Source: a virus (taxonomy: Duplodnaviria; Caudoviricetes). From it: a stretch of 64,000 nucleotides of DNA. The stretch is taken from the IMG/VR virus record IMGVR_UViG_3300021426_000005. One strand, given 5' to 3'. The position numbers and the translations under genes were made by a program. Shown piece by piece: positions 1 to 64,000 of this stretch (positions within the stretch are counted from its first letter, which is position 1; every line of letters begins with the position of its first letter). The notes below the pieces were generated by a model. The model was not told where the DNA came from, searched no databases, and saw only the letters and a program-made list of their open reading frames with translations.

Positions 1-1
1 C

Positions 2-271
2 CCATGTATTTACATTGCCGTGAAAGCCAAGTTTAGGGCAATCACAAAAATCACAGGACATAGGGCACCCCTTTTGGGTAGATACGGTAACAACGAGCTT
101 ATCGGTTAGCTTTACGGGTCTATGCTCAACCTTTTCTATTCGTTTGTTATACCCAAGAAACGAGGCTTTAATGTTATTCTCTTTCCCATAGTCCCCGACA
201 TATAAGTATTCTATCCCAAGCTCTGTATCAGAGACAATTTTACCTGTTCTTGTATCTGTTATTTTTCTCAT
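2..271 (-). CDS. RlmN/Cfr-like radical SAM protein (N-terminal part, runs off window)
   Basis: Not in ORF track; hand translation MRKITDTRTGKIVSD...VVTVSTQKGCPMSCDFCDCPKLGFHGN has CxxxCxxC in RlmN-like STQxGC context; RBS GAGGAGG. Confidence 0.8.
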   Translation of the reverse strand, partial: MRKITDTRTGKIVSDTELGIEYLYVGDYGKENNIKASFLGYNKRIEKVEHRPVKLTDKLVVTVSTQKGCPMSCDFCDCPKLGFHGNVNTW

Positions 272-313
272 TTGTATTCCTCCTCATAATAAGACATTTA
301 ACTCTTCTTCGTA

Positions 314-574
314 TTATTCATATACAGTAAATTTTGTAGAATCCTCTATAAAACTATCATCATCTGTAAATATAAATACTTCATCTGGATTTTTAGTTGT
401 ATATACCCTAATAGGTTTAGCAATATGAGCTCCGGCATAACCCCCTTCTGTACAAACAGAAACTCGTTTATCTTTAAGCTCTGGATGCTCATGGAGAATA
501 GCAACCAATTTTTTGGATAACTCCAACAATGTAACTTCATGATTATTCATTTTATCTTCTCCCTTTCTAATCAA
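314..574 (-). CDS. hypothetical protein
   Basis: ORF overlapping neighbour stop; likely start at MNNHE after GGGAG RBS. Confidence 0.65.
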   Translation of the reverse strand: MIRKGEDKMNNHEVTLLELSKKLVAILHEHPELKDKRVSVCTEGGYAGAHIAKPIRVYTTKNPDEVFIFTDDDSFIEDSTKFTVYE

Positions 575-1020
575 GTGATTTCATAAATATGATAACAATA
601 AACGGTATCTATATGTACATCATTATAGATATATTCATGTTGTGGGCTTTGAGTACCAATGTATGGACCCCAGCCACTCCATCTCCAACCACCGTCATCA
701 GGTTGATCCTTGCGATTTACAGTGGACAGCCCAATAACATAACTTTTATTTGTGTCATTTAGTAGTTCTTTATGATATTCAAGTACCTGCTTGTAATTAT
801 CACAAACTCCGTATGCCGTCCACTTATCCTTTATGCGATTTAGGCAGTTCTCTTCGATAAAGCAATCGAAATTGAATTTGAAGCCATCATGTCTATATAC
901 TCCGGTTTCATAATGACTAAACATAGAATCAGCATCAGTAATATCCACATTGTGCATTGGTGCCAACATAGCCATTATACCTGATGGTATAATCGATATA
1001 ATATCGAGATCTTTTAACAT
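571..1020 (-). CDS. phage hypothetical protein (GGWRWxxWGPYIG motif)
   Basis: 149 aa, RBS AAGGAGGT, Trp/Gly motif typical of a phage hypothetical family. Confidence 0.75.
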   Translation of the reverse strand: MLKDLDIISIIPSGIMAMLAPMHNVDITDADSMFSHYETGVYRHDGFKFNFDCFIEENCLNRIKDKWTAYGVCDNYKQVLEYHKELLNDTNKSYVIGLSTVNRKDQPDDGGWRWSGWGPYIGTQSPQHEYIYNDVHIDTVYCYHIYEIT

Positions 1021-1046
1021 AATATTTACCTCCTTAAAAACATTAT

Positions 1047-1244
1047 TTATTTTATTATCTCAACGCTAGTTAAGACGATTGGCTCAGTAAGCTCCACAGA
1101 TTCACCGTTGACCTTGGCTAAAATCTTGACATTCCGTTCGTCAACTTCTTTGTTCTTCTGTGCAAACATCTCAGCAAAGGTTTCATTGATTTTCCTACAA
1201 ACTCTATCATAGGCATATACCCATTTGAAATCTTTGTCATCCAT
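1047..1244 (-). CDS. hypothetical protein
   Basis: RBS AGGTGG; preceded by class I promoter word. Confidence 0.7.
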   Translation of the reverse strand: MDDKDFKWVYAYDRVCRKINETFAEMFAQKNKEVDERNVKILAKVNGESVELTEPIVLTSVEIIK

Positions 1245-1268
1245 AGATCACACCACCTTTCATAGACA

Positions 1269-1278
1269 TATAACGATT
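1269..1278 (-). promoter_or_regulatory. class I phage promoter word AATCGTTATA
   Basis: Exact word between terminator and gene start; recurs at 10 other gene starts. Confidence 0.75.
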
Positions 1279-1291
1279 TGTCATATAAAAG

Positions 1292-1323
1292 AAAAAAGCA
1301 GAGGACGTTTAATCCTCTGCTTT
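1292..1323 (-). terminator. intrinsic terminator ending sheath operon
   Basis: AAAGCAGAGGA/TCCTCTGCTTT stem with U-tract on minus strand. Confidence 0.85.
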
Positions 1324-1343
1324 ATTATAGTCAATATTTACGT

Positions 1344-1718
1344 TTAGTCATTAAGATCCTCAATTCGGCTATATGCTTCATCTAGTGCTTCCGAAGCCTC
1401 AATAATACCGTCAACAAGTGCTTCATATTCCGCATTCTGGAAGTAGAATTTATCCCACATATCATACAGTGCATCAGCATCTTCATCACTTATAGACATA
1501 AACCACGGATAATTGTCAGGATTATCAATGACAAACTCAGGAGACTGCTTACCGTCTGGAAGGTCTTTATAAAACTGATTGATTGTGTCATATATCGAAC
1601 TGATACGGGCTTCAAGATCCGATTTTGCCACATTAAGATCAGCCATAATCTGATTCAGCTTATCAACATACTCAGCCATTGAAGAAATGCTTTCTGCTGC
1701 TTTGATATACTTTTTCAT
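1344..1718 (-). CDS. acidic helical protein with MKKYIKAA N-terminus, possible virion protein
   Basis: Last gene of sheath operon; shared N-terminal tag. Confidence 0.7.
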   Translation of the reverse strand: MKKYIKAAESISSMAEYVDKLNQIMADLNVAKSDLEARISSIYDTINQFYKDLPDGKQSPEFVIDNPDNYPWFMSISDEDADALYDMWDKFYFQNAEYEALVDGIIEASEALDEAYSRIEDLND

Positions 1719-1731
1719 CTGAACACCCCCA

Positions 1732-4002
1732 TTACTGAGCGAACTGACTCAGATCAGTTCCAGGTGGCAGAGCGATCAGATCAATGGTGATATCATTGAT
1801 CACACCGTTGATGATGAGGTAGATCTTACCGATAACACTGTTCGCATTTACCTGATCCAGACCGTTAATGTCAGCTGCCATCTTGACATAGTAATCTTCG
1901 ATCGCACCGACATTTTTCATCGTGTCAAGTAGTGGTGTTACACCTGAGTAAAAATTGCCATATGCCTGCTCGTTATTGTATTGGAATGTTATACTCAATC
2001 CGCACTTGTAAGCTACATTCTCTACAGCGTTCACAAGATATCTGGTAGAGAGATTTGCAAGTGCCTGATAAGTAGCCGGAGGTACTTCAAACAGTGTGCT
2101 GTTGCCCCAGAGGTTTGTTCCCAGATCAGGAATTCTGGTGATAACATTTACGCCGACACCTTCCAGCTTCTGCCATACGTCAAGGAGCTTCTTAGGAACA
2201 ACGTAGTCCATCTTGCCGATATTGAGGTTATGTCTGCGATTTGTAGGCAAAGCCCACTCATACTGCGCAGGCTGATTGAGTATCTGTGCTCTCTGGATAA
2301 GCATTGCAAGGAATGAAGGTGAAGCAGTTCTCATTTTGCTTGTTCCCACATATCTGTACTGTCCCCAAGGTGCAAACAGTGTTGAATGGCTTGTATAGAG
2401 GACTGAATTTACATCGTTTCCACCTACAAAGGGTGTCATTCTTGCAAGCAACTGAGCATAACCAGGTGTGCTGTCGGAAGCATCGTAAACAAGTCCTCTT
2501 GGACAAGATCTTGGAATATCAATCAGACCAGTTGCACATCTGCTGTAGTATGCTATGTGCATAAGGATCTGATGGATCGGGGATACCTGAGACAGCGGAT
2601 ATTCAGCTGAAGCACCGAACTTAGTTCCGCAGATAACTTCGATATTCTGATCATCCCAACCAGCGCTCATTACTCTCTGAGGATTATAATTGAGCTTATC
2701 GACCAGAAGCTGATATGTCAGGAATGCGGCATTATATACCCACTCATTATGCGCAAGTGCGGCCAGCTTAACAGGATCTACCACAGAACAGTTAGTCCAT
2801 GCTGTAATGTAGGGTGTATCAGCTTCGGTAGCTCCGGCAATACCAGTATAGTAGCCACCAGGGGTAGAAGCTGGGATTCCGTTTGGTGTATCGGTGCAAC
2901 CATATCTTACTGTAGCATAGTCTTTAGCTACAGCCTTGAGGTTGTTAGTTACGGTAGTTACTGCTGAAGCATCACCATTAGCCAGACCGATAGCTTCCAC
3001 AGTTTCAAACTGCTTGAATATCGTACCTACAGTGAAATCTTCATTGGTTACAGCCTTGAATGTCCACTTAGTTACACCAGCTGTTACAGTGGTGGAATCT
3101 ACAACATAGTAAGAAGTCTTCGATGTAGCCCAATCGCTTGGCTCTACATATACAGTTGAGAAGTAGTATTCAGTAGAACCTGAACCAACTGTACCCTTAT
3201 GGAAATCCCCACCTACGCCTGTAGCATCATCAGCCGTTGTACCATAAAGCTGTGTAGGAACAGTAAGTGAATCTGTACCGCCGACAAGTGCAGTTATAAG
3301 ATCTGCTGTCTGTGATCCGTTGATAGGTGTAACTGTAGGCATAGAACCATCGGACTTACTATCCTTGATCGTACCATTGATAGCAAATGTTACATAGTTA
3401 GATTCTACTTCACCTACATATGGTACGGTTTCTGTTGCATTATTTTCATCAAATACGAATGAAAGGTTTTCAACTGCGGTCCGTGTTCCAGTATTCGCAT
3501 CAACAATGTATACGATCAGAGACCAATAGTTGAAATTACCGGAGGTATATCTGTTAAGTACACAACGGAGATTGTTTCCGAAAGTACCGACATACTTGGC
3601 ATTGATACCAAACAGAACATCACCATTTCCAGAATTGATCATATATCCGCCGGAAGCCTTTGCACCAGGGCATACACGACATACCAGAATATCATAACCA
3701 GATGTCAGCAGTGTCATAGCCATCTGATATGAATAATCATTTGCCAGCTTATAGTTGGATTCTGGACCACGATATGTAGCCACGAAAGACTCAAGTCCAG
3801 CCTGTGTAGCGGGGAAATGTGTCCAGCCAACTTCCTCAAGCATCATATCGATGCCATCAGCACTATCACCATATACAGACTGAGGATCCATGTAAGCTGG
3901 TCCCCAAGCTGCTGTAATAGGAAGTGCGATCGTAGCATATGAATTAGTTCCTATATTATAGGTGTAGTTCTCAGATATCTCATTAATAACTATCTTAGCC
4001 AT
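1732..4002 (-). CDS. contractile tail sheath protein
   Basis: N-term INEI..AWGP, AKYVGTFGNNL, C-term GVNVI..LWGNSTL..LSTRYL..GAIEDYYV; central Thr-rich insertion. Confidence 0.9.
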   Translation of the reverse strand: MAKIVINEISENYTYNIGTNSYATIALPITAAWGPAYMDPQSVYGDSADGIDMMLEEVGWTHFPATQAGLESFVATYRGPESNYKLANDYSYQMAMTLLTSGYDILVCRVCPGAKASGGYMINSGNGDVLFGINAKYVGTFGNNLRCVLNRYTSGNFNYWSLIVYIVDANTGTRTAVENLSFVFDENNATETVPYVGEVESNYVTFAINGTIKDSKSDGSMPTVTPINGSQTADLITALVGGTDSLTVPTQLYGTTADDATGVGGDFHKGTVGSGSTEYYFSTVYVEPSDWATSKTSYYVVDSTTVTAGVTKWTFKAVTNEDFTVGTIFKQFETVEAIGLANGDASAVTTVTNNLKAVAKDYATVRYGCTDTPNGIPASTPGGYYTGIAGATEADTPYITAWTNCSVVDPVKLAALAHNEWVYNAAFLTYQLLVDKLNYNPQRVMSAGWDDQNIEVICGTKFGASAEYPLSQVSPIHQILMHIAYYSRCATGLIDIPRSCPRGLVYDASDSTPGYAQLLARMTPFVGGNDVNSVLYTSHSTLFAPWGQYRYVGTSKMRTASPSFLAMLIQRAQILNQPAQYEWALPTNRRHNLNIGKMDYVVPKKLLDVWQKLEGVGVNVITRIPDLGTNLWGNSTLFEVPPATYQALANLSTRYLVNAVENVAYKCGLSITFQYNNEQAYGNFYSGVTPLLDTMKNVGAIEDYYVKMAADINGLDQVNANSVIGKIYLIINGVINDITIDLIALPPGTDLSQFAQ

Positions 4003-4207
4003 CTACTTCTTCCTCCTTGATAAGTTTACTTCTACCCTTTCTTGTAGGCTTAGAAGTTGTTGAGGTAACAGCAGGCTTAATGATCGTATTCTTAGTCTGC
4101 ACAAATCCCTCAGCATTGATAGCGCCTGGAACACTATGCACATCACCCGGCTTGAATTCAACACCGTAAAATGTCATTGTGCGACCAGACATATTCTTAT
4201 AAACCAC
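3995..4207 (-). CDS. small virion-associated protein, homologous to N-terminus of LRR protein
   Basis: 21/37 identity with start of 6095..7402; coupled to sheath gene. Confidence 0.75.
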   Translation of the reverse strand: MVYKNMSGRTMTFYGVEFKPGDVHSVPGAINAEGFVQTKNTIIKPAVTSTTSKPTRKGRSKLIKEEEVDG

Positions 4208-4239
4208 AATATCACCTCACAGAGATTATTTACTAATCA

Positions 4240-4251
4240 TATATAAGGTTA
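4240..4251 (-). promoter_or_regulatory. class II (late) promoter word TAACCTTATATA
   Basis: Upstream of sheath operon; recurs before other structural operons. Confidence 0.75.
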
Positions 4252-4872
4252 GAGATCAGACTTAACGGATGGGTCAGCTATCTCAGTTTCAAATACGGTA
4301 CGTTTCAGATGCACTGGTGTATAGGTAACAAGAACACAACCTTCTGTCTTAAGCTGAAGAACCGCCTGATACAGTTGACCACTTTCTGCATATTCTGATG
4401 ACCCAGAAGACTGTTCTATCTCAGTATCACTATTTATAGCAATGCCAAACCTAATCACCCTATTTCCTTCATATGGAAGTCTGATTGGAAGAAAGTACAT
4501 AGATAAATATTTGAACATCAATTCTCTCATTATTTCATCAAGGTCTGCCTGAGTAGCGGTCAATACAGTAAGCCTATATGTCAGTGAAATTGGGATAGCC
4601 TTTTCATAATATAATTCATTAGTCTCCGGATCAATGACAGTTGAAACCCCAATATGTGCTCTACTGAAATTCATCCTTTCAGAATCTACTTGCGTATTTG
4701 GATCCCTAGATAGAGCTACTATCGGTAATTTTATTTCATCATTCTGTATCTGTGCAGCTACACCGATGATTTGTTCTGGACTGATGACCTTTACTACAGG
4801 ATTCGCTACCGAATCAGGATTAAAACTTTGTTCTAAGTCTTTAACTATGGCTTCATCATACTTATAGATCAT
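4249..4872 (-). CDS. tail completion / sheath terminator-like protein (T4 gp15-like)
   Basis: Position upstream of sheath; LPIVALSR and IPISLTYRLTV..QADLDEI pattern. Confidence 0.6.
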   Translation of the reverse strand: MIYKYDEAIVKDLEQSFNPDSVANPVVKVISPEQIIGVAAQIQNDEIKLPIVALSRDPNTQVDSERMNFSRAHIGVSTVIDPETNELYYEKAIPISLTYRLTVLTATQADLDEIMRELMFKYLSMYFLPIRLPYEGNRVIRFGIAINSDTEIEQSSGSSEYAESGQLYQAVLQLKTEGCVLVTYTPVHLKRTVFETEIADPSVKSDL

Positions 4873-5426
4873 TTCAAATCAGCCCCCTTATCATCAAGAT
4901 AATTCCCACGATAATCAGTATTGCCCTTGAGAAATGTATTAGATTTGTTGAATTTTTTACGCTCTTCAACCGGTGTCCTACCAACAATGTTCTTGTCATA
5001 CACCGGAACTACTTGTGCTATAATATGATCTGGTGCTTGCATAGCGGTAGTAAGTTCGACTACACGAAATATCCGATTCCCCAAGCTGGTGTACTGACCG
5101 GAAATGTGGAATAAGCAATCCCTCTGTAATGATTTCAGATTGAAGCTACAGTGTATAAGAAATGGGAGGTTTTTGTCATTTTCAACAACCCAGCCTAATC
5201 GCTTATACGTCTTAACGGTAGGCGTTCCGTCAAAGAATATGTGAGTATCGACTACATCAGAATAACTATCTACAACTGATTCCCCTTGTGCATTAGTTCC
5301 GGGCAGAAGCGGATATTGGTATCTGCAAGATATACCTTGCATTTCCAATGCTTCATCATACCGCTTCCGCATTATGAGTATATCGTCACCGATCAAATTC
5401 ATGCTCATAATATCACCACCACTCAA
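4869..5426 (-). CDS. putative neck / head-closure protein
   Basis: Size and position in neck cluster. Confidence 0.5.
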   Translation of the reverse strand: MSGGDIMSMNLIGDDILIMRKRYDEALEMQGISCRYQYPLLPGTNAQGESVVDSYSDVVDTHIFFDGTPTVKTYKRLGWVVENDKNLPFLIHCSFNLKSLQRDCLFHISGQYTSLGNRIFRVVELTTAMQAPDHIIAQVVPVYDKNIVGRTPVEERKKFNKSNTFLKGNTDYRGNYLDDKGADLK

Positions 5427-6037
5427 GAATAATTATTCTCAGATAGAATATCTTCTATATTTGCTACAAATGTCAGCCAACTCCAATTCCATTTGTGAGT
5501 CTGGGATGATGCTGACAGATTAACAACGCTACCGTTTCTCAGAGATTCTGTAAATTCTTTCTCAGAAGGACTATAGCCATTATTGATCCATGTCGGATTT
5601 TCTGATATCTTGAATACAACGGCATAGGTTTTGAACTGCTTTACACCGTTAGATATATTCCAGACAGTAACCAGTCGGAGCTTATCGTATTCCAACCCCA
5701 AAAGTGATGCAAGAAACTCCAGCTGATCATGTGGTAAATTCCGTTGCTGATCATAAGTCACCAAGAAGCCATACTTACTGAGCGTTTTAAGTATTTCATC
5801 AGTAGAAGGTTCAAAATCAATTACAGATGGATCTTCTGACACAAGACTACCCTCCGCACCAAGTACACAAGTATACAAATCACCATACTCAGCATGATAG
5901 ACCCTGATCCTCAATCCGGTCAGTATAGGTGCATTGAGAATATCAGACACTTTTATACTCAGCTTGGTGCTAATATTTGATTTAACATTTATAAGCTGTC
6001 GCCAATCAGAAATGTTGTACCTTAGTTCTTTTCCCAT
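5423..6037 (-). CDS. hypothetical structural-cluster protein
   Basis: 204 aa, RBS AGGAG. Confidence 0.7.
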   Translation of the reverse strand: MGKELRYNISDWRQLINVKSNISTKLSIKVSDILNAPILTGLRIRVYHAEYGDLYTCVLGAEGSLVSEDPSVIDFEPSTDEILKTLSKYGFLVTYDQQRNLPHDQLEFLASLLGLEYDKLRLVTVWNISNGVKQFKTYAVVFKISENPTWINNGYSPSEKEFTESLRNGSVVNLSASSQTHKWNWSWLTFVANIEDILSENNYS

Positions 6038-6094
6038 AAATTACCATCTCCTATAAGAAATGCACCCCACTTCATGCAGAGTGCATTTGCTGTA

Positions 6095-7402
6095 TTATCC
6101 TAACCAATTGATTGTGACCTTTGATCCGGTAGCCCCCCAAGGAGCACCAGAAATTGAACCAGATGACTTGTGAATGTTGATGGTGCAATCTTCCTTGACA
6201 CCTCTACCAGAAAACGCTCGGGCATTGATCGCTGTTACTGTACTTGGAATATCAATGACACATGATTCTGCAAACTCCGCACCAGCACGACCGCCTACTT
6301 CAAATGCGTTTTCACCAATAGACGTTACACCAGACTTTAATGTAATAGAAGTGAGTAGATTGCACCGACTACACATTCCCCGTGGAATAATTGATACAGT
6401 ACCAGGAATTTCTATTTCAGTAAGTCCAGAAGGCATATCCGATGATCCAGCAAAAGCAAATTCCCCAATTTCAGTAACAGTATCTGGAATTGTCACAGTG
6501 TTCAATGAGCTACAGCTGTAAAATGTATATGGTGTGATCTTAGTTATAGATGTATCTTCTAAATTCACAGATTGCAGTGATTGACAGAAGCCGAATGTAC
6601 CATAAGTAGCATTACTCATACTAGGGTTGTCAGAACCCAATGAAGTTAAAGATGAAGGTAGTTCAACGGTTTCAACACCAGAGCGCATGAAGCATCCGGC
6701 TTCTATTGATATCGTACCTTCTGGTATAGATACCGATTTCAAGGAACTACACGCACTAAACACATGATCTCCTATTACACTTAATCCAGATGAAAACGAA
6801 ACTTCACTCAATGCAGTACAACTAGCAAATGCAGATGCACCGATAGTTTCGACACTGCTAGGAATATCTATGGCAGTAAGCGATGCACAACCATTAAATG
6901 CACCAGATGGAATAGCTTTTAAGTTGGCAGGTAAGTTTACACTTTCCAAACTTTTGCAACTCTGACAAACACCACCGCCCAAAACGGCATTGTCTGGAAA
7001 ATCTATGGTTCTTAAAGCGCACTTAGAAAATGCACTCTTACCTATAGAAGTGCAAGTGTCAGGAATATTAATCGTAACCAATCCGGTACATTCAGCAAAT
7101 CCATAATCACCTATACTGATGATTCTCGCAGGGATAGACACAGTAGTGATCAAATTTCTACCGTAAAACCCATAATTACCTACCTTTGTCACACTCTTCG
7201 GAAATTCAATCGCAGTTATAGTGTTTTCAATCATCTTAGCCAGTGCATCTGTGTTATCATCAGGAACATCAGCATCAGGAGCTTTACTTATCTGCAAAAA
7301 ATCATTCGCATTTATAGGTCCAGGAACTGACTGAACGACCCCTGGCTCCATATCCTTACCGTAAAAAGTCTGATTCTCAGATGACATATTGATATAATTC
7401 AT
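6095..7402 (-). CDS. BspA-type (LRR_5) leucine-rich-repeat protein with N-terminal module shared with 3995..4207
   Basis: Many IPxxVTxIGxxAFxxCxxL repeats; C-terminal APWGA; likely start MNYIN. Confidence 0.9.
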   Translation of the reverse strand: MNYINMSSENQTFYGKDMEPGVVQSVPGPINANDFLQISKAPDADVPDDNTDALAKMIENTITAIEFPKSVTKVGNYGFYGRNLITTVSIPARIISIGDYGFAECTGLVTINIPDTCTSIGKSAFSKCALRTIDFPDNAVLGGGVCQSCKSLESVNLPANLKAIPSGAFNGCASLTAIDIPSSVETIGASAFASCTALSEVSFSSGLSVIGDHVFSACSSLKSVSIPEGTISIEAGCFMRSGVETVELPSSLTSLGSDNPSMSNATYGTFGFCQSLQSVNLEDTSITKITPYTFYSCSSLNTVTIPDTVTEIGEFAFAGSSDMPSGLTEIEIPGTVSIIPRGMCSRCNLLTSITLKSGVTSIGENAFEVGGRAGAEFAESCVIDIPSTVTAINARAFSGRGVKEDCTINIHKSSGSISGAPWGATGSKVTINWLG

Positions 7403-7413
7403 AGCCACAACAA

Positions 7414-7758
7414 TCACTCCATTTCGGATTTACTTTCTGTTATATAGTTGATCAACTCTAACTGAAATGGTTTAAGTTCATCAATTGAAGCCGCCGGATA
7501 GCTTGCAAAAAATCGCCCAACCATATCAAGTTTTAACTGATAATAGAGCATTCTGAGCATAACATCGGGTATCTCAGGGTGCTTCTCTACGAAGATGAAA
7601 TATCTGGTTATCGTACTACTGAATGCCTTGATATCATCAGGTCTAGCTTCAGATAGGTTTGCTTCTTTCAAAGCTCTGAAATTTCGACCATTATATTGTT
7701 TAAGCTCAGTGAAAAACTGAGTTGCTAAAGATGTATTAGAATCCACCAGGAGCACCAC
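7414..7758 (-). CDS. hypothetical protein
   Basis: ORF coupled to portal end. Confidence 0.65.
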   Translation of the reverse strand: MVLLVDSNTSLATQFFTELKQYNGRNFRALKEANLSEARPDDIKAFSSTITRYFIFVEKHPEIPDVMLRMLYYQLKLDMVGRFFASYPAASIDELKPFQLELINYITESKSEME

Positions 7759-9235
7759 CTTCCGTTGGTTCTTCCGTTACGTCAATATCCCAGCCGGAAG
7801 CATCTGCACCCATTTGAGGGAATGCTTCAGTAAGAATCTCGGTAAGACCCTTACGGAATGTATCTGCATCAACAATTCCGGCATCTTTAAGGAGCTGTAC
7901 AAGGGTTGTAGCCTGATTGAGTGCAGAATCACGCTTCTCAAACTGAACTGTAGACTGAGTAGTTACTATCGGGTTCATATGAAGTGTGAACTTATCCACA
8001 TACCCACTCATATTCTTAGCTCTGAAATACTTATTCAAACCCTCAGTCCAGCCTTCGATATATGCTGTCATAAGTCTTTGCAAAATATTAGCATATAGTG
8101 CAGATCTCTGAGACATTACGGTACCAGCCGCACCAAGTCCCTCAGCAGAAGAGAAGTTCATTGCTTCTTTAGGTATACCTAATACTGACAGCTTTTTATT
8201 CTGATAATAGTCAAGCAGCTTGTTGTCTGCTTCTGTAGTATCCGACATATTGAGATCAGTTATGGATATAGCATCTGCACCATTCACCTTTGGAAGATAA
8301 ATCAAGTTATTAGGTGACTGAGGATTTAAGAAACTTTCTGCACCACCGGTAGAAGTATTCATGGACAATTGCTGTTCAATAGCATTCTTCATCTGAAGAA
8401 GTGTATCTGCAATTTCCTCTTCCTCTGCACCAGAACAATCGACATTGATGAATTTTACCACCCGGATCAAAGAAGATAAAAGCATACTATCTTCCAAAAG
8501 CCCCAGCGTTTGTGTGGGGACAACTACGTTACCCATAAGTGGCTCTGCAAACTGTATGTCATAAGTAATTGGGTCTCCGGTACGTTTGTCGGTACCCTCA
8601 ATCGTATATTCACCAAGCAGACCACCCAGCGAAAAATGAATAATTGCGGAATCAGGATATATATTATACTCACGCACATTGGCATCCGGCTGATAGATAT
8701 ACCCTACCGGATTACCCATTTCCCAGATATGAAGTACATCCTCTGGTGGTATCTTATAGGATGGAATAATATCATATTCCTTATCCGGAATGGTATTATT
8801 ATCCAAAGCAACGCCACGCTGTACAGTTTTACTTGCCGAATCCTTATACATATCTGTAGTCGGTATATACAGATTGCCTATAGTAGCAAGTTCTAAGATA
8901 TGGTCACGAACATATGAATTGATCTTCCACTTCTTGAACAGGGTATTTATGAGATCAGCAAGGTCAGGATCATCCGATGTAGCCCATATAATCTGACCTG
9001 CGGAATTAGCAGTTGTAGAATCCGTAGCATAATATGAAAGTGCGGTACTGATTTGAGAATCAGCAGCAACGTTACGCATTGTTTCTATCTTCGATTTAAT
9101 GTCCAGAAGAGCAGTATTTCCTCGCATATCAGACATACGGATGAATGAGCCAGAAGCTATAAATCTAAGATATGATGTATGATGCTTCGGCTTCTCCATC
9201 CAAGAGCGTAGCCGCTTGATCAATTTATTTTCCAA
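7736..9235 (-). CDS. portal protein (T4 gp20-like)
   Basis: 499 aa near TerL; IIHF, LLEDSMLL..R, LDYYQNKKLSVLGIPK resembles the gp20 DxxYFxxKLxxALxIP region. Confidence 0.85.
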   Translation of the reverse strand: MENKLIKRLRSWMEKPKHHTSYLRFIASGSFIRMSDMRGNTALLDIKSKIETMRNVAADSQISTALSYYATDSTTANSAGQIIWATSDDPDLADLINTLFKKWKINSYVRDHILELATIGNLYIPTTDMYKDSASKTVQRGVALDNNTIPDKEYDIIPSYKIPPEDVLHIWEMGNPVGYIYQPDANVREYNIYPDSAIIHFSLGGLLGEYTIEGTDKRTGDPITYDIQFAEPLMGNVVVPTQTLGLLEDSMLLSSLIRVVKFINVDCSGAEEEEIADTLLQMKNAIEQQLSMNTSTGGAESFLNPQSPNNLIYLPKVNGADAISITDLNMSDTTEADNKLLDYYQNKKLSVLGIPKEAMNFSSAEGLGAAGTVMSQRSALYANILQRLMTAYIEGWTEGLNKYFRAKNMSGYVDKFTLHMNPIVTTQSTVQFEKRDSALNQATTLVQLLKDAGIVDADTFRKGLTEILTEAFPQMGADASGWDIDVTEEPTEGGAPGGF

Positions 9236-9257
9236 ACTATCGCCTCCAAACTAACCA

Positions 9258-10796
9258 CTAATATACAAGGTTATTCAGGTCAGCATCGATGCCGTAAGCG
9301 GCAAAGAAAGCTACTTCATTAGAAATTGGAATTCCTATGTTCTTAGCGGCATTTATTGACTTTCCGTCAATATTCTCATTGGTACCACCGATAAGCACAC
9401 AATCTACAGAATTAGTGAATACGGATGTCACCTTAGCCGCATAGCTTGTAAGAATTTCAGCTATGTCCTTGTGGATAAAACTGCCAGTGATGTAAATAAG
9501 TTTATTCCGAAAAATAGGAGCACCGTCAAAACGCTTTTCAGATTCAACGATAGTAACATTTTCGGATTCCATTATAGTGATAAGTTCAGACACATTGAAT
9601 CCGTCCTCAAACCACAATATCAGCTTATCAACTTCTGGACCATGCAGATTGAGGTCAGATGTTATGAGACCAGGATTGTTGGCATAATATTTCACAGTTT
9701 CAGGATTAGATGCACAAGCCACTACGAAATCATGAATTGGTCTTGCATTTGGGAGAACTGAAACCGGTACAAGGGAGCGGATAATAGAAGATAATGAAGC
9801 TGTAATTTCAATACCACTAACTTTTTCTACAAGCAAAAAGTCTGATATAGAATTAAGTCTATCACCATACACTATATCTCGGATAGATGTTGAAGGCATA
9901 GGAAGATTAAGGACGGTCATAAAATGAATGATCTCCGGAATCAGCTTTGACCCACAATGTTTATTCTGACACTGAACAGTACCGTCCGTAGGTACATCAT
10001 AATACTTACCGCAGAACGGACATATCAAATGACTTTTATACTCAGACAGATCCCCAAATTTTGAATAAAAAATCTGGTGATGCTGATCCAGATATAGAAC
10101 AGTTCCGGCTGTCACACCGTACTTAGCTGCTTCGGTATAATGAAGATACATCTTGGAATCATTATCGGATAAAAGCACTTCGATCTTAACGTAGCCATTG
10201 TCATCTACATACTGTTTCTTCGACTTCACAATACACTGAGAAATACCCATACTACTTACTTCTATAGCTTCTCCACGGAAGATGACCATATCTGTAACTA
10301 TAGGGTTGAATGTAAATGTGGGATCACTCATCCACTGAGTAACCATGCTATCGGTTATAGCCGCTGGAACAAACCAACCAGGAAGTACATTGAACTTAGA
10401 AATCCTCAGATATTGACGAATATGCACATGACCGCTGAACCTCAAAGAAGTGCATTCAATGTTATATGCAAAGAAGTTAAAAGCATTAGGGTTGTCCAGA
10501 AAAGCTGATTCAAGATCAGATTCAATTGCACTTGGAAGTACACCGAATTTCTTGATCGTAGCATTGGTATACAGCACACCAATTACCCAGCTCGTCCCCT
10601 TCTGTAGAGAAATCCTTCCAGGTACTTTACCACTATCCAGCAGTTTGGTCATACAAGAAGCTGTAATATCTCTGCGGTTACTTGTGTTGCCAACAAATAC
10701 CTTTTCCAGATTTCCAGAGATATTGTACTGCAATGTCATGGGAAGTCCCAATGGTACCAGAGTAACAAAATCTCCAGGTTTAAGATTTTTGTTCAT
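9258..10796 (-). CDS. catalytically degenerate NAD-dependent DNA ligase homologue (adenylation-like, OB-like, Zn finger, BRCT)
   Basis: CPFCG..CQNKHC Zn finger, C-terminal BRCT (IYITGSF..KVTSVFTNSVDCVLIG..AAKNIGIPI); motif I KxDG reads VPLG; no Ia domain. Confidence 0.8.
   Translation of the reverse strand: MNKNLKPGDFVTLVPLGLPMTLQYNISGNLEKVFVGNTSNRRDITASCMTKLLDSGKVPGRISLQKGTSWVIGVLYTNATIKKFGVLPSAIESDLESAFLDNPNAFNFFAYNIECTSLRFSGHVHIRQYLRISKFNVLPGWFVPAAITDSMVTQWMSDPTFTFNPIVTDMVIFRGEAIEVSSMGISQCIVKSKKQYVDDNGYVKIEVLLSDNDSKMYLHYTEAAKYGVTAGTVLYLDQHHQIFYSKFGDLSEYKSHLICPFCGKYYDVPTDGTVQCQNKHCGSKLIPEIIHFMTVLNLPMPSTSIRDIVYGDRLNSISDFLLVEKVSGIEITASLSSIIRSLVPVSVLPNARPIHDFVVACASNPETVKYYANNPGLITSDLNLHGPEVDKLILWFEDGFNVSELITIMESENVTIVESEKRFDGAPIFRNKLIYITGSFIHKDIAEILTSYAAKVTSVFTNSVDCVLIGGTNENIDGKSINAAKNIGIPISNEVAFFAAYGIDADLNNLVY
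9262..9273 (-). promoter_or_regulatory. class II promoter word TAACCTTGTATA
   Basis: Upstream of portal start. Confidence 0.7.
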
Positions 10797-10812
10797 AGTA
10801 GATTTCCTCCAT

Positions 10813-12738
10813 TTATTTGAATTTATTATACATTAGAGAAAATGCACCGCCTAAGCTGCTTGGGCTTCCAGGGTTCATTTTCTTTGATAATCCATTTACA
10901 GCAGCAATAGCCGATACTTTTGCTTTGACCGGAACAGGAACACCAGGATTGAGTAAAATAGCATTCCAAACACTTCCTGCCACAGAATCACTCATATCCT
11001 TACTACCACCAACTTCATGATCACAGATACCTGTTCCTGGATCACGTTTTAGGTGAGTAAGTTCGGTTTCAAGCAATTCCACATGAAGTAGGTCTATACG
11101 TTGTTCAAGAATAGCGGATTTCAAAGCATCGTAGCCATCAGATGTGCGATCCAGTGATATTTTTGCAGTATTAAATCCCTGTGCTTCCAAAAGCTGTGCC
11201 ATATATTCGCTCTGAAATTGATCTCGGCTAACACATGAAATATTAAACTTGCAGACGTTTCTCAGCCAGCAGATGAATTGATTGATTTTCATATAGGATA
11301 TTTTGTCACCTCTCGGAGCTTGTACAGCAATTGAGAACACATGACTGAAAGTTGGGACTGAAATCACTTTTCCTTTAAGGTCAATGTCTTTTCGTCCAGA
11401 TATCACTATTCCAGAAATACCGGATCTATCAGTAGTAAGCGATAAGTCAAGATGAATAAACATCGGCATATGTATCAAGCGAGAATCCACACATTCAAGA
11501 TGAAAAAACTCTTCTATCGACAGCTTGTCCTGAGTACCAACTTCAATAATGTCTTTGTAAAATGGATTTTTACGTTCACCTATAGCCTGATCAAGTAAAT
11601 CCTGCGTAATGAAGCTGAAAGAACCTTGGACAGTAATTCCGGCTATATCCCTCAATGCAACATCAAAATCAGACAAAAACCTAGTTTTATTATCTTCTGG
11701 AACATCCAGCAGTCTATATCCAGAATTTCGTAATTCCTCAAGACCTTCGGGCGTATTCATTTCATCACTTACAACAAAACTGCGTAGATGTTTTCCACCT
11801 AAAGCAATCTTGAAGGTTTTACTAGAAGAATACTTAGACTTTGGCCATACTTCCCACTGAGGTTTATCAAACACATACATATGTTGATTCCCAGCTTCTC
11901 TTTGAGACCTAACATATTCTTCCATAAAGTCAGAATCTTCACGCTTAGAGCTGATGACATAGATTTTACCGAAAACTTCTCCATTCTTGACAAAAGTACC
12001 TGTAACACGGGCTACCAGTGTATCGTACTTCTCTTTCATGGTTTTCTTTGCTTTAAGTACGTCCTTAACGCCAGCGTTTCCAAAATTGACCTCATCGAAG
12101 ATAACACAGTATGTGGCTTTTCCTAACGCATGACTTGCAGCGGATCCATATACGATTTCTATTAGTCCACCCTCTGGGATGTATGCCGGATTGGTTTCAC
12201 TATCAGTAAAATGTCCATGGCGTGCAAACCACTTACTTGTCTGCAAGGTCGATATAAATTCCTTGTATGCGACACCCTTAGCAAGAGTTTCCGTAAGATT
12301 GAAAAAGAAAAATGAAATTCGTGTAACTTTCTTCAAACCAAAGTATTCTTGGGGATTTCGCAAACACATTATCCTATATAGCTGGTATGCACCATCTGAG
12401 ACCGCCGTACTGGTTTTTCCTGTTCTTGTAGCACCAGTAAAAACTATCTCATAATACTGATTTCCAGTTTGTTCTAGCTCCTTCATAACATCAAGCCACA
12501 CTGGATATATAGATCTACCACAGTCATTGGAAGCACCTAAGAATTCTTCAGAAGTCAGAAATGTTTCCTTATCAACCGGAATTTCCTTATAATCAGCAAG
12601 CCATACATCTTCATAGGTTTTGGAATAGCCGGTTTCCGCAAGCTCTTTTAGTATAGTTCTAAGAACTTTCTGTTCATCCGGGGTACAGGTAGAGTATATG
12701 GCTTTAATTCGCTCAGGAATAGAATTGATATCTGTCAT
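10813..12738 (-). CDS. terL: terminase large subunit
   Basis: Walker A GATRTGKT, Walker B VIFDE, RNase H-like HLDLS..D, DQFQS, DH..GSKDMSDSVAG. Confidence 0.92.
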   Translation of the reverse strand: MTDINSIPERIKAIYSTCTPDEQKVLRTILKELAETGYSKTYEDVWLADYKEIPVDKETFLTSEEFLGASNDCGRSIYPVWLDVMKELEQTGNQYYEIVFTGATRTGKTSTAVSDGAYQLYRIMCLRNPQEYFGLKKVTRISFFFFNLTETLAKGVAYKEFISTLQTSKWFARHGHFTDSETNPAYIPEGGLIEIVYGSAASHALGKATYCVIFDEVNFGNAGVKDVLKAKKTMKEKYDTLVARVTGTFVKNGEVFGKIYVISSKREDSDFMEEYVRSQREAGNQHMYVFDKPQWEVWPKSKYSSSKTFKIALGGKHLRSFVVSDEMNTPEGLEELRNSGYRLLDVPEDNKTRFLSDFDVALRDIAGITVQGSFSFITQDLLDQAIGERKNPFYKDIIEVGTQDKLSIEEFFHLECVDSRLIHMPMFIHLDLSLTTDRSGISGIVISGRKDIDLKGKVISVPTFSHVFSIAVQAPRGDKISYMKINQFICWLRNVCKFNISCVSRDQFQSEYMAQLLEAQGFNTAKISLDRTSDGYDALKSAILEQRIDLLHVELLETELTHLKRDPGTGICDHEVGGSKDMSDSVAGSVWNAILLNPGVPVPVKAKVSAIAAVNGLSKKMNPGSPSSLGGAFSLMYNKFK

Positions 12739-13247
12739 TCAACATCACCCAATGCTTCAAGTACCGCCTGAGCTGTAGATCTAACCTTATCCCGGCTTTC
12801 AGAAGTCAGTAACTTAGAAGAAATCGAAGAATCTATAGTAGTGGCAGTAGAATCTACAAGGTCCACTACATTGAAACCTTGAAGATCTAGATATGGCTGA
12901 AGCAGTTTATGGGACTCAATCATGGCTTTCTGTAGCTTTTCCTGAATCCCTATCAACAAAGTAAGGGTATTCACATCACCAACATTCGCATTATCAATCT
13001 GATATTCAATGGAAGCATAGAGCTTATCTTCCAGCTTATCCATTAACTCAGTATATTTGATAATTCTAGTTAGCTGATGGTATACCCTCATTACAGTAAT
13101 ATTCTGAATGGCTCTTAGTGTAGGAATCCCATTTTCATCTGTGCATGACAATAAAGAGGTACGCATTTTTGCAACATCCTCTTTTTGCTTTGCTATCATA
13201 GGATCGACCATGACTTCTGCTGAGTTATCGAGGGTTTCAATGCTCAT
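12735..13247 (-). CDS. putative terminase small subunit
   Basis: Helical 170 aa ORF overlapping terL start; positional inference. Confidence 0.45.
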   Translation of the reverse strand: MSIETLDNSAEVMVDPMIAKQKEDVAKMRTSLLSCTDENGIPTLRAIQNITVMRVYHQLTRIIKYTELMDKLEDKLYASIEYQIDNANVGDVNTLTLLIGIQEKLQKAMIESHKLLQPYLDLQGFNVVDLVDSTATTIDSSISSKLLTSESRDKVRSTAQAVLEALGDVE

Positions 13248-13261
13248 TCAAAATCAGTCCT

Positions 13262-13474
13262 TTACTTTAGATCAAACATCACAACACCAAGGTTGGCAAT
13301 AGCTTCCTTAACTACAGGATCGCCATCTAAGGCTTCCTGACCAAGAGAACTAATAGCACACTTGATGTATTCTATAGCTTCATCTCTGTTCTTAGCCGCA
13401 TGAATTGACTTCTTCATGGGTCTTTTGTTGCTCTTTATAGGCTGATTACCATTCTTAGAAATTTTCATATTCAC
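13262..13474 (-). CDS. hypothetical protein with basic N-terminus
   Basis: Coupled ORF in late operon. Confidence 0.65.
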   Translation of the reverse strand: MNMKISKNGNQPIKSNKRPMKKSIHAAKNRDEAIEYIKCAISSLGQEALDGDPVVKEAIANLGVVMFDLK

Positions 13475-13776
13475 AGTTCTACGACCTCCTTAAATGTTTC
13501 AAGATTTGCATAAATGGAATCGATTTCCTCTATAGCTTCATCGAAGGTTTCAAAAGCTCTGCGCAAATCATCATCTTCTGTATAAGCATCGGTATTCGAT
13601 ATTTCGGATCTCAATTTATCAAAAGCATGAGTTACTTCTGATAAATCTGGAAACCTCTGATATACTGCAATCTCAAAATCTGCAAGTAGCTCAACTGTTG
13701 TGTAATCCCAAATATATAGCCGCATCTGGGTATATATCTTTACATACAGATTCTGCAATTCTGTTGCTGAAGTCAA
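13471..13776 (-). CDS. hypothetical protein
   Basis: Coupled ORF. Confidence 0.65.
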   Translation of the reverse strand: MTSATELQNLYVKIYTQMRLYIWDYTTVELLADFEIAVYQRFPDLSEVTHAFDKLRSEISNTDAYTEDDDLRRAFETFDEAIEEIDSIYANLETFKEVVEL

Positions 13777-13985
13777 CTCTTCATCACCCTTTCCAATGTG
13801 TTGTATATCAACTGCTGATATGCAGTTAGTCCTACCTGATTATATTTAATCAAATTATGAAGCTCACGCTCTATATTTCTGTCCTGTACATCAAAAGTAT
13901 ATGATAGAAAATAATCATCGAACGGTGGCAATATCGCCATACTATCTATACACTTACAAATGTTATTTAGCATTGTAAACCTCAC
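13773..13985 (-). CDS. hypothetical protein
   Basis: Coupled ORF. Confidence 0.55.
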   Translation of the reverse strand: MRFTMLNNICKCIDSMAILPPFDDYFLSYTFDVQDRNIERELHNLIKYNQVGLTAYQQLIYNTLERVMKS

Positions 13986-14295
13986 GAATTTTAGCCACTA
14001 TACCTTCAATCTTTTCAGATATCAGATAAGGCTCACATGATTTAGTTAGCTCCACATGATAGAAATACTTTAGTGCATCAATAGAATCGGACAATTCTTC
14101 CAATGTTGGAATGTGAATAGACTCACCGCCAGCATATTTACAGAGCTTTATTAGAGATTCATAACCGACAATAGAAAACAATTCCGGAAGCCAAGCGAAT
14201 TCTGAAACTTCAAACAATGGCGGAAGTAAACTCAGCAAGTAATGAAAGTCTAGTTCCTCTGATACCGGCAGCTTAGATTTCATCTTCATCACCAA
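13963..14295 (-). CDS. hypothetical protein, Mor-like segment
   Basis: IVGYESLIKLCKYAGGESIHIP resembles the Mor-family IGxxxxxKLxxxFGGxxIYIP motif. Confidence 0.55.
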   Translation of the reverse strand: MVMKMKSKLPVSEELDFHYLLSLLPPLFEVSEFAWLPELFSIVGYESLIKLCKYAGGESIHIPTLEELSDSIDALKYFYHVELTKSCEPYLISEKIEGIVAKIREVYNAK

Positions 14296-15025
14296 CTACT
14301 GTAGCAGTATCATTAAGAGCTAAGGTAAATACCATAGCATTATCAGTTCTCGCTAAACGGTTGAACAGCAGATAGTTATATCCAGCAGCATTCAGAAGAT
14401 CAATTACTGTAGGCATTACATTATTCAGATTGATTGAATCATTATAATATAGCCACAATTCATCATCTTTAACAGCTGCCCGGATTACACCAGCGGTAGA
14501 CGATCTTGCATTTAGGGTCCCCTTTAGTTCACCAGCAAGCTGATCTATTGACGCATGAACTCCGGCACAAGGATTTACAGATGTGGTTTCTGCGACAATT
14601 CTCTTCTTAGCTTTAGGCTTAGTAGACGAATTAGGTGTGGTCTCATCCGCAGTACCAGAAGTAGAGTCATCGTCCCAATCATCATCAGGGTTAGTTGCAT
14701 CGAAGTCAGCTTCACCTTCAGCATCTAAGTCATCACCGAAACGCTCAGACAGTTTTCCGCCACCAGAGGGAACACTACGAATAGGTGAAGGTCTATCCAC
14801 ATCCGATGTAGGTTTTGACTCGGTAGTTTCTGTAGGTTCAACGTCCGAATCATCAGAATCAGCAGGATCGATCAGCGGTTTATATTCATCACCTATATAC
14901 TCGTCAAGCTGCTGGACTAATTCAAGATTAATAGGATCAGACATGGCAGCAAGAATCTTCTTCTTGCGTGAACTTGCTTTGTACAGCTTAGAAGCAGTAA
15001 TTCTGTTTATACAACGTATTGCCAT
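14273..15025 (-). CDS. hypothetical protein with acidic low-complexity linker (possible head/scaffold protein)
   Basis: D/S/T-rich centre; late operon. Confidence 0.7.
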   Translation of the reverse strand: MAIRCINRITASKLYKASSRKKKILAAMSDPINLELVQQLDEYIGDEYKPLIDPADSDDSDVEPTETTESKPTSDVDRPSPIRSVPSGGGKLSERFGDDLDAEGEADFDATNPDDDWDDDSTSGTADETTPNSSTKPKAKKRIVAETTSVNPCAGVHASIDQLAGELKGTLNARSSTAGVIRAAVKDDELWLYYNDSINLNNVMPTVIDLLNAAGYNYLLFNRLARTDNAMVFTLALNDTATVVGDEDEI

Positions 15026-15038
15026 TTTAAGGTCCTCC

Positions 15039-15440
15039 TTAGTGATCTTTCATGTATATGTATGGGCGCTCAGGTGTATTTGTCTGAACCTGATACCCAA
15101 AATATAAGCAGAAGTCATTATCCAGCTTTGAATTGCTAAATGTCAACTTGTACAGATGAAATCCAGCAGATGTATTTAGTATGCTTGTATCAACCTTATA
15201 CCAAATTCTATTGGTATCCTGAAATATGTAATCAGAATAATCTATAGCTTCCACATCCATAGTTACTTCTGAAAAGTCAGACAGTGTAAGTCCTACTGAT
15301 AGTCCGGCAGGCAGTTTCAGCCAGATAGCATCTTCAATCTCATTGAGGTTTAGCACCCGGATATTAGCTGTAGCATCACTATATGACACTAAATCAAAGT
15401 GGTTAGGGTAATTTTTATCAAACAAAATAATCACTTCCAT
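15039..15440 (-). CDS. hypothetical protein
   Basis: First gene after class II promoter word. Confidence 0.7.
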   Translation of the reverse strand: MEVIILFDKNYPNHFDLVSYSDATANIRVLNLNEIEDAIWLKLPAGLSVGLTLSDFSEVTMDVEAIDYSDYIFQDTNRIWYKVDTSILNTSAGFHLYKLTFSNSKLDNDFCLYFGYQVQTNTPERPYIYMKDH

Positions 15441-15453
15441 ACTACTTTAATAA

Positions 15454-15465
15454 TATAAAAGGTTA
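15454..15465 (-). promoter_or_regulatory. class II promoter word TAACCTTTTATA (packaging operon)
   Basis: Abuts terminator hairpin, heads the operon containing terL. Confidence 0.75.
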
Positions 15466-15494
15466 GCGGTGCAACTATTACAATTGCACCGCTA
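15464..15494 (-). terminator. terminator ending replication operon
   Basis: TAGCGGTGCAA/TTGCACCGCTA perfect 11-bp stem. Confidence 0.8.
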
Positions 15495-15499
15495 TGTTA

Positions 15500-16627
15500 T
15501 TATATTTCGATTGACAGCCCATTCACATCAACCTGTGCATCATCTGTACTTAGCTTAATCGCTCTCTGACCATCTTCAATTGCTGTCCTAATCTTTTCGA
15601 TACCAACGGCAGGGCTGAATGATACAGAATATTCAGAAGTTTGCAGTTTGATCTTATTGTCGATAAGGTTTAACAAATGTAAATCTGAATCAAATGTTAT
15701 CCCATATATCGTCTTAAATCTTGCGATTTTTTCCGGATCACATTTTGTGGATGCCAACAATTCGGCTATAGCATCGGCATCGATCATCACAGGCTTGGTA
15801 TCATCTTTGAACGTATCGTACATATCACTGAGCATATCATTAAGTATATACAGCAGGGAGAAATCAAGATCTTCACCGAAAGCATTCTTGAGAGTCTGCT
15901 TAAATAACTCTGTTTCGGTTACGGAACTGAGCTGCGGTTTGCAACCTAATACGTTTTCGATGAATGATAAATTGGGGCTATCCGGCTTGCTAAGATAATA
16001 TATGACTGAATTTACGTCTGCACTTCTATCATTGAAAGCTGGAAACATAAAACCGTCCGTAGGAGTAGGCTTTACATATAAGTGATTCTCTGTGCTGGTA
16101 GACAGCTGATTTGTACTGAAGTCAAATGCAAATCCAGAATCGATGAACACCACCGGACATATAGCACACACCACAAAGTTATAGTCTTCTCTCCGATATT
16201 TTTCATCAGAACCAGCCGCATTGCGATAAGCGACACTATATGTGAAGTGACCCATTACGACTGCATACGGTCCGGTATAGGATAAATTGTCGGAGATATG
16301 TTCAACATATTCATTGATGATATGATCGGTATTGAAGTTGTCTGTCAGCAAACTATACAGTTTCGACTGTTCGCCACCAGCTTCATAGGCTTCATTCGGG
16401 AAATCATATTCTACAAACTTCTTGCAGAGCTTTGTCGAAATGATCTGACGAAAAATCTTATAATACATATCAAGCTCACGATCCGTAAGCAAAGCAGCCG
16501 AACGATTCTGAGTTGTGCGGATATTTGCTTCAGCATCGACCACAGAAAAGACTACACGATTGAGTACGCAGTAAGGACTATCCACCTTACACACTCTACG
16601 AATTTCTGTAACTTCTTTTTTATTCAT
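15500..16627 (-). CDS. DUF4317-family protein
   Basis: MNKKEVxEIRR start, ICPV, GFMFPAFNDRSADVN motif of clostridial DUF4317. Confidence 0.8.
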   Translation of the reverse strand: MNKKEVTEIRRVCKVDSPYCVLNRVVFSVVDAEANIRTTQNRSAALLTDRELDMYYKIFRQIISTKLCKKFVEYDFPNEAYEAGGEQSKLYSLLTDNFNTDHIINEYVEHISDNLSYTGPYAVVMGHFTYSVAYRNAAGSDEKYRREDYNFVVCAICPVVFIDSGFAFDFSTNQLSTSTENHLYVKPTPTDGFMFPAFNDRSADVNSVIYYLSKPDSPNLSFIENVLGCKPQLSSVTETELFKQTLKNAFGEDLDFSLLYILNDMLSDMYDTFKDDTKPVMIDADAIAELLASTKCDPEKIARFKTIYGITFDSDLHLLNLIDNKIKLQTSEYSVSFSPAVGIEKIRTAIEDGQRAIKLSTDDAQVDVNGLSIEI

Positions 16628-16629
16628 AT

Positions 16630-17043
16630 TTATTTTCCTCCACTGAAATGGTCAAAGTCCTCTGAATTAGCGTTACCACCATTGATCATGAAATGTGTGT
16701 GTGCGAAATTTAGCTCTTCCAGATGTTCTATAGGTCTCGAAGTAGCATCATATCGAATATGTATGCCTACCGGTAAATAATACGCATCTGTAGGACTTAG
16801 CTGATTATCTGTATACCGTGACCCTATGATTGTTATATCACGACTAAGCAGAAATCTAATGACCTGATTAAAGCCTTCACTTATCTGAGACACATCATCC
16901 GCACAGATTGATGTATCTGAATCGGAATACAAATTGGTACCTTGTGAAATAGTACCTGAATCTATGGACATATCCCCGTCCAACACAGATTCAATCATGT
17001 GAAACAATATCTGCTTCACCTGAATCTTAACATAATCTTTCAT
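16630..17043 (-). CDS. hypothetical protein
   Basis: Coupled ORF. Confidence 0.65.
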   Translation of the reverse strand: MKDYVKIQVKQILFHMIESVLDGDMSIDSGTISQGTNLYSDSDTSICADDVSQISEGFNQVIRFLLSRDITIIGSRYTDNQLSPTDAYYLPVGIHIRYDATSRPIEHLEELNFAHTHFMINGGNANSEDFDHFSGGK

Positions 17044-17047
17044 GCTA

Positions 17048-17821
17048 TCACGCTCCGTACTTTATAGTCATCAGCAGTTTACTTAATGCCGCATGGTCTG
17101 AAACCCGACTATATGTCATATCATCAAGGCAATTGATACACGGAATAGCCCACCCCGCATGATTAGCCATCATGTACCTAATCACAATCGGTAATGGAGT
17201 AGGTGTTGAATCTGGATACTTTTGTAGCTTCCATACTATAGATGATATCGGATCTTTCAGAGTAATGAATGACATAATTGAAGATAGGTAGTTGAGCTTA
17301 TCTATACTTAAAGAAACCATCAGATCTACATCAGCAAATGATTTCAGGCAGGAACTAAACTTCTGTTCAATCATTCCCGCATTGGGACAATTCGTACTTC
17401 TGAGGTATGATAAAATATCTGAAGTCAACATTGGTGGAACTGATATTCTTATAGATCTGCTGAGTATCGTATCCGGTATCTGACGTATGTTTCTACAAGT
17501 AATCACCACATAAACGTTTTCTGGTGGCTCTTCCAGAAACTTCAACATAGCATATGCTACTCCAACAACACCGCAGTCTAAGTTTTCTATACTCAGCACC
17601 ACATCATTATCCACGCTGTAACAATTATCAATGGCTTCTTTTACGGCATCAACTTTAGGTTCTATAGATAAAAACGCTTCGACCCCCAGCTTGCTTGCAA
17701 AATATCTGGAAAGATAGGATTTACCTACGCCCTGACTACCATCAATTAGTATTGAATGGCTTCTCGTTCTTGCAAGTTCATCCAGAGCTTCTATTGCCGA
17801 TCCCTGATTAATAAGATTCAT
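17048..17821 (-). CDS. holB: clamp loader delta-prime-like subunit
   Basis: GSQGVGKS, AMLKFLEEPP, IPDTILSR. Confidence 0.8.
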   Translation of the reverse strand: MNLINQGSAIEALDELARTRSHSILIDGSQGVGKSYLSRYFASKLGVEAFLSIEPKVDAVKEAIDNCYSVDNDVVLSIENLDCGVVGVAYAMLKFLEEPPENVYVVITCRNIRQIPDTILSRSIRISVPPMLTSDILSYLRSTNCPNAGMIEQKFSSCLKSFADVDLMVSLSIDKLNYLSSIMSFITLKDPISSIVWKLQKYPDSTPTPLPIVIRYMMANHAGWAIPCINCLDDMTYSRVSDHAALSKLLMTIKYGA

Positions 17822-18738
17822 TACACCACCCCTAATGCCGGTATCGGTGCATACTGCATTAATGAAAACAGATACACCAACCGATCATAAACGTTGTAAC
17901 CTGTCAGATTTCTGGATTTCTGTAAATCTGCATATATGTGATTGAACATATTGTGTACAGAAGATATATCCCAATCCGATACATACCGACTTAAATCACT
18001 TTTCTGCTTAGAAGATAGAAGTTTTTCCAAATCTAACAGCGTAGACAACATCACATAGAATATAGATTCTTTACTACCGGTATAGTTATCAAGTATGTGA
18101 ATGCAGCTACTATAATTCTTTGCAGCGAAAGCATATCTGAGTTGCTTGTCTACATCTGGCTTGATTGTACCAAACGATTGACCTATCATAGCATCGGTAA
18201 TTCGACTGATCGTCTGTCCGTCCTGAATGTAACTGATAAGCTGACAGATATTATATGCTGACATATAGCTATCCGTAAACTTAACTGCGGAATCTATAAT
18301 ACCATCTGGAAGATCGGGATAATCATTCCTAAGATACTTCCGTATGTAATCCTGACTGATAGTGTCGAAGGGTACAGTGTATTCAGGAAACTGCTTCTCA
18401 CACTTCTTAGCCGCTTTATCGGACTCATATATACAAACAACAGTCCCGATAATCTTCAGTTTCTTTATATCATCGACAGATATACCAGAAGTAAGAAAAC
18501 TATCATCATATCGAACTATATAGAGCTGTGGGGTAAGCGGAGGAAAATGCTTTGTTCGCATAATACTCATGACCTCAGCCATTGTGTCAAATTCTGTGCA
18601 TTTACCATAGTATCGGAAAAGATGTGCTAAATACTTGTACTTAACACCATATTCATTACCTATGAATATGTAAAACGGTCCCGGATTATCAGTAAGAATC
18701 TGAGATCCGGCGGTCTGGATACTAAGCACAGCAGTCAA
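17821..18738 (-). CDS. holA: clamp loader delta-like subunit
   Basis: PFYIFIGNEYG N-terminus typical of delta; 305 aa; adjacent to holB. Confidence 0.65.
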   Translation of the reverse strand: MTAVLSIQTAGSQILTDNPGPFYIFIGNEYGVKYKYLAHLFRYYGKCTEFDTMAEVMSIMRTKHFPPLTPQLYIVRYDDSFLTSGISVDDIKKLKIIGTVVCIYESDKAAKKCEKQFPEYTVPFDTISQDYIRKYLRNDYPDLPDGIIDSAVKFTDSYMSAYNICQLISYIQDGQTISRITDAMIGQSFGTIKPDVDKQLRYAFAAKNYSSCIHILDNYTGSKESIFYVMLSTLLDLEKLLSSKQKSDLSRYVSDWDISSVHNMFNHIYADLQKSRNLTGYNVYDRLVYLFSLMQYAPIPALGVV

Positions 18739-19013
18739 CTCCTATCTTCATAATAATCATCCTCTTCATAATCATCCTCTTCAGCAGAATCTGAGCTATC
18801 GAGTAGATGATATATGTGTAATGGGATACAAATTATCTGAAAAGCAACCCACAAAGGGAGCAGTATAGGATAAAACCAAGCAATGCCTACTATATCTTCA
18901 TCTTCCAAATCTAACTTGTGACACACTACTGTTGTAATACATACACCAAGTAGATATATGAAAACAACAATTCCTACAAGTACCGGCTTACTCAAATTAT
19001 CAATTCCAAGCAT
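18735..19013 (-). CDS. small two-TM membrane protein with acidic tail
   Basis: Two hydrophobic segments. Confidence 0.65.
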   Translation of the reverse strand: MLGIDNLSKPVLVGIVVFIYLLGVCITTVVCHKLDLEDEDIVGIAWFYPILLPLWVAFQIICIPLHIYHLLDSSDSAEEDDYEEDDYYEDRS

Positions 19014-19290
19014 ATTTTTGCCTCATTTCACGAATTTTACGATCAGCTAGTCTTAAAATCTTCAAAGAAAGTGCATAAGGTAGAGTCTGCTGGGTACCGT
19101 CTGGATTAGAAAGTACATGAACACATTCGACATAAGTATCATCTGACCCATGATATATGCGAAGTTCTATGTGTCCAAAATGTTCTATCATAACATACAC
19201 TACACCATATTCATCTTCGGAAATCTTTGCATATCCATGAGATTTCAGTTTGTTATCAATAGAACTAAGCATCTTCTGACCGCCTATCAA
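19000..19290 (-). CDS. hypothetical protein
   Basis: Coupled ORF. Confidence 0.6.
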   Translation of the reverse strand: MIGGQKMLSSIDNKLKSHGYAKISEDEYGVVYVMIEHFGHIELRIYHGSDDTYVECVHVLSNPDGTQQTLPYALSLKILRLADRKIREMRQKYAWN

Positions 19291-19795
19291 TAAATTCCTT
19301 GAAGTAAGCTAAGGTCATGAGCATCAAGGCTTCCCCTTCTATATACAACGACCCATATCCCCCACACTTCATAATAGCATGATTTTTAGCATGACTGAAT
19401 GAAAAGGATTTTGCAGATTCTCTTAGCTGACAATTTAGTTCTGTGTCAGGAAGATCTTCATACTTCGGCTTACGAATAATAGCATATGTGTCCGGAATCT
19501 TCTGGGATCCGTTATCTACAAATAACACAGGTTTACGCATCTTAGAATCGGCTTCATTGGATAGCTTCTTCCAAACAGACTTACTTATAGTTATCTTATC
19601 TCGGATTTCGGTATGTGTTTTACATTCACACAACCAAGTTGTTGATTGTACATCACCCGGATTAAATGGTCTTGCTCCACTGGCAGATACCACCGACCAC
19701 CCAAGGTGATCGGCGATTCTGCTTTCCTGCAAAGAGCTATAATACTTAGTCGGCTTCTTCTGATTCATCCTTATCAGCTCCGTTAATATCATCAA
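19265..19795 (-). CDS. Holliday junction resolvase-like PD-(D/E)xK nuclease
   Basis: QESRIA..SGA..PGDV..LCECKT; downstream of recA. Confidence 0.75.
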   Translation of the reverse strand: MMILTELIRMNQKKPTKYYSSLQESRIADHLGWSVVSASGARPFNPGDVQSTTWLCECKTHTEIRDKITISKSVWKKLSNEADSKMRKPVLFVDNGSQKIPDTYAIIRKPKYEDLPDTELNCQLRESAKSFSFSHAKNHAIMKCGGYGSLYIEGEALMLMTLAYFKEFIDRRSEDA

Positions 19796-20912
19796 GAATA
19801 AACTTCTTCAGCTTAGTATAGTATTCAGCATTGGCATTTAGGTAGTCATATACCTTACCTAAGCCATTTACCTTGATAGGCTTTCCGGTCTCAGCATTCA
19901 TGAGGACTTCCCCGGTTTCGGGATCAACGAAACCATACCAACCAGCAGACTTCTTGATAAGATTATACTTATTGATAGCAAGTGTAGCATAGTCAAAATC
20001 GGGTCTGATACCACTCTGGAACATAAGATAGTATGTACCCAGCTTTCTGTCATTGGGTGCTGTTTTCTGCTTTGTAAGAGTAGCATGAATAAGACAACCA
20101 GCTGGATTTTCAGTGTTCTGAGGAAGTTCATTTCCCAGGTAATCTACAGGCTTACCCTTTCGCATATATAGTCTCAAAGATGAAAAGAATTTATTCGCTT
20201 TGCCACCAGGAGTATTGACCACATAAGGATTGTCCAGATTATCTCTAATCTGGTTTATAGTTACCAAGGTGCACCTATATCTTGCAAGCAGAGGTACCAC
20301 AAGCGTGTCGAAGTTGGTGATGATACCGGCAAGTGCAGCTACAGTCCGTTCTCCTACTTTCTTCTCAAGTACAGATTTCGGAATAATTGCAGGTATTGAA
20401 TCTAGAACTACCATTCCAACTTCCCCAGTCGCAATCAAATCCCTTACTGTCTGCAAAATATCCTCACCCATAACATTTGGGGGCTGCATTACATCCAGCT
20501 TTGAAAGATCAACCCCAAGGGTTTCAGCCCACTTCACATCAAAAGAATGTTCAAGATCTACATAGAGAACTTTCTTTGGTCCCAGCTCTTGCAATTCTTC
20601 CAATTCATCTTCGGCATCATGATCTCCGGAAGATAATTTCTGCTGAAGCTGTTCGATTTTTTCATTATACTCAGCTTCAAACAGCTGATAGGCATTCTTA
20701 CAAAGGTCTAATGAAGTTGTGGTCTTTCCACTACCATTATCACCGTATATTTCAATAATACGATTTCTTGGTATACCACCGTAGGTAAACCAATTCATGA
20801 GTGGAGAAGAAAATGGAATCCTTTCACCAACCACTTCATATACTGAGTTCATGAGATTTTTGCAATCCCACTCCTTTGCCTTCTTCTTGAGAATATCTGC
20901 ATAGCTCATCAA
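19746..20912 (-). CDS. recA: RecA/UvsX recombinase
   Basis: GGIPRNRIIEIYGDNGSGKTT, YVDLEH, VVLDSI, INQIR, TPGG. Confidence 0.95.
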   Translation of the reverse strand: MMSYADILKKKAKEWDCKNLMNSVYEVVGERIPFSSPLMNWFTYGGIPRNRIIEIYGDNGSGKTTTSLDLCKNAYQLFEAEYNEKIEQLQQKLSSGDHDAEDELEELQELGPKKVLYVDLEHSFDVKWAETLGVDLSKLDVMQPPNVMGEDILQTVRDLIATGEVGMVVLDSIPAIIPKSVLEKKVGERTVAALAGIITNFDTLVVPLLARYRCTLVTINQIRDNLDNPYVVNTPGGKANKFFSSLRLYMRKGKPVDYLGNELPQNTENPAGCLIHATLTKQKTAPNDRKLGTYYLMFQSGIRPDFDYATLAINKYNLIKKSAGWYGFVDPETGEVLMNAETGKPIKVNGLGKVYDYLNANAEYYTKLKKFILDDINGADKDESEEAD

Positions 20913-21430
20913 TAGCCACCCCCATATATAGGTGTTTTCTTATTGGGATCAATAGGTGCTACTGGATTGCTTTGCTCAGATCTTCTCCGGGCATCCCACA
21001 CCTTTTTCGCACCCATAATCAGTTCTCTGGAAAATGATATTTCACTTTCTATCCTATCTAGTAGCCCTTGATATGAAACAAGAAAAATCTTATCCTCTAT
21101 GGTAGACATACTTGCTTCTTCTTTCTTTGCTGCCGCTGATTTCTCCGTAGAATTTTTCAGGGCTTCATGTTCCAGTTGCTTTACACGAAGTTTTCCAACT
21201 TCGGCAGCTGTACGGAGATCACTGACCTTACCGCTGACATCGAATAAGGTCAAAGGTAATGATATGAGAATCCAATTGAGCTCGTCATCGGTTATTGGTC
21301 GTGCTTTTGACTTCAACCTATCGAACAGTTCTCTGGTCTCCCGGAAATATGGTGCGAATTCTCTATCATAATAATCGTGACAGAATTGATTGACTTCTGA
21401 CACATAATCCGGCATTTTCACAGCAATCAC
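20909..21430 (-). CDS. coiled-coil protein, possible UvsY-like recombination mediator
   Basis: Helical 173 aa directly upstream of recA; positional. Confidence 0.4.
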   Translation of the reverse strand: MIAVKMPDYVSEVNQFCHDYYDREFAPYFRETRELFDRLKSKARPITDDELNWILISLPLTLFDVSGKVSDLRTAAEVGKLRVKQLEHEALKNSTEKSAAAKKEEASMSTIEDKIFLVSYQGLLDRIESEISFSRELIMGAKKVWDARRRSEQSNPVAPIDPNKKTPIYGGGY

Positions 21431-21431
21431 C

Positions 21432-22484
21432 TCACTTTGTTACGGTACACAGCCGGGTCAGCACTACCTCTTGTAGATAATTAGTGGATCTAAGATCCTG
21501 ATTGATCTGCAAAAGAATATTGGCCAGCTTCAAACACACGTTGAAATGTTTTATATTATACTTTGACAGCTTATCTTCATAATGAGCTGGAATTGTGGTT
21601 CTGTTGATATCATGAAGCATAATGTACTTCACAATGTTCATCACAAAGGAATGGAAATCCTCAAACCACTTAATGAAGTTCTTTCCTGAGTTGTAAACCT
21701 GATCTACTGTCTGTGTGATTGACTCGTTATCACGCTTTGCTATAGCGGATAACAGAGCGAAATAATCATCATAGTTTGACAGCCCCAAGGCTTCCGATAC
21801 TGTAGTTGAAGTAACTTCTTTAGAGTATATCAAAACCTTATCAAGCAAGGTCAGTGCATCACGCATACCGCCATTGGCTAACTTAGCTAAGAATCCAACG
21901 CCGGTATCATCATACTTGATATTAGCACCTTCTGCATTTTCCATATCGATAACTGCCTTGATCCTCGATGTGATACCAGAAAGGCTTATCTTTGAAAGCT
22001 GAAACTGCTGAACCCTAGAAGTAATAGTCTTGGGAATTTTCTCAGGATTTGTGGTACATAAAAAGAAGCAAGTTCTTGCTGGACCTTCTTCCAAGGTTTT
22101 GAGTAGGACACCCCATGCCTGGGAGGACAACGCGTGACACTCATCTATAATTAAAATTTTGAACTTACCAACCAGAGGATAAGTCTTAGCCTGTGCAACA
22201 ATGTCTCTCATCGAATCAGCTCCACTGTTTGAAGCGGCATCTAATTCAATGATCTCACCTTCACCATTATTAAGTTTGTTACCCATCATCCTCGATAGAC
22301 TCGTCTTTCCGCAGCCAGCGGGACCGGTAAGCAAAAAGTTCCTATTGGATATTTCCTTAGCTTCACAGATACTTTTCAGTATCTGTACTGTAAGGCTCTG
22401 TTCGACCATATCTTCCCATTCTTTAGGTCTATACTTAGTAGCTAATGACATTTCACCACTCCTGACATTTGAGCCGATACTCAC
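21432..22484 (-). CDS. dnaX: clamp loader gamma/tau-like subunit
   Basis: LATKYRP, GPAGCGKT, ELDAASN, IIDECH, LLKTLEE, GGMRDALTLLD. Confidence 0.93.
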   Translation of the reverse strand: MSIGSNVRSGEMSLATKYRPKEWEDMVEQSLTVQILKSICEAKEISNRNFLLTGPAGCGKTSLSRMMGNKLNNGEGEIIELDAASNSGADSMRDIVAQAKTYPLVGKFKILIIDECHALSSQAWGVLLKTLEEGPARTCFFLCTTNPEKIPKTITSRVQQFQLSKISLSGITSRIKAVIDMENAEGANIKYDDTGVGFLAKLANGGMRDALTLLDKVLIYSKEVTSTTVSEALGLSNYDDYFALLSAIAKRDNESITQTVDQVYNSGKNFIKWFEDFHSFVMNIVKYIMLHDINRTTIPAHYEDKLSKYNIKHFNVCLKLANILLQINQDLRSTNYLQEVVLTRLCTVTK

Positions 22485-23217
22485 AGTTCCGGCACATATA
22501 ATCTGTAGCTGGCAGCCTTTCTGGAGCTATGCTCTTTTCAGCACAATCCTGAACATATTCCATATCCGACTTCACTTGTTGCATTTCCGGAAGGGATATG
22601 GTAGATTCATAACACTTCAGTCCACCGTATTGCCGATCTACATACAGGGTGAGTACCTTAGAGATATTCAGTATAGTGCTGTAAGTCCTTATCTGATCTT
22701 TATGATGTTGCTTTGTTTCCACAAGAGAATCCCAGCTACTATATTCAGAACTCTTGATTTCAAGCAAATAGTGATTTCCAGATAGCTTTAATATTCCATC
22801 ACAAGCAAACTTCATAGGTGGATTTTTGATACTCACCAAGGTTTCGTATCCCTTTTTAGATAGAGAATATTCATAGGGGATCGGATTTTCTTTTAAGTAG
22901 TCTTCTACAGATACCCAGTCAGCACCTAATGCTGTAGATAATGTTTCTTGCACAAGCTCATGAATAGCTGTGCCGATTTTTGCCGTGAAATCCAGCACAA
23001 GATCTGGATTAGATAGAAAATCCGGCTGTGTACCCCTCAACCGAAACCAGGATTTGCGCTTACATCGAATCGAAGAGGGGGCAAATGTGCAAGAACTTGG
23101 TCTTGCACATTCACTCTGAATTCTCTGCTGAGTAGCGGTTTCGTATATGGATATCAGCTTGTTGCTTGCATCGGAATTGAATTTTGCTAAATGGGCGAAA
23201 TCAATCTCACGAAACAT
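22453..23217 (-). CDS. Cas4-like PD-(D/E)xK exonuclease with Fe-S cysteines
   Basis: PSSIRC, GTAIHE, CDG..EIKS, Q..Y, CRNCEYRLKC. Confidence 0.85.
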   Translation of the reverse strand: MFREIDFAHLAKFNSDASNKLISIYETATQQRIQSECARPSSCTFAPSSIRCKRKSWFRLRGTQPDFLSNPDLVLDFTAKIGTAIHELVQETLSTALGADWVSVEDYLKENPIPYEYSLSKKGYETLVSIKNPPMKFACDGILKLSGNHYLLEIKSSEYSSWDSLVETKQHHKDQIRTYSTILNISKVLTLYVDRQYGGLKCYESTISLPEMQQVKSDMEYVQDCAEKSIAPERLPATDYMCRNCEYRLKCQEW

Positions 23218-24331
23218 CTACATCATCTACCTTGCTGCCAAGAACAGTTGTAAAGCTATCACCCACGATTGTGATACCTACAATCGCACCCTCAGAAACT
23301 GATGGGTATACGGTGATCTTGTTATCAGGAGACTTATTGATTACTGACTTAAAAATAGTCAGATCGAATGTCAGGCTGTAAGGTTCAGATACTTCACCTT
23401 CGGCAGCAATAGTAGAATCTACATTACTATCCTTGATCCGAAGTTCGTTAGTCTTAACTTCCACACCGATTTCAGGTTCAACTGCGGAAGTCAGTAGGGT
23501 AGCCTGATTCAATGCAGCGTTCAGCTCACCGATCTCAAGGGTTACACCATCAGCATCATTACCGGTCATTAGTCCGAGGATTACTTCGTGGGGATACGCA
23601 GATACAGTAGCTTCATCCGTTACGAATTCAAGCTGTGCGTAATAGTCATAGCTGTCAGCCTTTACTACTACGGTGTAAACATCACCTATCACGAACTTAG
23701 CGTCCGCAGGCATTGTAGCCATAAGGTTTACGATGAATGAAGACACAAGGCAATTCTTATCCAGCTGACCATTCTTGCTGGTATTAAACAGCGAATGCAC
23801 ATAATCTCCGGAAATAACATCAGAATCTTCGCCGAAGAAGAAATATGTATATACAGGAGATGGTTTAGTTACTTTGGAAAGAGCATAAGCCTGGTGATCC
23901 TTAACATACTTCCAACCGGCCACATCTACATTATCAGCTGATTCAATAGCTTCTGCGGAAGGAACTACCGGAGCAGCAAGTGACATACCATCCCAGTTAT
24001 CATCACGTTCTACAGAAAGAGTTGTCTTTCCAGCCTTGATTTTCAGACAATTCTCTTCAAAACAAAGAGTAACCTGAGCAGCACTGATTGAGTTGATAAG
24101 TGACTTAAAAAGATTGATATCAGCAAGGAAAGAAGCTGATTCATCAGTCCCTGTACCATGAAGCCTAACCTCGGCCTTGATGCCGGTAGACTGGGTATTC
24201 AGCTTCAGCATAGTCTTATCAGCTGTAAGCTCGATGATCATACTTCTGGGATTAGCATTTGTAATATTACCACCGATAACAGACATTGATACTGCCTGCT
24301 TCAATGGCTTCGTACTCAGTGTAAATTCCAT
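23207..24331 (-). CDS. dnaN: sliding clamp, beta-subunit-like (divergent)
   Basis: 374 aa, beta-clamp-like N-terminus and three-domain pattern; between polA and dnaX. Confidence 0.7.
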   Translation of the reverse strand: MEFTLSTKPLKQAVSMSVIGGNITNANPRSMIIELTADKTMLKLNTQSTGIKAEVRLHGTGTDESASFLADINLFKSLINSISAAQVTLCFEENCLKIKAGKTTLSVERDDNWDGMSLAAPVVPSAEAIESADNVDVAGWKYVKDHQAYALSKVTKPSPVYTYFFFGEDSDVISGDYVHSLFNTSKNGQLDKNCLVSSFIVNLMATMPADAKFVIGDVYTVVVKADSYDYYAQLEFVTDEATVSAYPHEVILGLMTGNDADGVTLEIGELNAALNQATLLTSAVEPEIGVEVKTNELRIKDSNVDSTIAAEGEVSEPYSLTFDLTIFKSVINKSPDNKITVYPSVSEGAIVGITIVGDSFTTVLGSKVDDVDVS

Positions 24332-24342
24332 AAAAACACTCC

Positions 24343-26919
24343 TTATTTTTGATTTGGTGCAAAACCTGTGTGTACTTTGGTTTTGATATGATAGAGAAAA
24401 TCACTTCTCGGTATACTATAACGATTACAGTAATCAGCAATATGCGATTTATAATCCTCTGTCACAATACCATTGACACCGAGGGCTTCATCACCTTCTG
24501 GCTTGCTACCGTCCGGATTCTTGAATACTGGAAGATCATATCCTACTTCAAATAGATGATACTGTATATACTTAACCTCATCAGGATCTTCTGTATCAAC
24601 ATTGTCGGTTTCCTTGTATGGACAAGGATATTCAAGTCCATACCAGCGGTATGAAGTAGTTACATCACACTTAATAGTGAATGGGAGAAAACTTGCAGCT
24701 TCGCACATTAGTTGTGAAAGTCGTTCCCCACCTTCTTTCCAGTGTTCGATTGGAACTTCACCTACAAGCTCATCATGTATTTGTAGAATAACCCTGCCAC
24801 CAAGTTCATTCCATATAGGGTCGTTTTCTACCTCTATCATAGCTAACTTTGTAAGATCAGCCGCTGATCCCTGCACACAGGAATTTACACATTGCCTAGA
24901 TGCTTCTGAAATCTTATGACTGTTATTGATAACCTTAATATGATAATTTTCTGCAAGTTCCTTTATGCGCTTCGCTTTCTGACCGAAATACTTATAGGAA
25001 GTAAGCTCTTTATAGAGCTTATCCTGTATTCGTTTAGGTATTCCGTCATTCCCAGTAAAAGTGGAAGGATCCAAAGGATCTATATCTGGATTTACATATC
25101 CAGGCATAGGCTGAAATTCAAACTCCGGAAGCATCATATCTGGGATATGTCTTCTACGACCAAGTATAGTTTCCACATAACCCTTATCATGTGCCATTTT
25201 CTGACTACTTATCATAAATCGCCGTAATGCGGGGAAAGCATTAAGAACCGAATCATATACGAACTGAGCTTGCTTTACTTTCTTTTCATCATCCCAATCT
25301 TCATGACTATATAGCTGATCTGCGATTGAAGGAATAGATCTACCATAAAGCACGCCCAATACGATTGATTTTGCTGAAGTTCGTCTGGCTTTTCCATCAG
25401 GGTTATATTCACCTGTCGGTGTAAACTCCTTACATTCTTCATAAGTCTTATTAAAGGCAATACTTGCTATAAAAGAATATATATCCTTATTTTCCTGGAA
25501 TGCCTTTATCATATCAGGATCTTGAGATATGAATGCGGTTAATTTTGGTTCCTGCTGACTGTAATCTGATGACAGCATAATATATCCAGGCGTGGCTCTA
25601 AACATATGACGAATATCGTTCGATTTGGATGGGATATTCTGCATATTTGGATCCGAAGAACTAAGACGACCGGTTCTTGCCCCTAGCTGCTTGAAGGTAC
25701 AATGTATTCTACTATCATCAGTAGTACCGTCAGGTAACTTATCGACAAAAGTACCAATCAATGTTACAAGACTTCTGCATTTCAGTATCTGTGCAATCAA
25801 AGGGTGATTATATGTACTGAGAACAGACTTGTCTGTGCTATTGGTCTTACCATTACCAAGTCTCAACCAGTCATAACAAAGCCATTTTACATGAGGTGTG
25901 CTGTTAGGGTTGAAATCTTTTGCGGTTTTGAATGGTCTTTTACTTGTTGAAAAATACTTTGGATCATTCAGAACGGCATCTAACAGCGAATACATCTTTT
26001 TATACTCAGCATCAAGGAGACCATGATACTTTGTACGAAGCATAGCGGCTACTGATTTTTCAAGATATATCCCTCGTCTGTGCATCAGCTGACATATCTT
26101 TGTCAGAGGAAATTCAACTCCCCATACAAGATCTGCTATTGCTTCAAAATGATGCTTCTGACACTTAGGATTATCTTTTTTGAGATATGGTAGCTGCCAC
26201 ATACACAATTCATAGGTATACTTGGCATCAGCTGCCGCATACAATTTAGCGACTTGTGGGTTACAGTATGGGAACAGATCTGCGGTGAAGAAATCGCTGA
26301 ACTTCATTCTATCCATCTGACCTTTAAGCGGATACTTAGTATAAAGACCTTTAAGAGAATTATCCTTTTCATCTTCTTTGATACAGCGCCATGCGATAAT
26401 AACGTCATACCAGAATACCGGTAACAGATCTACCTTTAGATCTTTGAATATCATAGCTAAGTCGAAGTCTGCATTTGCGAATATCAGCTTGATATTGCTA
26501 TCCGCTAATCTCTGCAATTCAACAGCTACTTGTTCGTAGGTAAGCTGATCCTTGTAAGGTTCATCAAATAAAGGTACGATATGCTTTATCGGGATATATA
26601 CTTCTACACCACCAGGATAGTATAAAGAAACGCCAACAATGGTATCCTTTATTTTATCCAGTCCAGTAGTCTCGGTATCAATTGCACCGATACCGGCTTT
26701 TAGCATCTTAGATATATAATCATGTAATGCATCCGGTGCAGTTATCAGTTCTGCCTTTGAATCTTTGAAGTGTTCAACTACCTTTGCAGAAATCTCATTG
26801 ATCTTAGCAGACAGATTCTTAGCATTGACCTTGGTTTTGGGTGGTGGCTCTTCTAGCTGCTTGCTCTTTTCAGCAGAGGCCATTATCTGAGCCATTTGGA
26901 CTTTGCTGAATAGCCCCAT
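24343..26919 (-). CDS. polA: family A DNA polymerase with 3'-5' exonuclease
   Basis: DTETTG, NADFD, TGRLSSSDPNMQNIP, motif A DYSQQEP, motif B RTSAKSIVLGVLYG, motif C QIHDEL. Confidence 0.96.
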   Translation of the reverse strand: MGLFSKVQMAQIMASAEKSKQLEEPPPKTKVNAKNLSAKINEISAKVVEHFKDSKAELITAPDALHDYISKMLKAGIGAIDTETTGLDKIKDTIVGVSLYYPGGVEVYIPIKHIVPLFDEPYKDQLTYEQVAVELQRLADSNIKLIFANADFDLAMIFKDLKVDLLPVFWYDVIIAWRCIKEDEKDNSLKGLYTKYPLKGQMDRMKFSDFFTADLFPYCNPQVAKLYAAADAKYTYELCMWQLPYLKKDNPKCQKHHFEAIADLVWGVEFPLTKICQLMHRRGIYLEKSVAAMLRTKYHGLLDAEYKKMYSLLDAVLNDPKYFSTSKRPFKTAKDFNPNSTPHVKWLCYDWLRLGNGKTNSTDKSVLSTYNHPLIAQILKCRSLVTLIGTFVDKLPDGTTDDSRIHCTFKQLGARTGRLSSSDPNMQNIPSKSNDIRHMFRATPGYIMLSSDYSQQEPKLTAFISQDPDMIKAFQENKDIYSFIASIAFNKTYEECKEFTPTGEYNPDGKARRTSAKSIVLGVLYGRSIPSIADQLYSHEDWDDEKKVKQAQFVYDSVLNAFPALRRFMISSQKMAHDKGYVETILGRRRHIPDMMLPEFEFQPMPGYVNPDIDPLDPSTFTGNDGIPKRIQDKLYKELTSYKYFGQKAKRIKELAENYHIKVINNSHKISEASRQCVNSCVQGSAADLTKLAMIEVENDPIWNELGGRVILQIHDELVGEVPIEHWKEGGERLSQLMCEAASFLPFTIKCDVTTSYRWYGLEYPCPYKETDNVDTEDPDEVKYIQYHLFEVGYDLPVFKNPDGSKPEGDEALGVNGIVTEDYKSHIADYCNRYSIPRSDFLYHIKTKVHTGFAPNQK
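24417..24426 (-). promoter_or_regulatory. class I promoter word inside polA 3' end, upstream of dnaN
   Basis: Exact AATCGTTATA about 85 bp before dnaN start. Confidence 0.65.
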
Positions 26920-26949
26920 ATGAACATCACTCCTTACCGTAGATTAGAA

Positions 26950-26979
26950 TAGCCTGCCGTACTTGTATACAGCAGGCTA
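26950..26979 (-). terminator. hairpin between ssb and polA
   Basis: TAGCCTGC/GCAGGCTA stem; weak U-tract. Confidence 0.6.
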
Positions 26980-26988
26980 AACCGAAAA

Positions 26989-27690
26989 TTAGTCGAAATC
27001 GGGTGCTTCTTCGATTTCTTCCAGAGCATCATCAGCCGACACAAGAACGTCTACACCGTTGAGATCCGGACCCCCAGTAGTGTCCACTGTCACCCTTGGT
27101 GCAGGTGTGTAGTCAGGAAGTGTAGACAGGTTTTCAGCACTTGCAGAATTGAGCCAGCTGTTCATTACAGTGGCATCAGCTGACTTACAGATCATTTCAT
27201 AGGCATCAGGCATCTTAGTGTTTACACTAGCAAGGATCTCATCATAGCTCATATGATTGCTTCCTACCAGCGTAAAACTGTAAGTAGTATTGATGTCATG
27301 ATAAGCACCGTTCCTTGTGATACGGTAAACATACTCCGAAGGATTAGCGATCGAATTGAATACCTGAGCATTGAGCTGCGGTTCAAACTTCATTGTTCTG
27401 TCCCAGAACAATAATTGATTGACCGGCTTACCTCCGATGTTCTGAACATACATCGGTACAAACAGCTTTGTCTGAGTTCTGATACCTCTTGCACAGGCAG
27501 GGCAGCCAGCGCCAAGGCAATGAGCATATCCGTTGTACGCATTACTCTTGATGTAATGTACATCCGCAACCAGCACGTCCTTTGTGCTGCGATAAAGCAG
27601 TATTACATCAGCATAGTCCTTATCATTCTGAAGGACAAATTTACCTTCATACTTCTCTTCTCTTACTTCCTCTGCGGTTCTAAATCCCAT
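26989..27690 (-). CDS. gp32-like single-stranded DNA-binding protein
   Basis: H..C..CPAC Zn site, YRITRNG..TTY, acidic C-terminal tail. Confidence 0.8.
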   Translation of the reverse strand: MGFRTAEEVREEKYEGKFVLQNDKDYADVILLYRSTKDVLVADVHYIKSNAYNGYAHCLGAGCPACARGIRTQTKLFVPMYVQNIGGKPVNQLLFWDRTMKFEPQLNAQVFNSIANPSEYVYRITRNGAYHDINTTYSFTLVGSNHMSYDEILASVNTKMPDAYEMICKSADATVMNSWLNSASAENLSTLPDYTPAPRVTVDTTGGPDLNGVDVLVSADDALEEIEEAPDFD

Positions 27691-27754
27691 AAAATCAACT
27701 CCTTATTTTGATATGATATATAAACAGCGCAAGGGATCGGCGCTATCCACCTAT

Positions 27755-27764
27755 AATAACGATT
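27755..27764 (-). promoter_or_regulatory. class I promoter word AATCGTTATT
   Basis: Upstream of ssb. Confidence 0.7.
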
Positions 27765-27784
27765 GCCCTAATCTAAATATTTTA

Positions 27785-28783
27785 CTATTCCAAGTCTAGA
27801 GCATTAAACTCTTCTTCGGTAAGATCATTGATGTCTTTCCCCAAGGGAATACCAGTAAACTGCCATACAATAGCTACGTTGTGTAGTGCCTTTTTGAGCT
27901 TTACTGTAGCTTTCTGTCCGGCCTCATCTGGATCAAAACCTAAGATGAATTCCTTGACACCAAGCTCTTTAAGCTGCTGTATCTGATATGAATTACCAGT
28001 ACCAAGCAAAGCAACTGCGGGTCTACCATATCTCCATGATGTCAAAGCATTGAAACAACTTTCGCATATGACTACAGACTTAATATCCTTTGGCAATTCA
28101 TATAAACCGTACACAGGCTTAGTTACACCTTGAGGGTAGTTAAACAATTTTCCTTGTATAGATCTTCTACAGAAGAATAGTGTCTTTCCAGATCTATCCC
28201 TAACTGGAAATGTTATACACGGAACTGGCTTTTTTCGACCCGGAGGTATCCAGTTTGCATCATATCCTATATCAAACTTTATGATCAGTTCATCAGTCAG
28301 CTTTCGTTCATACATATACGGTACCGTAAATCTATACTTGGCAAGCTCTTCCTCAGTCACATAAGGTATCTGAGCAGATTTGAAACTTGAAATATAATCT
28401 ACGGCATAGCGATTGATCAACCCTTCAAACATACCAGAGGGTAGGAGCATATCGGCTTCACCAGCTTCATACTCATACCCTGGTATATTCTCGGTCAGCC
28501 ATTCAACAGCACTTTTTTCGATATGATGAATTTTCAGAAGTTCATTGACTGTCTGTTCTATAGGCTTTGCAAATCCACATGAGAAGCAGTGCGTAAATCC
28601 AGCCGGATATAATCTTCCACCACGCATTTCATCTGTAAGAAGTACACCACATGAGGGCTTCTTTTCATTACCGTCATTGTGAAACGGGCAGTAGATTTGC
28701 ATATAGTTACCTACTTGCTTACTCTGTCTCAATAAGCCGAATGCTTCCAGTTTATCAAGAATGATCGGCATATCCAGAGCCAT
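27785..28783 (-). CDS. dnaG: DNA primase (CHC2 Zn finger + TOPRIM)
   Basis: CPFH..HCFSCG; ICES, FDPDEAG, KDIND. Confidence 0.92.
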   Translation of the reverse strand: MALDMPIILDKLEAFGLLRQSKQVGNYMQIYCPFHNDGNEKKPSCGVLLTDEMRGGRLYPAGFTHCFSCGFAKPIEQTVNELLKIHHIEKSAVEWLTENIPGYEYEAGEADMLLPSGMFEGLINRYAVDYISSFKSAQIPYVTEEELAKYRFTVPYMYERKLTDELIIKFDIGYDANWIPPGRKKPVPCITFPVRDRSGKTLFFCRRSIQGKLFNYPQGVTKPVYGLYELPKDIKSVVICESCFNALTSWRYGRPAVALLGTGNSYQIQQLKELGVKEFILGFDPDEAGQKATVKLKKALHNVAIVWQFTGIPLGKDINDLTEEEFNALDLE

Positions 28784-28797
28784 TACATCACCACCTA

Positions 28798-30147
28798 TCA
28801 GAATTCAATATCATCATCAGCATTAAGATCTGTGTCATCTACAGTCGGCACATCAACGGTAGGAATATCTATATCAGGAGAAATTACCGGTGTCACAGAA
28901 GAACCTACCGAATCATCACCATTCGGAAGATATTGCAGATTTCCTGTATTGATATCCCATGCGTATGAAAACTCAGGCTTCTGGTTATTCGCATTTCGTG
29001 ACTTTTCCAGACGAATATCCAGAACGTGCTTGTCAAATATCTGACGTACTGCGAATACCTGGGTTGCAATTCTTGCCGGATGATCTGAGCCTTCAACGTT
29101 ATAGATATTGGGGAATACTTCACCTTTATCATCTTTGTTGTCTTTAGTAGCTCTATTTGCCTGCATAATAACAACTACTGCACAGCCGCAATCTTTACTC
29201 ATTTTGAACAGTGCGGTACAGAGATTCTTGTACTTGACGTAATCCGTATCACCACGTTTACCGTCACTATCTTCCATATAAGATAAACCATCTATGACAA
29301 CCAGCTTTATTTTATTTTTCCGAACAAAACGTTTCAGAACTGGTACATTTACAACTTCATCAGGGGCATCTTTATCCTCAAGGACAAAAGCACTAGTTTC
29401 TTGTTCTTCCAGATCTTTCAGATATTCATAGTATGCTTCAGTATAATTACCTTGGTGGAGCTTGCTGTTTTCAAAGTTACCTCTCCAGGTATCAAAACGT
29501 GTACCTAAGAAGCTGGCCTGCATTTCGGGCGAATAGTACAACACTGGAAACCCATTCTTTTGAGCAGTTTCCATCATGCGTACACCAATCCAGCTTTTTC
29601 CAGAGTTAGTACGGGCTATCAACAATAACAATTCTTCAACAGTCGAAAGGCCACCATACATGACTTTATCTATTTCAGAAAAACCAGTAGGTATTCTCGC
29701 TTGCTGACTATACTCAATTACCTGTCTACTACGCTTCTTAGCATCCTTGATAAGATCCAAAGGCTGAGTAGATGATAATGCACCGACCTTCTCACATTGC
29801 TTCTCAAGATAAGCCCAAGCATCATCTACATCACCAGCACCTAAGTCTTTGAGCTTATTGAAAGTATCAATGAGCATTATATGACGTTTATTTCGTCTAA
29901 TCTCTTCGGTAAGATATGCTAGTGACTCTCTGACATTTACAAGAGTTACATCTTGAAATTCTGTCTGAAAAGTGAATGGATCAGGTACATTACCATACTG
30001 ATCCTTGTGATGAAGTATGAACTCAATATGCGGTCTAAATATAGAATAATAGGATCCGTCAAATTCACATAAAGTCTCTACTTCAGCAGCATTGTCCGAT
30101 GTAAGGATTTTTGATATAACTTGTAATTCGATTGATGTTACACTCAT
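28798..30147 (-). CDS. dnaB: replicative helicase DnaB-like
   Basis: IPTGF, ARTNSGKS, SPEM, VIDGL, QANR, KSR. Confidence 0.92.
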   Translation of the reverse strand: MSVTSIELQVISKILTSDNAAEVETLCEFDGSYYSIFRPHIEFILHHKDQYGNVPDPFTFQTEFQDVTLVNVRESLAYLTEEIRRNKRHIMLIDTFNKLKDLGAGDVDDAWAYLEKQCEKVGALSSTQPLDLIKDAKKRSRQVIEYSQQARIPTGFSEIDKVMYGGLSTVEELLLLIARTNSGKSWIGVRMMETAQKNGFPVLYYSPEMQASFLGTRFDTWRGNFENSKLHQGNYTEAYYEYLKDLEEQETSAFVLEDKDAPDEVVNVPVLKRFVRKNKIKLVVIDGLSYMEDSDGKRGDTDYVKYKNLCTALFKMSKDCGCAVVVIMQANRATKDNKDDKGEVFPNIYNVEGSDHPARIATQVFAVRQIFDKHVLDIRLEKSRNANNQKPEFSYAWDINTGNLQYLPNGDDSVGSSVTPVISPDIDIPTVDVPTVDDTDLNADDDIEF

Positions 30148-30731
30148 ACTGAGATCACCGCCTCTTCAAACCTAGTTTTTATCCGGTTAAAGAACACTCC
30201 GGATCCAACAAGTGTTGATAGTTTAGGTGAAACCACAATCGTAGTCAGACCGTTGGACATTCTGTCATGTATGATATTCAGTAAAGTCTGAGACTGAAAA
30301 TCCTGAAATTTTACGAAATCCAGATTAGATATAATCAAGATTTTCGCAGTATTGATCCATATCTGAGTATACTCAAGTGATTCTGGTATATCTTTCAATC
30401 CCCAACTCCGTTGAACACTATCTAGATATGCCGAATACTTCAAGTGATAGACATTACAGTGTAATCTATTACCTTGCCAATTTTCACATATACCACAGTA
30501 TGTAAGAAGATTAGCAAGTGTTGAAGTATCATCCGCTATAGTAACCTTTAGCTTATTATCTGCATGAAGAATACGTTGAACTTTGAGAATGTCTTTAGCG
30601 GAACTACCGGGGACATTCCCCTTCAATGAACAGCCATTCCGCTCAAACAGATATGAGGTCTCTACCAGTGACGGACAAGCCTTATCGCATATTGGTAATG
30701 TGCAGAATGGAGCGAAAATACAATTATCCAT
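30144..30731 (-). CDS. degenerate DnaC/IstB-like helicase loader
   Basis: N-terminal Cys cluster and C-terminal IIHDRMSNGLTTIVVS..NRI; no Walker A; Walker B-like LIISNLD. Confidence 0.55.
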   Translation of the reverse strand: MDNCIFAPFCTLPICDKACPSLVETSYLFERNGCSLKGNVPGSSAKDILKVQRILHADNKLKVTIADDTSTLANLLTYCGICENWQGNRLHCNVYHLKYSAYLDSVQRSWGLKDIPESLEYTQIWINTAKILIISNLDFVKFQDFQSQTLLNIIHDRMSNGLTTIVVSPKLSTLVGSGVFFNRIKTRFEEAVISV

Positions 30732-31878
30732 GTCCTATGCACCGCCGTATGATTGGATTTCGGGACCTTAGAAAAGATACCCTCGCAGATATCAACGATT
30801 TTCCAAGTTCAACAGGATCATACCCCCACGAAGCATACTGTTCCGGTGTTGTGAATAAAGTAAGAAACTTCTCAAGAGTACCGTACATCGGATACTTGTG
30901 CTCAATACCAGAATCACGTTCAAGCAACCATCTGCGAACTACATACTCCTTGATAAATTCAGAGGATCTGGGGATAAATTTACTATCAGGAAGTTCATCC
31001 CAGACTGACATGGTATCAAATAATTCTCCGTCAATTTCTATCTGACCATAGAAGCTATTAGCCTTATCATTCATAAATCGAATGAGCTTGTAAAAGTGCG
31101 GATATTCTATGATGTTCTTCCGCACTTGATCTTCTGTATACCCAGAAATCGGCAGTATCACACCTAAATCCGAATCAAAGGATAAATCCCCACATGGTTC
31201 ATACATGATAGCTTTTCTTGTACGGATAAACCTATTTGGGTACAGATTCATGAAGTCTGATTCTGTAAACTTGTTGATGTCGGTGGTAACAGATATTTCG
31301 TTCTGTACTGTGGGGATAATCGGCAATGTAGTGTATATCGTATAACGTTCACCGTCTTTTACCATATCAAGCCAGGGCTTTGTAGGATCAAATCTTGGTA
31401 TGATCGGAGGTCTGAGATATAAATCTTCTTTTGGAGTTTCCACAACAGTAGATACAGAATGCTTCTGATTTATCTTTTCAGAGTTTCCCCCGGATTTAGA
31501 TGTAGTAGAAGATTTCACCTTCTTGGGGATAGAAGTAACCGAAGTTGATGTAGGTGTTGCATTTGATATGTCCCATTCTATCCTTGAAACTGGAACATAT
31601 TTATCACCAAGCATAGTATCTAAGTCATCATCATTTAGTGTCTGAATCTCGTCATACGGTAAGGATAAATCCATATCGCAGGATTCATTAAGCAAAACTA
31701 TAGCTGCGGCTGTATTAAGCATCGAAGCAATTTTCAGCTTAAACGACCTGGAGTTCACATAATGAGCTACCGCATAATCGATAATATCGCTGTGCATTGT
31801 AGATAATTTAGCCTTAAACTTTATGGGATAGTCGAACTTATCCATAAACTGAGAGATTTCAATTTTAGAGCATGACAT
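30724..31878 (-). CDS. hypothetical replication-operon protein
   Basis: 384 aa ORF. Confidence 0.75.
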   Translation of the reverse strand: MSCSKIEISQFMDKFDYPIKFKAKLSTMHSDIIDYAVAHYVNSRSFKLKIASMLNTAAAIVLLNESCDMDLSLPYDEIQTLNDDDLDTMLGDKYVPVSRIEWDISNATPTSTSVTSIPKKVKSSTTSKSGGNSEKINQKHSVSTVVETPKEDLYLRPPIIPRFDPTKPWLDMVKDGERYTIYTTLPIIPTVQNEISVTTDINKFTESDFMNLYPNRFIRTRKAIMYEPCGDLSFDSDLGVILPISGYTEDQVRKNIIEYPHFYKLIRFMNDKANSFYGQIEIDGELFDTMSVWDELPDSKFIPRSSEFIKEYVVRRWLLERDSGIEHKYPMYGTLEKFLTLFTTPEQYASWGYDPVELGKSLISARVSFLRSRNPIIRRCIGHG

Positions 31879-32896
31879 ATGTAAATTCCTCCATATTCTT
31901 CATCTCACCAAGGCCAATCCTATCAAGCACTTCAAGATGATCTCTAAAATCATCATAGATGCTGTATATATCATAGTCCATTACTTCCATATAGGACGCC
32001 ACCATTTCTTGATTAATAGCGACCTGGCAATTACCAACAAAGAAACTTCTGTCAAGTTCGCAAAGCCCTAAATAATAAAGCATATTGTAAAGTATTTCAG
32101 CGGTTTCGGTAGCATATCTGCTATTCTTATTGATTTCGATATCATAAATCTCAAATGGAGTCGCATAATGATCTGTTACATTACTATCCGTTCCCAGAAG
32201 CGAAATCCAGTTATAAAAATCACCAACAAAGGTATCTGTATCACCACACTCCATGTGATATGCGTATGCAATCACAATTGATGGAATCAACTTCTTGAAC
32301 CGTAGAATGGAATATCGGAACTTACAGTTATACCTACGATTGTTTATGAACCTGGCATTATACCAGTCCCAAAGCAGCTTAGTCAGAATGTTTATGTGCT
32401 CAGAGGGATATTTCCTTTTAGCCATTTTGCGGAGGACATCCCCATATTTCTGCATTACATCACGACAGAATGTCTTTGTATAGCCGTTGTCAGATTTAGC
32501 CTTAACTGTAACAGTAGATACAGAATCCCCCGATTCTGTAGGAGTGATGACATCAGCTACAGCAACTTCATCATCTATGACTTCGGAATTACATTCAGCT
32601 GGGTCAGCAGGATGTGTACCAGCAGTTTCTATTCGATCCACACGTTCGCAGAGCTGAAGAATGGCAGATTCGATGCGATCGAGCCTTTCATCATAAAGGT
32701 TAGTTTCCGGTGGTGTGGCTTTGGTGGGCTGAAAACCCAAGAGTTCGCTGATCATATCAGAAATATCATTACAGAGTTGTTGCATATCACTAAACTGACG
32801 TTTAGTAGTCTCATAAAAGGCAGTATTTGACTTCATACTGTCAGAAACGAAATTAGCTACCTTTCTCAGATTAGCTATAGCTGATTGTATGCGCAT
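31865..32896 (-). CDS. hypothetical protein, first in replication operon
   Basis: 343 aa; RBS GGAGTG; class I word upstream. Confidence 0.75.
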   Translation of the reverse strand: MRIQSAIANLRKVANFVSDSMKSNTAFYETTKRQFSDMQQLCNDISDMISELLGFQPTKATPPETNLYDERLDRIESAILQLCERVDRIETAGTHPADPAECNSEVIDDEVAVADVITPTESGDSVSTVTVKAKSDNGYTKTFCRDVMQKYGDVLRKMAKRKYPSEHINILTKLLWDWYNARFINNRRYNCKFRYSILRFKKLIPSIVIAYAYHMECGDTDTFVGDFYNWISLLGTDSNVTDHYATPFEIYDIEINKNSRYATETAEILYNMLYYLGLCELDRSFFVGNCQVAINQEMVASYMEVMDYDIYSIYDDFRDHLEVLDRIGLGEMKNMEEFTYVML

Positions 32897-32956
32897 AAAT
32901 CATCACTCCATGTAAAATATTGAGGGCAGCCGGCCTGTGCTGCCTCGTCTGTAGAT

Positions 32957-32966
32957 AATAACGATT
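32957..32966 (-). promoter_or_regulatory. class I promoter word AATCGTTATT
   Basis: Heads replication operon. Confidence 0.7.
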
Positions 32967-33059
32967 GTCAACTTTCGGGTTTGTTTGGGTGGCATTCAGA
33001 CATCTGACTACACTTTACCCCCTTACTAAAATTGTCTGTTTATGAGAAAAGAAATATGG

Positions 33060-33250
33060 TTTAAGAAAAGGCTGTTATTTCTTTAGTTCTAATTAATTTT
33101 TCTTTTCTAATTAATCGACTAATTAATATTAATTATATATAGCGAACTTGCTTAATTCGCTACAAATTCTTTGTAGTAAAACAAGCATTTTCAATGTCAA
33201 ATTTGTAAAATAAATGGGCTTCAATTTTACTGAAACCCATGAAATTACTG
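33060..33250. other. AT-rich non-coding region, replication origin candidate
   Basis: Three CTAATTAAT copies (33089, 33107, 33119), very low GC, next to replication operon. Confidence 0.45.
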
Positions 33251-33256
33251 AATTTG

Positions 33257-33874
33257 TCAGAGATTTTTCGCTAATTCATTTATCGCATTTTCTTTGTCGG
33301 GATACGGAAGTTCGGCAAGATATTTAATTATATCTCTGAATTTGGATGCCGGATCATTGAATAGTTTCTCACATTCTGACTTCAAAAATTCATACTCGAC
33401 CTGGTTAGGGTCTGATTCAGAAAGTATGTATTTCTGATACTCTGAGTTATAAATATCCCCGTGATGATATTTTTGGTCAGATCGGATGCCATCAGGGATC
33501 CACATTATTGTTTCCCACAGATATGGTGGAGTCAAATCCCGGTTGTAAAGACGCCGCCTACTGAATGACATCATCGTTTCGTACTCATATGTTTTCAGAA
33601 GTTTCGTCAGGTATGTCGGTCTAGATGCCTTAAATGTTCGTACTATAGATCCAATAAAGTGATCGCCATTGTTGTAATCAAGCTGCATATCCGATACTAT
33701 GTGTTTACCACTCTCAAGCTCAGATCTGTGTCCGTTTAGCCTGCGAATGATATCCTTTGACATTCCGACATAGACTTTATCATTGTTGAGATTTTGAATA
33801 ATGTAGATGCCGGATATCTGATATCTAAGACTTGGTATGATAAAGAATCCCATATAGAGATCAACTCCTTTCAT
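33257..33874 (-). CDS. GIY-YIG endonuclease domain protein
   Basis: SGIYIIQN..KVYVGMS..RR..H; likely start at MGFF. Confidence 0.85.
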   Translation of the reverse strand: MKGVDLYMGFFIIPSLRYQISGIYIIQNLNNDKVYVGMSKDIIRRLNGHRSELESGKHIVSDMQLDYNNGDHFIGSIVRTFKASRPTYLTKLLKTYEYETMMSFSRRRLYNRDLTPPYLWETIMWIPDGIRSDQKYHHGDIYNSEYQKYILSESDPNQVEYEFLKSECEKLFNDPASKFRDIIKYLAELPYPDKENAINELAKNL

Positions 33875-33878
33875 CTTC

Positions 33879-33888
33879 AGTAACGATT
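33879..33888 (-). promoter_or_regulatory. class I promoter word variant AATCGTTACT
   Basis: Between terminator and GIY-YIG RBS. Confidence 0.55.
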
Positions 33889-33912
33889 AGTTCTTGCGAT
33901 CACAAATTAAAA

Positions 33913-34020
33913 TAAGCCCACAAATTTGAATTGTGGGCTTAAATATTTGAAATTGATTAAAGAAGATTTTAATTGAAGCTAAAAATACCCTACGGATTTT
34001 AATTTCTCCGTAGGGTATTT
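33913..34020 (-). terminator. tandem terminators (33913-33941 and 33983-34020)
   Basis: Two perfect stems: TAAGCCCACAA/TTGTGGGCTTA and AAATACCCTACGGA/TCCGTAGGGTATTT. Confidence 0.85.
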
Positions 34021-34025
34021 CAATT

Positions 34026-35006
34026 TTATCTTTTCAAATACTTATTGGTATTATGTCTCTGTACTGCACTTATCGCAGCGGCTACCTTGGCTTCCTTCCT
34101 TGCCTGTTCCGCAATCTCATTCTGCTGATATAGAAGTTCATTCTGCATATAGGCATGAGCATTCTGTTCATCAAGAAGTTCATTCTGAGCATCAAGCAAA
34201 GCATTCTGTCTCTGCTGTTCTTGAATTTTGATAGCATCTAAAGCCATTTGTAGTTTGCGATCATACATTTCAATAGCGGTTTTCATATCATAATCAGTTG
34301 TATCCAAAGTTTGTTTTATGAATGATAACGCTTTTTCATTTCTATAGTCTATAGGAATCAACTTTGTTTCTGCGTACAGCTTTTCAAGTTCTTGTTCAGC
34401 TTCATACCGCTTTCCGCTCACAACATCAATTTCATTCTGCCATTTTGAAATAGAAGATAAATGGAATTGTGTCCACTTTTGCTTATCTTCATTGTATTTA
34501 GGCATGATTATGTTATTCCACTCATCTAATTGCTTCTGATATAAAGCATCATTTTCTTGTTGTTTAGCGGTGCGAGAATCTTCTAATCGTTGGCAACGTT
34601 TTTGATATTCAGGGGATTTGGCAATAGTGTCTTTAGTGGCTTGAACCCGGGCTTTGTGTTTCTTGTACTTTTTCCATGCGTACACTGGCCAACCGAACAT
34701 TATCACCAAAATAAGAATCGCTGCAAACGTGGTATCATTCCGAAAAACAAGCCACACAGTAACCCCACACACAACCATTGACGGAAATAATGAATTTCTA
34801 TTGAACTTCTTGTCATAAGTAATCTCTGGTTTAGTTATGGGTGGCTCGACAACCCTTTCTGGTTTTGCTGGAGGATTCTTATATGACTCAGATTTTAATT
34901 CTTCCATCCGTTCCGTTTTGGTTTCCAGTTCTTCATTCAGTTGTCGTAGTTTGGTCGTAAGCATCAAGGCTTTATCAACAACCTGAATTTCATCAGTATT
35001 TCTCAT
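34026..35006 (-). CDS. two-TM coiled-coil membrane protein (moron-like)
   Basis: Two TM helices, Gln-rich coiled coil, own sigmaA-type promoter and double terminator; RBS AAGGAGGT before MRNTD. Confidence 0.8.
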   Translation of the reverse strand: MRNTDEIQVVDKALMLTTKLRQLNEELETKTERMEELKSESYKNPPAKPERVVEPPITKPEITYDKKFNRNSLFPSMVVCGVTVWLVFRNDTTFAAILILVIMFGWPVYAWKKYKKHKARVQATKDTIAKSPEYQKRCQRLEDSRTAKQQENDALYQKQLDEWNNIIMPKYNEDKQKWTQFHLSSISKWQNEIDVVSGKRYEAEQELEKLYAETKLIPIDYRNEKALSFIKQTLDTTDYDMKTAIEMYDRKLQMALDAIKIQEQQRQNALLDAQNELLDEQNAHAYMQNELLYQQNEIAEQARKEAKVAAAISAVQRHNTNKYLKR

Positions 35007-35169
35007 GATAACCTCCTTTGAAATGATCACTCTTTACAAAGCACGAAATTAAAGGTCTGACCGATTCTAATATTATTACTTTTCTTTCATCCACAACATT
35101 CTCTCCAAAAAATATTGATAACAACCAATAAACAATAAACAGTTAGTTAAGTTTTTAGTCGTTATCAAC

Positions 35170-35198
35170 ATTATATCACATATAAAAATAAATGTAAA
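35170..35198 (-). promoter_or_regulatory. sigmaA-type promoter TTTACA-17-TATAAT with extended TG
   Basis: Direct match upstream of the membrane-protein gene. Confidence 0.65.
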
Positions 35199-35281
35199 TA
35201 GGGAATTTTGTCGAAAAATACCACCTGTACTGTGTGCAAAATAACCAATCGAAACTTCGTGGCTTGCTCAATGCAACTTAC

Positions 35282-35482
35282 TTAATCATCAATATACTCC
35301 ATTATGTCACCAGGCTGGCAATTCAGGAGCTTACATAGACGATCAATAATTTCTGAATTGACTGATTCATTATGAATCAGTCGATCTACAGTATTAGCAT
35401 GAATTCCGTTCTTCCTAAGATAACTTTTATTGATGCCCTTTTCATCCATAAGAATGAATAACTTTCTAAATGAAATCGACAT
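35282..35482 (-). CDS. Cro/CI-type HTH repressor (HTH_26/YozG-like)
   Basis: ISFRKL..IDRLCKLLNCQPGDIMEY; RBS GGGAGGTG. Confidence 0.88.
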   Translation of the reverse strand: MSISFRKLFILMDEKGINKSYLRKNGIHANTVDRLIHNESVNSEIIDRLCKLLNCQPGDIMEYIDD

Positions 35483-35504
35483 AGAATCACCTCCCTTCAA
35501 CTCT

Positions 35505-35665
35505 ATTGTACCCGATTGCGTACAAAATGTCAATAGTTTCGATAAAATAATCTGTACGTCAAAATAGACAAATTTTGCCTTGCACTTTTGGGCGTTATGC
35601 CAATTGACAAGTTGTCTATTTTGACGTACAATATTATTAAGATAAGTTGTCTATCACAGTAGACA
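35505..35665. promoter_or_regulatory. genetic switch: divergent sigmaA promoters with four 18-bp TGT-N12-ACA operators
   Basis: TTGACA-17-TACAAT on minus (35533-35505) and plus (35604-35632); operators at 35507, 35553, 35613, 35648. Confidence 0.8.
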
Positions 35666-35685
35666 GCATAAAGGAGGCAATTATA

Positions 35686-36345
35686 ATGAATGAATTCACT
35701 AAGACTTACAGACTGTTCAAAGAAGCCGTAGACTACTATCCTGCCGATATTTCAACATATGAAGGGTGGAGAGAACTTCCGGTAAAGCTCAGAGCTGCTG
35801 GGTTGTTCATACAGTTCTTCGATCAAATAACCCTAGCTTATCAAAAGAATAAGGACAGCTACCCTTTTATAGAAGAAGAAACCGCAGTTTCAACAGTTAT
35901 CCAGTACATCATTAAGAATGTACCAATGATACTCTATCAGGCTAAAAGATACACTCCTGGCTATATGTATAAGGTCACATTCAATGCTATCTACCCACTT
36001 GGTAGGATCAAGCAAGACGTAGCTGCTTATCACAATAGAAGAAGCATCTTCGGTGACTTCATCGGGGAGCGTGGGAGCTACGAACAGACCATAGAAACTG
36101 ATGCAGAAAACAACTTCACTTATGCTGATTTCAACTTTGATTACATCACTACCGAATCTCTGGAAGATGAATTCGATAGACTTGCAGATGAAGCTGAGTT
36201 CTTCAAGATTCTGGAGCAGCTTAGTGATAAGGATCTGGAAATGGTTGAAAAGCTCATCAACAAAGTAAAGTTCACCCGGAATGAAAAGAATCTAGCTAAG
36301 ATCCAGAGAATCCGGGAACTTCTGGAAGCTACTTACAAATGCTGA
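35686..36345 (+). CDS. divergent sigma-factor-like protein 1
   Basis: Region-2-like segment (TAVSTVIQYIIKN..YMYKVTFN), region-4-like C-terminus; paralogue of next gene; RBS AAGGAGG. Confidence 0.55.
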   Translation: MNEFTKTYRLFKEAVDYYPADISTYEGWRELPVKLRAAGLFIQFFDQITLAYQKNKDSYPFIEEETAVSTVIQYIIKNVPMILYQAKRYTPGYMYKVTFNAIYPLGRIKQDVAAYHNRRSIFGDFIGERGSYEQTIETDAENNFTYADFNFDYITTESLEDEFDRLADEAEFFKILEQLSDKDLEMVEKLINKVKFTRNEKNLAKIQRIRELLEATYKC

Positions 36346-36352
36346 AATAACA

Positions 36353-36362
36353 AATCGTTAAA
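36353..36362 (+). promoter_or_regulatory. class I promoter word AATCGTTAAA
   Basis: Upstream of sigma-like 2. Confidence 0.6.
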
Positions 36363-36423
36363 GTAAGCATAGAAACATATCAAAACACATCAACAATTTA
36401 TTTTTTTTGAAAGAGGTATTATT

Positions 36424-37263
36424 ATGAAAGAGTTTAAGGACACATTTAATCTTTTCGGAGAAGCAATAGGATTAACATTCCCTATTGACTATACTACATG
36501 GATGTCAATCCCGAACAGACTCAAAGCGGCAGCCTTATTTGTCAACTTCTATGACCAGATCACACTTGCTTGGACAAAGGCTTGCAGTGAATTCACTGAT
36601 GAGGAGGACGGAGTTTCTACCGTAATGCAGTATTTGCTGAAGAATGTTCCTATTATAATGGACAATCCCAAGAAATTCACTCCGGCATATATCTACAGAG
36701 TAGCATACAACTGCATGGGCTGTCTCAGAAGGGTTCAGAGGGAACAGGATAGATTCGCATACACTGTGTCACAGTTTACTGTTGTCAATGATGACGTACT
36801 GGATCTGTTTGATACGATCATCGGTTCAGACTGCTTTACCGCATCTGAACTTGAAAAACTTAGAATGGAAATGAGGAATATCATATTGAACATGGATAAG
36901 GATACTATTAAAGTAGTTGAGCATCTTCTGGATGGGAAGAAACTTACAAAGAAAGCGGCAGCTAAAGAGCCTGAGATCATGGCTGATCTTCGTAAGACAT
37001 TTGCGAAATACAGATCCACTCTGATTCCAGAGGATAACAGATTTGCTACATTCAAGGATGTGCTGGACTGTGAAGACATCATCGATTCAGCTACCGTAGA
37101 AATGCGTGATGGCGTCAAGGCCGTATACTGCGGCGAAAAAAGAATTTCACCTATCACCGGCAAGACCGAAGTTGTATTCTTCGGACCAGATAGAGATTAT
37201 GTACTTCCGGTAGGCATTGCTGGTGAGCTGGTAGTAACAGAAGTAGAAATGATTGGAGAGTGA
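36424..37263 (+). CDS. divergent sigma-factor-like protein 2 with extra C-terminal domain
   Basis: Clear paralogue (LKAAALFVNFYDQITLA vs LRAAGLFIQFFDQITLA); FTPAYIYRVAYN ECF-like region 2. Confidence 0.55.
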   Translation: MKEFKDTFNLFGEAIGLTFPIDYTTWMSIPNRLKAAALFVNFYDQITLAWTKACSEFTDEEDGVSTVMQYLLKNVPIIMDNPKKFTPAYIYRVAYNCMGCLRRVQREQDRFAYTVSQFTVVNDDVLDLFDTIIGSDCFTASELEKLRMEMRNIILNMDKDTIKVVEHLLDGKKLTKKAAAKEPEIMADLRKTFAKYRSTLIPEDNRFATFKDVLDCEDIIDSATVEMRDGVKAVYCGEKRISPITGKTEVVFFGPDRDYVLPVGIAGELVVTEVEMIGE

Positions 37264-37269
37264 TAGTAG

Positions 37270-37581
37270 ATGATCGAAATTATTACTGGTGGAAGAACTG
37301 TAGGCAAAACGGAGTGTCTTCTTAGGCACTCCGCAGCCCAAAATATACCTATCCTATGTACCAATGCTGAACGTGAAGCGCATCTGCTGGAAATGGCCGA
37401 CAAATTAGGGATACAGATCCCTAAGCCCATAACTTTAGCTCTATACAGTAAGCATCATGGATTCTTTGGAAGCAGTAAGGTTTTCATGGATCAAGTTGAT
37501 AAGATCATGGAAACCATGTTCAACGCCGTTATAATCAAAGGCGTTACTATATCAGACTACCCAGCTGACAGTCAGGAGTAA
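37270..37581 (+). CDS. small P-loop protein
   Basis: GGRTVGKT at N-terminus; KLGIQIPKPIT. Confidence 0.7.
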   Translation: MIEIITGGRTVGKTECLLRHSAAQNIPILCTNAEREAHLLEMADKLGIQIPKPITLALYSKHHGFFGSSKVFMDQVDKIMETMFNAVIIKGVTISDYPADSQE

Positions 37582-37585
37582 ACCT

Positions 37586-37927
37586 ATGATGAACAAAACT
37601 AAAATCAATATCCTAGGTACACCCTATCAAATTCTATTCAAGCAACCGGAAGAAGATACCATGCTGACTGATTTATACGGCTACACAGACCCCATTACTA
37701 AGGTAATCTGTATCGATGCTAAAGATTACATGAACATCATTGACAATGAACTTCACCGCAAAGAAGTTCTACGCCATGAAATTATTCATGCCTTTCTTGC
37801 GGAAAGCGGTCTGGACAACAATGCACATAAGTCTGATCATTGGGCTATTGATGAAGAAATAGTTGACTGGCTTGCTATTCAAGGACCTAAAATCTACAAA
37901 GTATGGACGGAACTAAATATTCTATAA
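37586..37927 (+). CDS. small HExxH zinc metallopeptidase-like protein
   Basis: VLRHEIIHAFL..EE. Confidence 0.75.
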   Translation: MMNKTKINILGTPYQILFKQPEEDTMLTDLYGYTDPITKVICIDAKDYMNIIDNELHRKEVLRHEIIHAFLAESGLDNNAHKSDHWAIDEEIVDWLAIQGPKIYKVWTELNIL

Positions 37928-37931
37928 CAAA

Positions 37932-37997
37932 AGCTCCCACAAATTGTGGGAGCTAACCTTTTATATAAGTAGTTTTCATTTTTAGAGAATCGTTATA
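37932..37997 (+). promoter_or_regulatory. hairpin followed by tandem class II (37954-37965) and class I (37988-37997) promoter words
   Basis: AGCTCCCACA/TGTGGGAGCT stem, TAACCTTTTATA, AATCGTTATA. Confidence 0.75.
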
Positions 37998-38031
37998 GTA
38001 TTTGTAGATTATACGCACCGGGGTGAATATC

Positions 38032-38763
38032 ATGGGAAAATACAGCGCCGAATACATAAAGACAAAAACCAATGAATTGTACGATTCATTACCTATGGAT
38101 TATGATAGTAGGATAAAGTGTTTCGATGTTAGGGATGAAATTCTTGATCTCAACTACACATTCTTTGGATATGTGGCATCTTCGACTTTTGTTGAAGGCG
38201 TGGAGTATGAAGATAAATTCCAGACAGCTATCATGTCATTTCTTGGTATGTGGTGGAAATACAAGTGGACACCTAAATATCGTGCTGACTTATCCTTTGC
38301 CGTATTCTTCAAGCCACGAATATCAGAAGAGATCAAACGATATCTTTCTGTAGTGAGCTATACTCAGCGAAGAACTGCTTGTTCTAAGGCAGCGAAGCAA
38401 CTTGGGAAACATTGGACGAAAATCACATACGAAGATCTTTCTAAGGTAGTATTACCAGCAGATGACATGATCGCTCTTAAAGCTGTTCTTGGGGCTAATA
38501 TTCCGGCTGACATATCTGAGCTGGATACCTTCCTTGAATCAAAAGAACCAGTTCAGGGAATTGAAAAGTACCAAACCACAAAGTATGATTCAATTGAGGA
38601 ACTTTTGATTCAAGAAATGATAGAAAGAGAATCGAAGTTGTCCGATAAGGATTTGAAGGATATAGCTGATATGTATTGTTTACCTCAAGACACGGTTACT
38701 TCAGCTTATCCTAAATCCTTGGACATTCTATATAAAAGGTTATCTGATAATCTTGATATATGA
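38032..38763 (+). CDS. RNA polymerase sigma factor (SigF/SigB/FliA-like)
   Basis: RDEILDLN..VAS..GVEYEDKFQTA..SFAVFFKPRISEEIKRYL region 2; HTH-like region 4. Confidence 0.8.
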   Translation: MGKYSAEYIKTKTNELYDSLPMDYDSRIKCFDVRDEILDLNYTFFGYVASSTFVEGVEYEDKFQTAIMSFLGMWWKYKWTPKYRADLSFAVFFKPRISEEIKRYLSVVSYTQRRTACSKAAKQLGKHWTKITYEDLSKVVLPADDMIALKAVLGANIPADISELDTFLESKEPVQGIEKYQTTKYDSIEELLIQEMIERESKLSDKDLKDIADMYCLPQDTVTSAYPKSLDILYKRLSDNLDI

Positions 38764-38793
38764 AAATATCCCCAGTTTATTCTGGGGATATTT
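38764..38793. terminator. bidirectional terminator between convergent genes
   Basis: AAATATCCCCAG/CTGGGGATATTT. Confidence 0.8.
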
Positions 38794-39274
38794 CTATTTC
38801 AGCAAATTTGCTATCAGGGAACTTTAGGGCATCCTTCTCAATTTTATCTTCTGAGTACCCAGCATCTATCAGGTCATCATAGTATAATTCATAATCAGGT
38901 TCAAACACTTCATGCTCCGTAATATACCGATGTATGATATAGTCAGTACCTTCAACTATATATTTTGACAGCTCTTCGACGCTGTATTTATCAGCCGCAT
39001 ATTCTGGGCTGATTGATTTACCGTGAACCCAAATAGGTTTATTGTCAGTAACACATACATATATTTCATCATCATCTGTAAAGCTACCAAATAGATTATT
39101 TTCAAAATCAATTGCTTCAAAACCTAGTTCTTTGAATAAGATCCAGAGCCAGCAATTTTCAGATGATTTTGAAAAATATTTGATAATATCCTTTAGATCT
39201 AGACGATAAAACATTGTTCCCTTGGTCATAGCTTGGGTTGTAGTACCGTAAATTTTTCGTATCAATCTCTTCAT
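38777..39274 (-). CDS. acidic protein with MKRLIRK N-terminus
   Basis: Last gene of late block; RBS GGAGGT. Confidence 0.7.
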   Translation of the reverse strand: MKRLIRKIYGTTTQAMTKGTMFYRLDLKDIIKYFSKSSENCWLWILFKELGFEAIDFENNLFGSFTDDDEIYVCVTDNKPIWVHGKSISPEYAADKYSVEELSKYIVEGTDYIIHRYITEHEVFEPDYELYYDDLIDAGYSEDKIEKDALKFPDSKFAEIEISPE

Positions 39275-39885
39275 GGCTGACCTCCGTAACTGTTGATAGC
39301 ATTAGGAAGAACTCCTCGCTTATTTCCGGTCAGCTTGGAATAGTTAAAATTATTACGAATATATACCCAGAAGAAGTGTCCTTTTGACGGAGCTGACTGC
39401 CACTTTCTATACAAAGCTGATGGGAAATCATAATAGATGTATACATCTCCCGGACCACCATTCTTGTTTTTGAACTGAACGATTAAGTCACCGGTCTTAT
39501 CTTTTCTATCACGAATATTAAGTCCATAAGCCCAAACATTTGAGGACTTAACTCTAACCAGATTTTGCGCAAGGTTCTTGGTATTGATAGCGGCTGTGAT
39601 GCTGGATCTACAAGATGAATCGATCATCATCTGATTATAAAAAATATCACCGCAGGCAGCTTCGACTACCTTGATAATATCCTCAGAAGTTTCAGCAATA
39701 TATTGCTTTTTAGGACTATAATTGCTGTACACATCAATTTTAGTACCAGATCTATCATAAGTACACCAGATATTTGTTAGTCCACTGTCTGTGCTGACAG
39801 TACACATATACCTTTTCTTATGGGTATTATTAGGCTGAGATAGCCCCAAGAAATCCATTACTTCAGCAAATTCTCTGTAAAGCAT
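39271..39885 (-). CDS. KTSC domain protein
   Basis: VKSSNV..LIVQF..YIYYDFP..SAPSKGHFF..IR. Confidence 0.85.
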   Translation of the reverse strand: MLYREFAEVMDFLGLSQPNNTHKKRYMCTVSTDSGLTNIWCTYDRSGTKIDVYSNYSPKKQYIAETSEDIIKVVEAACGDIFYNQMMIDSSCRSSITAAINTKNLAQNLVRVKSSNVWAYGLNIRDRKDKTGDLIVQFKNKNGGPGDVYIYYDFPSALYRKWQSAPSKGHFFWVYIRNNFNYSKLTGNKRGVLPNAINSYGGQP

Positions 39886-39899
39886 CTACTTCACCACCA

Positions 39900-40301
39900 T
39901 CAAAATAGAATGATATAGTTCTTATATGCTTTTCGGATTCTATTGCCAACTTTCCATTTTATCGTACTCATAGCAAGCTCCATATCCAGCATATCCTCGA
40001 CTTTGAACAGATCAAAGCCGAGGGTTTTTTCTTCTGGGGTCATTTCGATAGTATCTACACGAATTTTATTCTGGTAAGTTGTAATGCTTATATTGATAGT
40101 CATTTCCTGAACATCATTCGGTATTCCGCCATATTCTTCTTTCAGTTCATACAGCAAAGTGACGTAAACATCAAAAGTGTTTCTATCTTTTGTAAACTTG
40201 TATGCACCATCCAGATTTTTGTACAGATACTTCCCGACCATGTTGACTACGGTGCTTGCTGGTGGGATATTAGTAGTTTTGCAGTATATCTTCATCAGCA
40301 A
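39900..40301 (-). CDS. hypothetical protein
   Basis: Coupled ORF, probable start MKIYC. Confidence 0.7.
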   Translation of the reverse strand: MLMKIYCKTTNIPPASTVVNMVGKYLYKNLDGAYKFTKDRNTFDVYVTLLYELKEEYGGIPNDVQEMTINISITTYQNKIRVDTIEMTPEEKTLGFDLFKVEDMLDMELAMSTIKWKVGNRIRKAYKNYIILF

Positions 40302-43016
40302 TCACACTCCGGTTATTCGTTTTCCATTCTGGAATTCTATATAGTCAGCACCAACGGTCTTAATATTACTCCGTAGAGTAGTTAGCTTATCCCCTAGGAT
40401 ATCAAGACTCCTATTCTGATACAGTGCAGTTATAATATCTTCCCAAGTCAATCCAGTATCTGGTACAATTATATCGCCTGCCGATCCCTCAAGGATATAT
40501 GGTACTCCGTCTTTATCCAGCATTGAAAGCGCTACGCTTTGCAATCTTCCGGTTTGCACTAATGCACCTACTGGATATGGATCTGTTGATTGATATTCAG
40601 CCGGAATTGCGATTAGCTGTACCTTACCTACTGATGAAGCTGAATTGAAGAGGTTGAGTATAGGTCCAGCTTCAACTTCTGCGGTTGATTGCCCCGAACT
40701 ATCAAGCGGAACAGCCTTACTAATAGTCTGTGGTTGTTTAATATTCCTAGAACTCCATGTACCATCAGGAGATAGTGGTTGTTTTGTTCCAACATCAGTA
40801 TATACTGCAATTTTAAGGAACTGGTTAAGTGGTAGATTCCAATAATCTTCATGGATACCAAAGACATTGAGTACATCTGCGGTATATAAACTAGATAATG
40901 TTGCGACATTATAGTGACCGCTTACTGGTAACAAGGCATTTGCATTTGTAATTTGTCCTGTAGCACTAGCAGGTAATGTAGAACTATATGTTGGTGTAAT
41001 TCTGTTGATAAAAGCCCAACCGTTTTTATAACCTGAGCCTGTGTTTAGATTCCAATATGACCCTAGAAGTTTTGTACTTCTTACAGCCGTATCAGAGTTC
41101 TCAAATCCCACAAGATTGATTGGATTTCCGTTAGCTATGATGTTAAATTCCATCGGAGTAGTGATGTCTAGCACATGATCAGATTGGTGAACAGGCCATA
41201 CCCAGTTATTAGAATGCTCAGTTCCCATAATAACACCGTAGTAATCTGATTTACTTCCGGCTGTAATTTGATCCCACAAGTTCTTAGTAGCGGACTGCCA
41301 GTACCCACCCGTGCTAAAAGCTGGGGTAAGTTCCTCGTTGGAATCATATACGGTATATCCACATTTCTGCTGTATGATGTTTGAAAGTCGTCCAGTAATT
41401 CTACGACCAATATATGAAAGTACCTGGCAGTATGGGTTACGATCTGCTTGTATGGTAGCCGCTGAAATATATCCTGTATTATCTATATCGGCTTGAGCTG
41501 CGGCAGGTAGTGCGGACTTAATAACTGAGTATTCGTCCTTGAGTTTCATCTTCCAGTCAGTTTCTGTCCATATATCATATCCAGCTGGTAACGGATCACC
41601 ACTATTCAATATCGGAGCATCAAAGTAATTAGACCGAATAGAACCTTCAACTGCTAAATATGGTCCTACGACATTTGCTGTCGTTTCAATGCCATTGTAG
41701 TGGATTTCCCGTGCTACAAGCATACCAAACAAATCAGTTTTATCTACCTTAGCAACTGGAATAGCCGCATCGGTAAAAGTATCATGTTGATATAATACAT
41801 AGGTCGCTGGATATTCGGGCTGATTGTCAATATCTCCGATATCACGCAATATTCCGACTGTTCCTAAAGCATTTTCTTCCAGCTCAGTCACTATGCTCAT
41901 GGATGTGGAGACATCAGCCACATCATACAGTCTATCGAAGATTTTGGTTGTACCAGGTGCTACAGTGTCAATCGGGGCAGCAGACCACAGTCCGGCGTGA
42001 CCATTCCATAGCAAGGATCCATATAGTGCAGGTGGTAAATTTTCTGATGGCTGATATGTCATCAATACTGCGGAAAATTCATCTATGCCGGTTATAGAGA
42101 TAACTTCGATATTCTTAGTAGCATCCATATATTCAGTGTGATTGAAATAATACTGCTCAGGATTACAAGAGGTCATATCTACAATAGCACCCATGTCATT
42201 CTTCTTTGCAGTTGTACCCTTTGGGAACTCACGAACATACTCGGATTTAGTAGCGACAAACTTATTGACAAATGCACTTGGTACAGAGAAGGATATCTTG
42301 GCAGCCCAAGGAAATGCAGCTGGACCTAAGAAGTCACCATTGGCAGGATCAGAAGTGTTCACAGCAGAATTTGTTTTTACCATACCACCGATTATACCTT
42401 TATCAGTAAAGCCAGTCAGTAGAATAAAAAACGGAGTATCTACCACACCATCGATCATCAGTCTGATTTTTGGGACCTGAGCTAATGTAGGACTGAAATC
42501 CTCATAAGGGTTTAATGACGGAGAATTTACTGTCCATGTACCAGGCTGAATAACTAAGCCGTCCACTACCTTCATGTAGTTTTTCATTGCATTGAGTGTG
42601 TCATCAGAAAAATCTTCTAAATCCACATTGGCCGGAGGTACAAGATTACCAGTAGGGTGTGATTCCTCAGTATTAGATATGAGTGGACCGTAGTCTACTA
42701 CCTTAGAAGGCCAATGTGCTGAAACATCTGTAAGATAAGCATTTCCGATGAAAAACGACGCCAGTATATTATTAGCTGCAACCAATCGACAGCCTTCCGG
42801 CAAATCATATTCCACATAATGAAGAGAATCCGTGGTATCTGCCGATACATATAGTAACATAGACCCACCCAAAGCAAGCATTGATGTTAGCCATTCCTTC
42901 TCGCTTGCTGGGGTTGCTGTTGGATCATCCGCCATAAGCTGACGGATATACACTTCATATGCAGAGTATCCTACTACTCTACCTTCATTCCATAAGGTTC
43001 TTGACATAATAATCAC
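40302..43016 (-). CDS. large tail/baseplate-associated structural protein
   Basis: 904 aa; N-terminal GYSAYEVY..SEKEWL motif common in phage tail proteins. Confidence 0.7.
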   Translation of the reverse strand: MIIMSRTLWNEGRVVGYSAYEVYIRQLMADDPTATPASEKEWLTSMLALGGSMLLYVSADTTDSLHYVEYDLPEGCRLVAANNILASFFIGNAYLTDVSAHWPSKVVDYGPLISNTEESHPTGNLVPPANVDLEDFSDDTLNAMKNYMKVVDGLVIQPGTWTVNSPSLNPYEDFSPTLAQVPKIRLMIDGVVDTPFFILLTGFTDKGIIGGMVKTNSAVNTSDPANGDFLGPAAFPWAAKISFSVPSAFVNKFVATKSEYVREFPKGTTAKKNDMGAIVDMTSCNPEQYYFNHTEYMDATKNIEVISITGIDEFSAVLMTYQPSENLPPALYGSLLWNGHAGLWSAAPIDTVAPGTTKIFDRLYDVADVSTSMSIVTELEENALGTVGILRDIGDIDNQPEYPATYVLYQHDTFTDAAIPVAKVDKTDLFGMLVAREIHYNGIETTANVVGPYLAVEGSIRSNYFDAPILNSGDPLPAGYDIWTETDWKMKLKDEYSVIKSALPAAAQADIDNTGYISAATIQADRNPYCQVLSYIGRRITGRLSNIIQQKCGYTVYDSNEELTPAFSTGGYWQSATKNLWDQITAGSKSDYYGVIMGTEHSNNWVWPVHQSDHVLDITTPMEFNIIANGNPINLVGFENSDTAVRSTKLLGSYWNLNTGSGYKNGWAFINRITPTYSSTLPASATGQITNANALLPVSGHYNVATLSSLYTADVLNVFGIHEDYWNLPLNQFLKIAVYTDVGTKQPLSPDGTWSSRNIKQPQTISKAVPLDSSGQSTAEVEAGPILNLFNSASSVGKVQLIAIPAEYQSTDPYPVGALVQTGRLQSVALSMLDKDGVPYILEGSAGDIIVPDTGLTWEDIITALYQNRSLDILGDKLTTLRSNIKTVGADYIEFQNGKRITGV

Positions 43017-43282
43017 TCCGATACTGTATGTTTAACTCTATCATGCACTTCGGCTTTCTTACCGTCACAAAATCTATCTAAGGATCCAACCAAATATCCG
43101 GTTATCCGCCTTATCCTATCAAATGGGGGATTTAGAAATTCGCATCTGAGATTGACGTATTCACCGTCAACTTCAATATCAAGCTGAGATATTATACGCT
43201 CATGGTACTTCTCCATTGCATATTTTATATACTCCTGCTTTTCTGCTTCGGATATAGCGCTTCCAATTACATTAACTTTCAT
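43013..43282 (-). CDS. stand-alone NrdD-type glycyl-radical domain protein
   Basis: 89 aa ending RIRRITGYLVGSLDRF..GKKAEVHDRVKH. Confidence 0.85.
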   Translation of the reverse strand: MKVNVIGSAISEAEKQEYIKYAMEKYHERIISQLDIEVDGEYVNLRCEFLNPPFDRIRRITGYLVGSLDRFCDGKKAEVHDRVKHTVSE

Positions 43283-43337
43283 TGCTTTAACCTCATTTCA
43301 ATTCATGTCTCTATATCAATCTACTAGACATACTATC

Positions 43338-44774
43338 TTATGTCAACTCAGTAGTTGAAACTTCTCGCCAGGCTCTCCAAAGAGGGGTTGTTGACATATT
43401 TACACCTAGTCTGAATACCAATCTTGTCGGATCTGCCGCCAACATATGAGAAAAACAGAGTTGCACAGCATAGGCTGTAAAGCGAATATTTATAACTATT
43501 CCATATGATCCCGGTATAGGATTACCTACTGCACTACCTGTAAATCTATAGTATTTAGTTTCTACAAGTGTATCAAAAGTAAGTTCAGAATTTTCGTTTA
43601 GTGTATACTCCCCTCGTCGCAACACAAAAGGAATAATATCTTCTATTAATGGAAGCATCTCTTCTGTCAACTTCGCATTAGTTTGTGCATAAGGAACATA
43701 AGTATCATCAACTATAACAGCATCACGAAGCATCGGATAAAAGGTAAGATGGTCAACAGTCGTCCCTGTAGATACCCTGATATAAATAAGATTGCTCGCA
43801 GTCGTTGTAAATGTCACACCAGCACCAACATCAGCAGCATCTTTTTGATAAGCAATTACTTCATATGTGCTAGTACCTCCGCCTGCTGGACAACCACTAA
43901 GAATAACGGATTTACCAGCTGGAATCTCAGATAGTGCATCACCATTAATATCGAAATCCGCATTAGCTGTAGCTGTTCCAGTGGCTGTGACGCTACCATC
44001 ATCATTTACAGTAAAAGTAATACCATTAACTGTAGATGAAGTGGCAGTATTGCGCAATAGATTCTTCGCTCCAGCATTAGCTATAGCGTTGATACATCTT
44101 TGTTCTTCTCTACCAAAGGCAATTATGCGATATTGAGTTCCGTCATACACAAAAGTTACGGTATCGCCTGCGTTAATTATATTATCTGTGACTGCTGTAT
44201 CAGCATAATAAATGGCTTTAGCACCTTTAGAGTTGATATTTAATGTCGAATTGGCAGGTACGGCATTTTCAAAATGTATTGATACTATTCCGTTTTTAAC
44301 CAATACATAGTCTGCTAGAGTTGCTGTTTTAGCGGTAGTAGATTCTGCGGTAGTGCAACTTCCGTAACCGAAACCTAGCTTCTGTGGAGTGTATGTGGTA
44401 TCAGAATCATATCCGTAAACATAGTCCCAACACCCACCGCTTATCCTAGTTTCATTATAGATAAGCAATGCAGTATACGCTTTGTTGAACTGCGTTGTAA
44501 GTCTAGCTGATGCAGCGTTACTTCTATATACTGGCTTCTCCCCCAAATTATTTATATTAACTGTGAAGTTAGTTGCAGAAGTAACAACGCCATTTGTCAG
44601 CCAGACACAAACTCCGTCATGTAAATCGATAATACCCGGTACACTCGCTGTAAATTTAGTCGAAGTAGACGTAGCATCACATGAACCAGCTGGAATAGTC
44701 CCAGCTATATCATATGAGGAATTATCTGGTGTCTTTATCTTAGCAACAAATGCCATAATATCTCCTTTAATCAA
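43338..44774 (-). CDS. tail fibre / receptor-binding protein
   Basis: Two xNINxxGxKx modules, KNLL..NGITFTVNxDGS domain, C-terminal WRAWREV knob. Confidence 0.8.
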   Translation of the reverse strand: MIKGDIMAFVAKIKTPDNSSYDIAGTIPAGSCDATSTSTKFTASVPGIIDLHDGVCVWLTNGVVTSATNFTVNINNLGEKPVYRSNAASARLTTQFNKAYTALLIYNETRISGGCWDYVYGYDSDTTYTPQKLGFGYGSCTTAESTTAKTATLADYVLVKNGIVSIHFENAVPANSTLNINSKGAKAIYYADTAVTDNIINAGDTVTFVYDGTQYRIIAFGREEQRCINAIANAGAKNLLRNTATSSTVNGITFTVNDDGSVTATGTATANADFDINGDALSEIPAGKSVILSGCPAGGGTSTYEVIAYQKDAADVGAGVTFTTTASNLIYIRVSTGTTVDHLTFYPMLRDAVIVDDTYVPYAQTNAKLTEEMLPLIEDIIPFVLRRGEYTLNENSELTFDTLVETKYYRFTGSAVGNPIPGSYGIVINIRFTAYAVQLCFSHMLAADPTRLVFRLGVNMSTTPLWRAWREVSTTELT

Positions 44775-46123
44775 GAGCCGGTATTTGGCTCTACAGTGTA
44801 AGTTTCCTCAGTACCAGTAAAGGTTTGAGCTGCCGCCGTACCAGTACCAATTTTAGTGACAGCAGTAACCTTATCATTTGTACCAACGGTTATTGTCTGA
44901 GCTGCCGCCGTAGCTGTTCCAAGTGCAGTAATAGCCTTAGCAGTGGTGTCTGAGCTGAATGTAACTGCATTTGTACCACTTGTACCGATAGACTTTACAT
45001 ACTCAACTGCACCAGTCGATGTAGTATCTGCACTTGACAAAGTTATTGTAGGTTGAGCCGTTACACTCACAGTCTTAGCAAATGTGGCGCTAGACGGAGC
45101 ATTATATCCAGTAACAGCATTTGCACTTGTAGGTGTTCCAAGTCCTGTAAGAACAGTTCCGCCAGAAGCTGAAGCGGACAAAGATCCGGTTGCTACGGTA
45201 GTAGCATTTGCATTCTTAACGGGGACAACGACATCCTCAAATGTATAGGGTGTGATTGAACCAGCTGATGCCGCCGGAGTTATTGATTTTGTCGAAATCG
45301 GCTTAAACGTGAAACTAAGGGTCTCATTAGACACTGTGGCACCCCACATAGGTGTATTGTCGCCTCTTGTAGCCGTTTCAGTACCTAGATTACCATTTGC
45401 AACAGTAGTTGATGTACCGACCTTTGCAACAGAAATAGCTGTTCCAGCACTTGCTTTTGATGCAGTCGTAGTGGTAGAACCTACACCAATCACAGTTGTA
45501 GTTGCCAACTTGGAAGTCGCCCCTGGATATGATTTTACAAATGTATCTACATCTGCATCTCCGAGATCTGTAATAGCTGACCCAGATGTAGCCACACCAA
45601 CCGCTGTACCGGTAGCACTACCTTTAAGATACTTTGTTGTACCTACAGTTTTAGGTACAGTACCGGTTGTTGCATCTGTAAGCACTGTCGCAGTAGTGTG
45701 ATTTCCAAATGTTACAGAAGATGCCTGATTAGTAAATGTAGTAGCTTCACCGAGAACTTTATCGGTAGCCCCTCCGGAAAATGATACCGCAGATGCACTA
45801 TTAGTTCCCTTTGGCTGTATTGTTACAGTACCAGTGTCTACCTTACCCATTTCGCCGATACCGCTCATGTCGCCAAACTTATGCCATATAGTACCGTCAA
45901 AGACAAATTCTCCGTCCCCATAAAATACCGCATCATTAGCAACTGCCGTGTAAGCTACATCATTGATTTGAATGGGGTTTGTTGTAGACCCATCTTCTAG
46001 AGGTGTAGTTGTGGTACCTTTGATCTTTATAGCACCACCAATCGCAGCCCTTGCTACGGCATCTTTAATATCATATGTATTACCAGAAGGTAATGTAATT
46101 TTTGATATATCAGCCATACTCAT
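44771..46123 (-). CDS. Thr/Ala/Ser/Gly-rich fibre protein
   Basis: ISKITLPSGNTYDIKD N-terminus; repeated GTATAAAQT. Confidence 0.75.
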   Translation of the reverse strand: MSMADISKITLPSGNTYDIKDAVARAAIGGAIKIKGTTTTPLEDGSTTNPIQINDVAYTAVANDAVFYGDGEFVFDGTIWHKFGDMSGIGEMGKVDTGTVTIQPKGTNSASAVSFSGGATDKVLGEATTFTNQASSVTFGNHTTATVLTDATTGTVPKTVGTTKYLKGSATGTAVGVATSGSAITDLGDADVDTFVKSYPGATSKLATTTVIGVGSTTTTASKASAGTAISVAKVGTSTTVANGNLGTETATRGDNTPMWGATVSNETLSFTFKPISTKSITPAASAGSITPYTFEDVVVPVKNANATTVATGSLSASASGGTVLTGLGTPTSANAVTGYNAPSSATFAKTVSVTAQPTITLSSADTTSTGAVEYVKSIGTSGTNAVTFSSDTTAKAITALGTATAAAQTITVGTNDKVTAVTKIGTGTAAAQTFTGTEETYTVEPNTGS

Positions 46124-46128
46124 TCTCC

Positions 46129-46467
46129 TTAGTAAAAAATCAGATTCTCAAAATCCAAAGTATCTAGTTTAACCGAAACCTTACTATTCCAATTGTCTAT
46201 GTCAGCTTCCGTTATATTTCCAGTTACGACAAATGGGAGATCTATGAGGTATGCGTTACCGTCACCGATTTTGATCGCTGCAAAATCAGTATTGTCCCTA
46301 TGTCCGTAATCTGAGTATACATATATTACGTTCTTTTCTGATATTAAACCCGGTTGTGCATTCCAGCCAGCTGTGGTATTAGTTTTTATCGCATCAGTCC
46401 CTCCGCCACCACCGCCGCCGTGTTTACAGAATTCCCGAAGAAATAGGGCATCGACCATATTTTGCAT
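46129..46467 (-). CDS. small fibre-module protein
   Basis: Poly-Gly linker; IKIGDG..LIDLPF motif of tail-fibre N-terminal domains. Confidence 0.7.
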   Translation of the reverse strand: MQNMVDALFLREFCKHGGGGGGGTDAIKTNTTAGWNAQPGLISEKNVIYVYSDYGHRDNTDFAAIKIGDGNAYLIDLPFVVTGNITEADIDNWNSKVSVKLDTLDFENLIFY

Positions 46468-46567
46468 AGCATCACCCCTTTATCATGGTGGTCAATACTG
46501 TCGTAACTATCAAATTAATAGACCATATCATGGAGTTTTACTTCCATTGGACAGGTCTCCTTACCTG

Positions 46568-47305
46568 TTAAATATATGTTACTGTATAGCTGGCACCTTG
46601 AACATTACATCTTGACCCTACATTTTGGCCACCAGAAAGAAGTAGCGTATTATTATTTGTGTCCGCTAAGAGATATATATCGTTGGCTTTTGTACCAGTT
46701 GCTTCCGTATCGCTCCATGATCCGCTAACAGCTTTTGCACCAAAACGGAAAGAGGCTAAATTTACCATTCCCGTACCTACTCCAGGTCCATCTATAGAAA
46801 GAATAACTGTAGGTGTTTCCGGAAAAGTGATTGTTGTTGTTGCCAAGCCGTCACCTGTATAAGTTAATGTTTTTATACCTGTACCTGTATTATTAGAAGT
46901 TCCTGCACCAAGTTTGATACCAACAATCTGCCAAAGTACAGGGGTATATCCAGAATTCTCATTTGGAGATCCGGAAGTAGTTACAGTAAATTTATCGCCA
47001 TTGAAGGAAACGTGGAGATTTCTCATGAAATAAAAACACTCTACCGCTGTATCTTCACCTTCTTCTGTCAGTGATGGAAGAAAAGAATATTGAGTGTAGC
47101 TATTTGTACTGCTTATATCATTACGATTACCAAGTTTCAGATAAATAATATCATAACTGTTAATGTTACTGGTCAATTGGTATTGAGTTCCCACGGCTGC
47201 ACCATTGCTATCGCTCCACAGCGTGTCGATAGTTGCACTGCCACCACCGCTACCTGAGCCGGATGCTAGATTTTTTCCTATAAGAACATTAAACATATCA
47301 CCCAT
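46568..47305 (-). CDS. fibre/adhesin-like protein
   Basis: Gly/Ser linker then beta-rich domains. Confidence 0.7.
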   Translation of the reverse strand: MGDMFNVLIGKNLASGSGSGGGSATIDTLWSDSNGAAVGTQYQLTSNINSYDIIYLKLGNRNDISSTNSYTQYSFLPSLTEEGEDTAVECFYFMRNLHVSFNGDKFTVTTSGSPNENSGYTPVLWQIVGIKLGAGTSNNTGTGIKTLTYTGDGLATTTITFPETPTVILSIDGPGVGTGMVNLASFRFGAKAVSGSWSDTEATGTKANDIYLLADTNNNTLLLSGGQNVGSRCNVQGASYTVTYI

Positions 47306-47309
47306 AATA

Positions 47310-47537
47310 TCAATCTCCCTGCTTGATCCAGTTTCCAGAAGAGTCCATCATGTAGAATTCATGTGTAGTAACTACCCATGCTATAGAGCCTTGAGCTATC
47401 TTGTATCTACCCTTGTCTGAACTAAAGTAATATACATCATTTGGAAGATCTGATACTTGATCTACAAACAGCTCATAATGACATACAGAAGTCTGACCTT
47501 CCCACGTTAGATGTTTAATATTGTATACAGTAATCAT
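47310..47537 (-). CDS. small fibre-associated protein
   Basis: DLP..GSIA..YMMDSSGNW motif. Confidence 0.65.
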   Translation of the reverse strand: MITVYNIKHLTWEGQTSVCHYELFVDQVSDLPNDVYYFSSDKGRYKIAQGSIAWVVTTHEFYMMDSSGNWIKQGD

Positions 47538-47543
47538 AACTGA

Positions 47544-47816
47544 TCACGCTCCGTTCTTTTCTATTAGATATGTGTCTTCTAAGTCAGTATATTGTAGCGG
47601 TTTGATTTCCTGTGTAAGCTGGTTGACCAAATACCAGCCACAGACCGTGCGATTTCCTCCCCAGCCATACCAACCGTATGCTACAGTCCAGACCACATTA
47701 CTAAATCTACCTATGCGAATGCTATCACCTGGACTTAGTGTAATATCGTAATCTGGTACAGATAACGTCATGGTTTCGCTCAAAGCAGACACCTCCCAAA
47801 GATTATATTGAATCAT
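47544..47816 (-). CDS. hypothetical protein
   Basis: First gene after class II word; true start probably near 47783 after GGAGGTG. Confidence 0.65.
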   Translation of the reverse strand: MIQYNLWEVSALSETMTLSVPDYDITLSPGDSIRIGRFSNVVWTVAYGWYGWGGNRTVCGWYLVNQLTQEIKPLQYTDLEDTYLIEKNGA

Positions 47817-47819
47817 TAT

Positions 47820-47831
47820 TATATAAGGTTA
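47820..47831 (-). promoter_or_regulatory. class II promoter word TAACCTTATATA (fibre operon)
   Basis: Just downstream of terminator, heads fibre block. Confidence 0.75.
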
Positions 47832-47840
47832 TGTATGGAT

Positions 47841-47880
47841 AAAAATAAGCCGTAGGGGTTATACTCTCCTACGGCTTTTT
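47841..47880 (-). terminator. terminator
   Basis: AAGCCGTAGG/CCTACGGCTT stem flanked by A and T tracts. Confidence 0.8.
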
Positions 47881-47882
47881 AA

Positions 47883-48116
47883 TTATCTACATACAATGGT
47901 TACAAGGATACCTGCTATGCTCAAAGCTGTTGCAATACCTGTCAAAAAGCTAGATACTCCAACTATACGTTTTGTTTTAATTAGTTCATCAGCCAGTTTC
48001 ATTATCAATATATCTTGATTGCCATTCATTGTAGTCAATATGTCTATCTGTTTTTCCAGAATTGTAACTTGTGACTTGTAAGTGTCATTGTGTAGGTTTG
48101 AACATTGTTCATTCAT
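47883..48116 (-). CDS. small coiled-coil protein with C-terminal TM
   Basis: Hydrophobic C-terminus. Confidence 0.65.
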   Translation of the reverse strand: MNEQCSNLHNDTYKSQVTILEKQIDILTTMNGNQDILIMKLADELIKTKRIVGVSSFLTGIATALSIAGILVTIVCR

Positions 48117-48146
48117 AATTTCACCACCATTCCAATTCCTCCACCA

Positions 48147-48389
48147 TTATGCTATCGTATGCACTATTATTATAATTGCTATGCTTAGTGTCATTAAAGC
48201 CATCCCGGTGAGGAACTTATGCCAACGGAGCGTTACTCTAAGATCATCTATTTCAGCAGACAATTTGGACACCTGCAAACTTTGCTGAACATAGAAATTC
48301 TGAAGATTATCATTCATTTCATTGATATTGCACTTCAGGTCTTTTATACCATCCAGTGCATCAACTATATGATCTGTATATGGATACAT
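48147..48389 (-). CDS. small coiled-coil protein with C-terminal TM
   Basis: Same architecture as neighbour. Confidence 0.65.
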   Translation of the reverse strand: MYPYTDHIVDALDGIKDLKCNINEMNDNLQNFYVQQSLQVSKLSAEIDDLRVTLRWHKFLTGMALMTLSIAIIIIVHTIA

Positions 48390-48697
48390 TATGATTTCAC
48401 CACCATTCCGACCCCTTCACCATGTTCAAGCATATACAGCATATTCTTCAGCGCTGATATGCAATCCTGCTTATCCGTCCGTACCAGCATTCCGGAGGAA
48501 TCTTTGGGAATAGCTATTGAATGTATTCCTATGGAATATAGGTAATCAATGATCTCTCTGAGCTGATATGTTGAACTGCCTAGATATAAGCTATCAACAC
48601 AGAACACTATACAATCACCTGATCTTACAATTTTGTAGTCATTGATTGTGTTGAACAACTTCAGTGCCTTACGTTTCTTCCGAATTCTTTTGTTCAT
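48389..48697 (-). CDS. hypothetical protein (MNKRIRKK start)
   Basis: Coupled ORF. Confidence 0.65.
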   Translation of the reverse strand: MNKRIRKKRKALKLFNTINDYKIVRSGDCIVFCVDSLYLGSSTYQLREIIDYLYSIGIHSIAIPKDSSGMLVRTDKQDCISALKNMLYMLEHGEGVGMVVKS

Positions 48698-49415
48698 CTG
48701 TACCGCCCTCCAAATGTGATAAATCTACACCGACTTCAAGTCTGTACTTTGATTTTCTACCACAGGATTTCTTTTCTGGACAGTAGCCCAGCATTTCACA
48801 CTTTGGATAGAATGTCAGATCTACCAGCGTGTTCCATTCCGTAGAATACTCAGATAGCTTTCGCTTCACATCTGGGAATAAATCATTTTTGTATTCCCAG
48901 AAAGCCCTACTACATTCCCTATTTCTCGACATATCGATCAGATTTCTGACATTACGTTTATCAACTTCTGTAGTTCGCATACCTAAAGGACAAAGCATAG
49001 AGCTGTCTTCACGCTTGATCTTATATACAGACTCAAGATACTCCATTGCTTCGGAAATCTTATTCATAGTAGATTCATATACAGCTTTAGCATCTGGTAT
49101 CTTTTCAATCTCCGGAGGAATAATATACTTGAAGTTAGTATAATCCACATACCTTGTGGATTCCTGTAACCGTGTAGGGGCACCGCCGATATGTGTATAC
49201 CACTCACGAATTACTTTTGCGGAATAGCCTTTAAGGACCATGTGAACATCTACGAATTCCAAAGTTCTGCCGTGTCCGGACTTGATACAATCCAACCCTC
49301 GTTGATAATTTGCTTTCGGATTAGATATATCTGCATGATAGCATATTCCAGCTCTACGTCCTATCAGAGATATAGGATCCTTAACTGTTTCCGGTAAAAT
49401 GATAACTTGTCCCAT
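48669..49415 (-). CDS. thyX: flavin-dependent thymidylate synthase
   Basis: GHGRTLEF, THIGGAPTRLQESTRY, R.C.RAFWE, CPEKKSCG. Confidence 0.9.
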   Translation of the reverse strand: MGQVIILPETVKDPISLIGRRAGICYHADISNPKANYQRGLDCIKSGHGRTLEFVDVHMVLKGYSAKVIREWYTHIGGAPTRLQESTRYVDYTNFKYIIPPEIEKIPDAKAVYESTMNKISEAMEYLESVYKIKREDSSMLCPLGMRTTEVDKRNVRNLIDMSRNRECSRAFWEYKNDLFPDVKRKLSEYSTEWNTLVDLTFYPKCEMLGYCPEKKSCGRKSKYRLEVGVDLSHLEGGTDEQKNSEET

Positions 49416-49430
49416 TTGAATTCCTCACTT

Positions 49431-50024
49431 TCATATAATACCGTATGCAGTAGTTGGGTATACACTACAACGGAAAAACGGTTGATCTGATTTATCTATA
49501 TCTTCCATTAGAGAAAAGAAAGATTTGAAGTCCTCAATTTTTATGTCACGAACATTCCAGTCTACAGAAGGAAGAGCTTCAAACATCGGTCTGCCACCTT
49601 CGCCGTAATATTCCTTAGTATTTCGGTCATAATCAAAGCGATTTTCTTTGACCAGTACATCGAAATCTATACGACCTTCGTCTATGTATATAGACACTCT
49701 GTGTTCTTCCCAAAAACGGGTAGATTGTATATTCTTTGGAGATACCGCAATAATTCCTTCGTCTCTACCCTTAAACTCTGTAAGATCAACAAGATCCTTA
49801 GCGAATATAGTTTCCCTTTCATCATTCGGAAGTCCTGCACCCGTAGCTTGTAATGCTAATACTGCTTTCTGTCTGTCACTTAATTCTAACGGAAATGTTT
49901 TATAAGCATCTAACACTTTTTGAACTAATTCCAGTGAAGCGACCGTATAAGCACTCCAATGATAATAAGAATTTGCAAGAATCTGCCCTTTGTTGAATAT
50001 CTCAATATTAAGTCTCTGTCCCAT
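49431..50024 (-). CDS. phage hypothetical protein
   Basis: MGQRL..YYHWSAYT. Confidence 0.7.
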   Translation of the reverse strand: MGQRLNIEIFNKGQILANSYYHWSAYTVASLELVQKVLDAYKTFPLELSDRQKAVLALQATGAGLPNDERETIFAKDLVDLTEFKGRDEGIIAVSPKNIQSTRFWEEHRVSIYIDEGRIDFDVLVKENRFDYDRNTKEYYGEGGRPMFEALPSVDWNVRDIKIEDFKSFFSLMEDIDKSDQPFFRCSVYPTTAYGII

Positions 50025-50511
50025 TATACATATCCATTCCCTTCAGTGATATTTCCGGAGTATCATAAATATTCCCAATTACTTTTAACGTGTGTCCTAT
50101 GAAGTCGCCTAAGTCTGCGTGTCTACTAAGGATTACATACTTTCTATTAAACGATGACATATCTTCCGGAATGATATAGTTATATACAAAGGCAGCTGAC
50201 TTTGAATCATATCGGCATAAGTAATTGTCAGTAGCCTGGGAAACATCATTGTAAAATCGACTGATTTCTATGATGTCCCCCTCAAAGATCTTATTCTGTC
50301 CAGAATCCATGAAGCCAGTATACTGACCTACTGTTTCTGGATCAACATCTATGCCATCCACACCATCGGTATTTTTCATTGTTGCGAATACACCATCACA
50401 CAGGTTGGTTATAAGCCCATAAACCCAATCACCGTTTTTATAGTTAGTTCTATATTCACGGTTAGGGTACCTGTTTATGGCTTTACCTCTAAATAATATC
50501 TCCCTACTCAT
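50008..50511 (-). CDS. YopX family protein
   Basis: REILFRGK..VGQYTG..KIFEGDI..VIGNIYD. Confidence 0.9.
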   Translation of the reverse strand: MSREILFRGKAINRYPNREYRTNYKNGDWVYGLITNLCDGVFATMKNTDGVDGIDVDPETVGQYTGFMDSGQNKIFEGDIIEISRFYNDVSQATDNYLCRYDSKSAAFVYNYIIPEDMSSFNRKYVILSRHADLGDFIGHTLKVIGNIYDTPEISLKGMDMYNGTET

Positions 50512-50514
50512 AAA

Positions 50515-50922
50515 TTATTCTCCTTCCGAGTTTTCATCTCCGATTAGCTCAGGGTTGTCATAGATGTTGCCGATGACTTCAACTTCAACTCCCTCTCTTA
50601 CAAGGAAGCCAATAGATGTAACATCATATTCCGGCGTTTCGTATTCTACACAGAACGCTCCGTCTGAATAGTATACTTCGTTGCCTGAATAGTGTATACC
50701 GTCATAATAGTCCTCAGATATTCTAACAACATCTCCCTCAAATATCTTAGTACCATTTTTATCAGTTAATCCTGTATACTGACACAGTGTATCTTCATAT
50801 ATACACTCATGTCCATTACCAGCATATATCTGAGGAACATCGTACTGTTTTGCATAATGTCCGTATGTCCATTCTTTGGTTGCTTTTGTTTTAGCTCTAA
50901 ATAATATTTCTCGCATACTCAC
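50515..50922 (-). CDS. YopX family protein
   Basis: REILFRAK..QYTGLTDKNG.KIFEGD..VIGNIYDNPEL. Confidence 0.9.
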   Translation of the reverse strand: MSMREILFRAKTKATKEWTYGHYAKQYDVPQIYAGNGHECIYEDTLCQYTGLTDKNGTKIFEGDVVRISEDYYDGIHYSGNEVYYSDGAFCVEYETPEYDVTSIGFLVREGVEVEVIGNIYDNPELIGDENSEGE

Positions 50923-51317
50923 TTCTCCACCTTATTTATAAGATCAATAGCATCCTGCTTATGCTTCCAGACAAAGAATTCTTCATCCTCACAAAGGTTG
51001 TGATTTAGATGTTCACTAAAATGCTTGCAGTTCTTGCAAGCATAATCATGTTGACCACAGCTGTAGATATCATCCAAACCGAATGAATCCACAATATTTA
51101 TCAGTTCGGATAGATATTGCTTTGCAAGTTTAAGATCCTCAAATATTTCTTTAGGAACTTCCGAGACATTGCTTTTCGGCATATCTGCTATAGCTTCTAC
51201 TATATTACTGCAAGTTTCAGCATCAAGAAACGGTTTCATCTTAGAAATTAACCTATATAGATTATCTTTTGATACATAACCATCTATATCTTTCAGCACA
51301 TAATCCCCCCCTATCAT
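50919..51317 (-). CDS. hypothetical Cys-containing protein
   Basis: C-terminal module resembles 51958 and 52307 proteins. Confidence 0.65.
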   Translation of the reverse strand: MIGGDYVLKDIDGYVSKDNLYRLISKMKPFLDAETCSNIVEAIADMPKSNVSEVPKEIFEDLKLAKQYLSELINIVDSFGLDDIYSCGQHDYACKNCKHFSEHLNHNLCEDEEFFVWKHKQDAIDLINKVEK

Positions 51318-51661
51318 TAGAATAATATCATTCCGTCTTTTTGAAATGCACCATTTAGAAGCATCTTATCTAAGCAATGACACATACGGATTTCTTTATC
51401 GGTACATTCACATTTCCCAAGAGTTATTTCAAAGGGGTCTCCTACTTTCGGATATACGAATATACGATATCCTTTTTCAAACAACTTGGTCGTGCAAAGG
51501 GAAACTTGTGTTGTCATAATCACAGGAAAATCAGCATCGATAGCCTCCTTTGTTTTGACATAGCTATGCAAGACAATTTGGCTATCGTCTATATTCATAT
51601 ATAAATGGAAAGATTTATTCATACTACTCAACTCCTTTAGATGAAATGCAGCATTTATCAT
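51317..51661 (-). CDS. hypothetical protein
   Basis: Coupled ORF. Confidence 0.65.
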   Translation of the reverse strand: MINAAFHLKELSSMNKSFHLYMNIDDSQIVLHSYVKTKEAIDADFPVIMTTQVSLCTTKLFEKGYRIFVYPKVGDPFEITLGKCECTDKEIRMCHCLDKMLLNGAFQKDGMILF

Positions 51662-51888
51662 CTGATGTTCTCCCTATTGGGAATTGGCAACCATCCTTGT
51701 ACATCTGTACTTTGCTTCATGTATGGACAGTCATTGTGCTTGATGACAAATATATCAGCGTGGTTATTTCTAATGAATACCCCTATATAACACACATCAT
51801 TATAAAGCACGATTACATCTGAATGGTTGCATTTCGGCAGTTCTCGCTTTGGGTCAATCCAATAGAGTTCTGATTCAAGCATAGTCAT
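51658..51888 (-). CDS. DUF551-like protein
   Basis: WIDPKRELP..VQGWLPIP. Confidence 0.7.
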   Translation of the reverse strand: MTMLESELYWIDPKRELPKCNHSDVIVLYNDVCYIGVFIRNNHADIFVIKHNDCPYMKQSTDVQGWLPIPNRENIR

Positions 51889-51957
51889 CCATCTTCTTCC
51901 TCCTAAAACACAACTTTTATCATAAAATAGGGCTAGATTTTGCCTATTCTACGTTGT

Positions 51958-52317
51958 TTATTTTTCGTCGTTTAACAGCTTTTTGGCTTCATCGGAGTAA
52001 CGCCATCGATATGCAACATCACAGCCACCATCACCAGGACAACAGCAGCCATCTATTTGAGACTTCCACTTACAACATTCACAAACTAAACCGCCATTGT
52101 AAACCTTGGCAACAGTAATGCTTAAATCCTCGACCGCCGCTTTCAGAAGTCTCTTTGCTTCATCATACTTCTCAGCTATCCCCATTCCCACCTTTGCAGA
52201 ATTATTTAGAGCTTCTTCTGTTGCAAAGAAGTTATGTTCTGCAACCCACAGCAACTCTATAATCTGCGCCTTTGTTAGAGACATAAGATAACTATCACTA
52301 TATGCTTTATACCCCAT
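51958..52317 (-). CDS. hypothetical protein, paralogous C-terminal Cys module
   Basis: AKRLLKAAVEDL..C..C..WRYSDEAKKLL. Confidence 0.7.
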   Translation of the reverse strand: MGYKAYSDSYLMSLTKAQIIELLWVAEHNFFATEEALNNSAKVGMGIAEKYDEAKRLLKAAVEDLSITVAKVYNGGLVCECCKWKSQIDGCCCPGDGGCDVAYRWRYSDEAKKLLNDEK

Positions 52318-52669
52318 TTAATTCATCTCCTATCAGCTTTAAGACCGCATCTGTGTAATGCCACTTAAACTTTTTATCGCAGGATATACTGTATCTTTTG
52401 GCACACACTTTGCAAGTATCAAATCTATGACAAAAATTGTTAGAGTTGACATCCTCAACCGCCGATTTCAGAAGTCCTTTAGCTTTCTCAAGTTCCTTGA
52501 TAGCCGATATTCCTGTACTTAATGCTGTGTAGACCTCTTCCTCAGTAAACGTCAGCTTGGATTCGCATGAGGGACGAAGATTATCAAGGATCATAATTGT
52601 TGTATCTATGGCTTCGGATTCAAGCTGATCGTTGTAAATTTTTGCTTCTTCATCTGTTAGATCACGCAT
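52307..52669 (-). CDS. hypothetical protein, paralogous C-terminal Cys module
   Basis: AKGLLKSAVEDV..CKVC..WHYTDAVLKLI. Confidence 0.7.
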   Translation of the reverse strand: MRDLTDEEAKIYNDQLESEAIDTTIMILDNLRPSCESKLTFTEEEVYTALSTGISAIKELEKAKGLLKSAVEDVNSNNFCHRFDTCKVCAKRYSISCDKKFKWHYTDAVLKLIGDELNGV

Positions 52670-52701
52670 TTTTCAGCCTCCTTGTGTCTTTAGATACATA
52701 A

Positions 52702-53142
52702 TCATCCATTTTCAGCACTATCTTCCATAAGAAGAGTCCAAACAACATCTTGTATAAAAGCATCAAGATCGATAAAATCTGTTGTGTACCAATCTTCAGA
52801 GGATCTTGTATCATACATAGAAGTAAACACTATTGTATTTTCTCTATCCGGACTATCAGGATCTATACCTGCTTCATACTCCTGCCAGGTGAGATTAAGT
52901 TCTCTGAATTCCTTGATGTTCTTCATCAGTTCATCGATAAACTGATATAAGTCATCACGATTCTCAAACTCATGTGTCTTAAATTCGGGATCACGCTTTA
53001 TAGGTGTGTCAAACACGCTATCTATATGACTATTGACACGTTCCATTATAACATCAACTTTTCTCGGCTGATGCTTAGGAGCTAGTCTGTACAGCCACAT
53101 AGCAATGTGGCCTACCATTGTAGTGTTAGTTATCAGAATCAT
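52702..53142 (-). CDS. hypothetical protein
   Basis: RBS AAGGAGG. Confidence 0.7.
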   Translation of the reverse strand: MILITNTTMVGHIAMWLYRLAPKHQPRKVDVIMERVNSHIDSVFDTPIKRDPEFKTHEFENRDDLYQFIDELMKNIKEFRELNLTWQEYEAGIDPDSPDRENTIVFTSMYDTRSSEDWYTTDFIDLDAFIQDVVWTLLMEDSAENG

Positions 53143-53196
53143 CTTTTCCTCCTTATAGTATACCGTTTCTGAGATTTCTTAGTGGTTGATTTCCTC

Positions 53197-53421
53197 TCAA
53201 CCATTTATTTCAAGCTCCATGAGCTTTTCCATGTACCAATCAGCTTTATCCAGATCTTCCTGACCGTTCTTTCTGGTTGCCCGATAACGGTACTTGTAGA
53301 CGTTGCATTTACAAAATGCCTTGACAGCTTCTATGCCGAACAAAGCAAGCATTTCATCGATACACTCATGCTTGCCCTGATAATGATCAGGGTGGTTTAC
53401 GTTGTCTTTCATATCATTCAT
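53197..53421 (-). CDS. DUF3310 family protein
   Basis: VNHPDHY..ECID..NVYKYRYRA.RKNG.EDL.KA.WY. Confidence 0.9.
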   Translation of the reverse strand: MNDMKDNVNHPDHYQGKHECIDEMLALFGIEAVKAFCKCNVYKYRYRATRKNGQEDLDKADWYMEKLMELEING

Positions 53422-53629
53422 TTATATCACCTTCCGATTTAATAATATTTTTAATCATAGCCCCACAGTTAGGGCAACATACCCAGTCTGTGACTTCATT
53501 CTTGTGTCTGCCGGTTCTGCAATTGGAACAATATACACCTTGTCCTATGTAAGTTTGAACTTCTCCGGCATCATCCAGCCGCTTATAGTCACACTTGACC
53601 CAATGTGCAGACTTGTTTAGAGTTTCCAC
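53414..53629 (-). CDS. small zinc-ribbon protein
   Basis: CSNC..CPNCGA. Confidence 0.75.
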   Translation of the reverse strand: METLNKSAHWVKCDYKRLDDAGEVQTYIGQGVYCSNCRTGRHKNEVTDWVCCPNCGAMIKNIIKSEGDINE

Positions 53630-53646
53630 TTCTACTTCCCCCCAAA

Positions 53647-54249
53647 TCAGTGATTTGTTTTAGACCAATGCTTCTTATGCTCTTCTGATAATAAAATTTC
53701 ATCCATTACAGGCTTCAATTCTGATAAGTTATAAGATGATCCACATATAATTATAGAATGTTCAGCTTGATAATACCCAAGTGCAATTTTACCATAATTG
53801 ACCATCGGCATAAGTTCAGTCGTGATTCTCTTAACAACAGGGACAGTCATGTGGAATACATAATCGCTATCAGTTGTAAATTCAATCCATCTAGTGTACT
53901 GTTCATAACCTTCGTAGCTCATATTAAATATTTCAAGAACTTCGACCTGAAAGACCTTTTTAAGTATAGCTACAAGATGTTCATATGCTTCTTTCTCAGG
54001 ATACTTCCTACGCTTATCATACTTATTTGCCTTTATAGAAAGCCATTTCTGTGCATCATTAAAATAATAATCAGCCCAGAAATAATCAACGTTTCTTCTG
54101 ATTGTATAAGCTATATCTTCATCTGCAAGCTGACTTAATCTCTGATGTCTTTCTAACTTCTTATGCTCATAAGCAGATAGTTCTAAAGCATCCGCTATAG
54201 CTTTTGCACCATCTGGTTTTATCCCATTATACATATTATCTTCAGCCAT
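53647..54249 (-). CDS. hypothetical protein
   Basis: 200 aa ORF. Confidence 0.7.
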   Translation of the reverse strand: MAEDNMYNGIKPDGAKAIADALELSAYEHKKLERHQRLSQLADEDIAYTIRRNVDYFWADYYFNDAQKWLSIKANKYDKRRKYPEKEAYEHLVAILKKVFQVEVLEIFNMSYEGYEQYTRWIEFTTDSDYVFHMTVPVVKRITTELMPMVNYGKIALGYYQAEHSIIICGSSYNLSELKPVMDEILLSEEHKKHWSKTNH

Positions 54250-54528
54250 TTACTCCGCCCCCATAGCTCCAAAATCAACACTTCTTGTGTATTCATCATC
54301 ATGATAATAGGCAAATGACTTGACTAAGCAATGGCAAAAACCACGTCCACCACTGAAAGGGCATTCATGACAGCGGAACACCAAATCATTTGATTCTGTA
54401 GTCTGCTTGACGTTCATGCACCAATTCTTAGTGAAATGGTTTAATCCGTCTATAGCAGCGTGGATATCATCTGAGTTTCCGTCTGTATAGTTTCCAGTGA
54501 TTCTTATTCTGTCCTTCTTTGTATCCAT
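54250..54528 (-). CDS. hypothetical Cys-rich protein
   Basis: RBS AAGGAGGT before MDTKK. Confidence 0.65.
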   Translation of the reverse strand: MDTKKDRIRITGNYTDGNSDDIHAAIDGLNHFTKNWCMNVKQTTESNDLVFRCHECPFSGGRGFCHCLVKSFAYYHDDEYTRSVDFGAMGAE

Positions 54529-54568
54529 AATTACCTCCTTATATGGATTATGTTCGCTTATATTCAAG

Positions 54569-54982
54569 TCAGTCTGGTGGAGCTGCCGCAAATGTTATAG
54601 CGTGTTCTGAAAAAGTGGTGCGACATCCGGAACAGATACGCCGATTCATGTTTTCAAAATCCATATTCATCTTATTCCACTCTTCATCAGAATATGGTTT
54701 GAAGTTGAGTTTCAAAGTGTCCCTGTCTACAATCACATCAATAATACTGCCATCATAGCATCGAACCTGTAATCTAACCTCATTCGCATTTATTCGTTCT
54801 ACAAATGTACACGTTGCATCAACTTCCTCATGGCTATTTGATTCGTGTACTTCTGCATGAGCTTTGTTAGGTTGAATGTCAGACTGAATGTCAATTTGCA
54901 CATCTGCAAGAAATTCAGGGTTATCCTCAAGAACTATCCGTATCTTATCTAATTCTTCTTTACTACCGGTTATTCTTACCAT
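54569..54982 (-). CDS. hypothetical protein
   Basis: RBS AGGAGGT. Confidence 0.7.
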   Translation of the reverse strand: MVRITGSKEELDKIRIVLEDNPEFLADVQIDIQSDIQPNKAHAEVHESNSHEEVDATCTFVERINANEVRLQVRCYDGSIIDVIVDRDTLKLNFKPYSDEEWNKMNMDFENMNRRICSGCRTTFSEHAITFAAAPPD

Positions 54983-55002
54983 AATTACCTCCTACCAACC
55001 GC

Positions 55003-55281
55003 TCAGAAGTATTCCGACTTTTCATTCACAGTCCAGCCACTGTGACGAAATTCTTCTATAAATGAAGCTGCCGCTCTTGGAATTCTGACAGCCGTATTAT
55101 TATGATATGCACCATGAGTATTCGCAAAAGCGATTATAGTATCTACAGCTTCTTTGTCTGTAGTGAATGCCGGGATTTCGACTTCTGCAATATTTCTACC
55201 GAATTCGTCATACAATCTAACGAAAAATCCATTTAGAATTGAATACTCCATGACATATAAATAGAAATGTGAATCTGCCAT
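55003..55281 (-). CDS. hypothetical protein
   Basis: Coupled ORF. Confidence 0.65.
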   Translation of the reverse strand: MADSHFYLYVMEYSILNGFFVRLYDEFGRNIAEVEIPAFTTDKEAVDTIIAFANTHGAYHNNTAVRIPRAAASFIEEFRHSGWTVNEKSEYF

Positions 55282-55283
55282 AA

Positions 55284-55820
55284 CTACACTTCCTCAGAAT
55301 CATTCAGAGATTTTCTCAGTATACTACCATCTGTACGATGTAGTTCCATTTCACGTTCTAAGTATGTAGTTAATTCAGTCCTTAGAAAATATACTGTCGA
55401 ATCCAAAACCACATCATATCCAACTATGCAGTTAATCTTCTTCGCCAAAAGATCGACTATTTCATGAGTTTCAGTAAATGACAATGACGGAAATTCAAGT
55501 TTAACTGTGATTGGTTCAGTCAATGACTGTTCACAATATCCTACAAGCACTTGAAATAGCTGTTGTCTGATAACTGTAGGAGCTTCAACTTCCCAAGCCT
55601 TCTGTTTATTGTAGAGTTGTAGTAATTCTACTGAATTTGAATCGAATGTACCTTTATATGCGGACATTTCAACTAATTCAGGTATCCGATGATACATAAT
55701 ATTATCAACTTCATTGTTGCATCTAACTATGAAATCATGACAAGCATCTTGCAGCTGTTCTTTTGTACAAGTCCACTTCTTAGATGGATGTTCATTCAAC
55801 TTACAATACTCAATACTCAT
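55284..55820 (-). CDS. hypothetical protein
   Basis: RBS AAGGAG. Confidence 0.7.
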   Translation of the reverse strand: MSIEYCKLNEHPSKKWTCTKEQLQDACHDFIVRCNNEVDNIMYHRIPELVEMSAYKGTFDSNSVELLQLYNKQKAWEVEAPTVIRQQLFQVLVGYCEQSLTEPITVKLEFPSLSFTETHEIVDLLAKKINCIVGYDVVLDSTVYFLRTELTTYLEREMELHRTDGSILRKSLNDSEEV

Positions 55821-55832
55821 TCTGACAACTCC

Positions 55833-56213
55833 TTATAACGAGAGATCAAAGCGATACTGCGGATCTGCCGTAACCATTTCTTGATAAAATCTATTGAAAA
55901 TTTGCAATATCTGCGCATCGTTTAGACCGGTACACACTGTATCAAAACCATTCCTGGTGATGCTGAACGGACATGACTTACATTCATGATGATCACAAAA
56001 AGCTCGATAGCAATGGTCACTAAGCCAGTATATGAAATCCGTACTTACAGTATTTTCATCATCGACCGAAGAAAACAGCTTCGACCCACACTGATGACAA
56101 AAATTCATTCCATACTGCAAGCTATCGCCATTTTGATAAAATGGTACATCTAGTGTAACCCCACACTTTGGACATTTTACTTTAGCAGTGCCTATTCCTA
56201 CCATCAATCTCAC
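55833..56213 (-). CDS. zinc-ribbon protein
   Basis: CPKCG..FCHQCG..C..CPF. Confidence 0.7.
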   Translation of the reverse strand: MRLMVGIGTAKVKCPKCGVTLDVPFYQNGDSLQYGMNFCHQCGSKLFSSVDDENTVSTDFIYWLSDHCYRAFCDHHECKSCPFSITRNGFDTVCTGLNDAQILQIFNRFYQEMVTADPQYRFDLSL

Positions 56214-56215
56214 CC

Positions 56216-56314
56216 CTATTCATCTAAATGGTCATTCTTAGTCGAAACCAAAGCAAGTATTGCAATACCGAAAACGGTACCGCCTACAAATGAAGCAAAA
56301 CAAGCTAGGATCAT
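56216..56314 (-). CDS. 32-aa single-TM peptide (DUF3789-like)
   Basis: Hand-translated MILACFASFVGGTVFGIAILALVSTKNDHLDE; RBS GGGTGG. Confidence 0.6.
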   Translation of the reverse strand: MILACFASFVGGTVFGIAILALVSTKNDHLDE

Positions 56315-56315
56315 A

Positions 56316-56435
56316 TTAAACACCACCCTTTGAATTCCTTAATATAATGGCTGTAAGCCGGTTATAGTGTTCTTCCTTGATTTGACCTGTTGTCAGTAAA
56401 TACTTAGCCCAGGCTTCAAAAATTTGCTGTTTCAC
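56316..56435 (-). CDS. 39-aa SHOCT-like peptide, candidate recombination directionality factor
   Basis: Hand-translated MKQQIFEAWAKYLLTTGQIKEEHYNRLTAIILRNSKGGV; LxxxGxIxxExY pattern; RBS GGGAGTG; divergent from integrase. Confidence 0.55.
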   Translation of the reverse strand: MKQQIFEAWAKYLLTTGQIKEEHYNRLTAIILRNSKGGV

Positions 56436-56486
56436 AAAATCACTCCCTATGAAAGTCTTGACTAGGATAGCCTATTCTATACTATC

Positions 56487-56539
56487 TATAACGATTTGTG
56501 ATTTTCCCTATTGACAAACTAATCACGGTATTGTATAAT
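56487..56539. promoter_or_regulatory. back-to-back promoters: class I (minus, 56487-56496) and consensus sigmaA (plus, 56511-56539)
   Basis: AATCGTTATA and TTGACA-17-TATAAT, both exact. Confidence 0.85.
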
Positions 56540-56559
56540 TGATATAGGGTGGTGATAAA

Positions 56560-58311
56560 ATGGATATTTATAATATCGCTAATGAACTGAAACTTTCTCA
56601 TAAGACCATTCATGATATTCCGCTTAGAGTAACATTCTATGCTAGGGTTTCTACTACAAGAGAAGAACAAGAAGGCTCTATAGAGCATCAGATCAGCTTC
56701 TTTACTGAAATGATCCAGAATAATCATAATTGGACGTTTATTCCGGGTTATGTGGATAGGATCAGAGGGGAATCCGCATCTAACCGTGAAAACTTCATGC
56801 GTATGATTGAAGATGGGAAGAATGATAAATTCGATTTAATCCTGACGAAAGAGGTTTCCAGATTTGCAAGAAACACAATTGACAGCTTAACTTATACTAG
56901 AGAGCTATTACGCTGCGGTGTAGGTGTATTCTTCCAGAATGACGGAATTTGCACCATTGATACTGATAGTGAACTGAGACTAACTATCATGTCAAGTATA
57001 GCAGCTGATGAAGTCAGAAAGCTCTCAGAGCGTGTACATTGGGGACAGAAACGTTCAATTGAGAACGGTAGGGTCATGGGTAACAACCGTATGTATGGCT
57101 ATCACAAGTCCGACTGCAAATTAGTCATAGATGAAGCTGAAGCTGAAATGGTCAGACTGATATACCAACTATATGCTACCGGAGATTATAGCACCCGGAA
57201 AATAGAAAAAATCCTCTACGAAAGAGGATTTAGAAGCCGGAGCGGTACTAAAATTTTTCATGGGGTAATATCTGGAATAATTCAGAATCCTAAATACAAA
57301 GGATATTACTGTGGAAATAAGGTCCGAATAGTAGACTACAGAACAAAACAGCAGAAGTTTCTTCCGGAAGAGGACTGGATCATATACAAAGACGAAACCG
57401 GTGAAGTTGTTCCAGCTATAGTTTCAGAAGAACTCTGGGATAAGGCGAATGCAGTCTTCCAGGAAAGAAGTCAGGCTATTAAGGTAAGAGGGAGATCTTT
57501 CAAAGATAAAAGTCCATTGACCGGAAAGATCTGGTGCGGAGCTGACGGAAGTGCCTATTGGAGAACGAGCTATTCCAACAGCATCAAGATGGGAAGCCCA
57601 ATTTACCAATGGGTATGTAGTTCAAAGAAAAAGGACGGTGCAGCTTCTTGTAAATCATTTGCTTTAATGGAATGGGAAGTATACTACATCTTATCAAATA
57701 CATTCAAATCACTAGTAGATGATATAGATACTTATGTATCAGAATTTCTTGAACTCCTAAAAGCTACAGATCCTACCAAAGATGTACAGAAAGATATACT
57801 AGCACTAACAGCAAAAATTGATCAATGTAAAACAAAGAAAGATAAACTATTAGAAATATATATGGACGATGCTATATCTAAAGCTGAGTTCAAAGCTAAA
57901 AATGATGATTTCAATAGAAAGATTGAAGAATATGAAGGCGAAATCAATGACCTCAAGGAATTGAAATCCGACACAGCTATGACAAGCCGTAAGCTCCATG
58001 AGATTGAAAAGTCTATCAAGGGCATATATCAATCAGATGATGAAGTAATTCCGAAAGCTCAGTTGGACGACCTGATAAAGACTGTACTGGATAAAATAGA
58101 AGTTTATCCTGATACTGAGGATTCAATGATTCTTAAAATCTTCCTAAAAACTGGGTCAGAAACATCAGTAACTCATTCAAAAGACTTGCGTTGTTCTGGA
58201 CACATCAAACATATGATTAAGCCACAACAACAATACATATTCAAAAGAAATTCTATAAAAAGACAGCATCATGAATTCCAAATCAGATATGATGCTGAAA
58301 TATACATATAA
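56560..58311 (+). CDS. large serine recombinase (integrase)
   Basis: YARVST catalytic Ser, SRFARN, recombinase domain (NPKYKG), Zn-ribbon-like region and coiled coil. Confidence 0.95.
   Translation: MDIYNIANELKLSHKTIHDIPLRVTFYARVSTTREEQEGSIEHQISFFTEMIQNNHNWTFIPGYVDRIRGESASNRENFMRMIEDGKNDKFDLILTKEVSRFARNTIDSLTYTRELLRCGVGVFFQNDGICTIDTDSELRLTIMSSIAADEVRKLSERVHWGQKRSIENGRVMGNNRMYGYHKSDCKLVIDEAEAEMVRLIYQLYATGDYSTRKIEKILYERGFRSRSGTKIFHGVISGIIQNPKYKGYYCGNKVRIVDYRTKQQKFLPEEDWIIYKDETGEVVPAIVSEELWDKANAVFQERSQAIKVRGRSFKDKSPLTGKIWCGADGSAYWRTSYSNSIKMGSPIYQWVCSSKKKDGAASCKSFALMEWEVYYILSNTFKSLVDDIDTYVSEFLELLKATDPTKDVQKDILALTAKIDQCKTKKDKLLEIYMDDAISKAEFKAKNDDFNRKIEEYEGEINDLKELKSDTAMTSRKLHEIEKSIKGIYQSDDEVIPKAQLDDLIKTVLDKIEVYPDTEDSMILKIFLKTGSETSVTHSKDLRCSGHIKHMIKPQQQYIFKRNSIKRQHHEFQIRYDAEIYI
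58190..58231. repeat. imperfect inverted repeat, candidate attP inside integrase ORF
   Basis: GTTGTTCTGG-acac-ATCA-aaCAta-TGAT-taag-CCACAACAAC, symmetric about CA at 58210-58211. Confidence 0.55.
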
Positions 58312-58314
58312 AAT

Positions 58315-58342
58315 AAGGCTGGGATCAGTAAGTCCCAGCCTT
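58315..58342. terminator. bidirectional terminator
   Basis: AAGGCTGGGA/TCCCAGCCTT between convergent genes. Confidence 0.8.
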
Positions 58343-58346
58343 TAGT

Positions 58347-60092
58347 TTATTCGATTGGATCAAGAGCATCAGCAATTCCACTCATGATATAAGCTACACA
58401 TGGTACCGCTACCGAATTTCCTAATGCTTTATATCTTGAAGCATCGGATTCAGGATAGGTCCAATTGTCAGGAAAACCCTGGAGCCTTTCGCATTCCACA
58501 GGCGTCAACCTCCGGACAATCGAATTTGATTTATATACTATCTTGGGGTCTTTATAATCCCTTGCAAGTAAGGTAGGTACAACTTCTTCATCACAACCCA
58601 TGAAATGCCCTGTAGTTGCGCAGAGTGCCGGCTGCTCCATTACCAACGGAACATTACCTCCACCAGTACCCATTCTCGCAGATAACGTCTGACATATTCC
58701 GTCATCGGAAATCTTTACCCTACTGTCTGCTGGATGATTTTCAATTAATACACCCATTCTCTGATTAGCCACTAAAGTAGGTGATAATTCTTCATTGTAT
58801 GGTAAACATGGCACTCCTGGACCGGCTTGATAAGCAAAAGCTGCTGAGGATTTTTCAGTTTGATCTTTTACGGAATAAGCAACCGCAGGTCTATCTATAG
58901 TAGTCAATGTATAAGATACATCTTCTTTCCAACCTTTACCATTGCAACTAGCGGTATCAGCTCTGTCAACGCAATTTCCTTGTATACAGTACACCGGTTC
59001 CTGAACTACCACATTTCCGCCTTGATTGCAAGTAGGATCTGTTCCTGTGGTATCAAGGGTCTTAGCTACATCTGCTTTGTAGAAGCCACTATTAGGATTA
59101 CCGGACTTCATAGAGTTCGATCCCATAGAACATATACCATAGACTTCCGATGCTTCTGATTGACTATCTACCAGCACAGACATCTGATTATCGCCCATCT
59201 GTGCTCTTAATGTACCGGAAAGCTCAGGCCATAGCCTTGAACCCTTTAGTCTTGAGGAAGCTCCTGGTTCAAATCCGTAGGTTGTTGTTTCTGCGACATC
59301 AGATGTGCTTGCCTTTCCAATGCTACTTTCAGCCTTTCCGGAAGCTCTTTTCCACGGGATTTCGCCCTGCGGAGTATGCCTTCGCAGGCTTTCTGGCTTA
59401 AATAATACCTCTCTTGCACGTTGTCCTCCAAGATCTGTGACAAGGAAGATTCTACGTCTGCGCTGGGGGACTCCCCAATATTCAGCATCGAGAGTCCTCC
59501 AAGCAAGGGATCCGGACTTTCCCAACAACTCCCCCGCTTTTGTCCACTGCTTAGGTCTAAACGTAGGAAGTTCTTCTCCAAATAGTCCAGCGAATTCTCG
59601 CAGGACGCAGTAGAAGTCGTCTCCATTGTTTGAGCTAAGACTCCCGAATACATTTTCCCAGATAATAAATTTCGGATACTCGCCATTAGTTGCTTCCCTC
59701 ATTTCTTTAATAATTCTGATCTGTTCTACAAATAGACCGCTTCGTGTTAGTTCCAATTCTGCTCCACACTCAGGGCAGGTAAAAACGTCAGAATTTGCAA
59801 GAATTGAAAATCCGCAGTCTTGGCAAATTCGTGAAATTCCGGCCTGCTTTCCGGCGATAGACAATGACTGACAGGGCGACCCTCCAGAAATTATATCAAC
59901 CGGATCAATTTTACCACCATCGATCTTCGTAATATCCCCAATATGCTTCATATTCGGGAAATGCCGTTTTGTGATGCGTATCGGAGCTTCTTCAATCTCA
60001 GAAGCCCATACTGGTTCAATACCGTACATCTGAGCTGCAAGTTCAAATCCACCGATACCAGAAAACAAACTTCCTAATGTCAGCTTAGGCAT
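58347..60092 (-). CDS. dcm: C5-cytosine DNA methyltransferase with long variable region
   Basis: FSGIGG, GSPCQ, WENV, QRRRR, RRLTPVECERLQGFP, LGNSV. Confidence 0.95.
   Translation of the reverse strand: MPKLTLGSLFSGIGGFELAAQMYGIEPVWASEIEEAPIRITKRHFPNMKHIGDITKIDGGKIDPVDIISGGSPCQSLSIAGKQAGISRICQDCGFSILANSDVFTCPECGAELELTRSGLFVEQIRIIKEMREATNGEYPKFIIWENVFGSLSSNNGDDFYCVLREFAGLFGEELPTFRPKQWTKAGELLGKSGSLAWRTLDAEYWGVPQRRRRIFLVTDLGGQRAREVLFKPESLRRHTPQGEIPWKRASGKAESSIGKASTSDVAETTTYGFEPGASSRLKGSRLWPELSGTLRAQMGDNQMSVLVDSQSEASEVYGICSMGSNSMKSGNPNSGFYKADVAKTLDTTGTDPTCNQGGNVVVQEPVYCIQGNCVDRADTASCNGKGWKEDVSYTLTTIDRPAVAYSVKDQTEKSSAAFAYQAGPGVPCLPYNEELSPTLVANQRMGVLIENHPADSRVKISDDGICQTLSARMGTGGGNVPLVMEQPALCATTGHFMGCDEEVVPTLLARDYKDPKIVYKSNSIVRRLTPVECERLQGFPDNWTYPESDASRYKALGNSVAVPCVAYIMSGIADALDPIE
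59246..59686 (-). CDS. alternative-frame ORF nested in dcm (M.EcoHK31I beta-like)
   Basis: Ends SLSQILE..YYLSQKACEGILRRAKSRGKELP..ALE, a motif I recognise from nested-frame products of phage C5-MTases. Confidence 0.55.
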   Translation of the reverse strand: MASIRNLLSGKMYSGVLAQTMETTSTASCENSLDYLEKNFLRLDLSSGQKRGSCWESPDPLLGGLSMLNIGESPSADVESSLSQILEDNVQERYYLSQKACEGILRRAKSRGKELPERLKVALERQAHLMSQKQQPTDLNQELPQD

Positions 60093-60128
60093 TATGTATT
60101 ATCCTCCATTATAAATAGTATATATAGA

Positions 60129-60169
60129 TATATAAGGTCTGTTGTCTTTATACACTATCTATAACGATT
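60129..60169 (-). promoter_or_regulatory. tandem class I (60160-60169) and class II-like (60129-60140) words upstream of dcm
   Basis: AATCGTTATA and AGACCTTATATA. Confidence 0.7.
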
Positions 60170-60216
60170 GCAAAGAATAAAACTCACAAGGTTCAATTGG
60201 CCTTATGGGTTAAGTA

Positions 60217-60597
60217 TCAGTCAGGTTTCCAGCCATCATCCAGATAGCATTTATAATGTTGGCTGTTATCATATCGAACGGTTGGGACTTCCCTAAGCCC
60301 AAATTCAACCTTTATATCCGAGATCAAGTCATCCGGAACATTGGGATTCATGTATACTATAGGTTTCCCTTTGTTTGAAAAGTCTACACGACCTCTGGGG
60401 TAGTAATTATACGGCTTATTGCACCCCTTTGGTTTTACGTCCTGCCAGAGCTTCTTGTGATTATAGGTATTGCCAGATTTTGCTACACCTTGAGTATCAT
60501 AATCAATAAACGGAAATGCTAATAATTCATCATCTATGACCCAGAACACACCCCTAGTTGGTTCTTTCGCCATTGATTTTATATATAGCTTCATCAT
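60217..60597 (-). CDS. hypothetical protein (GVFW..H..W..YYPRGRV..HY) with MKLYIKS N-terminus
   Basis: Coupled to upstream P-loop gene. Confidence 0.75.
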   Translation of the reverse strand: MMKLYIKSMAKEPTRGVFWVIDDELLAFPFIDYDTQGVAKSGNTYNHKKLWQDVKPKGCNKPYNYYPRGRVDFSNKGKPIVYMNPNVPDDLISDIKVEFGLREVPTVRYDNSQHYKCYLDDGWKPD

Positions 60598-61217
60598 TCA
60601 TCAATCCTTTCCACATAGTCAAAGAATGCAGACAGCCATTCCGGTGGAGTTGATGTTGTCTGATCCATAGTATTAGAAATACGATTATACACAGCTACAA
60701 GTTGATACCCGTTGCTGCTATCATAGAATTTTGCCGTATCACAGTAGTCTAAAATTTTACTTAATTGTTCAAATCTATGATTATATCTACGGATAATCGT
60801 TTCACTTGGTATGTCGTGACCGCCATGCTTCACTCGGTTGGCTACCCTATCGATGCTATCCTGTGCGGAATTCAGACCGATATATATTAGGTTTATCGTA
60901 TACCCATGTTCCTTAGCTTTCTTAGCAGTAGCTATAATGTGCTTACCAGAAAGCGTAGTTTCTTCTGTAAATGCAAATCCATTTTCTATGCAATATTCAA
61001 TATCCTTTAATGCTTCTTTACCACCTTTGATATTGCCACCATACTTTATCGCATAGTCATCAGGATCTATAATTACACCGTATGATTCACTAGTTGTGCG
61101 CAAGATACCCATTGCTGAACTCTTTCCAACACCGTTTACGCCAGCAAGTATGGTGAATACCTTTTTCTTGACCTTAGTATCAACCACACTTATTATTCTT
61201 CTGATATACCGCTTCAT
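60594..61217 (-). CDS. zeta-toxin-like P-loop kinase/ATPase
   Basis: AGVNGVGKSS, DPD, ETTLSG, RVANRVKHGGHDIP..I.RRY. Confidence 0.85.
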   Translation of the reverse strand: MKRYIRRIISVVDTKVKKKVFTILAGVNGVGKSSAMGILRTTSESYGVIIDPDDYAIKYGGNIKGGKEALKDIEYCIENGFAFTEETTLSGKHIIATAKKAKEHGYTINLIYIGLNSAQDSIDRVANRVKHGGHDIPSETIIRRYNHRFEQLSKILDYCDTAKFYDSSNGYQLVAVYNRISNTMDQTTSTPPEWLSAFFDYVERIDE

Positions 61218-61237
61218 AACATCAGCCCCTTTATTGC

Positions 61238-61265
61238 ATTATATCGGTTTTATTCAATATGTCAA
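61238..61265 (-). promoter_or_regulatory. sigmaA-type promoter TTGACA-16-TATAAT
   Basis: Direct match upstream of zeta-like gene. Confidence 0.65.
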
Positions 61266-61385
61266 GCACTTATTTCATATACTACGGCTGCATCCTGAAT
61301 ACAGTAATTCATTACTTGTAAAGCTGAAATATACCAGCCTAAAAGGAATCTGTATTTACTGAGCTTCATCAGGCTTTTCCTCCTA

Positions 61386-61850
61386 TTAGCTAACAATATC
61401 ATATGTGGCTACTTTATCCGAAGCATTGTAGTGCATTTCGCAGTACAAATCTTTTGCGTTTAGTAGCTTATCAATGAAGCGCTTAACGGATTGTGCCTGA
61501 GATTTCGTGATTTCCTTAAGTGTGGGACAGTAAGGGGATGCAACTTCGGAAACCCTATTCCCTTCTGCATCAAAACCAAAATCCGACAAAATAGATCTTG
61601 CAGCTTCTATTTTGTCAAATGTATTCGTATCGGCAGAAGGTTCATCATAAAGTCTTGTGTACTTATCATAGGACATTACAACTACACGGTCATCCGCAAA
61701 CACACGGAATGAGTTTATAAGCTCTTTTACTTCTGCTTCTGTTATTTTAGTCTTGTTGTAAATTACCGCCATACAGTGATCCACACCATTGTCGGTAACA
61801 GTGAACTCTATCATTTGCAAGTTCTTCGCTGTAATCCGTCTATTTTCCAT
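61386..61850 (-). CDS. hypothetical protein
   Basis: RBS GAGGAGGT. Confidence 0.7.
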   Translation of the reverse strand: MENRRITAKNLQMIEFTVTDNGVDHCMAVIYNKTKITEAEVKELINSFRVFADDRVVVMSYDKYTRLYDEPSADTNTFDKIEAARSILSDFGFDAEGNRVSEVASPYCPTLKEITKSQAQSVKRFIDKLLNAKDLYCEMHYNASDKVATYDIVS

Positions 61851-61862
61851 TGATATACCTCC

Positions 61863-62924
61863 TCAATTTTCTATTATATTTACAACCGCAGGTGCATCTT
61901 CATCAGATTTAGTATTGATGAACATAGGTGCTACCCACTTAACTACTAACTTACGCTCAGGTGTATCACGCTTACCAGTCCAATAGTGGTGGAAGTGTGC
62001 TCTCCTGGTGTGCGGTCTCTTCCTTGAATGCTTAGTAATTGTTCGGGATCCGCCGGAATGTTCGGTGTTGCTGTTCTGACGAATGATTTGGCCAACTCTA
62101 TACCCTACGTCCCATTTTTGAATAGAACTGAGCTTATCCTTACGAACATTAGCTTTCTTGTATATTTTCTTCTGCTCTGGGTTTTCTACCACATCACTAT
62201 TGATAGCGCAGAGATAAAGAAGTATCTGCACAGCAGTATTCAGGTGCATACCTACATGAGTATCGACTTCTGCAATATAGGCTTCGGCTTCATCAGGTTT
62301 AAGCCTATCCTTTTGAGAGAATACTGCTTCACGGAATAGTTTTGTGTAACCTTCTCTGGATTCTTTTATAGTCAAACCTGGTGTCATCGAAATAGGAAAT
62401 CCAAGCACGTTTCCATTTTTCATCACAAACATGATATGAAGTGAATTGAGGAATTCAGTGCTTACGGTAGAAACGTTTTCACCCTTATCAAAGATTTGAA
62501 CGTTTCTGGAACAGAAGAATCCTTCGCAGCCTGATGAATAATCATGGATATCTACATAGAATGAATCATAAGGGAGATTTCTAAGGGATTCGATTTCAAC
62601 GTCATCACACTCAGACAAAGTGAGTTCTTCTATCAGTGTAGGATCAAATGTGTAGATCTGAGAATATCTTCTCCATGCCGCTAAGTGAAACAAATCCTCT
62701 ACGTTTATCCCCTTGGTGTGAAGATTGAGCTTGCTACTAAGTTCAACATAAGCAGTCAGCGGAAGATAACAGCAACTATCCCAAGTCATACCAGATTGCA
62801 TCATGACATCACGGAACATATCTACCATTTCAAATACATCACCGTATCCGGTATCTATCTTGCGAATTTCCTTGATACGCTGTAGCGGTAAAGGCTCTGC
62901 TATAGTTCTTTTCCTTTTAGCCAT
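61863..62924 (-). CDS. AcrVA2-family-like protein
   Basis: AAWRRYSQIYTFD, LRNLPYDSFYV, LLYLC, WDVGYRVG, RPHTRRAHFHHYWTG, KWVAP. Confidence 0.7.
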   Translation of the reverse strand: MAKRKRTIAEPLPLQRIKEIRKIDTGYGDVFEMVDMFRDVMMQSGMTWDSCCYLPLTAYVELSSKLNLHTKGINVEDLFHLAAWRRYSQIYTFDPTLIEELTLSECDDVEIESLRNLPYDSFYVDIHDYSSGCEGFFCSRNVQIFDKGENVSTVSTEFLNSLHIMFVMKNGNVLGFPISMTPGLTIKESREGYTKLFREAVFSQKDRLKPDEAEAYIAEVDTHVGMHLNTAVQILLYLCAINSDVVENPEQKKIYKKANVRKDKLSSIQKWDVGYRVGQIIRQNSNTEHSGGSRTITKHSRKRPHTRRAHFHHYWTGKRDTPERKLVVKWVAPMFINTKSDEDAPAVVNIIEN

Positions 62925-62943
62925 AATATCATCTCCTATATAT

Positions 62944-63097
62944 GACAACGATTTGTGGTTTTCACTATCCTAATTATATCATACCGTACATATATTTTCA
63001 ATTAGTAAGTTGCACAAAGTTACAATATCGTAATTGTGTATATAGTACATATTGACAATTACGGCATTATATGTTAAAATAAGATAGCATCGTTATA
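62944..63097. promoter_or_regulatory. divergent dual-promoter region: sigmaA plus class I word on each strand
   Basis: Minus: TTGAAA-17-TATAAT (63001-62973) and AATCGTTGTC (62953-62944). Plus: TTGACA-17-TAAAAT (63052-63080) and CATCGTTATA (63088-63097). Confidence 0.7.
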
Positions 63098-63122
63098 TGT
63101 TTATGAAAGGGGCTGATAACTT

Positions 63123-63509
63123 ATGATCAAAGATCTCATATGCCAACGTTGCGGAGCTACATACCAGGGCGATCCCAGAAGCCGGTATTGCTCTTACTGC
63201 AAAGGACATCGACCTCCGTCAGTTCATATTGGAGATACAAAGGTATGCCCGAACTGTGGCAAATCATTTGAACTCACAAAGAACGGACAAAAATATTGTC
63301 CTGATTGCGGACCGTTAATAGCTAAGAAGAAGAAAATTGCAGCAAACTATCGGTACGGAAAGAAGACTTATGCACGAATGGAACTTCGTGTTCTGAAGAA
63401 TGACAAACAACGTATTGTAGACCATGCGACTAATATGGGCGAATCTGTTAATCAGTTTGTGCTAAGAGCTGTAGAGAATCAGATCAAAACCGATAAAGGA
63501 TCAGAATAA
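63123..63509 (+). CDS. double zinc-ribbon protein with C-terminal ribbon-helix-helix
   Basis: Four CxxC pairs; YARMELRV..GESVNQFVLRAVE RHH-like end. Confidence 0.75.
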   Translation: MIKDLICQRCGATYQGDPRSRYCSYCKGHRPPSVHIGDTKVCPNCGKSFELTKNGQKYCPDCGPLIAKKKKIAANYRYGKKTYARMELRVLKNDKQRIVDHATNMGESVNQFVLRAVENQIKTDKGSE

Positions 63510-63513
63510 CAAG

Positions 63514-63538
63514 AAGCTCCGGATATACTCCGGAGCTT
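63514..63538. terminator. bidirectional terminator
   Basis: AAGCTCCGGA/TCCGGAGCTT. Confidence 0.8.
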
Positions 63539-63543
63539 TTATT

Positions 63544-63999
63544 TTAGAATAATTTTCTGCTTTGGGATCTGATATACTCAGCGACCCTACGCTTGCCTAT
63601 ATCTACATAAGGTTCTGATTCTGAATTCATCAGTTCCATGTCAATGTAGGAAAGCTGATAGTCTTCTTCCCTATTCAGCTTTTCGCAGGCTACTGCATGG
63701 GTACATGATCCAGCGGTTATGTCGATAGTCATACCATGCTTCGGTGTAAGTAGCTTTATTAGCCACATTATCAGCTTTACTGGCTTTATGGTCACATGGG
63801 GATTTGCAGTACCATCTTTCAATATCTTTTCATCATTAGCTGGCTTAGGGCAGTATTTGAACACCGGGAACATTCTGCTTCCACCACCAATATCCCCACA
63901 GCCACCGTGATTGCATATATCAACTTCAGAACTTGGATTATACTGGCTATAACACCGTTTACCCATATTACCAAGGCTGTTTAATCCTGATCCTCCGGT
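63544..63999 (-). CDS. N6A/N4C DNA methyltransferase, C-terminal part (runs off window)
   Basis: HVTIKPVKLIMWLIKLLTP..IDITAGSCT (beta-class motifs X-I); frame open to window edge. Confidence 0.75.
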   Translation of the reverse strand, partial: TGGSGLNSLGNMGKRCYSQYNPSSEVDICNHGGCGDIGGGSRMFPVFKYCPKPANDEKILKDGTANPHVTIKPVKLIMWLIKLLTPKHGMTIDITAGSCTHAVACEKLNREEDYQLSYIDMELMNSESEPYVDIGKRRVAEYIRSQSRKLF

Positions 64000-64000
64000 A

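Follow-up and report, generated by a model that had tools for sequence, protein, structure and literature searches.

A LigA-derived pseudoligase, predicted to be inactive, encoded between the terminase and portal genes of uncultivated gut phages

What does a DNA ligase homologue do between the genes for the large terminase subunit and the portal of a tailed phage? The question is raised by one gene in a window of 64 000 nucleotides from a virus of the Caudoviricetes (IMG/VR record IMGVR_UViG_3300021426_000005). An initial annotation, made from the letters of the window, had proposed that the gene encodes a catalytically dead homologue of the NAD-dependent ligase LigA, repurposed perhaps as a DNA-encircling nick or end sensor. 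The full-length, uninterrupted open reading frame that it described at 9258–10796 is present in the list of open reading frames and translates into 512 aa (P0001, here called the pseudoligase); its strand is minus, a correction. The frame opens with ATG, has a GGAGG ribosome-binding site 9 nt 5′ of the start, and ends in a stop codon (9258–9260) that is counted within the gene coordinates.

Homology to LigA had to be established with profiles and structure, because searches with the single sequence gave only a weak match: PHROG returned the NAD-ligase family alone, at the BRCT (1.5e-6), while Pfam gave nothing at E <= 0.01 and neither PDB sequences nor 50,697 phage records gave anything. The AlphaFold (AF2) model of the pseudoligase has a pLDDT of 91, and Foldseek, run with that model, ranks full-length structures of LigA first (E 7e-18 to 2e-10). 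VIA-align placed model residues 1–185 onto the LigA adenylation domain (about residues 87–318; Z 11–11.5, rmsd ~4 Å, 174 residues), superposed residues 1–419 on LigA 85–586 and, against 3sgi, covered residues 7–256, OB fold included; in the model, structural alignment to LigA thus points to an NTase fold followed by an OB fold. A profile of the pseudoligase family is collinear with E. coli LigA (2owo) over the Zn finger/HhH region and the BRCT (E 3.6e-6), and hhalign against a profile of seven LigA sequences gave a local probability of 98.9% (E 1.2e-17) over 492 columns. The LigA-like domain order noted at the outset holds in each of these comparisons. So does the missing NAD-binding domain Ia: residue 1 of the model corresponds to about LigA residue 85–100, the hhalign match begins at LigA profile column 103, and a search of P0001 for PF22745 (domain Ia) gave no match.

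The fold and the order of parts are those of LigA (E. coli 2owo/5tt5; E. faecalis adenylation domain 1tae), and the map that follows is given on the minus strand. An NTase (adenylation)-like domain (residues 1–185; 10242–10796), placed by VIA-align and a motif map over 254 sequences, precedes an OB-fold-like domain (residues 186–255; 10032–10241) taken from the hhalign map and a C4 zinc finger (residues 256–284; 9945–10031) aligned to the LigA cysteines. An HhH-like helical domain (residues 285–419; 9540–9944), delimited by the structural alignment up to LigA residue 586, leads to a basic linker and BRCT (residues 420–512; 9261–9539), assigned from LigA BRCT profile matches, Pfam and conservation. 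No NKLF-type tag is seen at the N- or C-terminal end.

Unlike LigA, the pseudoligase lacks not only domain Ia but also the catalytic residues of motifs I, III, IV and V. All residue conservation figures refer to 254 family members. The motif I replacement described in the initial annotation was reproduced, with LigA K115 aligned to V14, D117 to L16 and G118 to G17, and the lysine loss extends to the homologues: the K115 position is Val in 157, Ile in 42, Leu in 26, Met in 15 and Ala in 8 members, and Lys in 0. D117 is replaced by V/I/L across the family, leaving G118 as the sole KxDG residue of motif I that is kept. Further along the domain, E173 has become V/I (V74 in P0001), D285 has become T/S/M, K290 has become F/Y (F173 in P0001), and K314 falls in an alignment gap. 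The active-site positions of the NTase domain are hydrophobic. The structural glycines of LigA (G118, G172 and G335) are retained, as are its four zinc cysteines. Within residues 1–255 K, H, D and E are missing from the positions conserved in at least 95% of members; neither Lys nor His is invariant anywhere in that region, and K32, its best-conserved Lys, is retained as such in just 189 of 254. These losses predict a protein that can neither self-adenylate nor seal nicks, and by its residues and its modelled fold the gene product is a real LigA-derived pseudoenzyme.

The gene is nonetheless not decaying and is under strong purifying selection. Across 30 close pairs dN/dS was 0.05–0.13, distant pairs having been discarded for saturated dS, and the neutral decay that a relic might show in its homologues was not seen. 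By domain the ratio was 0.056–0.101 in all five, with 0.10 for the NTase and 0.08 for the OB. Within the same loci the pseudoligase shares 25–45% identity, against 40–66% for the large terminase subunit (TerL) and 54–71% for the portal. It evolves faster than both, which is uncommon among stoichiometric parts of a machine and argues against the explanation that we favour below.

Residues through which LigA contacts DNA have changed as well. The positions of R136, R200, R208, R277, R333, T334 and R379 are non-basic in the pseudoligase family; those in the OB domain (R333, T334 and R379) are acidic or neutral, G201 (LigA G335) is retained, and the OB-fold-like domain is the least conserved of the protein. 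Also lost, unlike in LigA, are the HhH Gly hairpins, with G455 replaced by Y/F/K, G489 and G521 lying in gaps, and G553 replaced by S/N/Q. One basic (K391) and three acidic positions are conserved in the HhH domain, the median net charge of which is −6, although per-domain net charge does not discriminate, LigA itself being acidic.

Conserved basic residues concentrate in the linker/BRCT and in the Zn finger. Cysteines C259, C262, C276 and C281 are invariant (254/254) and match LigA C408, C411, C426 and C432, and the finger has in addition conserved basic K264 and R284. The linker conserves K421, R422, R430 and K432; the BRCT conserves a T437-G438 dyad, G470, E494, F497/F498, D504 and D506. 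Linker and BRCT form the most conserved part of the pseudoligase, and a BRCT that is the most conserved domain is a further difference from LigA. Pfam finds the BRCT in 34 of 46 members (best E 2e-9). The family profile matches it to 2owo residues 598–664, within the full-length match already given, and to the isolated LigA BRCT chain 1l7b (E 0.0039), and VIA-align superposes it on the Rad4 BRCT with Z 10. The C4 finger and BRCT of the initial annotation are thereby borne out. Judged from these residues, the basic linker, the Thr-Gly dyad of the BRCT and the zinc finger may offer a site for a phosphate or a DNA end. In our reading of the alignment, the alpha-2 lysine found in the classical phosphate pocket has no conserved counterpart in the BRCT, which counts against the explanation that we prefer.

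The neighbours of the gene, all on the minus strand, are packaging genes. TerL (641 aa; 10813–12738), identified by tblastn, lies 16 nt upstream of the pseudoligase and has 32–37% identity to annotated TerLs over ~90% of its length (E 1e-70), with PHROG TerL matches too. A T4-like portal (499 aa; 7736–9235) with its own GGAGG ribosome-binding site lies 22 nt downstream and matches Portal_T4 (PF07230) in Pfam at E 8.7e-9. These identities uphold the placement between terminase and portal claimed earlier. A 170-aa protein (12735–13247) overlaps the TerL start by 4 nt, and its position alone makes it a candidate small terminase; it is kept upstream of TerL in 50 loci, its AF2 model is all-helical with long helical hairpins, and a Foldseek search of the PDB found nothing below E 1.

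The late block, from ~15.1 kb, holds TerL, the pseudoligase, the portal and the sheath. A strong terminator-like hairpin with a 14-bp stem and a T run (15464–15494, minus strand) stands between the replication block and the late block, another with a 12-bp stem and a T run (1295–1323, minus strand) closes the late block, and no strong terminator was found from 15.46 kb to 1.32 kb. This arrangement suggests that terminase, pseudoligase and portal share a transcript; the pseudoligase also has a strong ribosome-binding site of its own. The earlier statement that it does not lie with replication genes stands in part: the hairpin at 15494–15464 does separate it from them, but clamp-loader and UvsX-like genes begin only ~6 kb upstream on the same strand.

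The arrangement is not peculiar to the window. TerL adjoins the pseudoligase upstream in 50 related loci and the portal follows directly downstream in 67 of 67, 0–270 nt away, so that a check of terL–portal synteny in the homologues agrees with the window. Loci found via the portal alone carry the pseudoligase in 79 cases of 80, the 80th being without upstream DNA. The gene belongs to the core set of a large group of gut phages, contractile-tailed and roughly 120–215 kb in size. In the nearest isolate, Bacillus phage HSE3, the portal directly follows TerL with nothing between. The fixed place may reflect nothing more than gene order handed down within one phage group. At 50% identity the family has at least 280 clusters; a search of 50,697 phage records turned up no cultivated member, and searches gave no fused, longer or split forms. 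The names of MAGs point to hosts among the Clostridia (Ruminococcus, Lachnospiraceae). Public records call members ‘DNA ligase’ or ‘BRCT domain-containing protein’, so that automatic annotation over-credits these phages with ligase.

A canonical LigA (629–705 aa, PF01653 above cut-off) is encoded elsewhere in 13 of 15 related genomes; the KLDG motif of these co-encoded enzymes was verified in 4 of the 13. Two complete genomes have the pseudoligase and no LigA, which argues for a role independent of the resident LigA. For the window's own phage no canonical LigA was found across ~−0.7 to 83 kb (the window, L001, L017 and L242), ~58 kb of the genome being outside this coverage. We also tested whether the gene arose by a recent duplication of the LigA resident in the phage; this is not supported, because resident LigAs score no better with the family HMM (median 15 bits) than E. 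coli and unrelated phage LigAs do (29–41 bits). Residue losses, dN/dS, synteny and the LigA of 13 of 15 relatives fully support the initial proposal of a dead LigA homologue in the packaging operon.

The window's lineage also encodes a solo Nlig-Ia protein, P0257 (PF22745, E 1.4e-27), ~57 kb from the pseudoligase. Solo Nlig-Ia proteins have been proposed to be NAD+ sensors or shields (Iyer et al. 2022, PMC9503650), and are likewise stand-alone LigA pieces in phages with a proposed non-ligase role. They differ in being the complementary part, domain Ia only, and in not being found as a solo gene in the ten other family genomes searched, where all PF22745 matches fell inside LigA-size frames (643–679 aa) and none in a ~100-aa frame. 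In IMG/VR the contigs with a solo Ia and those with the pseudoligase do not overlap, and the solo-Ia region has no synteny with the LigA regions of relatives. A link between the two proteins was rejected on these three grounds, and with the contigs disjoint the family function cannot depend on the solo Ia.

Dead enzymes reused as scaffolds are known. Poxvirus A20 (vaccinia) and A22 (monkeypox virus) hold a viral NTase+OB ligase module without catalysis that serves as a scaffold; for vaccinia A20, residues 67–310 have been called ‘an inactive DNA ligase domain’ (bioRxiv 10.1101/2023.09.03.556150). A20/A22 chains are among the Foldseek matches of our model (E 4e-7 to 1e-5), a likeness at fold level only, with no sequence relationship. 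They differ in having NTase+OB only, flanked by uracil-DNA glycosylase- and polymerase-binding domains, and in acting in the replisome, whereas the phage pseudoligase retains the Zn finger, HhH and BRCT and adjoins packaging genes. The T5-like heterodimeric NAD+ ligase of phage PR1 (9hu3/9i5i) is also LigA-derived with its modules rearranged into subunits A and B, both of which match the pseudoligase model. Subunit B is a non-catalytic Zn/HhH piece; the halves jointly form an active enzyme with the motif I lysine, whereas the pseudoligase is a single dead chain. In the T5/PR1 type, A (Ia-NTase-OB, with the lysine) and B (Zn-HhH) are encoded together, while the neighbours of the pseudoligase are TerL and the portal and include no catalytic partner. 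In a full-text literature search, neither a full-length LigA pseudoenzyme nor any ligase relative fixed between terminase and portal was found to have been described.

Our best explanation, at a probability of about 0.35, is that the pseudoligase may be a non-enzymatic adaptor or scaffold at the late DNA-packaging/head stage, resembling in this the dead ligase domain of poxvirus A20/A22 in the replisome. The ligand-binding end would be the Zn finger together with the basic linker-BRCT and its Thr-Gly phosphate-binding dyad. The likely ligand would bear a phosphate, for example a 5′-phosphorylated DNA end or a nick made or met during packaging. The NTase-OB-HhH body, its nucleotide pocket filled with hydrophobic residues, would be a rigid protein-binding spacer and not a LigA-type clamp. 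A complex prediction for full-length TerL and pseudoligase residues 250–512 scored 0.00 (‘no support’) and was not weighed either way. A bolder form, which we think quite unlikely, would make the protein indispensable to the packaging machine as its third component, its BRCT/Zn part reading 5′-phosphate ends or nicks and linking the terminase-portal motor to the integrity of the DNA or the handling of its ends; if true, this would be a packaging factor without counterpart in T4, lambda, P22 or phi29.

The pseudoligase might instead wrap DNA as LigA does and act in packaging as a nick or end sensor or an end protector, much as the initial annotation had it. The whole clamp architecture is kept, Zn finger and BRCT included, the gene lies between TerL and portal, and Zachary and Black are said to have found in 1981 that T4 encapsidation needs ligase-sealed DNA. 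Set against this, the mapped contact arginines (R136, R200, R208, R277, R333 and R379) are all replaced by non-basic residues and the HhH hairpins are lost or gapped, with a single conserved basic position facing three acidic ones and the negative median charge given above. The encircling sensor is for these reasons not supported and we hold it to be unlikely; the residues make an adaptor or scaffold role via BRCT and Zn finger more likely than such a clamp. An accessory role in replication, repair or recombination, for instance acting with, or regulating, the resident LigA, the host LigA or a phage beta-type clamp, would make the position a historical accident. Replication genes are indeed found on the same strand 6 kb upstream, canonical LigA is usually co-encoded, poxviruses use their dead ligase domain as a scaffold within the replisome, T5-type ligases are known as heterodimers (9hu3/9i5i), and in the ESM Atlas phage OB-HhH-BRCT proteins without an adenylation domain are common. 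Yet the two complete genomes without any LigA, the hairpin that cuts off the replication block, the tight packing with TerL and portal, and the lack of an NKLF-type tag at either end all speak against such a role, and it too has only a minor share of our confidence.

A counter-defence protein could be a LigA-shaped decoy for a ligase-recognising host factor, or a partner of the phage's NAD+-sensing solo Ia. We think this very unlikely, even though P0257 is exactly the domain that the pseudoligase is missing and the sensor or shield proposal of Iyer et al. 2022 (PMC9503650) is to hand: PF22745 is confined to LigA-size frames in ten related genomes, solo-Ia and pseudoligase contigs are disjoint, the residues of the nucleotide pocket are hydrophobic, and core-gene status is unusual for counter-defence genes. 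That same status, a late-operon position beside the portal and a strong ribosome-binding site would suit a virion protein, internal to the head or associated with portal or neck, packaged and perhaps injected with the DNA. The odds of this reading are similarly poor, the LigA fold being without precedent as a capsid component and the 50,697 phage records holding no cultivated member. A ligase still active through an unconventional nucleophile, or one supplied in trans, could point to the complete fold and to the separate Ia-like protein of the lineage, but is extremely improbable with motifs I, III, IV and V all lost, no Lys or His invariant in residues 1–255, and K32 the best-conserved Lys.

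The adaptor or scaffold remains our preferred reading of a large family that is core to abundant gut phages, all of them uncultivated. A part in packaging would make the pseudoligase a new accessory factor of a well-studied machine; without one, it is still a clean natural example of the repurposing of the LigA scaffold, and a candidate BRCT-based binding module of phages.

The gene for P0001, the pseudoligase, is a single unbroken ORF at 9258–10796, as the initial annotation had read it, and lies on the minus strand (512 aa); the plus-strand frame over the same interval contains many stops. A GGAGG motif precedes its ATG with 9-nt spacing, the upstream gene stops 16 nt ahead of it, and the downstream gene, with its own GGAGG, starts 22 nt past its stop.

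Single-sequence searches with P0001 found no match in Pfam, PDB sequences or 50 697 phage records, the sole match being to a PHROG NAD-ligase over the last 75 residues. The family comprises 137 clusters at 90% identity (at least 280 representatives at 50%), nearly all members being ∼500–560 aa long, with identity to P0001 down to 28%. In a profile search a 46-sequence family alignment matched E. coli LigA, the NAD+-dependent DNA ligase, collinearly over the Zn finger/HhH and BRCT regions (E = 3.6e-6). An AlphaFold model of P0001 built with this alignment (mean pLDDT 91) gave full-length LigA structures as its top-ranked Foldseek hits (E = 7e-18 to 2e-10). VIA-align placed residues 1–185 on LigA adenylation domains (Z 11–11.5, rmsd ∼4 Å, 174 residues) and residues 1–419 on LigA 85–586, with the BRCT domain matched separately, and hhalign of the family against a profile of E. 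coli LigA plus six phage or metagenomic LigAs gave a probability of 98.9% (E = 1.2e-17, 492 columns). The domain order NTase-OB-Zn-HhH-BRCT is therefore real and Ia, the N-terminal NAD+-binding domain, is missing; the initial annotation was right on both points.

We mapped E. coli LigA key residues, chosen in the light of Shuman-lab mutational work, through the hhalign alignment onto 254 full-length family members. The motif I nucleophile K115, whose loss had been claimed for P0001, is replaced throughout by V/I/L/M/A, with no Lys in any member; D117 becomes V/I/L, E173 V/I, D285 T/S/M and K290 F/Y, while K314 falls in a gap. Structural glycines G118, G172 and G335 are present in 99% of the family and the four Zn cysteines in 254/254. 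No K, H, D or E occurs among the residues conserved at ≥95% in family positions 1–255. The nucleotide pocket has turned hydrophobic, and from these losses P0001 is predicted to be a LigA homologue unable to catalyse.

The gene is not decaying, the outcome that a proposed dN/dS check had been meant to detect. Thirty closely related gene pairs (dS 0.1–1.0), which are drawn from a few sub-groups and are non-independent, gave dN/dS of 0.05–0.13, and pooled values show selection in every domain (NTase 0.101, OB 0.082, Zn 0.056, HhH 0.070, BRCT 0.073). The uniform family length likewise points away from decay.

The pseudoligase is fixed in the late operon between a large terminase (TerL; 641 aa, 32–37% identity to annotated TerLs, E = 1e-70) upstream and a T4-type portal (499 aa) downstream, with a sheath gene further on. 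Five distant metagenomic loci read TerL, 0–2 small ORFs, pseudoligase, 0–1 small ORF, portal. The synteny anticipated for homologues was found: TerL ends just ahead of the pseudoligase in 50 of the 63 IMG/VR loci that the family alignment retrieved, and a portal homologue starts 0–270 nt past it in 67/67 loci (the IMG/VR loci plus four distant metagenomic loci). Starting independently from a portal alignment, we found the pseudoligase directly upstream in 79 of 80 loci, the 80th having no upstream DNA, which makes it a core gene among phages with this type of portal. In Bacillus phage HSE3, the closest cultivated relative judged by TerL and portal, the portal comes straight after TerL with nothing between. 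Strong terminator-like hairpins lie on the minus strand at 15494–15464 and 1323–1295, no other of similar strength intervenes on that strand, and the pseudoligase is probably in one late transcript with the terminase, portal and sheath genes. Clamp-loader and UvsX-like genes start beyond the upstream hairpin.

Several neighbours deserve mention. A conserved 170-aa all-helical protein (12735–13247, minus strand), found in 50 related loci and overlapping the TerL start, is a candidate small terminase, for which no fold match was found. TerL homologues in four related contigs (L003, L018, L051 and L080) are 774–1069 aa long, versus 641 aa in the window, the extra length probably reflecting inteins or other insertions; an intein is annotated in the HSE3 TerL region. 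Two genes past the portal, within the structural block, lies a 440-aa BspA-type leucine-rich-repeat protein (6095–7417, minus strand; LRR_5, E = 2e-73), which some relatives carry elsewhere.

Canonical LigA was found in 13 of 15 related IMG/VR genomes searched as whole records, the majority of which have a completeness rating of 100% and many of which carry terminal repeats; each LigA is a 629–705-aa frame with PF01653 above cut-off, 60–100 kb from the pseudoligase. In the four that we read, the N-terminus is Ia-type and motif I is KLDG. A search of five related genomes for an ATP-dependent ligase was negative, and two complete genomes (G005 and G014) have the pseudoligase with no LigA found. 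The pseudoligase thus usually accompanies a real LigA. One deposited virus in BFVD has both: its LigA is A0A8S5UCE9, and its pseudoligase, A0A8S5UC97, bears the label ‘BRCT domain-containing protein’. The family HMM scores resident LigAs no better than unrelated ones; the pseudoligase is either an old copy or one acquired separately. Another member, A0A8S5UEV8 (BFVD/UniProt), is labelled ‘DNA ligase’ in public records, a propagating annotation error given that the family lacks every catalytic residue.

A stand-alone Ia protein (107 aa, PF22745 Nlig-Ia, E = 1.4e-27, beginning MKANALF) is encoded in two closely related contigs that extend past the window (L017:13772–14095, minus strand; L242:14650–14973), at ∼66.9 kb in window coordinates, just beyond the window end, on the strand of the pseudoligase and ∼57 kb upstream from it. 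Most NMN-contact positions are retained in this protein, and the gene after its own is radical-SAM-like (339 aa, CxxxCxxC, beginning MYNKLF). For solo Nlig-Ia proteins, recorded in 81 phages, a role as NAD+ sensors or shields has been proposed (PMC9503650). In ten other family genomes Ia was found inside LigA only, never solo, and the IMG/VR contigs of solo Ia and of the pseudoligase do not overlap; the role of the pseudoligase therefore cannot depend on solo Ia.

Also near the window end, a methyltransferase-like ORF (63544–63999, minus strand) runs off the end with C-terminus ...SQSRKLF; such a terminal KLF-type tag could bind the phage's beta-type clamp. Precomputed Pfam matches of L017 counterparts identify a 583-aa large serine recombinase (56560–58311, plus strand), a weakly matched Zeta-toxin-like ATPase (60594–61217, minus strand, 207 aa) and an AcrVA2-like protein (61863–62948, minus strand; 361-aa frame, 353 aa in L017). 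The related contig L242 carries at 5788–7937, in this order, a UvrD-type helicase, a 149-aa PemK-family toxin-like protein and a 604-aa SMC/AAA_23 protein.

The initial annotation proposed a DNA-encircling nick or end sensor. The family is non-basic at the LigA DNA contacts R136, R200, R208, R277, R333, T334 and R379, the glycines of its HhH hairpins are substituted or fall in gaps, and its HhH domain has one conserved basic versus three conserved acidic positions. This anatomy, with the DNA contacts gone and an acidic HhH domain, speaks against a LigA-type DNA clamp, and a true nick or end clamp is unlikely. An accessory role in replication or repair is about equally doubtful; counter-defence, or service as a virion protein, is less probable still, and a cryptic ligase is scarcely credible.

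We infer instead a non-enzymatic adaptor, and give a probability of about 35% to its acting at the packaging or head stage. Of the conserved basic residues, K264 and R284 belong to the Zn finger, and K421, R422, R430, K432 and K485, beside an invariant T437-G438 dyad, to the linker and BRCT domain, the BRCT being the most conserved domain. This Zn/linker/BRCT end of the adaptor would be its binding end, with a ligand that may bear phosphate, such as a 5′-P DNA end or nick, and the remainder would be scaffold. Targeted full-text searches of the literature yielded no account of such a protein. Functionally, its nearest analogue is poxvirus A20/A22, whose inactive ligase domain serves as a structural element of the polymerase holoenzyme, and we class the pseudoligase with pseudoenzymes, specifically the dead-ligase scaffolds.

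Follow-up and report, generated by a model that had tools for sequence, protein, structure and literature searches.

A putative repressor-gated cascade of three sigma-like proteins in a large phage of gut Clostridia

Results

A small repressor gene diverges from a sigma-like operon

The DNA analyzed here in silico (the window) is a stretch of 64,000 nt, about 5% of it intergenic, which forms part of the genome of a phage (Duplodnaviria; Caudoviricetes; IMG/VR record IMGVR_UViG_3300021426_000005). The phage is large and myovirus-like and its host belongs to the gut Clostridia. It is probably temperate, as judged from a serine integrase and from a close relative classified as a provirus in IMG/VR. 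The HTH gene, promoters, operators, sigma-like genes and promoter words of a preliminary description were all found at, or close to, the places that it had assigned to them. The divergent region contains the following features.

35282..35482, minus strand: Cro/C1-type HTH (HTH_26) repressor gene, 66 aa (Pfam HTH_26, E 1.9e-15)
35505..35533, minus strand: sigmaA-type promoter of the HTH gene (leftward), TTGACA-17-TACAAT, consensus match 11/12
35507..35524, no strand: operator O1, TGTACCCGATTGCGTACA, overlapping the spacer and -10 edge of the leftward promoter
35553..35570, no strand: operator O2, TGTACGTCAAAATAGACA, inverted repeat with O3
35604..35632, plus strand: sigmaA-type promoter of sigma-like gene 1 (rightward), TTGACA-17-TACAAT, consensus match 11/12
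35613..35630, no strand: operator O3, TGTCTATTTTGACGTACA, overlapping the spacer and -10 edge of the rightward promoter
35648..35665, no strand: operator O4, TGTCTATCACAGTAGACA, within the transcribed leader of sigma-like gene 1

The true start of the HTH gene is the ATG at 35482, which follows a GGGAGG ribosome-binding site and gives the product of 66 aa. Its best NCBIfam match is VanU (6.7e-8), and this single small HTH protein contains no sensor or peptidase domain. The two 11/12 promoters and the four operators bear out the earlier proposal that the repressor and sigma-like gene 1 are transcribed divergently from sigmaA-type promoters lying under operators; only nine sigmaA sites as strong as this pair occur within the 64 kb. 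The operators share the pattern TGT-N12-ACA, in its fuller form TGTMY-N8-RKACA, which is present four times at the switch (35507, 35553, 35613 and 35648) and twice in the rest of the window (1.6 expected). The middle pair, O2 and O3, forms an inverted repeat of 22 nt that is 95% complementary. HTH_26 homologues are also found divergent from the paralogues in the close relatives L004, L006, L007 and L008, where they come with their own, different sets of inverted repeats.

Two sigma-like paralogues are followed by a third sigma-like gene

Downstream of the switch the order is as follows.

35686..36345, plus strand: paralogue 1 (sigma-like gene 1), ECF-like two-domain sigma-like protein, 219 aa, putative derived 'starter' copy (from fold, beta' prediction and tree)
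36353..36361, plus strand: class I word AATCGTTAA, upstream of paralogue 2
36424..37263, plus strand: paralogue 2, ECF-like sigma-like protein, 279 aa, putative ancestral-type copy (from identity to paralogue 1 and tree)
37270..37581, plus strand: gene of 103 aa in the paralogue operon (phrog_1828, E 8e-13)
37586..37927, plus strand: small metalloprotease-like gene with an HExxH motif (HEIIH), 113 aa (phrog_1233, E 1.4e-21)
37932..37954, no strand: bidirectional terminator-like hairpin, end of the rightward operon
37955..37966, plus strand: class II word AACCTTTTATAT, first of the two words before the late sigma gene
37988..37996, plus strand: class I word AATCGTTAT, second of the two words before the late sigma gene, 34 nt beyond the class II word
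38032..38763, plus strand: late sigma, divergent group-3-like (sigma2-sigma3-sigma4), 243 aa (ORF from GTG 38023)
38730..38741, minus strand: exact class II word within the late sigma gene, at its 3' end, possibly an antisense promoter

The HExxH gene, which shares its operon with the paralogues, has a weak SprT-like match. ATG 38032, and not GTG 38023, is probably the start codon of the late sigma (243 aa, as in the homologue P0001).

The sigma-like identity of all three proteins comes from predicted folds, with no Pfam signal; the third protein alone adds a weak match to TIGR02937 in NCBIfam (E 1.5e-5, residues 37-239), which at 24.7 bits stays under the curated cut-off of 42.9 bits. For this late sigma the best 50 Foldseek matches in the PDB are all sigma factors, and VIA aligns it with sigma70 domain 2 of 7xya_F (Z 10.2, rmsd 2.9 A, 96 aa) and with 5h6x_B (Z 9.8, rmsd 2.6 A, 96 aa). 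Together with weak SigF/SigB matches, these results agree with the SigF/SigB-like label that this gene had been given. Its family comprises 425 clusters.

The N-terminal 118 aa of the two paralogues are 45% identical (E 2e-30), and paralogue 2 carries an additional C-terminal domain of about 80 aa. Neither has a match in Pfam, NCBIfam or PHROG or in profile searches against the PDB, Foldseek E-values are 0.7 or worse, and hhalign gives a probability of 0.1% for a relation to the late sigma family; at the sequence level, the paralogues are without a link to any sigma family. The AlphaFold2 model of paralogue 1 (pLDDT 86.5, alignment of 60 sequences) consists of two helical domains joined by a disordered linker, and the predicted fold is sigma2-linker-sigma4. 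In an exhaustive VIA-align search of paralogue 1 against 48,161 chains, sigma factors made up about 35 of the 50 best chains. The C-terminal part (about residues 153-219) resembles sigma4 domains (3mzy, Z 7.2, rmsd 2.5 A, 60 aa, 27% identity; 2h27, Z 5.9, 57 aa; 2o8x, rmsd 1.7 A, 52 aa) and residues 20-118, approximately, resemble sigma2 (5wuq, Z 5.7; 4cxf, Z 5.7; 5h6x, Z 5.6), where per-domain Z scores of 5-7 are values that helical proteins can reach by chance.

A complex of paralogue 1 residues 1-125 with residues 1-400 of B. subtilis beta' was predicted with an ipSAE of 0.78 (best control, 0.00). This mark was attained by 58 of 80 solved complexes and by 2 of 110 mismatched pairs. At least 85% of the contacts agree between runs, with a partner pLDDT of at least 83, and the interface is beta' 247-291, which we take to be the canonical sigma2 site (in our own numbering). 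The N-terminal domain is thereby predicted to dock on the beta' clamp helices of RNA polymerase (RNAP), a prediction to which the model's memory of solved sigma-beta' complexes may contribute. The preliminary description depended on a sigma fold in the two paralogues, and the model, the sigma2 and sigma4 matches and the beta' contact all point to one.

In a phylogenetic tree, paralogue 2 clusters with the single-copy genes of distant relatives, while paralogue 1 forms a derived clade. The single ECF-like gene of the distant relatives lies behind a consensus sigmaA promoter and so ranks as an early gene. The preliminary description had given paralogue 2 no definite role; the tree suggests an ancestral, self-amplifying middle sigma for it and a derived trigger for paralogue 1. 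Because it is derived and confined to the clade with the HTH gene, paralogue 1 looks like a repressor-gated starter sigma.

Two oriented words precede different sets of genes

Two words, (A)ATCGTTAT(A) (class I) and AACCTTWTATAT (class II), are the most enriched oriented upstream 8-mers in the window and eight close relatives, at about 17-fold; the same set yields no third word. Beside these two words stand three sigma-like proteins. Elsewhere in the window the words lie at the following positions.

Class I
1271..1278, minus strand: upstream of the small gene 1047-1244
24419..24426, minus strand: upstream of gene 23207-24331
27757..27764, minus strand: upstream of the SSB and DNA polymerase genes
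32959..32966, minus strand: head of the helicase/primase replication operon
33881..33888, minus strand: upstream of a GIY-YIG endonuclease gene
56489..56496, minus strand: back to back with the integrase promoter
60162..60169, minus strand: before a DNA methyltransferase gene, where a class II word stands in tandem with it
63089..63095, plus strand: core ATCGTTA, upstream of the zinc-ribbon gene 63123-63509

Class II
4239..4250, minus strand: upstream of the tail sheath operon
9261..9272, minus strand: AACCTTGTATAT, upstream of the portal gene
15453..15464, minus strand: upstream of gene 15039-15440
47819..47830, minus strand: AACCTTATATAA, upstream of gene 47544-47816, head of a putative tail-fibre block
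60128..60139, minus strand: GACCTTATATAT, upstream of the methyltransferase gene

The class I word is a single, -10-like block before replication/accessory genes, paralogue 2 and the late sigma gene. AATCGTTA occurs nine times in the window (2.15 expected), a count reached in none of 100 shuffles, and nine of the ten copies of ATCGTTA are intergenic, each directed toward the next gene. The class II word occurs nine times with at most one mismatch (1.54 expected; 0 of 100 shuffles). The proposed division into replication/accessory genes for class I (helicase, primase, SSB, polymerase) and structural genes for class II (sheath, portal) is confirmed, as is the placement of sigma-like gene 2 behind a class I word (36353) and of the SigF/SigB-like gene behind both (class II at 37955, class I at 37988).

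A ribosome-binding site follows either word after 10-16 nt, a distance that accommodates only a -10-type element, and no -35 element is conserved among 146 class I sites. ECF sigmas normally require a -35 element. Three of seven class II words directly adjoin a terminator hairpin, and there the word may in part act as a U-tract as well.

Both words are conserved in relatives, and both words and both sigma families are present in dozens of related uncultured phages; the fetched loci were all selected via the SigF-like family. Among 25 distant relatives, AATCGTTAT ranks first of all words in 19, and all of its 22 copies in a complete 165-kb relative are on one and the same strand. Each sigma gene has a word of its own: class I precedes paralogue 2 and its orthologues, with the position kept in L004, L006 and L007, and class II precedes the late sigma. 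Class II stands before the late sigma in all six members of the close clade and has been kept at the orthologues of L001 and L005-L008; the class II/class I tandem recurs in L001 (35 nt), L005 and L006. Among distant relatives, 20 of 21 class II core sites are oriented upstream of ORFs. The core is rare in the complete distant genome G005 (3 sites), which indicates that the pairing of late sigma and class II is not general.

Discussion

A proposed repressor-gated cascade

From these elements we infer repression by the HTH protein, the assignment of sigmas to words, the temporal order of the tiers and autoregulation. We put at about 60% the probability that the phage re-programmes host RNAP by a repressor-gated cascade of three sigmas, with class I as the middle and class II as the late promoter class. 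In the repressed state, the 66-aa HTH protein on the four operators would silence two promoters, that of the HTH gene and the divergent sigmaA promoter of paralogue 1. Upon derepression, host sigmaA-RNAP would transcribe paralogue 1, an ECF-like two-domain sigma binding the beta' clamp helices. First this protein and later paralogue 2 would bring RNAP to the class I word; the output would be the replication/accessory genes, paralogue 2 itself, in a self-amplifying loop, and the late sigma gene. The late sigma would read the class II word before sheath, portal and other virion genes and also before its own gene, which would make a second self-amplifying loop.

A different wiring is unlikely, though it is the strongest competitor. 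In one version paralogue 1 would serve class I and paralogue 2 would serve class II, which would leave the SigF-like protein to act elsewhere, e.g., on host genes or on promoters of a class that escaped detection; in another, class I would belong to the SigF-like protein and class II to the ECF-like proteins. Such schemes gain from the excess of proteins over words, from the abundance of class II mainly in the clade with duplicated paralogues and its rarity in the single-copy genome G005, and from the enrichment of class I in most of the loci chosen via the SigF-like family; furthermore, lytic growth can dispense with sporulation-like phage sigmas (PMC9429907). However, class II is never found before paralogue 2, whereas in the close clade it always stands before the SigF-like gene, and the single-copy gene of distant relatives, in which class I dominates, is orthologous to paralogue 2. 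ECF-like proteins on class II would also fire the virion genes before the replication genes, and the CGTT core of class I presumably resembles ECF -10 elements.

It is still less probable that these proteins are not stand-alone sigmas but RinA/ArpU/Ltr-type activators or sigma appropriators working with sigmaA-holoenzyme, or that the words are sites of another DNA-binding protein, e.g., the HExxH/SprT-like product. The paralogues' lack of sequence-level membership in the sigma-70 family would fit this, as would class I words in or beside sigmaA-like promoters in some relatives (L016/L017, in the spacer; L037; L015). Yet sigmaA hexamers are absent at most words, the words are too near the ribosome-binding sites for upstream activator sites, and the N-domain of the paralogues is predicted on the beta' clamp helices, the place of sigma2. 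The SprT-like protein is present in only three of the fetched loci, and a single-sequence search did not find it in five related records, including the complete genome with 22 class I words.

That the words are promoters of a phage-encoded RNAP outside the window, with the sigma-like genes incidental, is very improbable: the words are single blocks without a -35, like phage RNAP promoters, and the window covers only part of the phage genome, but beta'-type PF00623 is absent from five related records, among them the 100% complete 165-kb genome, in a search that was positive in 14 of 14 control genomes. T7-type PF00940 matched neither these five records nor any control genome, and both models could miss a too-divergent YonO-like RNAP.

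Comparison with known systems

The preliminary description overstated its case in calling the architecture unusual, since PBSX Xre/Xpf and SPO1 gp28/gp34 are precedents. In B. subtilis PBSX, the backward-transcribed Xre repressor keeps the defective prophage silent, and the cassette after Xre encodes a group IV (sigma2, sigma4) sigma, Xpf (Pcf), which turns on the late virion/lysis cassette (PMC8347963, PMC10141391). A repressor switch that releases a sigma therefore has precedent, and the locus described here resembles PBSX in its backward-transcribed HTH gene with a sigma-encoding cassette next to it. Xre reportedly binds four sites adjoining its own gene (work by McDonnell and McConnell from 1994). 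In contrast to PBSX, the phage studied here is large and replication-competent, has three sigma-like genes, a replication tier and two promoter classes of its own, and places the sigma gene first in the derepressed operon; the promoters are single blocks without a -35. The paralogues and the late sigma also have no detectable sequence homology to Xpf-type sigmas.

In SPO1, sigmaA reads early promoters, one of which yields the phage sigma gp28 for middle genes, and a second phage sigma, gp33/gp34, takes the late genes (PMC13401047, PMC9429907); SP10 has three sigma genes (PMC9429907). The succession from host sigmaA to a phage sigma and to a second phage sigma for late genes is common to SPO1 and the cascade proposed here. 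SPO1 is strictly lytic, without a repressor gate, and its middle and late promoters are bipartite (-35/-10); a further difference is that two of the three sigma-like genes here are paralogues. No PHROG family is matched by the proteins here, which sets them apart from every phage sigma factor of that library, gp28 and gp34 presumably among them.

In T4 late transcription (gp55 with gp33), a minimal and highly divergent sigma-family protein reads the single -10-type block TATAAATA without a -35, and gp33 and the sliding clamp are required. The words described here share this single block and a putative divergent sigma-family reader, and the structural search with paralogue 1 also matched gp55 (7d7d_F, Z 4.8). 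Unlike gp55, the proteins here retain a sigma4-like domain, and no gp33/gp45 dependence can be deduced for them.

Finally, the Ltr superfamily (RinA, ArpU, LtrC) consists of small sigma4-related activators of packaging/lysis genes in temperate Firmicute phages (PMC3152322). The resemblance lies in the use of small sigma4-related late regulators by temperate Gram-positive phages. Ltr-type activators work at one late promoter, upstream of terS, whereas here tens of sites fall into two classes and the proteins have a full sigma2-like domain with a predicted contact to the beta' clamp helices.

Gene content and layout of the regulatory region

The minus strand carries almost all of the phage DNA in the window, and the genes of the proposed cascade lie in one sizeable plus-strand island (35647-38763). 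The window also encodes a tail sheath (1732-4002), a portal (7736-9235), a large terminase (10813-12738), a family A DNA polymerase (24343-26919), a UvsX-like recombinase, SSB, a primase, a DnaB-like helicase, a serine integrase (56560-58311, plus strand) and several methyltransferases. No related genome was found among annotated phage genomes; the sole match was 143 nt long. The features on which the analysis centers are as follows.

Features of the switch region and the adjoining operon
35282-35482 (-), HTH gene (putative repressor)
35533-35505 (-), leftward sigmaA-type promoter, 11/12
35604-35632 (+), rightward sigmaA-type promoter, 11/12
35507, 35553, 35613 and 35648, putative operators O1 to O4
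35686-36345 (+), paralogue 1 of the ECF-like family
36424-37263 (+), paralogue 2 of the ECF-like family
37586-37927 (+), HExxH (SprT-like) gene
37932-37954, bidirectional terminator hairpin closing the rightward operon
38032-38763 (+), late sigma gene

The putative late sigma protein

The late sigma ORF extends over 38023-38763. Its start is most likely the ATG at 38032, which would give a protein of 243 aa, the length of a homologue that is 96% identical. The family comprises at least 425 clusters at 90% identity, and none of its 120 listed homologues carries a Pfam domain. Sequence searches gave faint signals: phmmer found Geobacillus SigF at E 0.27, and the NCBIfam model TIGR02937 matched residues 37-239 over model positions 3-164 of 165 at E 1.5e-5, with a score of 24.7 bits against a curated cut-off of 42.9. 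Weak matches to SigF (E 0.0098), SigF/G and SigB/F/G models were likewise all below their curated cut-offs. The Pfam sigma models (Sigma70_r2/r4) did not match, and the family profile retrieved nothing from the PDB except chance matches to Sar1.

The AlphaFold2 model of the protein (pLDDT 79) has helices at 113-156, a disordered stretch at 157-190 and further helices at 191-244. All of the 50 top Foldseek matches in the PDB were sigma factors with full-length alignments; those over residues 1-246 include SigB, sigmaS, sigma32 and sigmaA chains. With VIA-align the sigma2 part was superposed on 7xya_F (Z 10.2, rmsd 2.9 A over 96 aa) and on the RpoS region 1.2-2 fragment 5h6x_B (Z 9.8, rmsd 2.6 A, 96/96 residues), and sigma2 plus sigma3 on 7n4e_F (Z 10.1, 135 aa). 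The model thus has a predicted sigma2 fold followed by sigma3 and sigma4 in order, and we accept the protein, on the strength of this model, as a divergent group-3-type (SigB/SigF/sigma28-like) sigma factor.

The two ECF-like paralogues

Paralogue 1 (219 aa) and paralogue 2 (279 aa) are 45% identical across their first 118 residues. Neither has a match in Pfam, PHROG or NCBIfam, including Sigma70_r2, Sigma70_r4_2 and TIGR02937, and phmmer found nothing significant. An exhaustive HMMER search closed the family at E 0.001 with 232 clusters at 50% identity. A profile built from 60 members found nothing significant in the PDB or Pfam, and hhalign detected no significant relation to the late-sigma family; a single one of the 60 members touches Sigma70_r2 (E 0.0086).

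The preliminary description had called these two genes sigma-like, and the predicted structure bears this out. The AlphaFold2 model of paralogue 1, computed from the family alignment (pLDDT 86.5), consists of two helical domains and a disordered linker: an N-domain at residues 3-116, the linker at about 120-157 and a three-helix C-domain at 159-217. Sigma factors are frequent among the top Foldseek matches in the PDB, at E values of 0.7 or worse. They make up about 35 of the top 50 matches in an exhaustive VIA-align search of 48,161 representative chains, which is independent of Foldseek. The C-domain falls on sigma4 with Z 5.5-7.2 and rmsd 1.7-2.5 A over 52-66 aa; the matches include SigH 3mzy (Z 7.2, 2.5 A over 60 aa, 27% identity), SigL 3hug (Z 6.6), sigmaE region 4, 2h27 (Z 5.9), and SigC 2o8x (1.7 A over 52 aa). 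The N-domain falls on sigma2 of SigW, CnrH, RpoS region 2, SigC, BldN and sigma70 1sig with Z 4.9-5.7, and the matches at Z 5.3-5.7 cover 82-91 aa. Taken singly, the Z values are modest, and they come from a predicted model; the sigma-like assignment is made because two independent domains match both sigma domains in the right order. The predicted architecture is sigma2-linker-sigma4, as in ECF (group 4) sigma factors.

A predicted complex of residues 1-125 with residues 1-400 of the B. subtilis beta' subunit reached an ipSAE of 0.78 (best control 0.00), passing a mark that is attained by 58 of 80 complexes with a solved structure and by 2 of 110 mismatched pairs; this beta' comes from another host as a stand-in, and solved sigma-beta' complexes may have helped the prediction to pass. 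Contacts agreed to at least 85% between runs, and the partner pLDDT was at least 83. The predicted interface for the paralogue 1 N-domain is beta' 247-291, which in our reading corresponds to the sigma2-docking coiled coil of the clamp helices. The prediction supports a likeness to sigma factors, and is not proof of binding.

Two other structure searches added little. The ESM Atlas shape search was uninformative (TM 0.41 or less), and BFVD returned one family member (E 8.5e-10) next to weak matches to phage sigma factors. In paralogue 2 and its orthologues (279-319 aa) about 80 aa more follow at the C-terminus (residues about 200-279), a domain that paralogue 1 does not have; an atlas feature search with this extension gave no usable match and hence no fold or family. 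Among the neighbours of the paralogues no anti-sigma factor was recognised with Pfam or PHROGs.

Two putative private promoter words

The class I word is (A)ATCGTTAT(A). Its exact 8-mer occurs nine times in the window against 2.15 expected, and 9 of the 10 copies of the 7-mer are intergenic, each directed at the next gene. The enrichment is limited to the exact core, since AATCGTTAT with one mismatch was found 28 times against 24, not above chance. The class II word, AACCTTWTATAT, occurs nine times against 1.54 expected, and seven of these occurrences were judged convincing.

Targets of the two words in the window
Class I, 32959, head of the replication operon
Class I, 27757, SSB and polymerase
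Class I, gene 23207-24331
Class I, GIY-YIG endonuclease gene
Class I, methyltransferase gene
Class I, zinc-ribbon gene
Class I, operon adjoining the integrase
Class I, 36353, paralogue 2
Class I, 37988, late sigma gene
Class II, 4239, sheath operon
Class II, 9261, portal
Class II, 15453
Class II, 47819, head of the putative fibre block
Class II, 60128, methyltransferase
Class II, 37955, late sigma gene

The GIY-YIG gene (33257-33874, homing-endonuclease-like) separates the replication operon from the switch region and has a class I word to itself.

Ribosome-binding sites start 10-16 nt past either word; because they are so near, the words must be -10-type elements with transcription starting a few bases downstream. 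No conserved -35 element and no upstream information content were found among 146 class I and 28 class II non-redundant sites. ECF promoters are bipartite: they combine a conserved -35 element (AAC) with a -10 element (CGT). Of these, the -10 element presumably has a likeness in the CGTT core of class I, and a conserved -35 counterpart was found in neither class. When the window and eight close relatives were searched for a third word that might belong to the third sigma-like protein, none came up.

Downstream of three class I words in the window there is a leader word, (A)CATATCAA(A/G)A, at 36376-36400, 27708-27715 and 24383-24390. In many relatives (loci L004, L015, L029, L038, L052 and L058) the ECF-like sigma genes have one to three tandem copies of it in the leader, after the promoter and ahead of the ribosome-binding site. 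Across the whole window CATATCAA is not enriched (9 against 5.8). It might serve as a leader RNA or as an element of translational control.

At three places (15441-15464, 37932-37966 and 47830-47870) a class II word starts immediately behind a GC-rich terminator hairpin. The CCTTTTAT part of the word may double as the U-tract of the terminator, and the boundaries of operons would then be marked by compact modules of terminator and promoter. A further exact class II 12-mer is found on the minus strand at 38730-38741. It falls in the final 34 nt of the late sigma ORF and comes right behind the terminator that serves the convergent minus-strand genes. A transcript starting there would cross the late sigma gene in antisense as far as the hairpin at 37932-37954, and could provide negative feedback. 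In place of the antisense word, the related loci L007 and L008 have a class II-driven gene that is convergent with the sigma gene.

The putative repressor switch

The minus-strand ORF 35282-35533 has its actual start at the ATG at 35482, which is preceded by a GGGAGG site, and encodes a Cro/C1-type HTH protein of 66 aa (Pfam HTH_26, E 1.9e-15; nearest NCBIfam model VanU). The divergent gap of 203 bp between this gene and paralogue 1 holds two promoters, each agreeing with TTGACA-17-TATAAT at 11 of 12 positions. Sites of that quality (at least 11/12) number just nine in 64 kb. The strong sites that are intergenic and properly oriented precede the HTH gene, paralogue 1, the integrase, a zeta-toxin-like gene, a membrane protein gene and two accessory genes.

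Four 18-bp TGTMY-N8-RKACA sites lie in the gap region and two others elsewhere in the window, where 1.6 would be expected. O1 and O3 overlie the spacer and the -10 edge of their respective promoters, O4 is within the leader of the rightward transcript, and O2 and O3 together form an inverted repeat of 22 nt with 95% complementarity. In close relatives, between one and three HTH_26 genes diverge from these sigma-like genes, with differing sets of inverted repeats, as expected of immunity regions. One of them is a provirus according to the IMG/VR classification.

Perfect 12/12 sigmaA promoters are found in the window only at 56511-56539 (serine integrase) and 61238-61265 (the zeta-toxin-like P-loop gene; Pfam Zeta_toxin, E 6e-10), and both are devoid of a TGT-N12-ACA operator. 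The integrase promoter stands back to back with the class I word at 56489.

The HExxH gene, which is co-transcribed with the sigma paralogues, encodes 113 aa with an HEIIH motif, belongs to phrog_1233 and has weak SprT-like matches; a homologue adjoins the ECF-like sigma gene in L058. As a speculation, the protein might be an ImmA-like protease that clears the small repressor after the operon has fired. The Clostridium sp. MAG contig L004 has a 22-nt repeat, GCTGA(C/G)CTATCGGCAATACGGG, at 4485-4510 and 4940-4965, on either side of a small ORF upstream of paralogue 1.

Relatives of the putative cascade genes

Relatives were collected by means of the late-sigma family and comprise 54 IMG/VR loci (contigs of about 4.5-250 kb) and the 68-kb Clostridium sp. 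MAG contig. In the close clade the late sigma proteins are 62-68% identical, and the class II word is again upstream of the gene. It is followed there by a class I word in three of five close relatives, with a spacing of 35 nt in L001 against 34 in the window. These genomes have two tandem paralogues, usually just upstream of the late sigma gene. When the window and eight close relatives were searched for oriented upstream 8-mers, both words came out as the most enriched, about 17-fold.

In 25 non-redundant distant relatives AATCGTTAT is the top word, present in 19 of the loci, and 41 of its 89 copies fall in 3.5% of the sequence. The complete 165-kb genome of a distant relative (G005) carries 22 copies of AATCGTTAT, all of them on the same strand. 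The class II core stands upstream of ORFs at 20 of 21 sites in distant relatives; in the complete genome the core is rare and the variant ATCTTNTATA is not enriched. In locus L009 (around 940, 5940 and 15560) AATCGTTA is missing and ACTCGTTATA, a natural class I variant, is found upstream of genes.

Distant relatives have a single ECF-like gene, nearly always behind a consensus TTGAC(A/T)-17-TATAAT, and from this sigmaA promoter the gene would be early. The class I word occurs upstream of paralogue 2, of its orthologues and of the single-copy gene of G005, which, given the assignment of the words proposed below, is consistent with positive autoregulation. In the phylogenetic tree the paralogue 1 copies form a long-branched clade with strong support (100/99), which contains HTH-bearing genomes only, and the paralogue 2 copies cluster with the single-copy genes of distant phages. 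These groupings point to an ancestral system with one ECF-like and one group-3-like sigma factor. The ECF-like gene would thus have been duplicated in the probably temperate clade, so that the new copy came under a repressor-controlled sigmaA promoter and the old copy under the class I word.

A proposed sigma cascade

These results are consistent with the three-tier cascade of the preliminary description; to the model set out here, taken as a whole, we give a probability of 0.6. Upon derepression, the host sigmaA-RNA polymerase would produce paralogue 1. This protein would start class I transcription, that is, of the replication genes, paralogue 2 and the late sigma gene, and paralogue 2 would keep it going via its own promoter. 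The late sigma would then read class II, the promoters of the virion genes and of its own gene. The words are assigned to the sigma factors in this way because replication genes should come before virion genes, because each sigma gene bears its own word under this wiring and because of the presumed ECF likeness of the class I core.

A link between the SprT-like protein and class I was rejected: the protein does not co-occur with class I and was not found in five related records. A phage-encoded RNA polymerase as reader of the private words was not found in the related records; the blank of the PF00940 search, which was positive in no control genome, carries no weight.

The looser claim, two private promoter classes under the control of phage sigma factors, is very probable. 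A broader reading is more tentative than the cascade itself: two unrecognised sigma families, widespread in large uncultured phages of gut Clostridia, might steer the host polymerase to single-block promoters without a -35 element, and in one clade the ECF-like duplicate might be a repressor-gated starter that ignites two successive self-amplifying loops and so commits the phage to lysis.

What is new is that two sigma families are invisible to current models and that both promoter classes are single blocks without a -35 element; new in the model are a duplicated starter sigma as the first product of the switch and two nested self-amplifying loops. An ECF-like sigma independent of the -35 element would, if true, be a new mode for that architecture. 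If the model holds, two large families of 'hypothetical' proteins get names, each with a candidate promoter word, temporal gene classes become readable from sequence in widespread large uncultured gut phages, and orthogonal sigma/promoter pairs become available for Clostridia. In the model, a repressor, four operators, three sigmas and two words make up a small circuit in which every part is specified.

Comparison with known systems

The switch resembles the PBSX-type Xre/Xpf module, in which an HTH repressor gene is likewise divergent from a group IV sigma operon with several operators between them. Xre of PBSX reportedly has four sites. In PBSX the repressor releases a group IV sigma, which turns on the late genes (PMC8347963, PMC10141391). 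The components differ, however: the paralogues have no NCBIfam, Pfam or PHROG match and no detectable homology to Xpf, and the 66-aa repressor is HTH_26/VanU-like without homology to Xre. In SPO1 the order is sigmaA, then gp28, then gp34 (PMC13401047). None of the three proteins studied here matches any PHROG family or shows detectable homology to gp28, gp33 or gp34. The proposed cascade follows the logic of SPO1, and at the sequence level the likeness is evident: the first phage sigma gene lies behind an early sigmaA promoter, and later classes have distinct conserved promoters. Sigma genes are known in temperate phages (PMC9429907), and if the model holds, the phage would be a compact example of a lytic-phage sigma cascade that was brought under lysogenic control by duplication of a sigma gene.

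Follow-up and report, generated by a model that had tools for sequence, protein, structure and literature searches.

The integrase gene and the dyad within it

The stretch of DNA analysed here, referred to as the window, comprises 64,000 nucleotides of a virus of the Caudoviricetes (IMG/VR record IMGVR_UViG_3300021426_000005) and carries the gene of a large serine integrase in which the phage attachment site (attP) lies inside the integrase coding sequence itself. The host gene with which this site recombines is an alpha/beta-type SASP (ssp) gene. The features of the locus are the following:

56511 to 56539, plus strand: sigma-70-type promoter of the integrase gene (TTGACA, 17-nt spacer, TATAAT; 12 of 12 consensus positions matched), its function being inferred from the consensus alone
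56560 to 58311, plus strand: large serine integrase gene in its free-phage form, 583 aa (P0001), assigned by its Pfam domains
58186 to 58235, no strand: attP of about 50 bp, of undetermined functional limits, which holds the 42-bp dyad at 58190-58231 and spans codons ~543-559; assigned from the dyad and the junctions
58210 to 58211, no strand: crossover dinucleotide CA, the first two bases of codon H551 and the sole sequence common to attP, attB, attL and attR
58210 to 58311, plus strand: exchangeable 3' end of the integrase gene (codons 551-583 and stop), which becomes the 3' end of a chimeric SASP gene upon integration
58315 to 58342, no strand: bidirectional intrinsic-terminator-like hairpin that follows the integrase stop and is shared with a convergent C5-methyltransferase gene

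P0001 contains, in this order, the Pfam domains Resolvase (PF00239, 2e-24), Recombinase (PF07508, 3e-17) and Zn_ribbon_recom (PF13408, 1e-7), and is therefore a large serine recombinase. Residue S31 and the R29-V30-S31-T32 motif are invariant across 123 homologues, and an AlphaFold2 (AF2) model predicts coiled-coil helices at residues 409-435 and 441-489 (pLDDT 84-90). The protein thus meets the criteria of a serine integrase in its domain order, in the coiled coil located in the zinc ribbon and in the use of short att sites that share 2 bp; catalysis without host factors and excision dependent on a recombination directionality factor (RDF) would be expected of its class.

An earlier note, made from the sequence alone, had described the dyad as two outer arms complementary at 9 of 10 positions, with inner ATCA and TGAT elements around a central CA, and this description held. 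The outer arms occupy 58190-58199 and 58222-58231, and the inner elements (58204-58207 and 58214-58217) are in register with them. The dyad is translated as R-C-S-G-H-I-K-H-M-I-K-P-Q-Q, and its centre falls in codon H551 (58210-58212), from which 33 codons lead to the stop. Of its 20 non-central pairs 14 are complementary, a symmetry score that only 9 of the 63,959 42-mers of the window attain (1.4e-4). The dyad is rare yet not unique in 64 kb and is therefore weak evidence by itself, the proof being provided by the comparative junctions. The same architecture around the same codon is retained in diverged free-form homologues (13-18 of 24 pairs), and the symmetry of attB amounts to 7 of 24 pairs. 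The conserved peptides R-C/R-S-G and P-Q/E-Q-Q of these integrases match the symmetric TTGTT and AACAA arms, so these residues are probably conserved as DNA.

The phage in its unintegrated form

The exact P0001 sequence was found on metagenome contigs of 147-152 kb, with phage genes on both flanks that include Thy1, YopX, DUF3310, several DNA methyltransferases, an AcrVA2-like gene and a zeta-like kinase. Because phage genes lie at either side of the integrase on these contigs, the window represents the genome of a large phage that is not integrated, very likely a temperate Ruminococcus phage of about 150 kb. Three other free-form homologues are likewise flanked by phage genes on both sides. 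That the window could instead be a prophage bearing a host-derived long tail was ruled out, since both of its flanks are phage DNA that is found separated in lysogens. No megablast match to positions 56000-59000 of the window was obtained in the GenBank phage collection, and tblastn returned only relatives of at most 44% identity.

Attachment junctions assigned to the base

Integrated copies that share about 95% nucleotide identity with the window, and thus belong to the same phage lineage, provide both junctions. On the attL side, two contigs (L037 and L039) encode an 88-aa protein, P0196, composed of the 55 N-terminal residues of a SASP and of a tail 100% identical to that of the window integrase. 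To its left these contigs carry host thiamine biosynthesis (thi) genes and a gene for a SpaA-type surface protein, and to its right the series of genes found downstream of the window integrase, its order unchanged (C5 methyltransferase, a 125-aa gene, zeta-like kinase, AcrVA2-like gene, Zn-ribbon gene, two N6/N4 methyltransferases and an Nlig-Ia-like gene). On the attR side (L042 and L044), integrase codons 1-550 are followed by the last 10 SASP codons and then by host genes. The resulting 560-aa integrases, P0242 and P0244, fall within the 90% cluster of P0001 and end in Q-K-M-I-S-A-Y-K-Q-Q after K550. P0244 is encoded on a 132-kb contig with the left-hand genes of the window upstream and host genes downstream (DegV, SpoU methylase, RuvX and dihydroorotate dehydrogenase), and one of the attL contigs comes from the same sample as this attR contig (SRR33675039).

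In BLAST alignments the similarity of the attR contig to the window (87-96% identity) ends exactly at 58211, and that of the attL contigs begins exactly at 58210. Around the junction attP reads ATCAAA-CA-TATGAT, attR reads ATCAAA-CA-GAAGAT and attL reads ATGGTC-CA-TATGAT. The attB deduced from these sequences, ATGGTC-CA-GAAGAT, was recovered empty in a search with a degenerate pattern that represents the intact SASP end as predicted; the one genome contig that matched (L047) carries an intact 65-aa SASP gene adjoining DegV in the Ruminococcus flavefaciens MAG RUG10602. Because CA is the only sequence common to attP, attB, attL and attR, the dinucleotide at 58210-58211 is the crossover, and the four sites are assigned to the base. 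This empty attB also identifies the phage host as an R. flavefaciens-like bacterium. Very likely, the best overall explanation of the locus is an integrase that bears attP in its own ORF and recombines into the host SASP gene.

The occupants of this site are not always full phages, since in one MAG the element between these att sites is only ~30 kb. None of the samples looked up contained both the free and the integrated form, and ongoing excision is thus undocumented. The base-exact set of attP, attB, attL and attR, together with a host, is nonetheless available for an uncultured phage of ~150 kb from the gut or rumen.

The host SASP gene as target

The attB site lies where an alpha/beta-type SASP gene encodes the G-G-x-M-V-(K/Q)-K-M-I motif, which in the host of this phage reads G-G-x-M-V-Q-K-M-I. 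Intact SASP genes match the PF00269 model at positions 1-58/59 (~1e-30), and most genomes of this bacterial family contain a single one. The integrase and SASP ORFs have the same orientation and the same phase, and integration therefore yields two in-frame chimeras. The integrase recombines attP with an attB of ~50 bp by exchange at CA, and the phage becomes inserted in the single SASP gene of the host. The attL product consists of SASP residues 1-55 and the last 33 residues of the integrase (88 aa, the native SASP having 65 aa), and the attR product of integrase residues 1-550 and the last 10 SASP residues (560 aa, the free form having 583 aa). These are the lengths and compositions of P0196 and of P0242 and P0244, and the free phage and the prophage thus encode different integrases. 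The terminator-like hairpin at 58315-58342 is still present in the attL contigs and stands, in the lysogen, after the chimeric SASP ORF. The hybrid P0196 covers positions 4-57 of the 59 of the SASP model, and from these retained positions it is possible that the chimeric SASP stays functional.

The junctions bear out the proposals of the earlier note claim by claim. The dyad is attP, as the note had inferred, the integrated copies losing homology to the window at 58211 (attR side) and at 58210 (attL side), and the central CA is the 2-bp crossover. The predicted replacement of the last ~33 residues upon integration was found. Also confirmed, by the junctions and by the empty attB, was the placement of attB in an ssp gene at the alpha/beta SASP C-terminal motif, which the note had offered as unverified. 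The suggestion that a Gln codon supplies the matching CA held for the host of this phage, in which CA starts a CAG codon (L047). No finding of the analysis speaks against the assignment of attP, attB and the crossover. It made no claim on the function of the two integrase forms, and none has been shown.

A family of integrases with exchanged C-termini

A homologue search of 5.8 billion proteins returned more than 8000 strong homologues, of which the best 120 (57-92% identical) were classified by their tails. Several are named by their sources as Ruminococcus, Huintestinicola or Oscillospiraceae, and most are unnamed. All are collinear up to the motif R-R/C-S-G-x-I-x and diverge after it. A long tail like that of the window, P-Q/E-Q-Q-aromatic-x-F-x-R-N-S-I-R onward and extending 33 residues past the breakpoint, is present in 22 of them. 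In 95 the breakpoint is followed by a short SASP-type tail of 10-17 residues (K-K-M-I-E/D-x-Y-E/K onward), and the remaining 3 have other short ends. The C-terminal breakpoint followed by SASP-like tails, which the earlier note had proposed to look for among homologues, thus exists. The intact alpha/beta-type SASP genes of 30 genomes of the same family end in exactly these short tails, after G-G-Q-M-V. The long tail is thus the free form and the SASP-type short tail the integrated form of the integrase, and all 95 integrated-form integrases are intact, full-length ORFs.

In the genomes of a Ruminococcus albus (G001) and of an R. flavefaciens (G002), the short-tailed integrase is located at the boundary between element and host. 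The sole SASP-family match of each genome shares contig and strand with the integrase, at a distance of 24 kb and 59 kb, respectively, and is a chimera of the N-terminal part of a SASP with a long integrase-type tail. At base level the junction pairs of these genomes share only CAA. A profile built from tails and these two chimeras retrieved at least 120 chimeric small proteins of 78-139 aa, most of them of 82-89 aa. This means that at least 120 SASP-family proteins in the database searched, several of which are named SASP by their sources, are attL chimeras, and that in at least 95 of the 120 nearest integrase homologues, several of which bear the name 'recombinase family protein', the C-terminus derives from the host. 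Serine-integrase elements that target the single, highly conserved SASP gene of Oscillospiraceae therefore form a large family, which comprises phages and non-phage islands.

The central dinucleotide varies within this family. It is CA in the clade of the window (the window, L048 and L049) and AA in another homologue, L050, whose centre rests on alignment rather than on junctions. Within the CAA core shared by the G001 and G002 junctions, AA is read by comparison with the homologous window sequence, and CA remains possible. On the host side, attB has CA (Gln codon) in L047 and AA (Lys codon) in all 30 other SASP genes examined. The dinucleotide thus appears to co-vary between phage clades (CA or AA) and host SASP alleles (Gln or Lys), a possibility that rests on few cases. 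Such matching would suggest that a single Lys to Gln codon change in the host could alter susceptibility, with phages following.

Conservation and possible role of the exchanged tail

In a comparison of 25 free-form integrases, the tail residues Q558, R563, H571 and Y577, located past the half-site, show a conservation of 90% or more, and the same pattern is found in 120 chimeras. This conservation extends 81 bp from the crossover, which is beyond the reach of any att site and therefore reflects a constraint on a protein. Between the window integrase and L048 (92% amino acid identity), dN/dS is ~0.06 in codons 1-550, and in codons 559-583 it is ~0.1, a value that rests on only 5 substitutions; dS is lower in the tail than in the body of the gene.

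AF2 was run on the whole protein with 123 sequences and on the C-terminal 90 aa with 23 free-form sequences, and both runs gave low confidence for the tail and for the crossover linker. The peptide encoded at the crossover (residues 543-556) is predicted as a low-confidence linker that follows a C-terminal domain of a helix and three strands, and the tail is weakly predicted as a beta-hairpin after this linker (tail pLDDT 43-67). Neither the C-terminal domain nor the tail matches any Pfam family, even at E-values up to 10. In the proposed mechanism, the R-C/R-S-G-x-I and P-Q/E-Q-Q peptides that flank the crossover would largely be translated attP half-sites, and the flexibility of the linker may be the reason why a DNA site can be embedded in the integrase ORF. 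The 33-aa tail is inferred to be, most likely, a part of the integrase that serves during the free (integration) state and is missing in the lysogen, from which excision would need the 560-aa form and a directionality factor. If the prophages are inducible, the prophage-form integrase must support excision; this is inferred, and the many complete free-form genomes agree with it without proving it. The role of the tail remains undecided between a need in integration, a tuning of directionality and a service to the chimeric SASP, since it is possible that selection on the tail acts via the chimeric SASP instead of the integrase.

Alternative readings of the exchange

A first reading, which can be upheld as a possibility, is that the exchange of tails is a state switch. 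The 33-aa tail would permit or bias integration between attP and attB, and the prophage form would be biased to or permissive for RDF-dependent excision, or would be less active and stabilise lysogeny, in parallel with the integrase IntP of the phage Mx8. In favour of this reading are the conservation of the tail up to 81 bp past the crossover and the integrity of all 95 integrated-form ORFs. Two known integrases also speak for it: the directionality of the SPbeta integrase SprA is influenced by an element at its extreme C-terminus and by residue F532 (Abe et al. 2021, as cited in PMC11722253 and PMC8270828), and in Mx8 a new 3' end alters the specificity of the integrase (PMC6070905). However, functional or confident structural support is lacking, the pLDDT of the tail is low and SprA has not been aligned to this integrase. 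A bolder version, equally only possible, considers the exchange a physical memory of the integration state, in which a beta-hairpin tail would license integration and the SASP end would set up RDF-dependent excision or stable lysogeny. If true, this would be a covalent directionality device undescribed for serine integrases, coupled to the matching of CA or AA with Gln or Lys. The locus in any case provides an experiment of nature on how the extreme C-terminus contributes to the directionality of serine integrases, a question under study by mutagenesis and cryo-EM for the SPbeta and phiC31 integrases.

A second reading, which we consider somewhat less likely than not, is that the exchange has no regulatory meaning. 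The flexible linker would merely tolerate attP and keep integrase and attP inseparable, and the tail would be dispensable or stabilising, with both forms acting alike. The crossover region is indeed a predicted disordered linker, and many integrated copies persist with a short tail. Serine integrases of other families, e.g., those of A118 and Bxb1 judging by their lengths, end soon after the zinc ribbon and coiled coil. However, a dispensable tail should decay, yet its 33-codon length and its four distal residues are conserved in homologues of 57-98% identity and in ~120 hybrids.

A third reading, which seems unlikely, is that selection maintains the tail chiefly for the sake of the chimeric SASP, so as to keep the only alpha/beta SASP of the host functional or harmless in the spores of lysogens, as genomic islands restore the tRNA genes that they split. 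This would agree with the SASP model positions retained by the hybrid, which also keeps the M-I motif after the crossover, and with the mostly single SASP gene per genome of the family, the hybrid being the only one in G001 and G002. It would also agree with the absence of a phage-borne SASP gene, a possible means of compensation, from the 64-kb window (the rest of the phage genome lay outside the search); SPbeta, in contrast, carries sspC. Against it, the tail (33 aa and beta-rich) is unlike the SASP end that it replaces (10 aa), although mimicry would predict a SASP-like end. Finally, the rival explanation that the dyad is a chance palindrome in an ordinary integrase gene, with the true attP elsewhere, can draw on the nine window 42-mers that reach an equal symmetry score but is all but excluded, because the attL and attR breakpoints land exactly on the central CA and the empty attB was recovered.

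Relation to known integration systems

The presence of attP inside an integrase gene is known for tyrosine integrases. In Mx8, attP lies inside intP and integration gives a recombinant gene with a new 3' end, which is active and of changed specificity (PMC6070905). The window integrase resembles this system in that recombination takes place inside the integrase coding sequence and the product differs between the free and the integrated state. Whereas Mx8 Int belongs to the tyrosine recombinases and has tRNA-Asp loci as its targets, the enzyme described here is of the serine type, uses a 2-bp crossover and brings about a reciprocal in-frame exchange with a protein-coding host gene. The 'suicidal' tyrosine integrases of the SSV type in archaea also have the recombination site within the integrase ORF (PMC7253208), but their integration splits the integrase into two inactive parts, whereas the integrase described here exchanges no more than its last 33 codons and keeps a complete ORF. 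The window integrase thus works like the Mx8 and SSV systems without being a member of them, its chemistry being that of a serine and not of a tyrosine recombinase. No description of SASP genes as attB, or of a serine integrase whose ORF contains attP, was found in the full-text literature searched, which included a term search of Durrant et al. 2022, although such absence is no proof. Among serine integrases that insert into a host coding sequence, that of the Listeria phage A118, with attB in comK, is similar in that its att sites are poorly related outside the core and its attB has little symmetry (PMC3556126). Its target gene is different, and the A118 paper gives no description of an attP inside the integrase gene.

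The compact integrase and attP modules of the family described here, with their known attB, could become tools for genetically intractable gut Clostridia.

Large serine integrases that act on sporulation-related coding sequences are known from SPbeta (spsM; integrase SprA, directionality factor SprB) and from the skin elements of Bacillus subtilis and Clostridioides difficile (sigK). As a serine recombinase located in the coding sequence of a sporulation gene, with a PF00269 target, the element described here meets the criterion of a gene-intervening element like skin, SPbeta, vfbin, gin and yin, which does not imply timed excision. The known intervened genes sigK, spsM, spoVFB, gerE and yabG are mother-cell genes that are rebuilt by excision in the mother cell (PMC5595907, PMC10747680); ssp is absent from the target genes listed in these papers, and only its last 10 codons are displaced here. 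In model spore-formers ssp is a forespore gene, and because SASP genes are expressed in the forespore, excision in the mother cell would not serve ssp. SPbeta also differs in the position of its attP, which lies between sprA and sprB (PMC8270828) and not inside the integrase ORF as in the window. In other respects the window phage resembles SPbeta, being large and carrying YopX, Thy1 and many methyltransferases.

Central dinucleotide of attP and host SASP alleles

In the window's clade (window 58210-58211 and the related free-form loci L048 and L049) the centre of attP is CA, which is matched by a Gln codon (CAG) in the host SASP gene, as found in the empty attB L047. All 30 other SASP genes examined (L007-L036) carry a Lys codon (AAG or AAA) at the crossover, matching the AA of other clades. 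In one of these, the free-form locus L050, the AA centre is placed by alignment only, and in the integrated relatives of R. albus (G001, loci L003/L005) and R. flavefaciens (G002, loci L004/L006) the shared core is CAA, to which AA is assigned by homology. With the AA clades resting on homology or alignment alone, the central dinucleotide of attP and the host SASP codon seem likely to co-vary. One codon change in the host may decide which clade is able to integrate.

The SASP gene is present in 45 of 61 sampled genomes of the host's bacterial family (G001-G062), nearly always as a single copy, and in the lysogens G001 and G002 the chimera is the sole SASP copy. The gene is this common even though the Ruminococcus species in culture are regarded as non-sporulating.

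Variation and possible constraint at the breakpoint

Between the window and L048, dS is about 0.2-0.3 in the swapped tail (window 58210-58308; L048 7651-7749), less than half the value of about 0.7 for the rest of the integrase gene. The difference, which rests on very small counts, gives a hint of added DNA-level constraint or of recent exchange of the attP-tail segment.

Five proteins have atypical ends at the common breakpoint. Four are integrase homologues (P0033, P0034, P0070 and P0082), three of which are 556 aa long, stopping 3-4 residues past the crossover, and one of which has an unrelated 20-aa tail. In the remaining protein, the chimeric SASP P0221, the crossover codon is Tyr. Secondary sites, decayed SASP genes or mutation after integration may explain these ends.

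Occupants of the SASP gene other than the full phage

The SASP-gene elements carrying related integrases in G001 and G002 are not phages. The former (L003), an island of 24 kb, carries Fic/RhuM and R2K genes, and the latter (L004) spans 59 kb and encodes a DUF87 ATPase, a NikA-like protein, a reverse transcriptase and amidoligase/GATase functions. The integrase-attP module has moved between types of element.

The window's integrase lineage also occupies the site in Ruminococcus MAG GCA_018052525.1:

JAGPNI010000002.1, 26.6-57.0 kb: the element
L037 10001-10267: attL
L042 10001-11683: attR

Here attL and attR lie only ~30 kb apart, and all that the interior has in common with the window is the right-end genes and pieces scattered elsewhere. 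This could be a prophage that has degraded, a smaller element with the same module, or an assembly collapse.

Neighbours of the integrase gene

Window 58347-60092 (-): C5 DNA methyltransferase gene adjoining the integrase gene; 581 aa, without intein
L037 10865-14263, L039 3498-5921, L048 8864-12211: C5 DNA methyltransferase in close relatives; 807-1132 aa
Window 56316-56560: small ORF divergent from the integrase

The methyltransferases of the close relatives contain inserted inteins of Hint, LAGLIDADG or HNH type. The small ORF had earlier been proposed as a directionality factor, its function being inferred; L001, L044 (attR) and L048 each have a 32-aa ORF call at the corresponding position.
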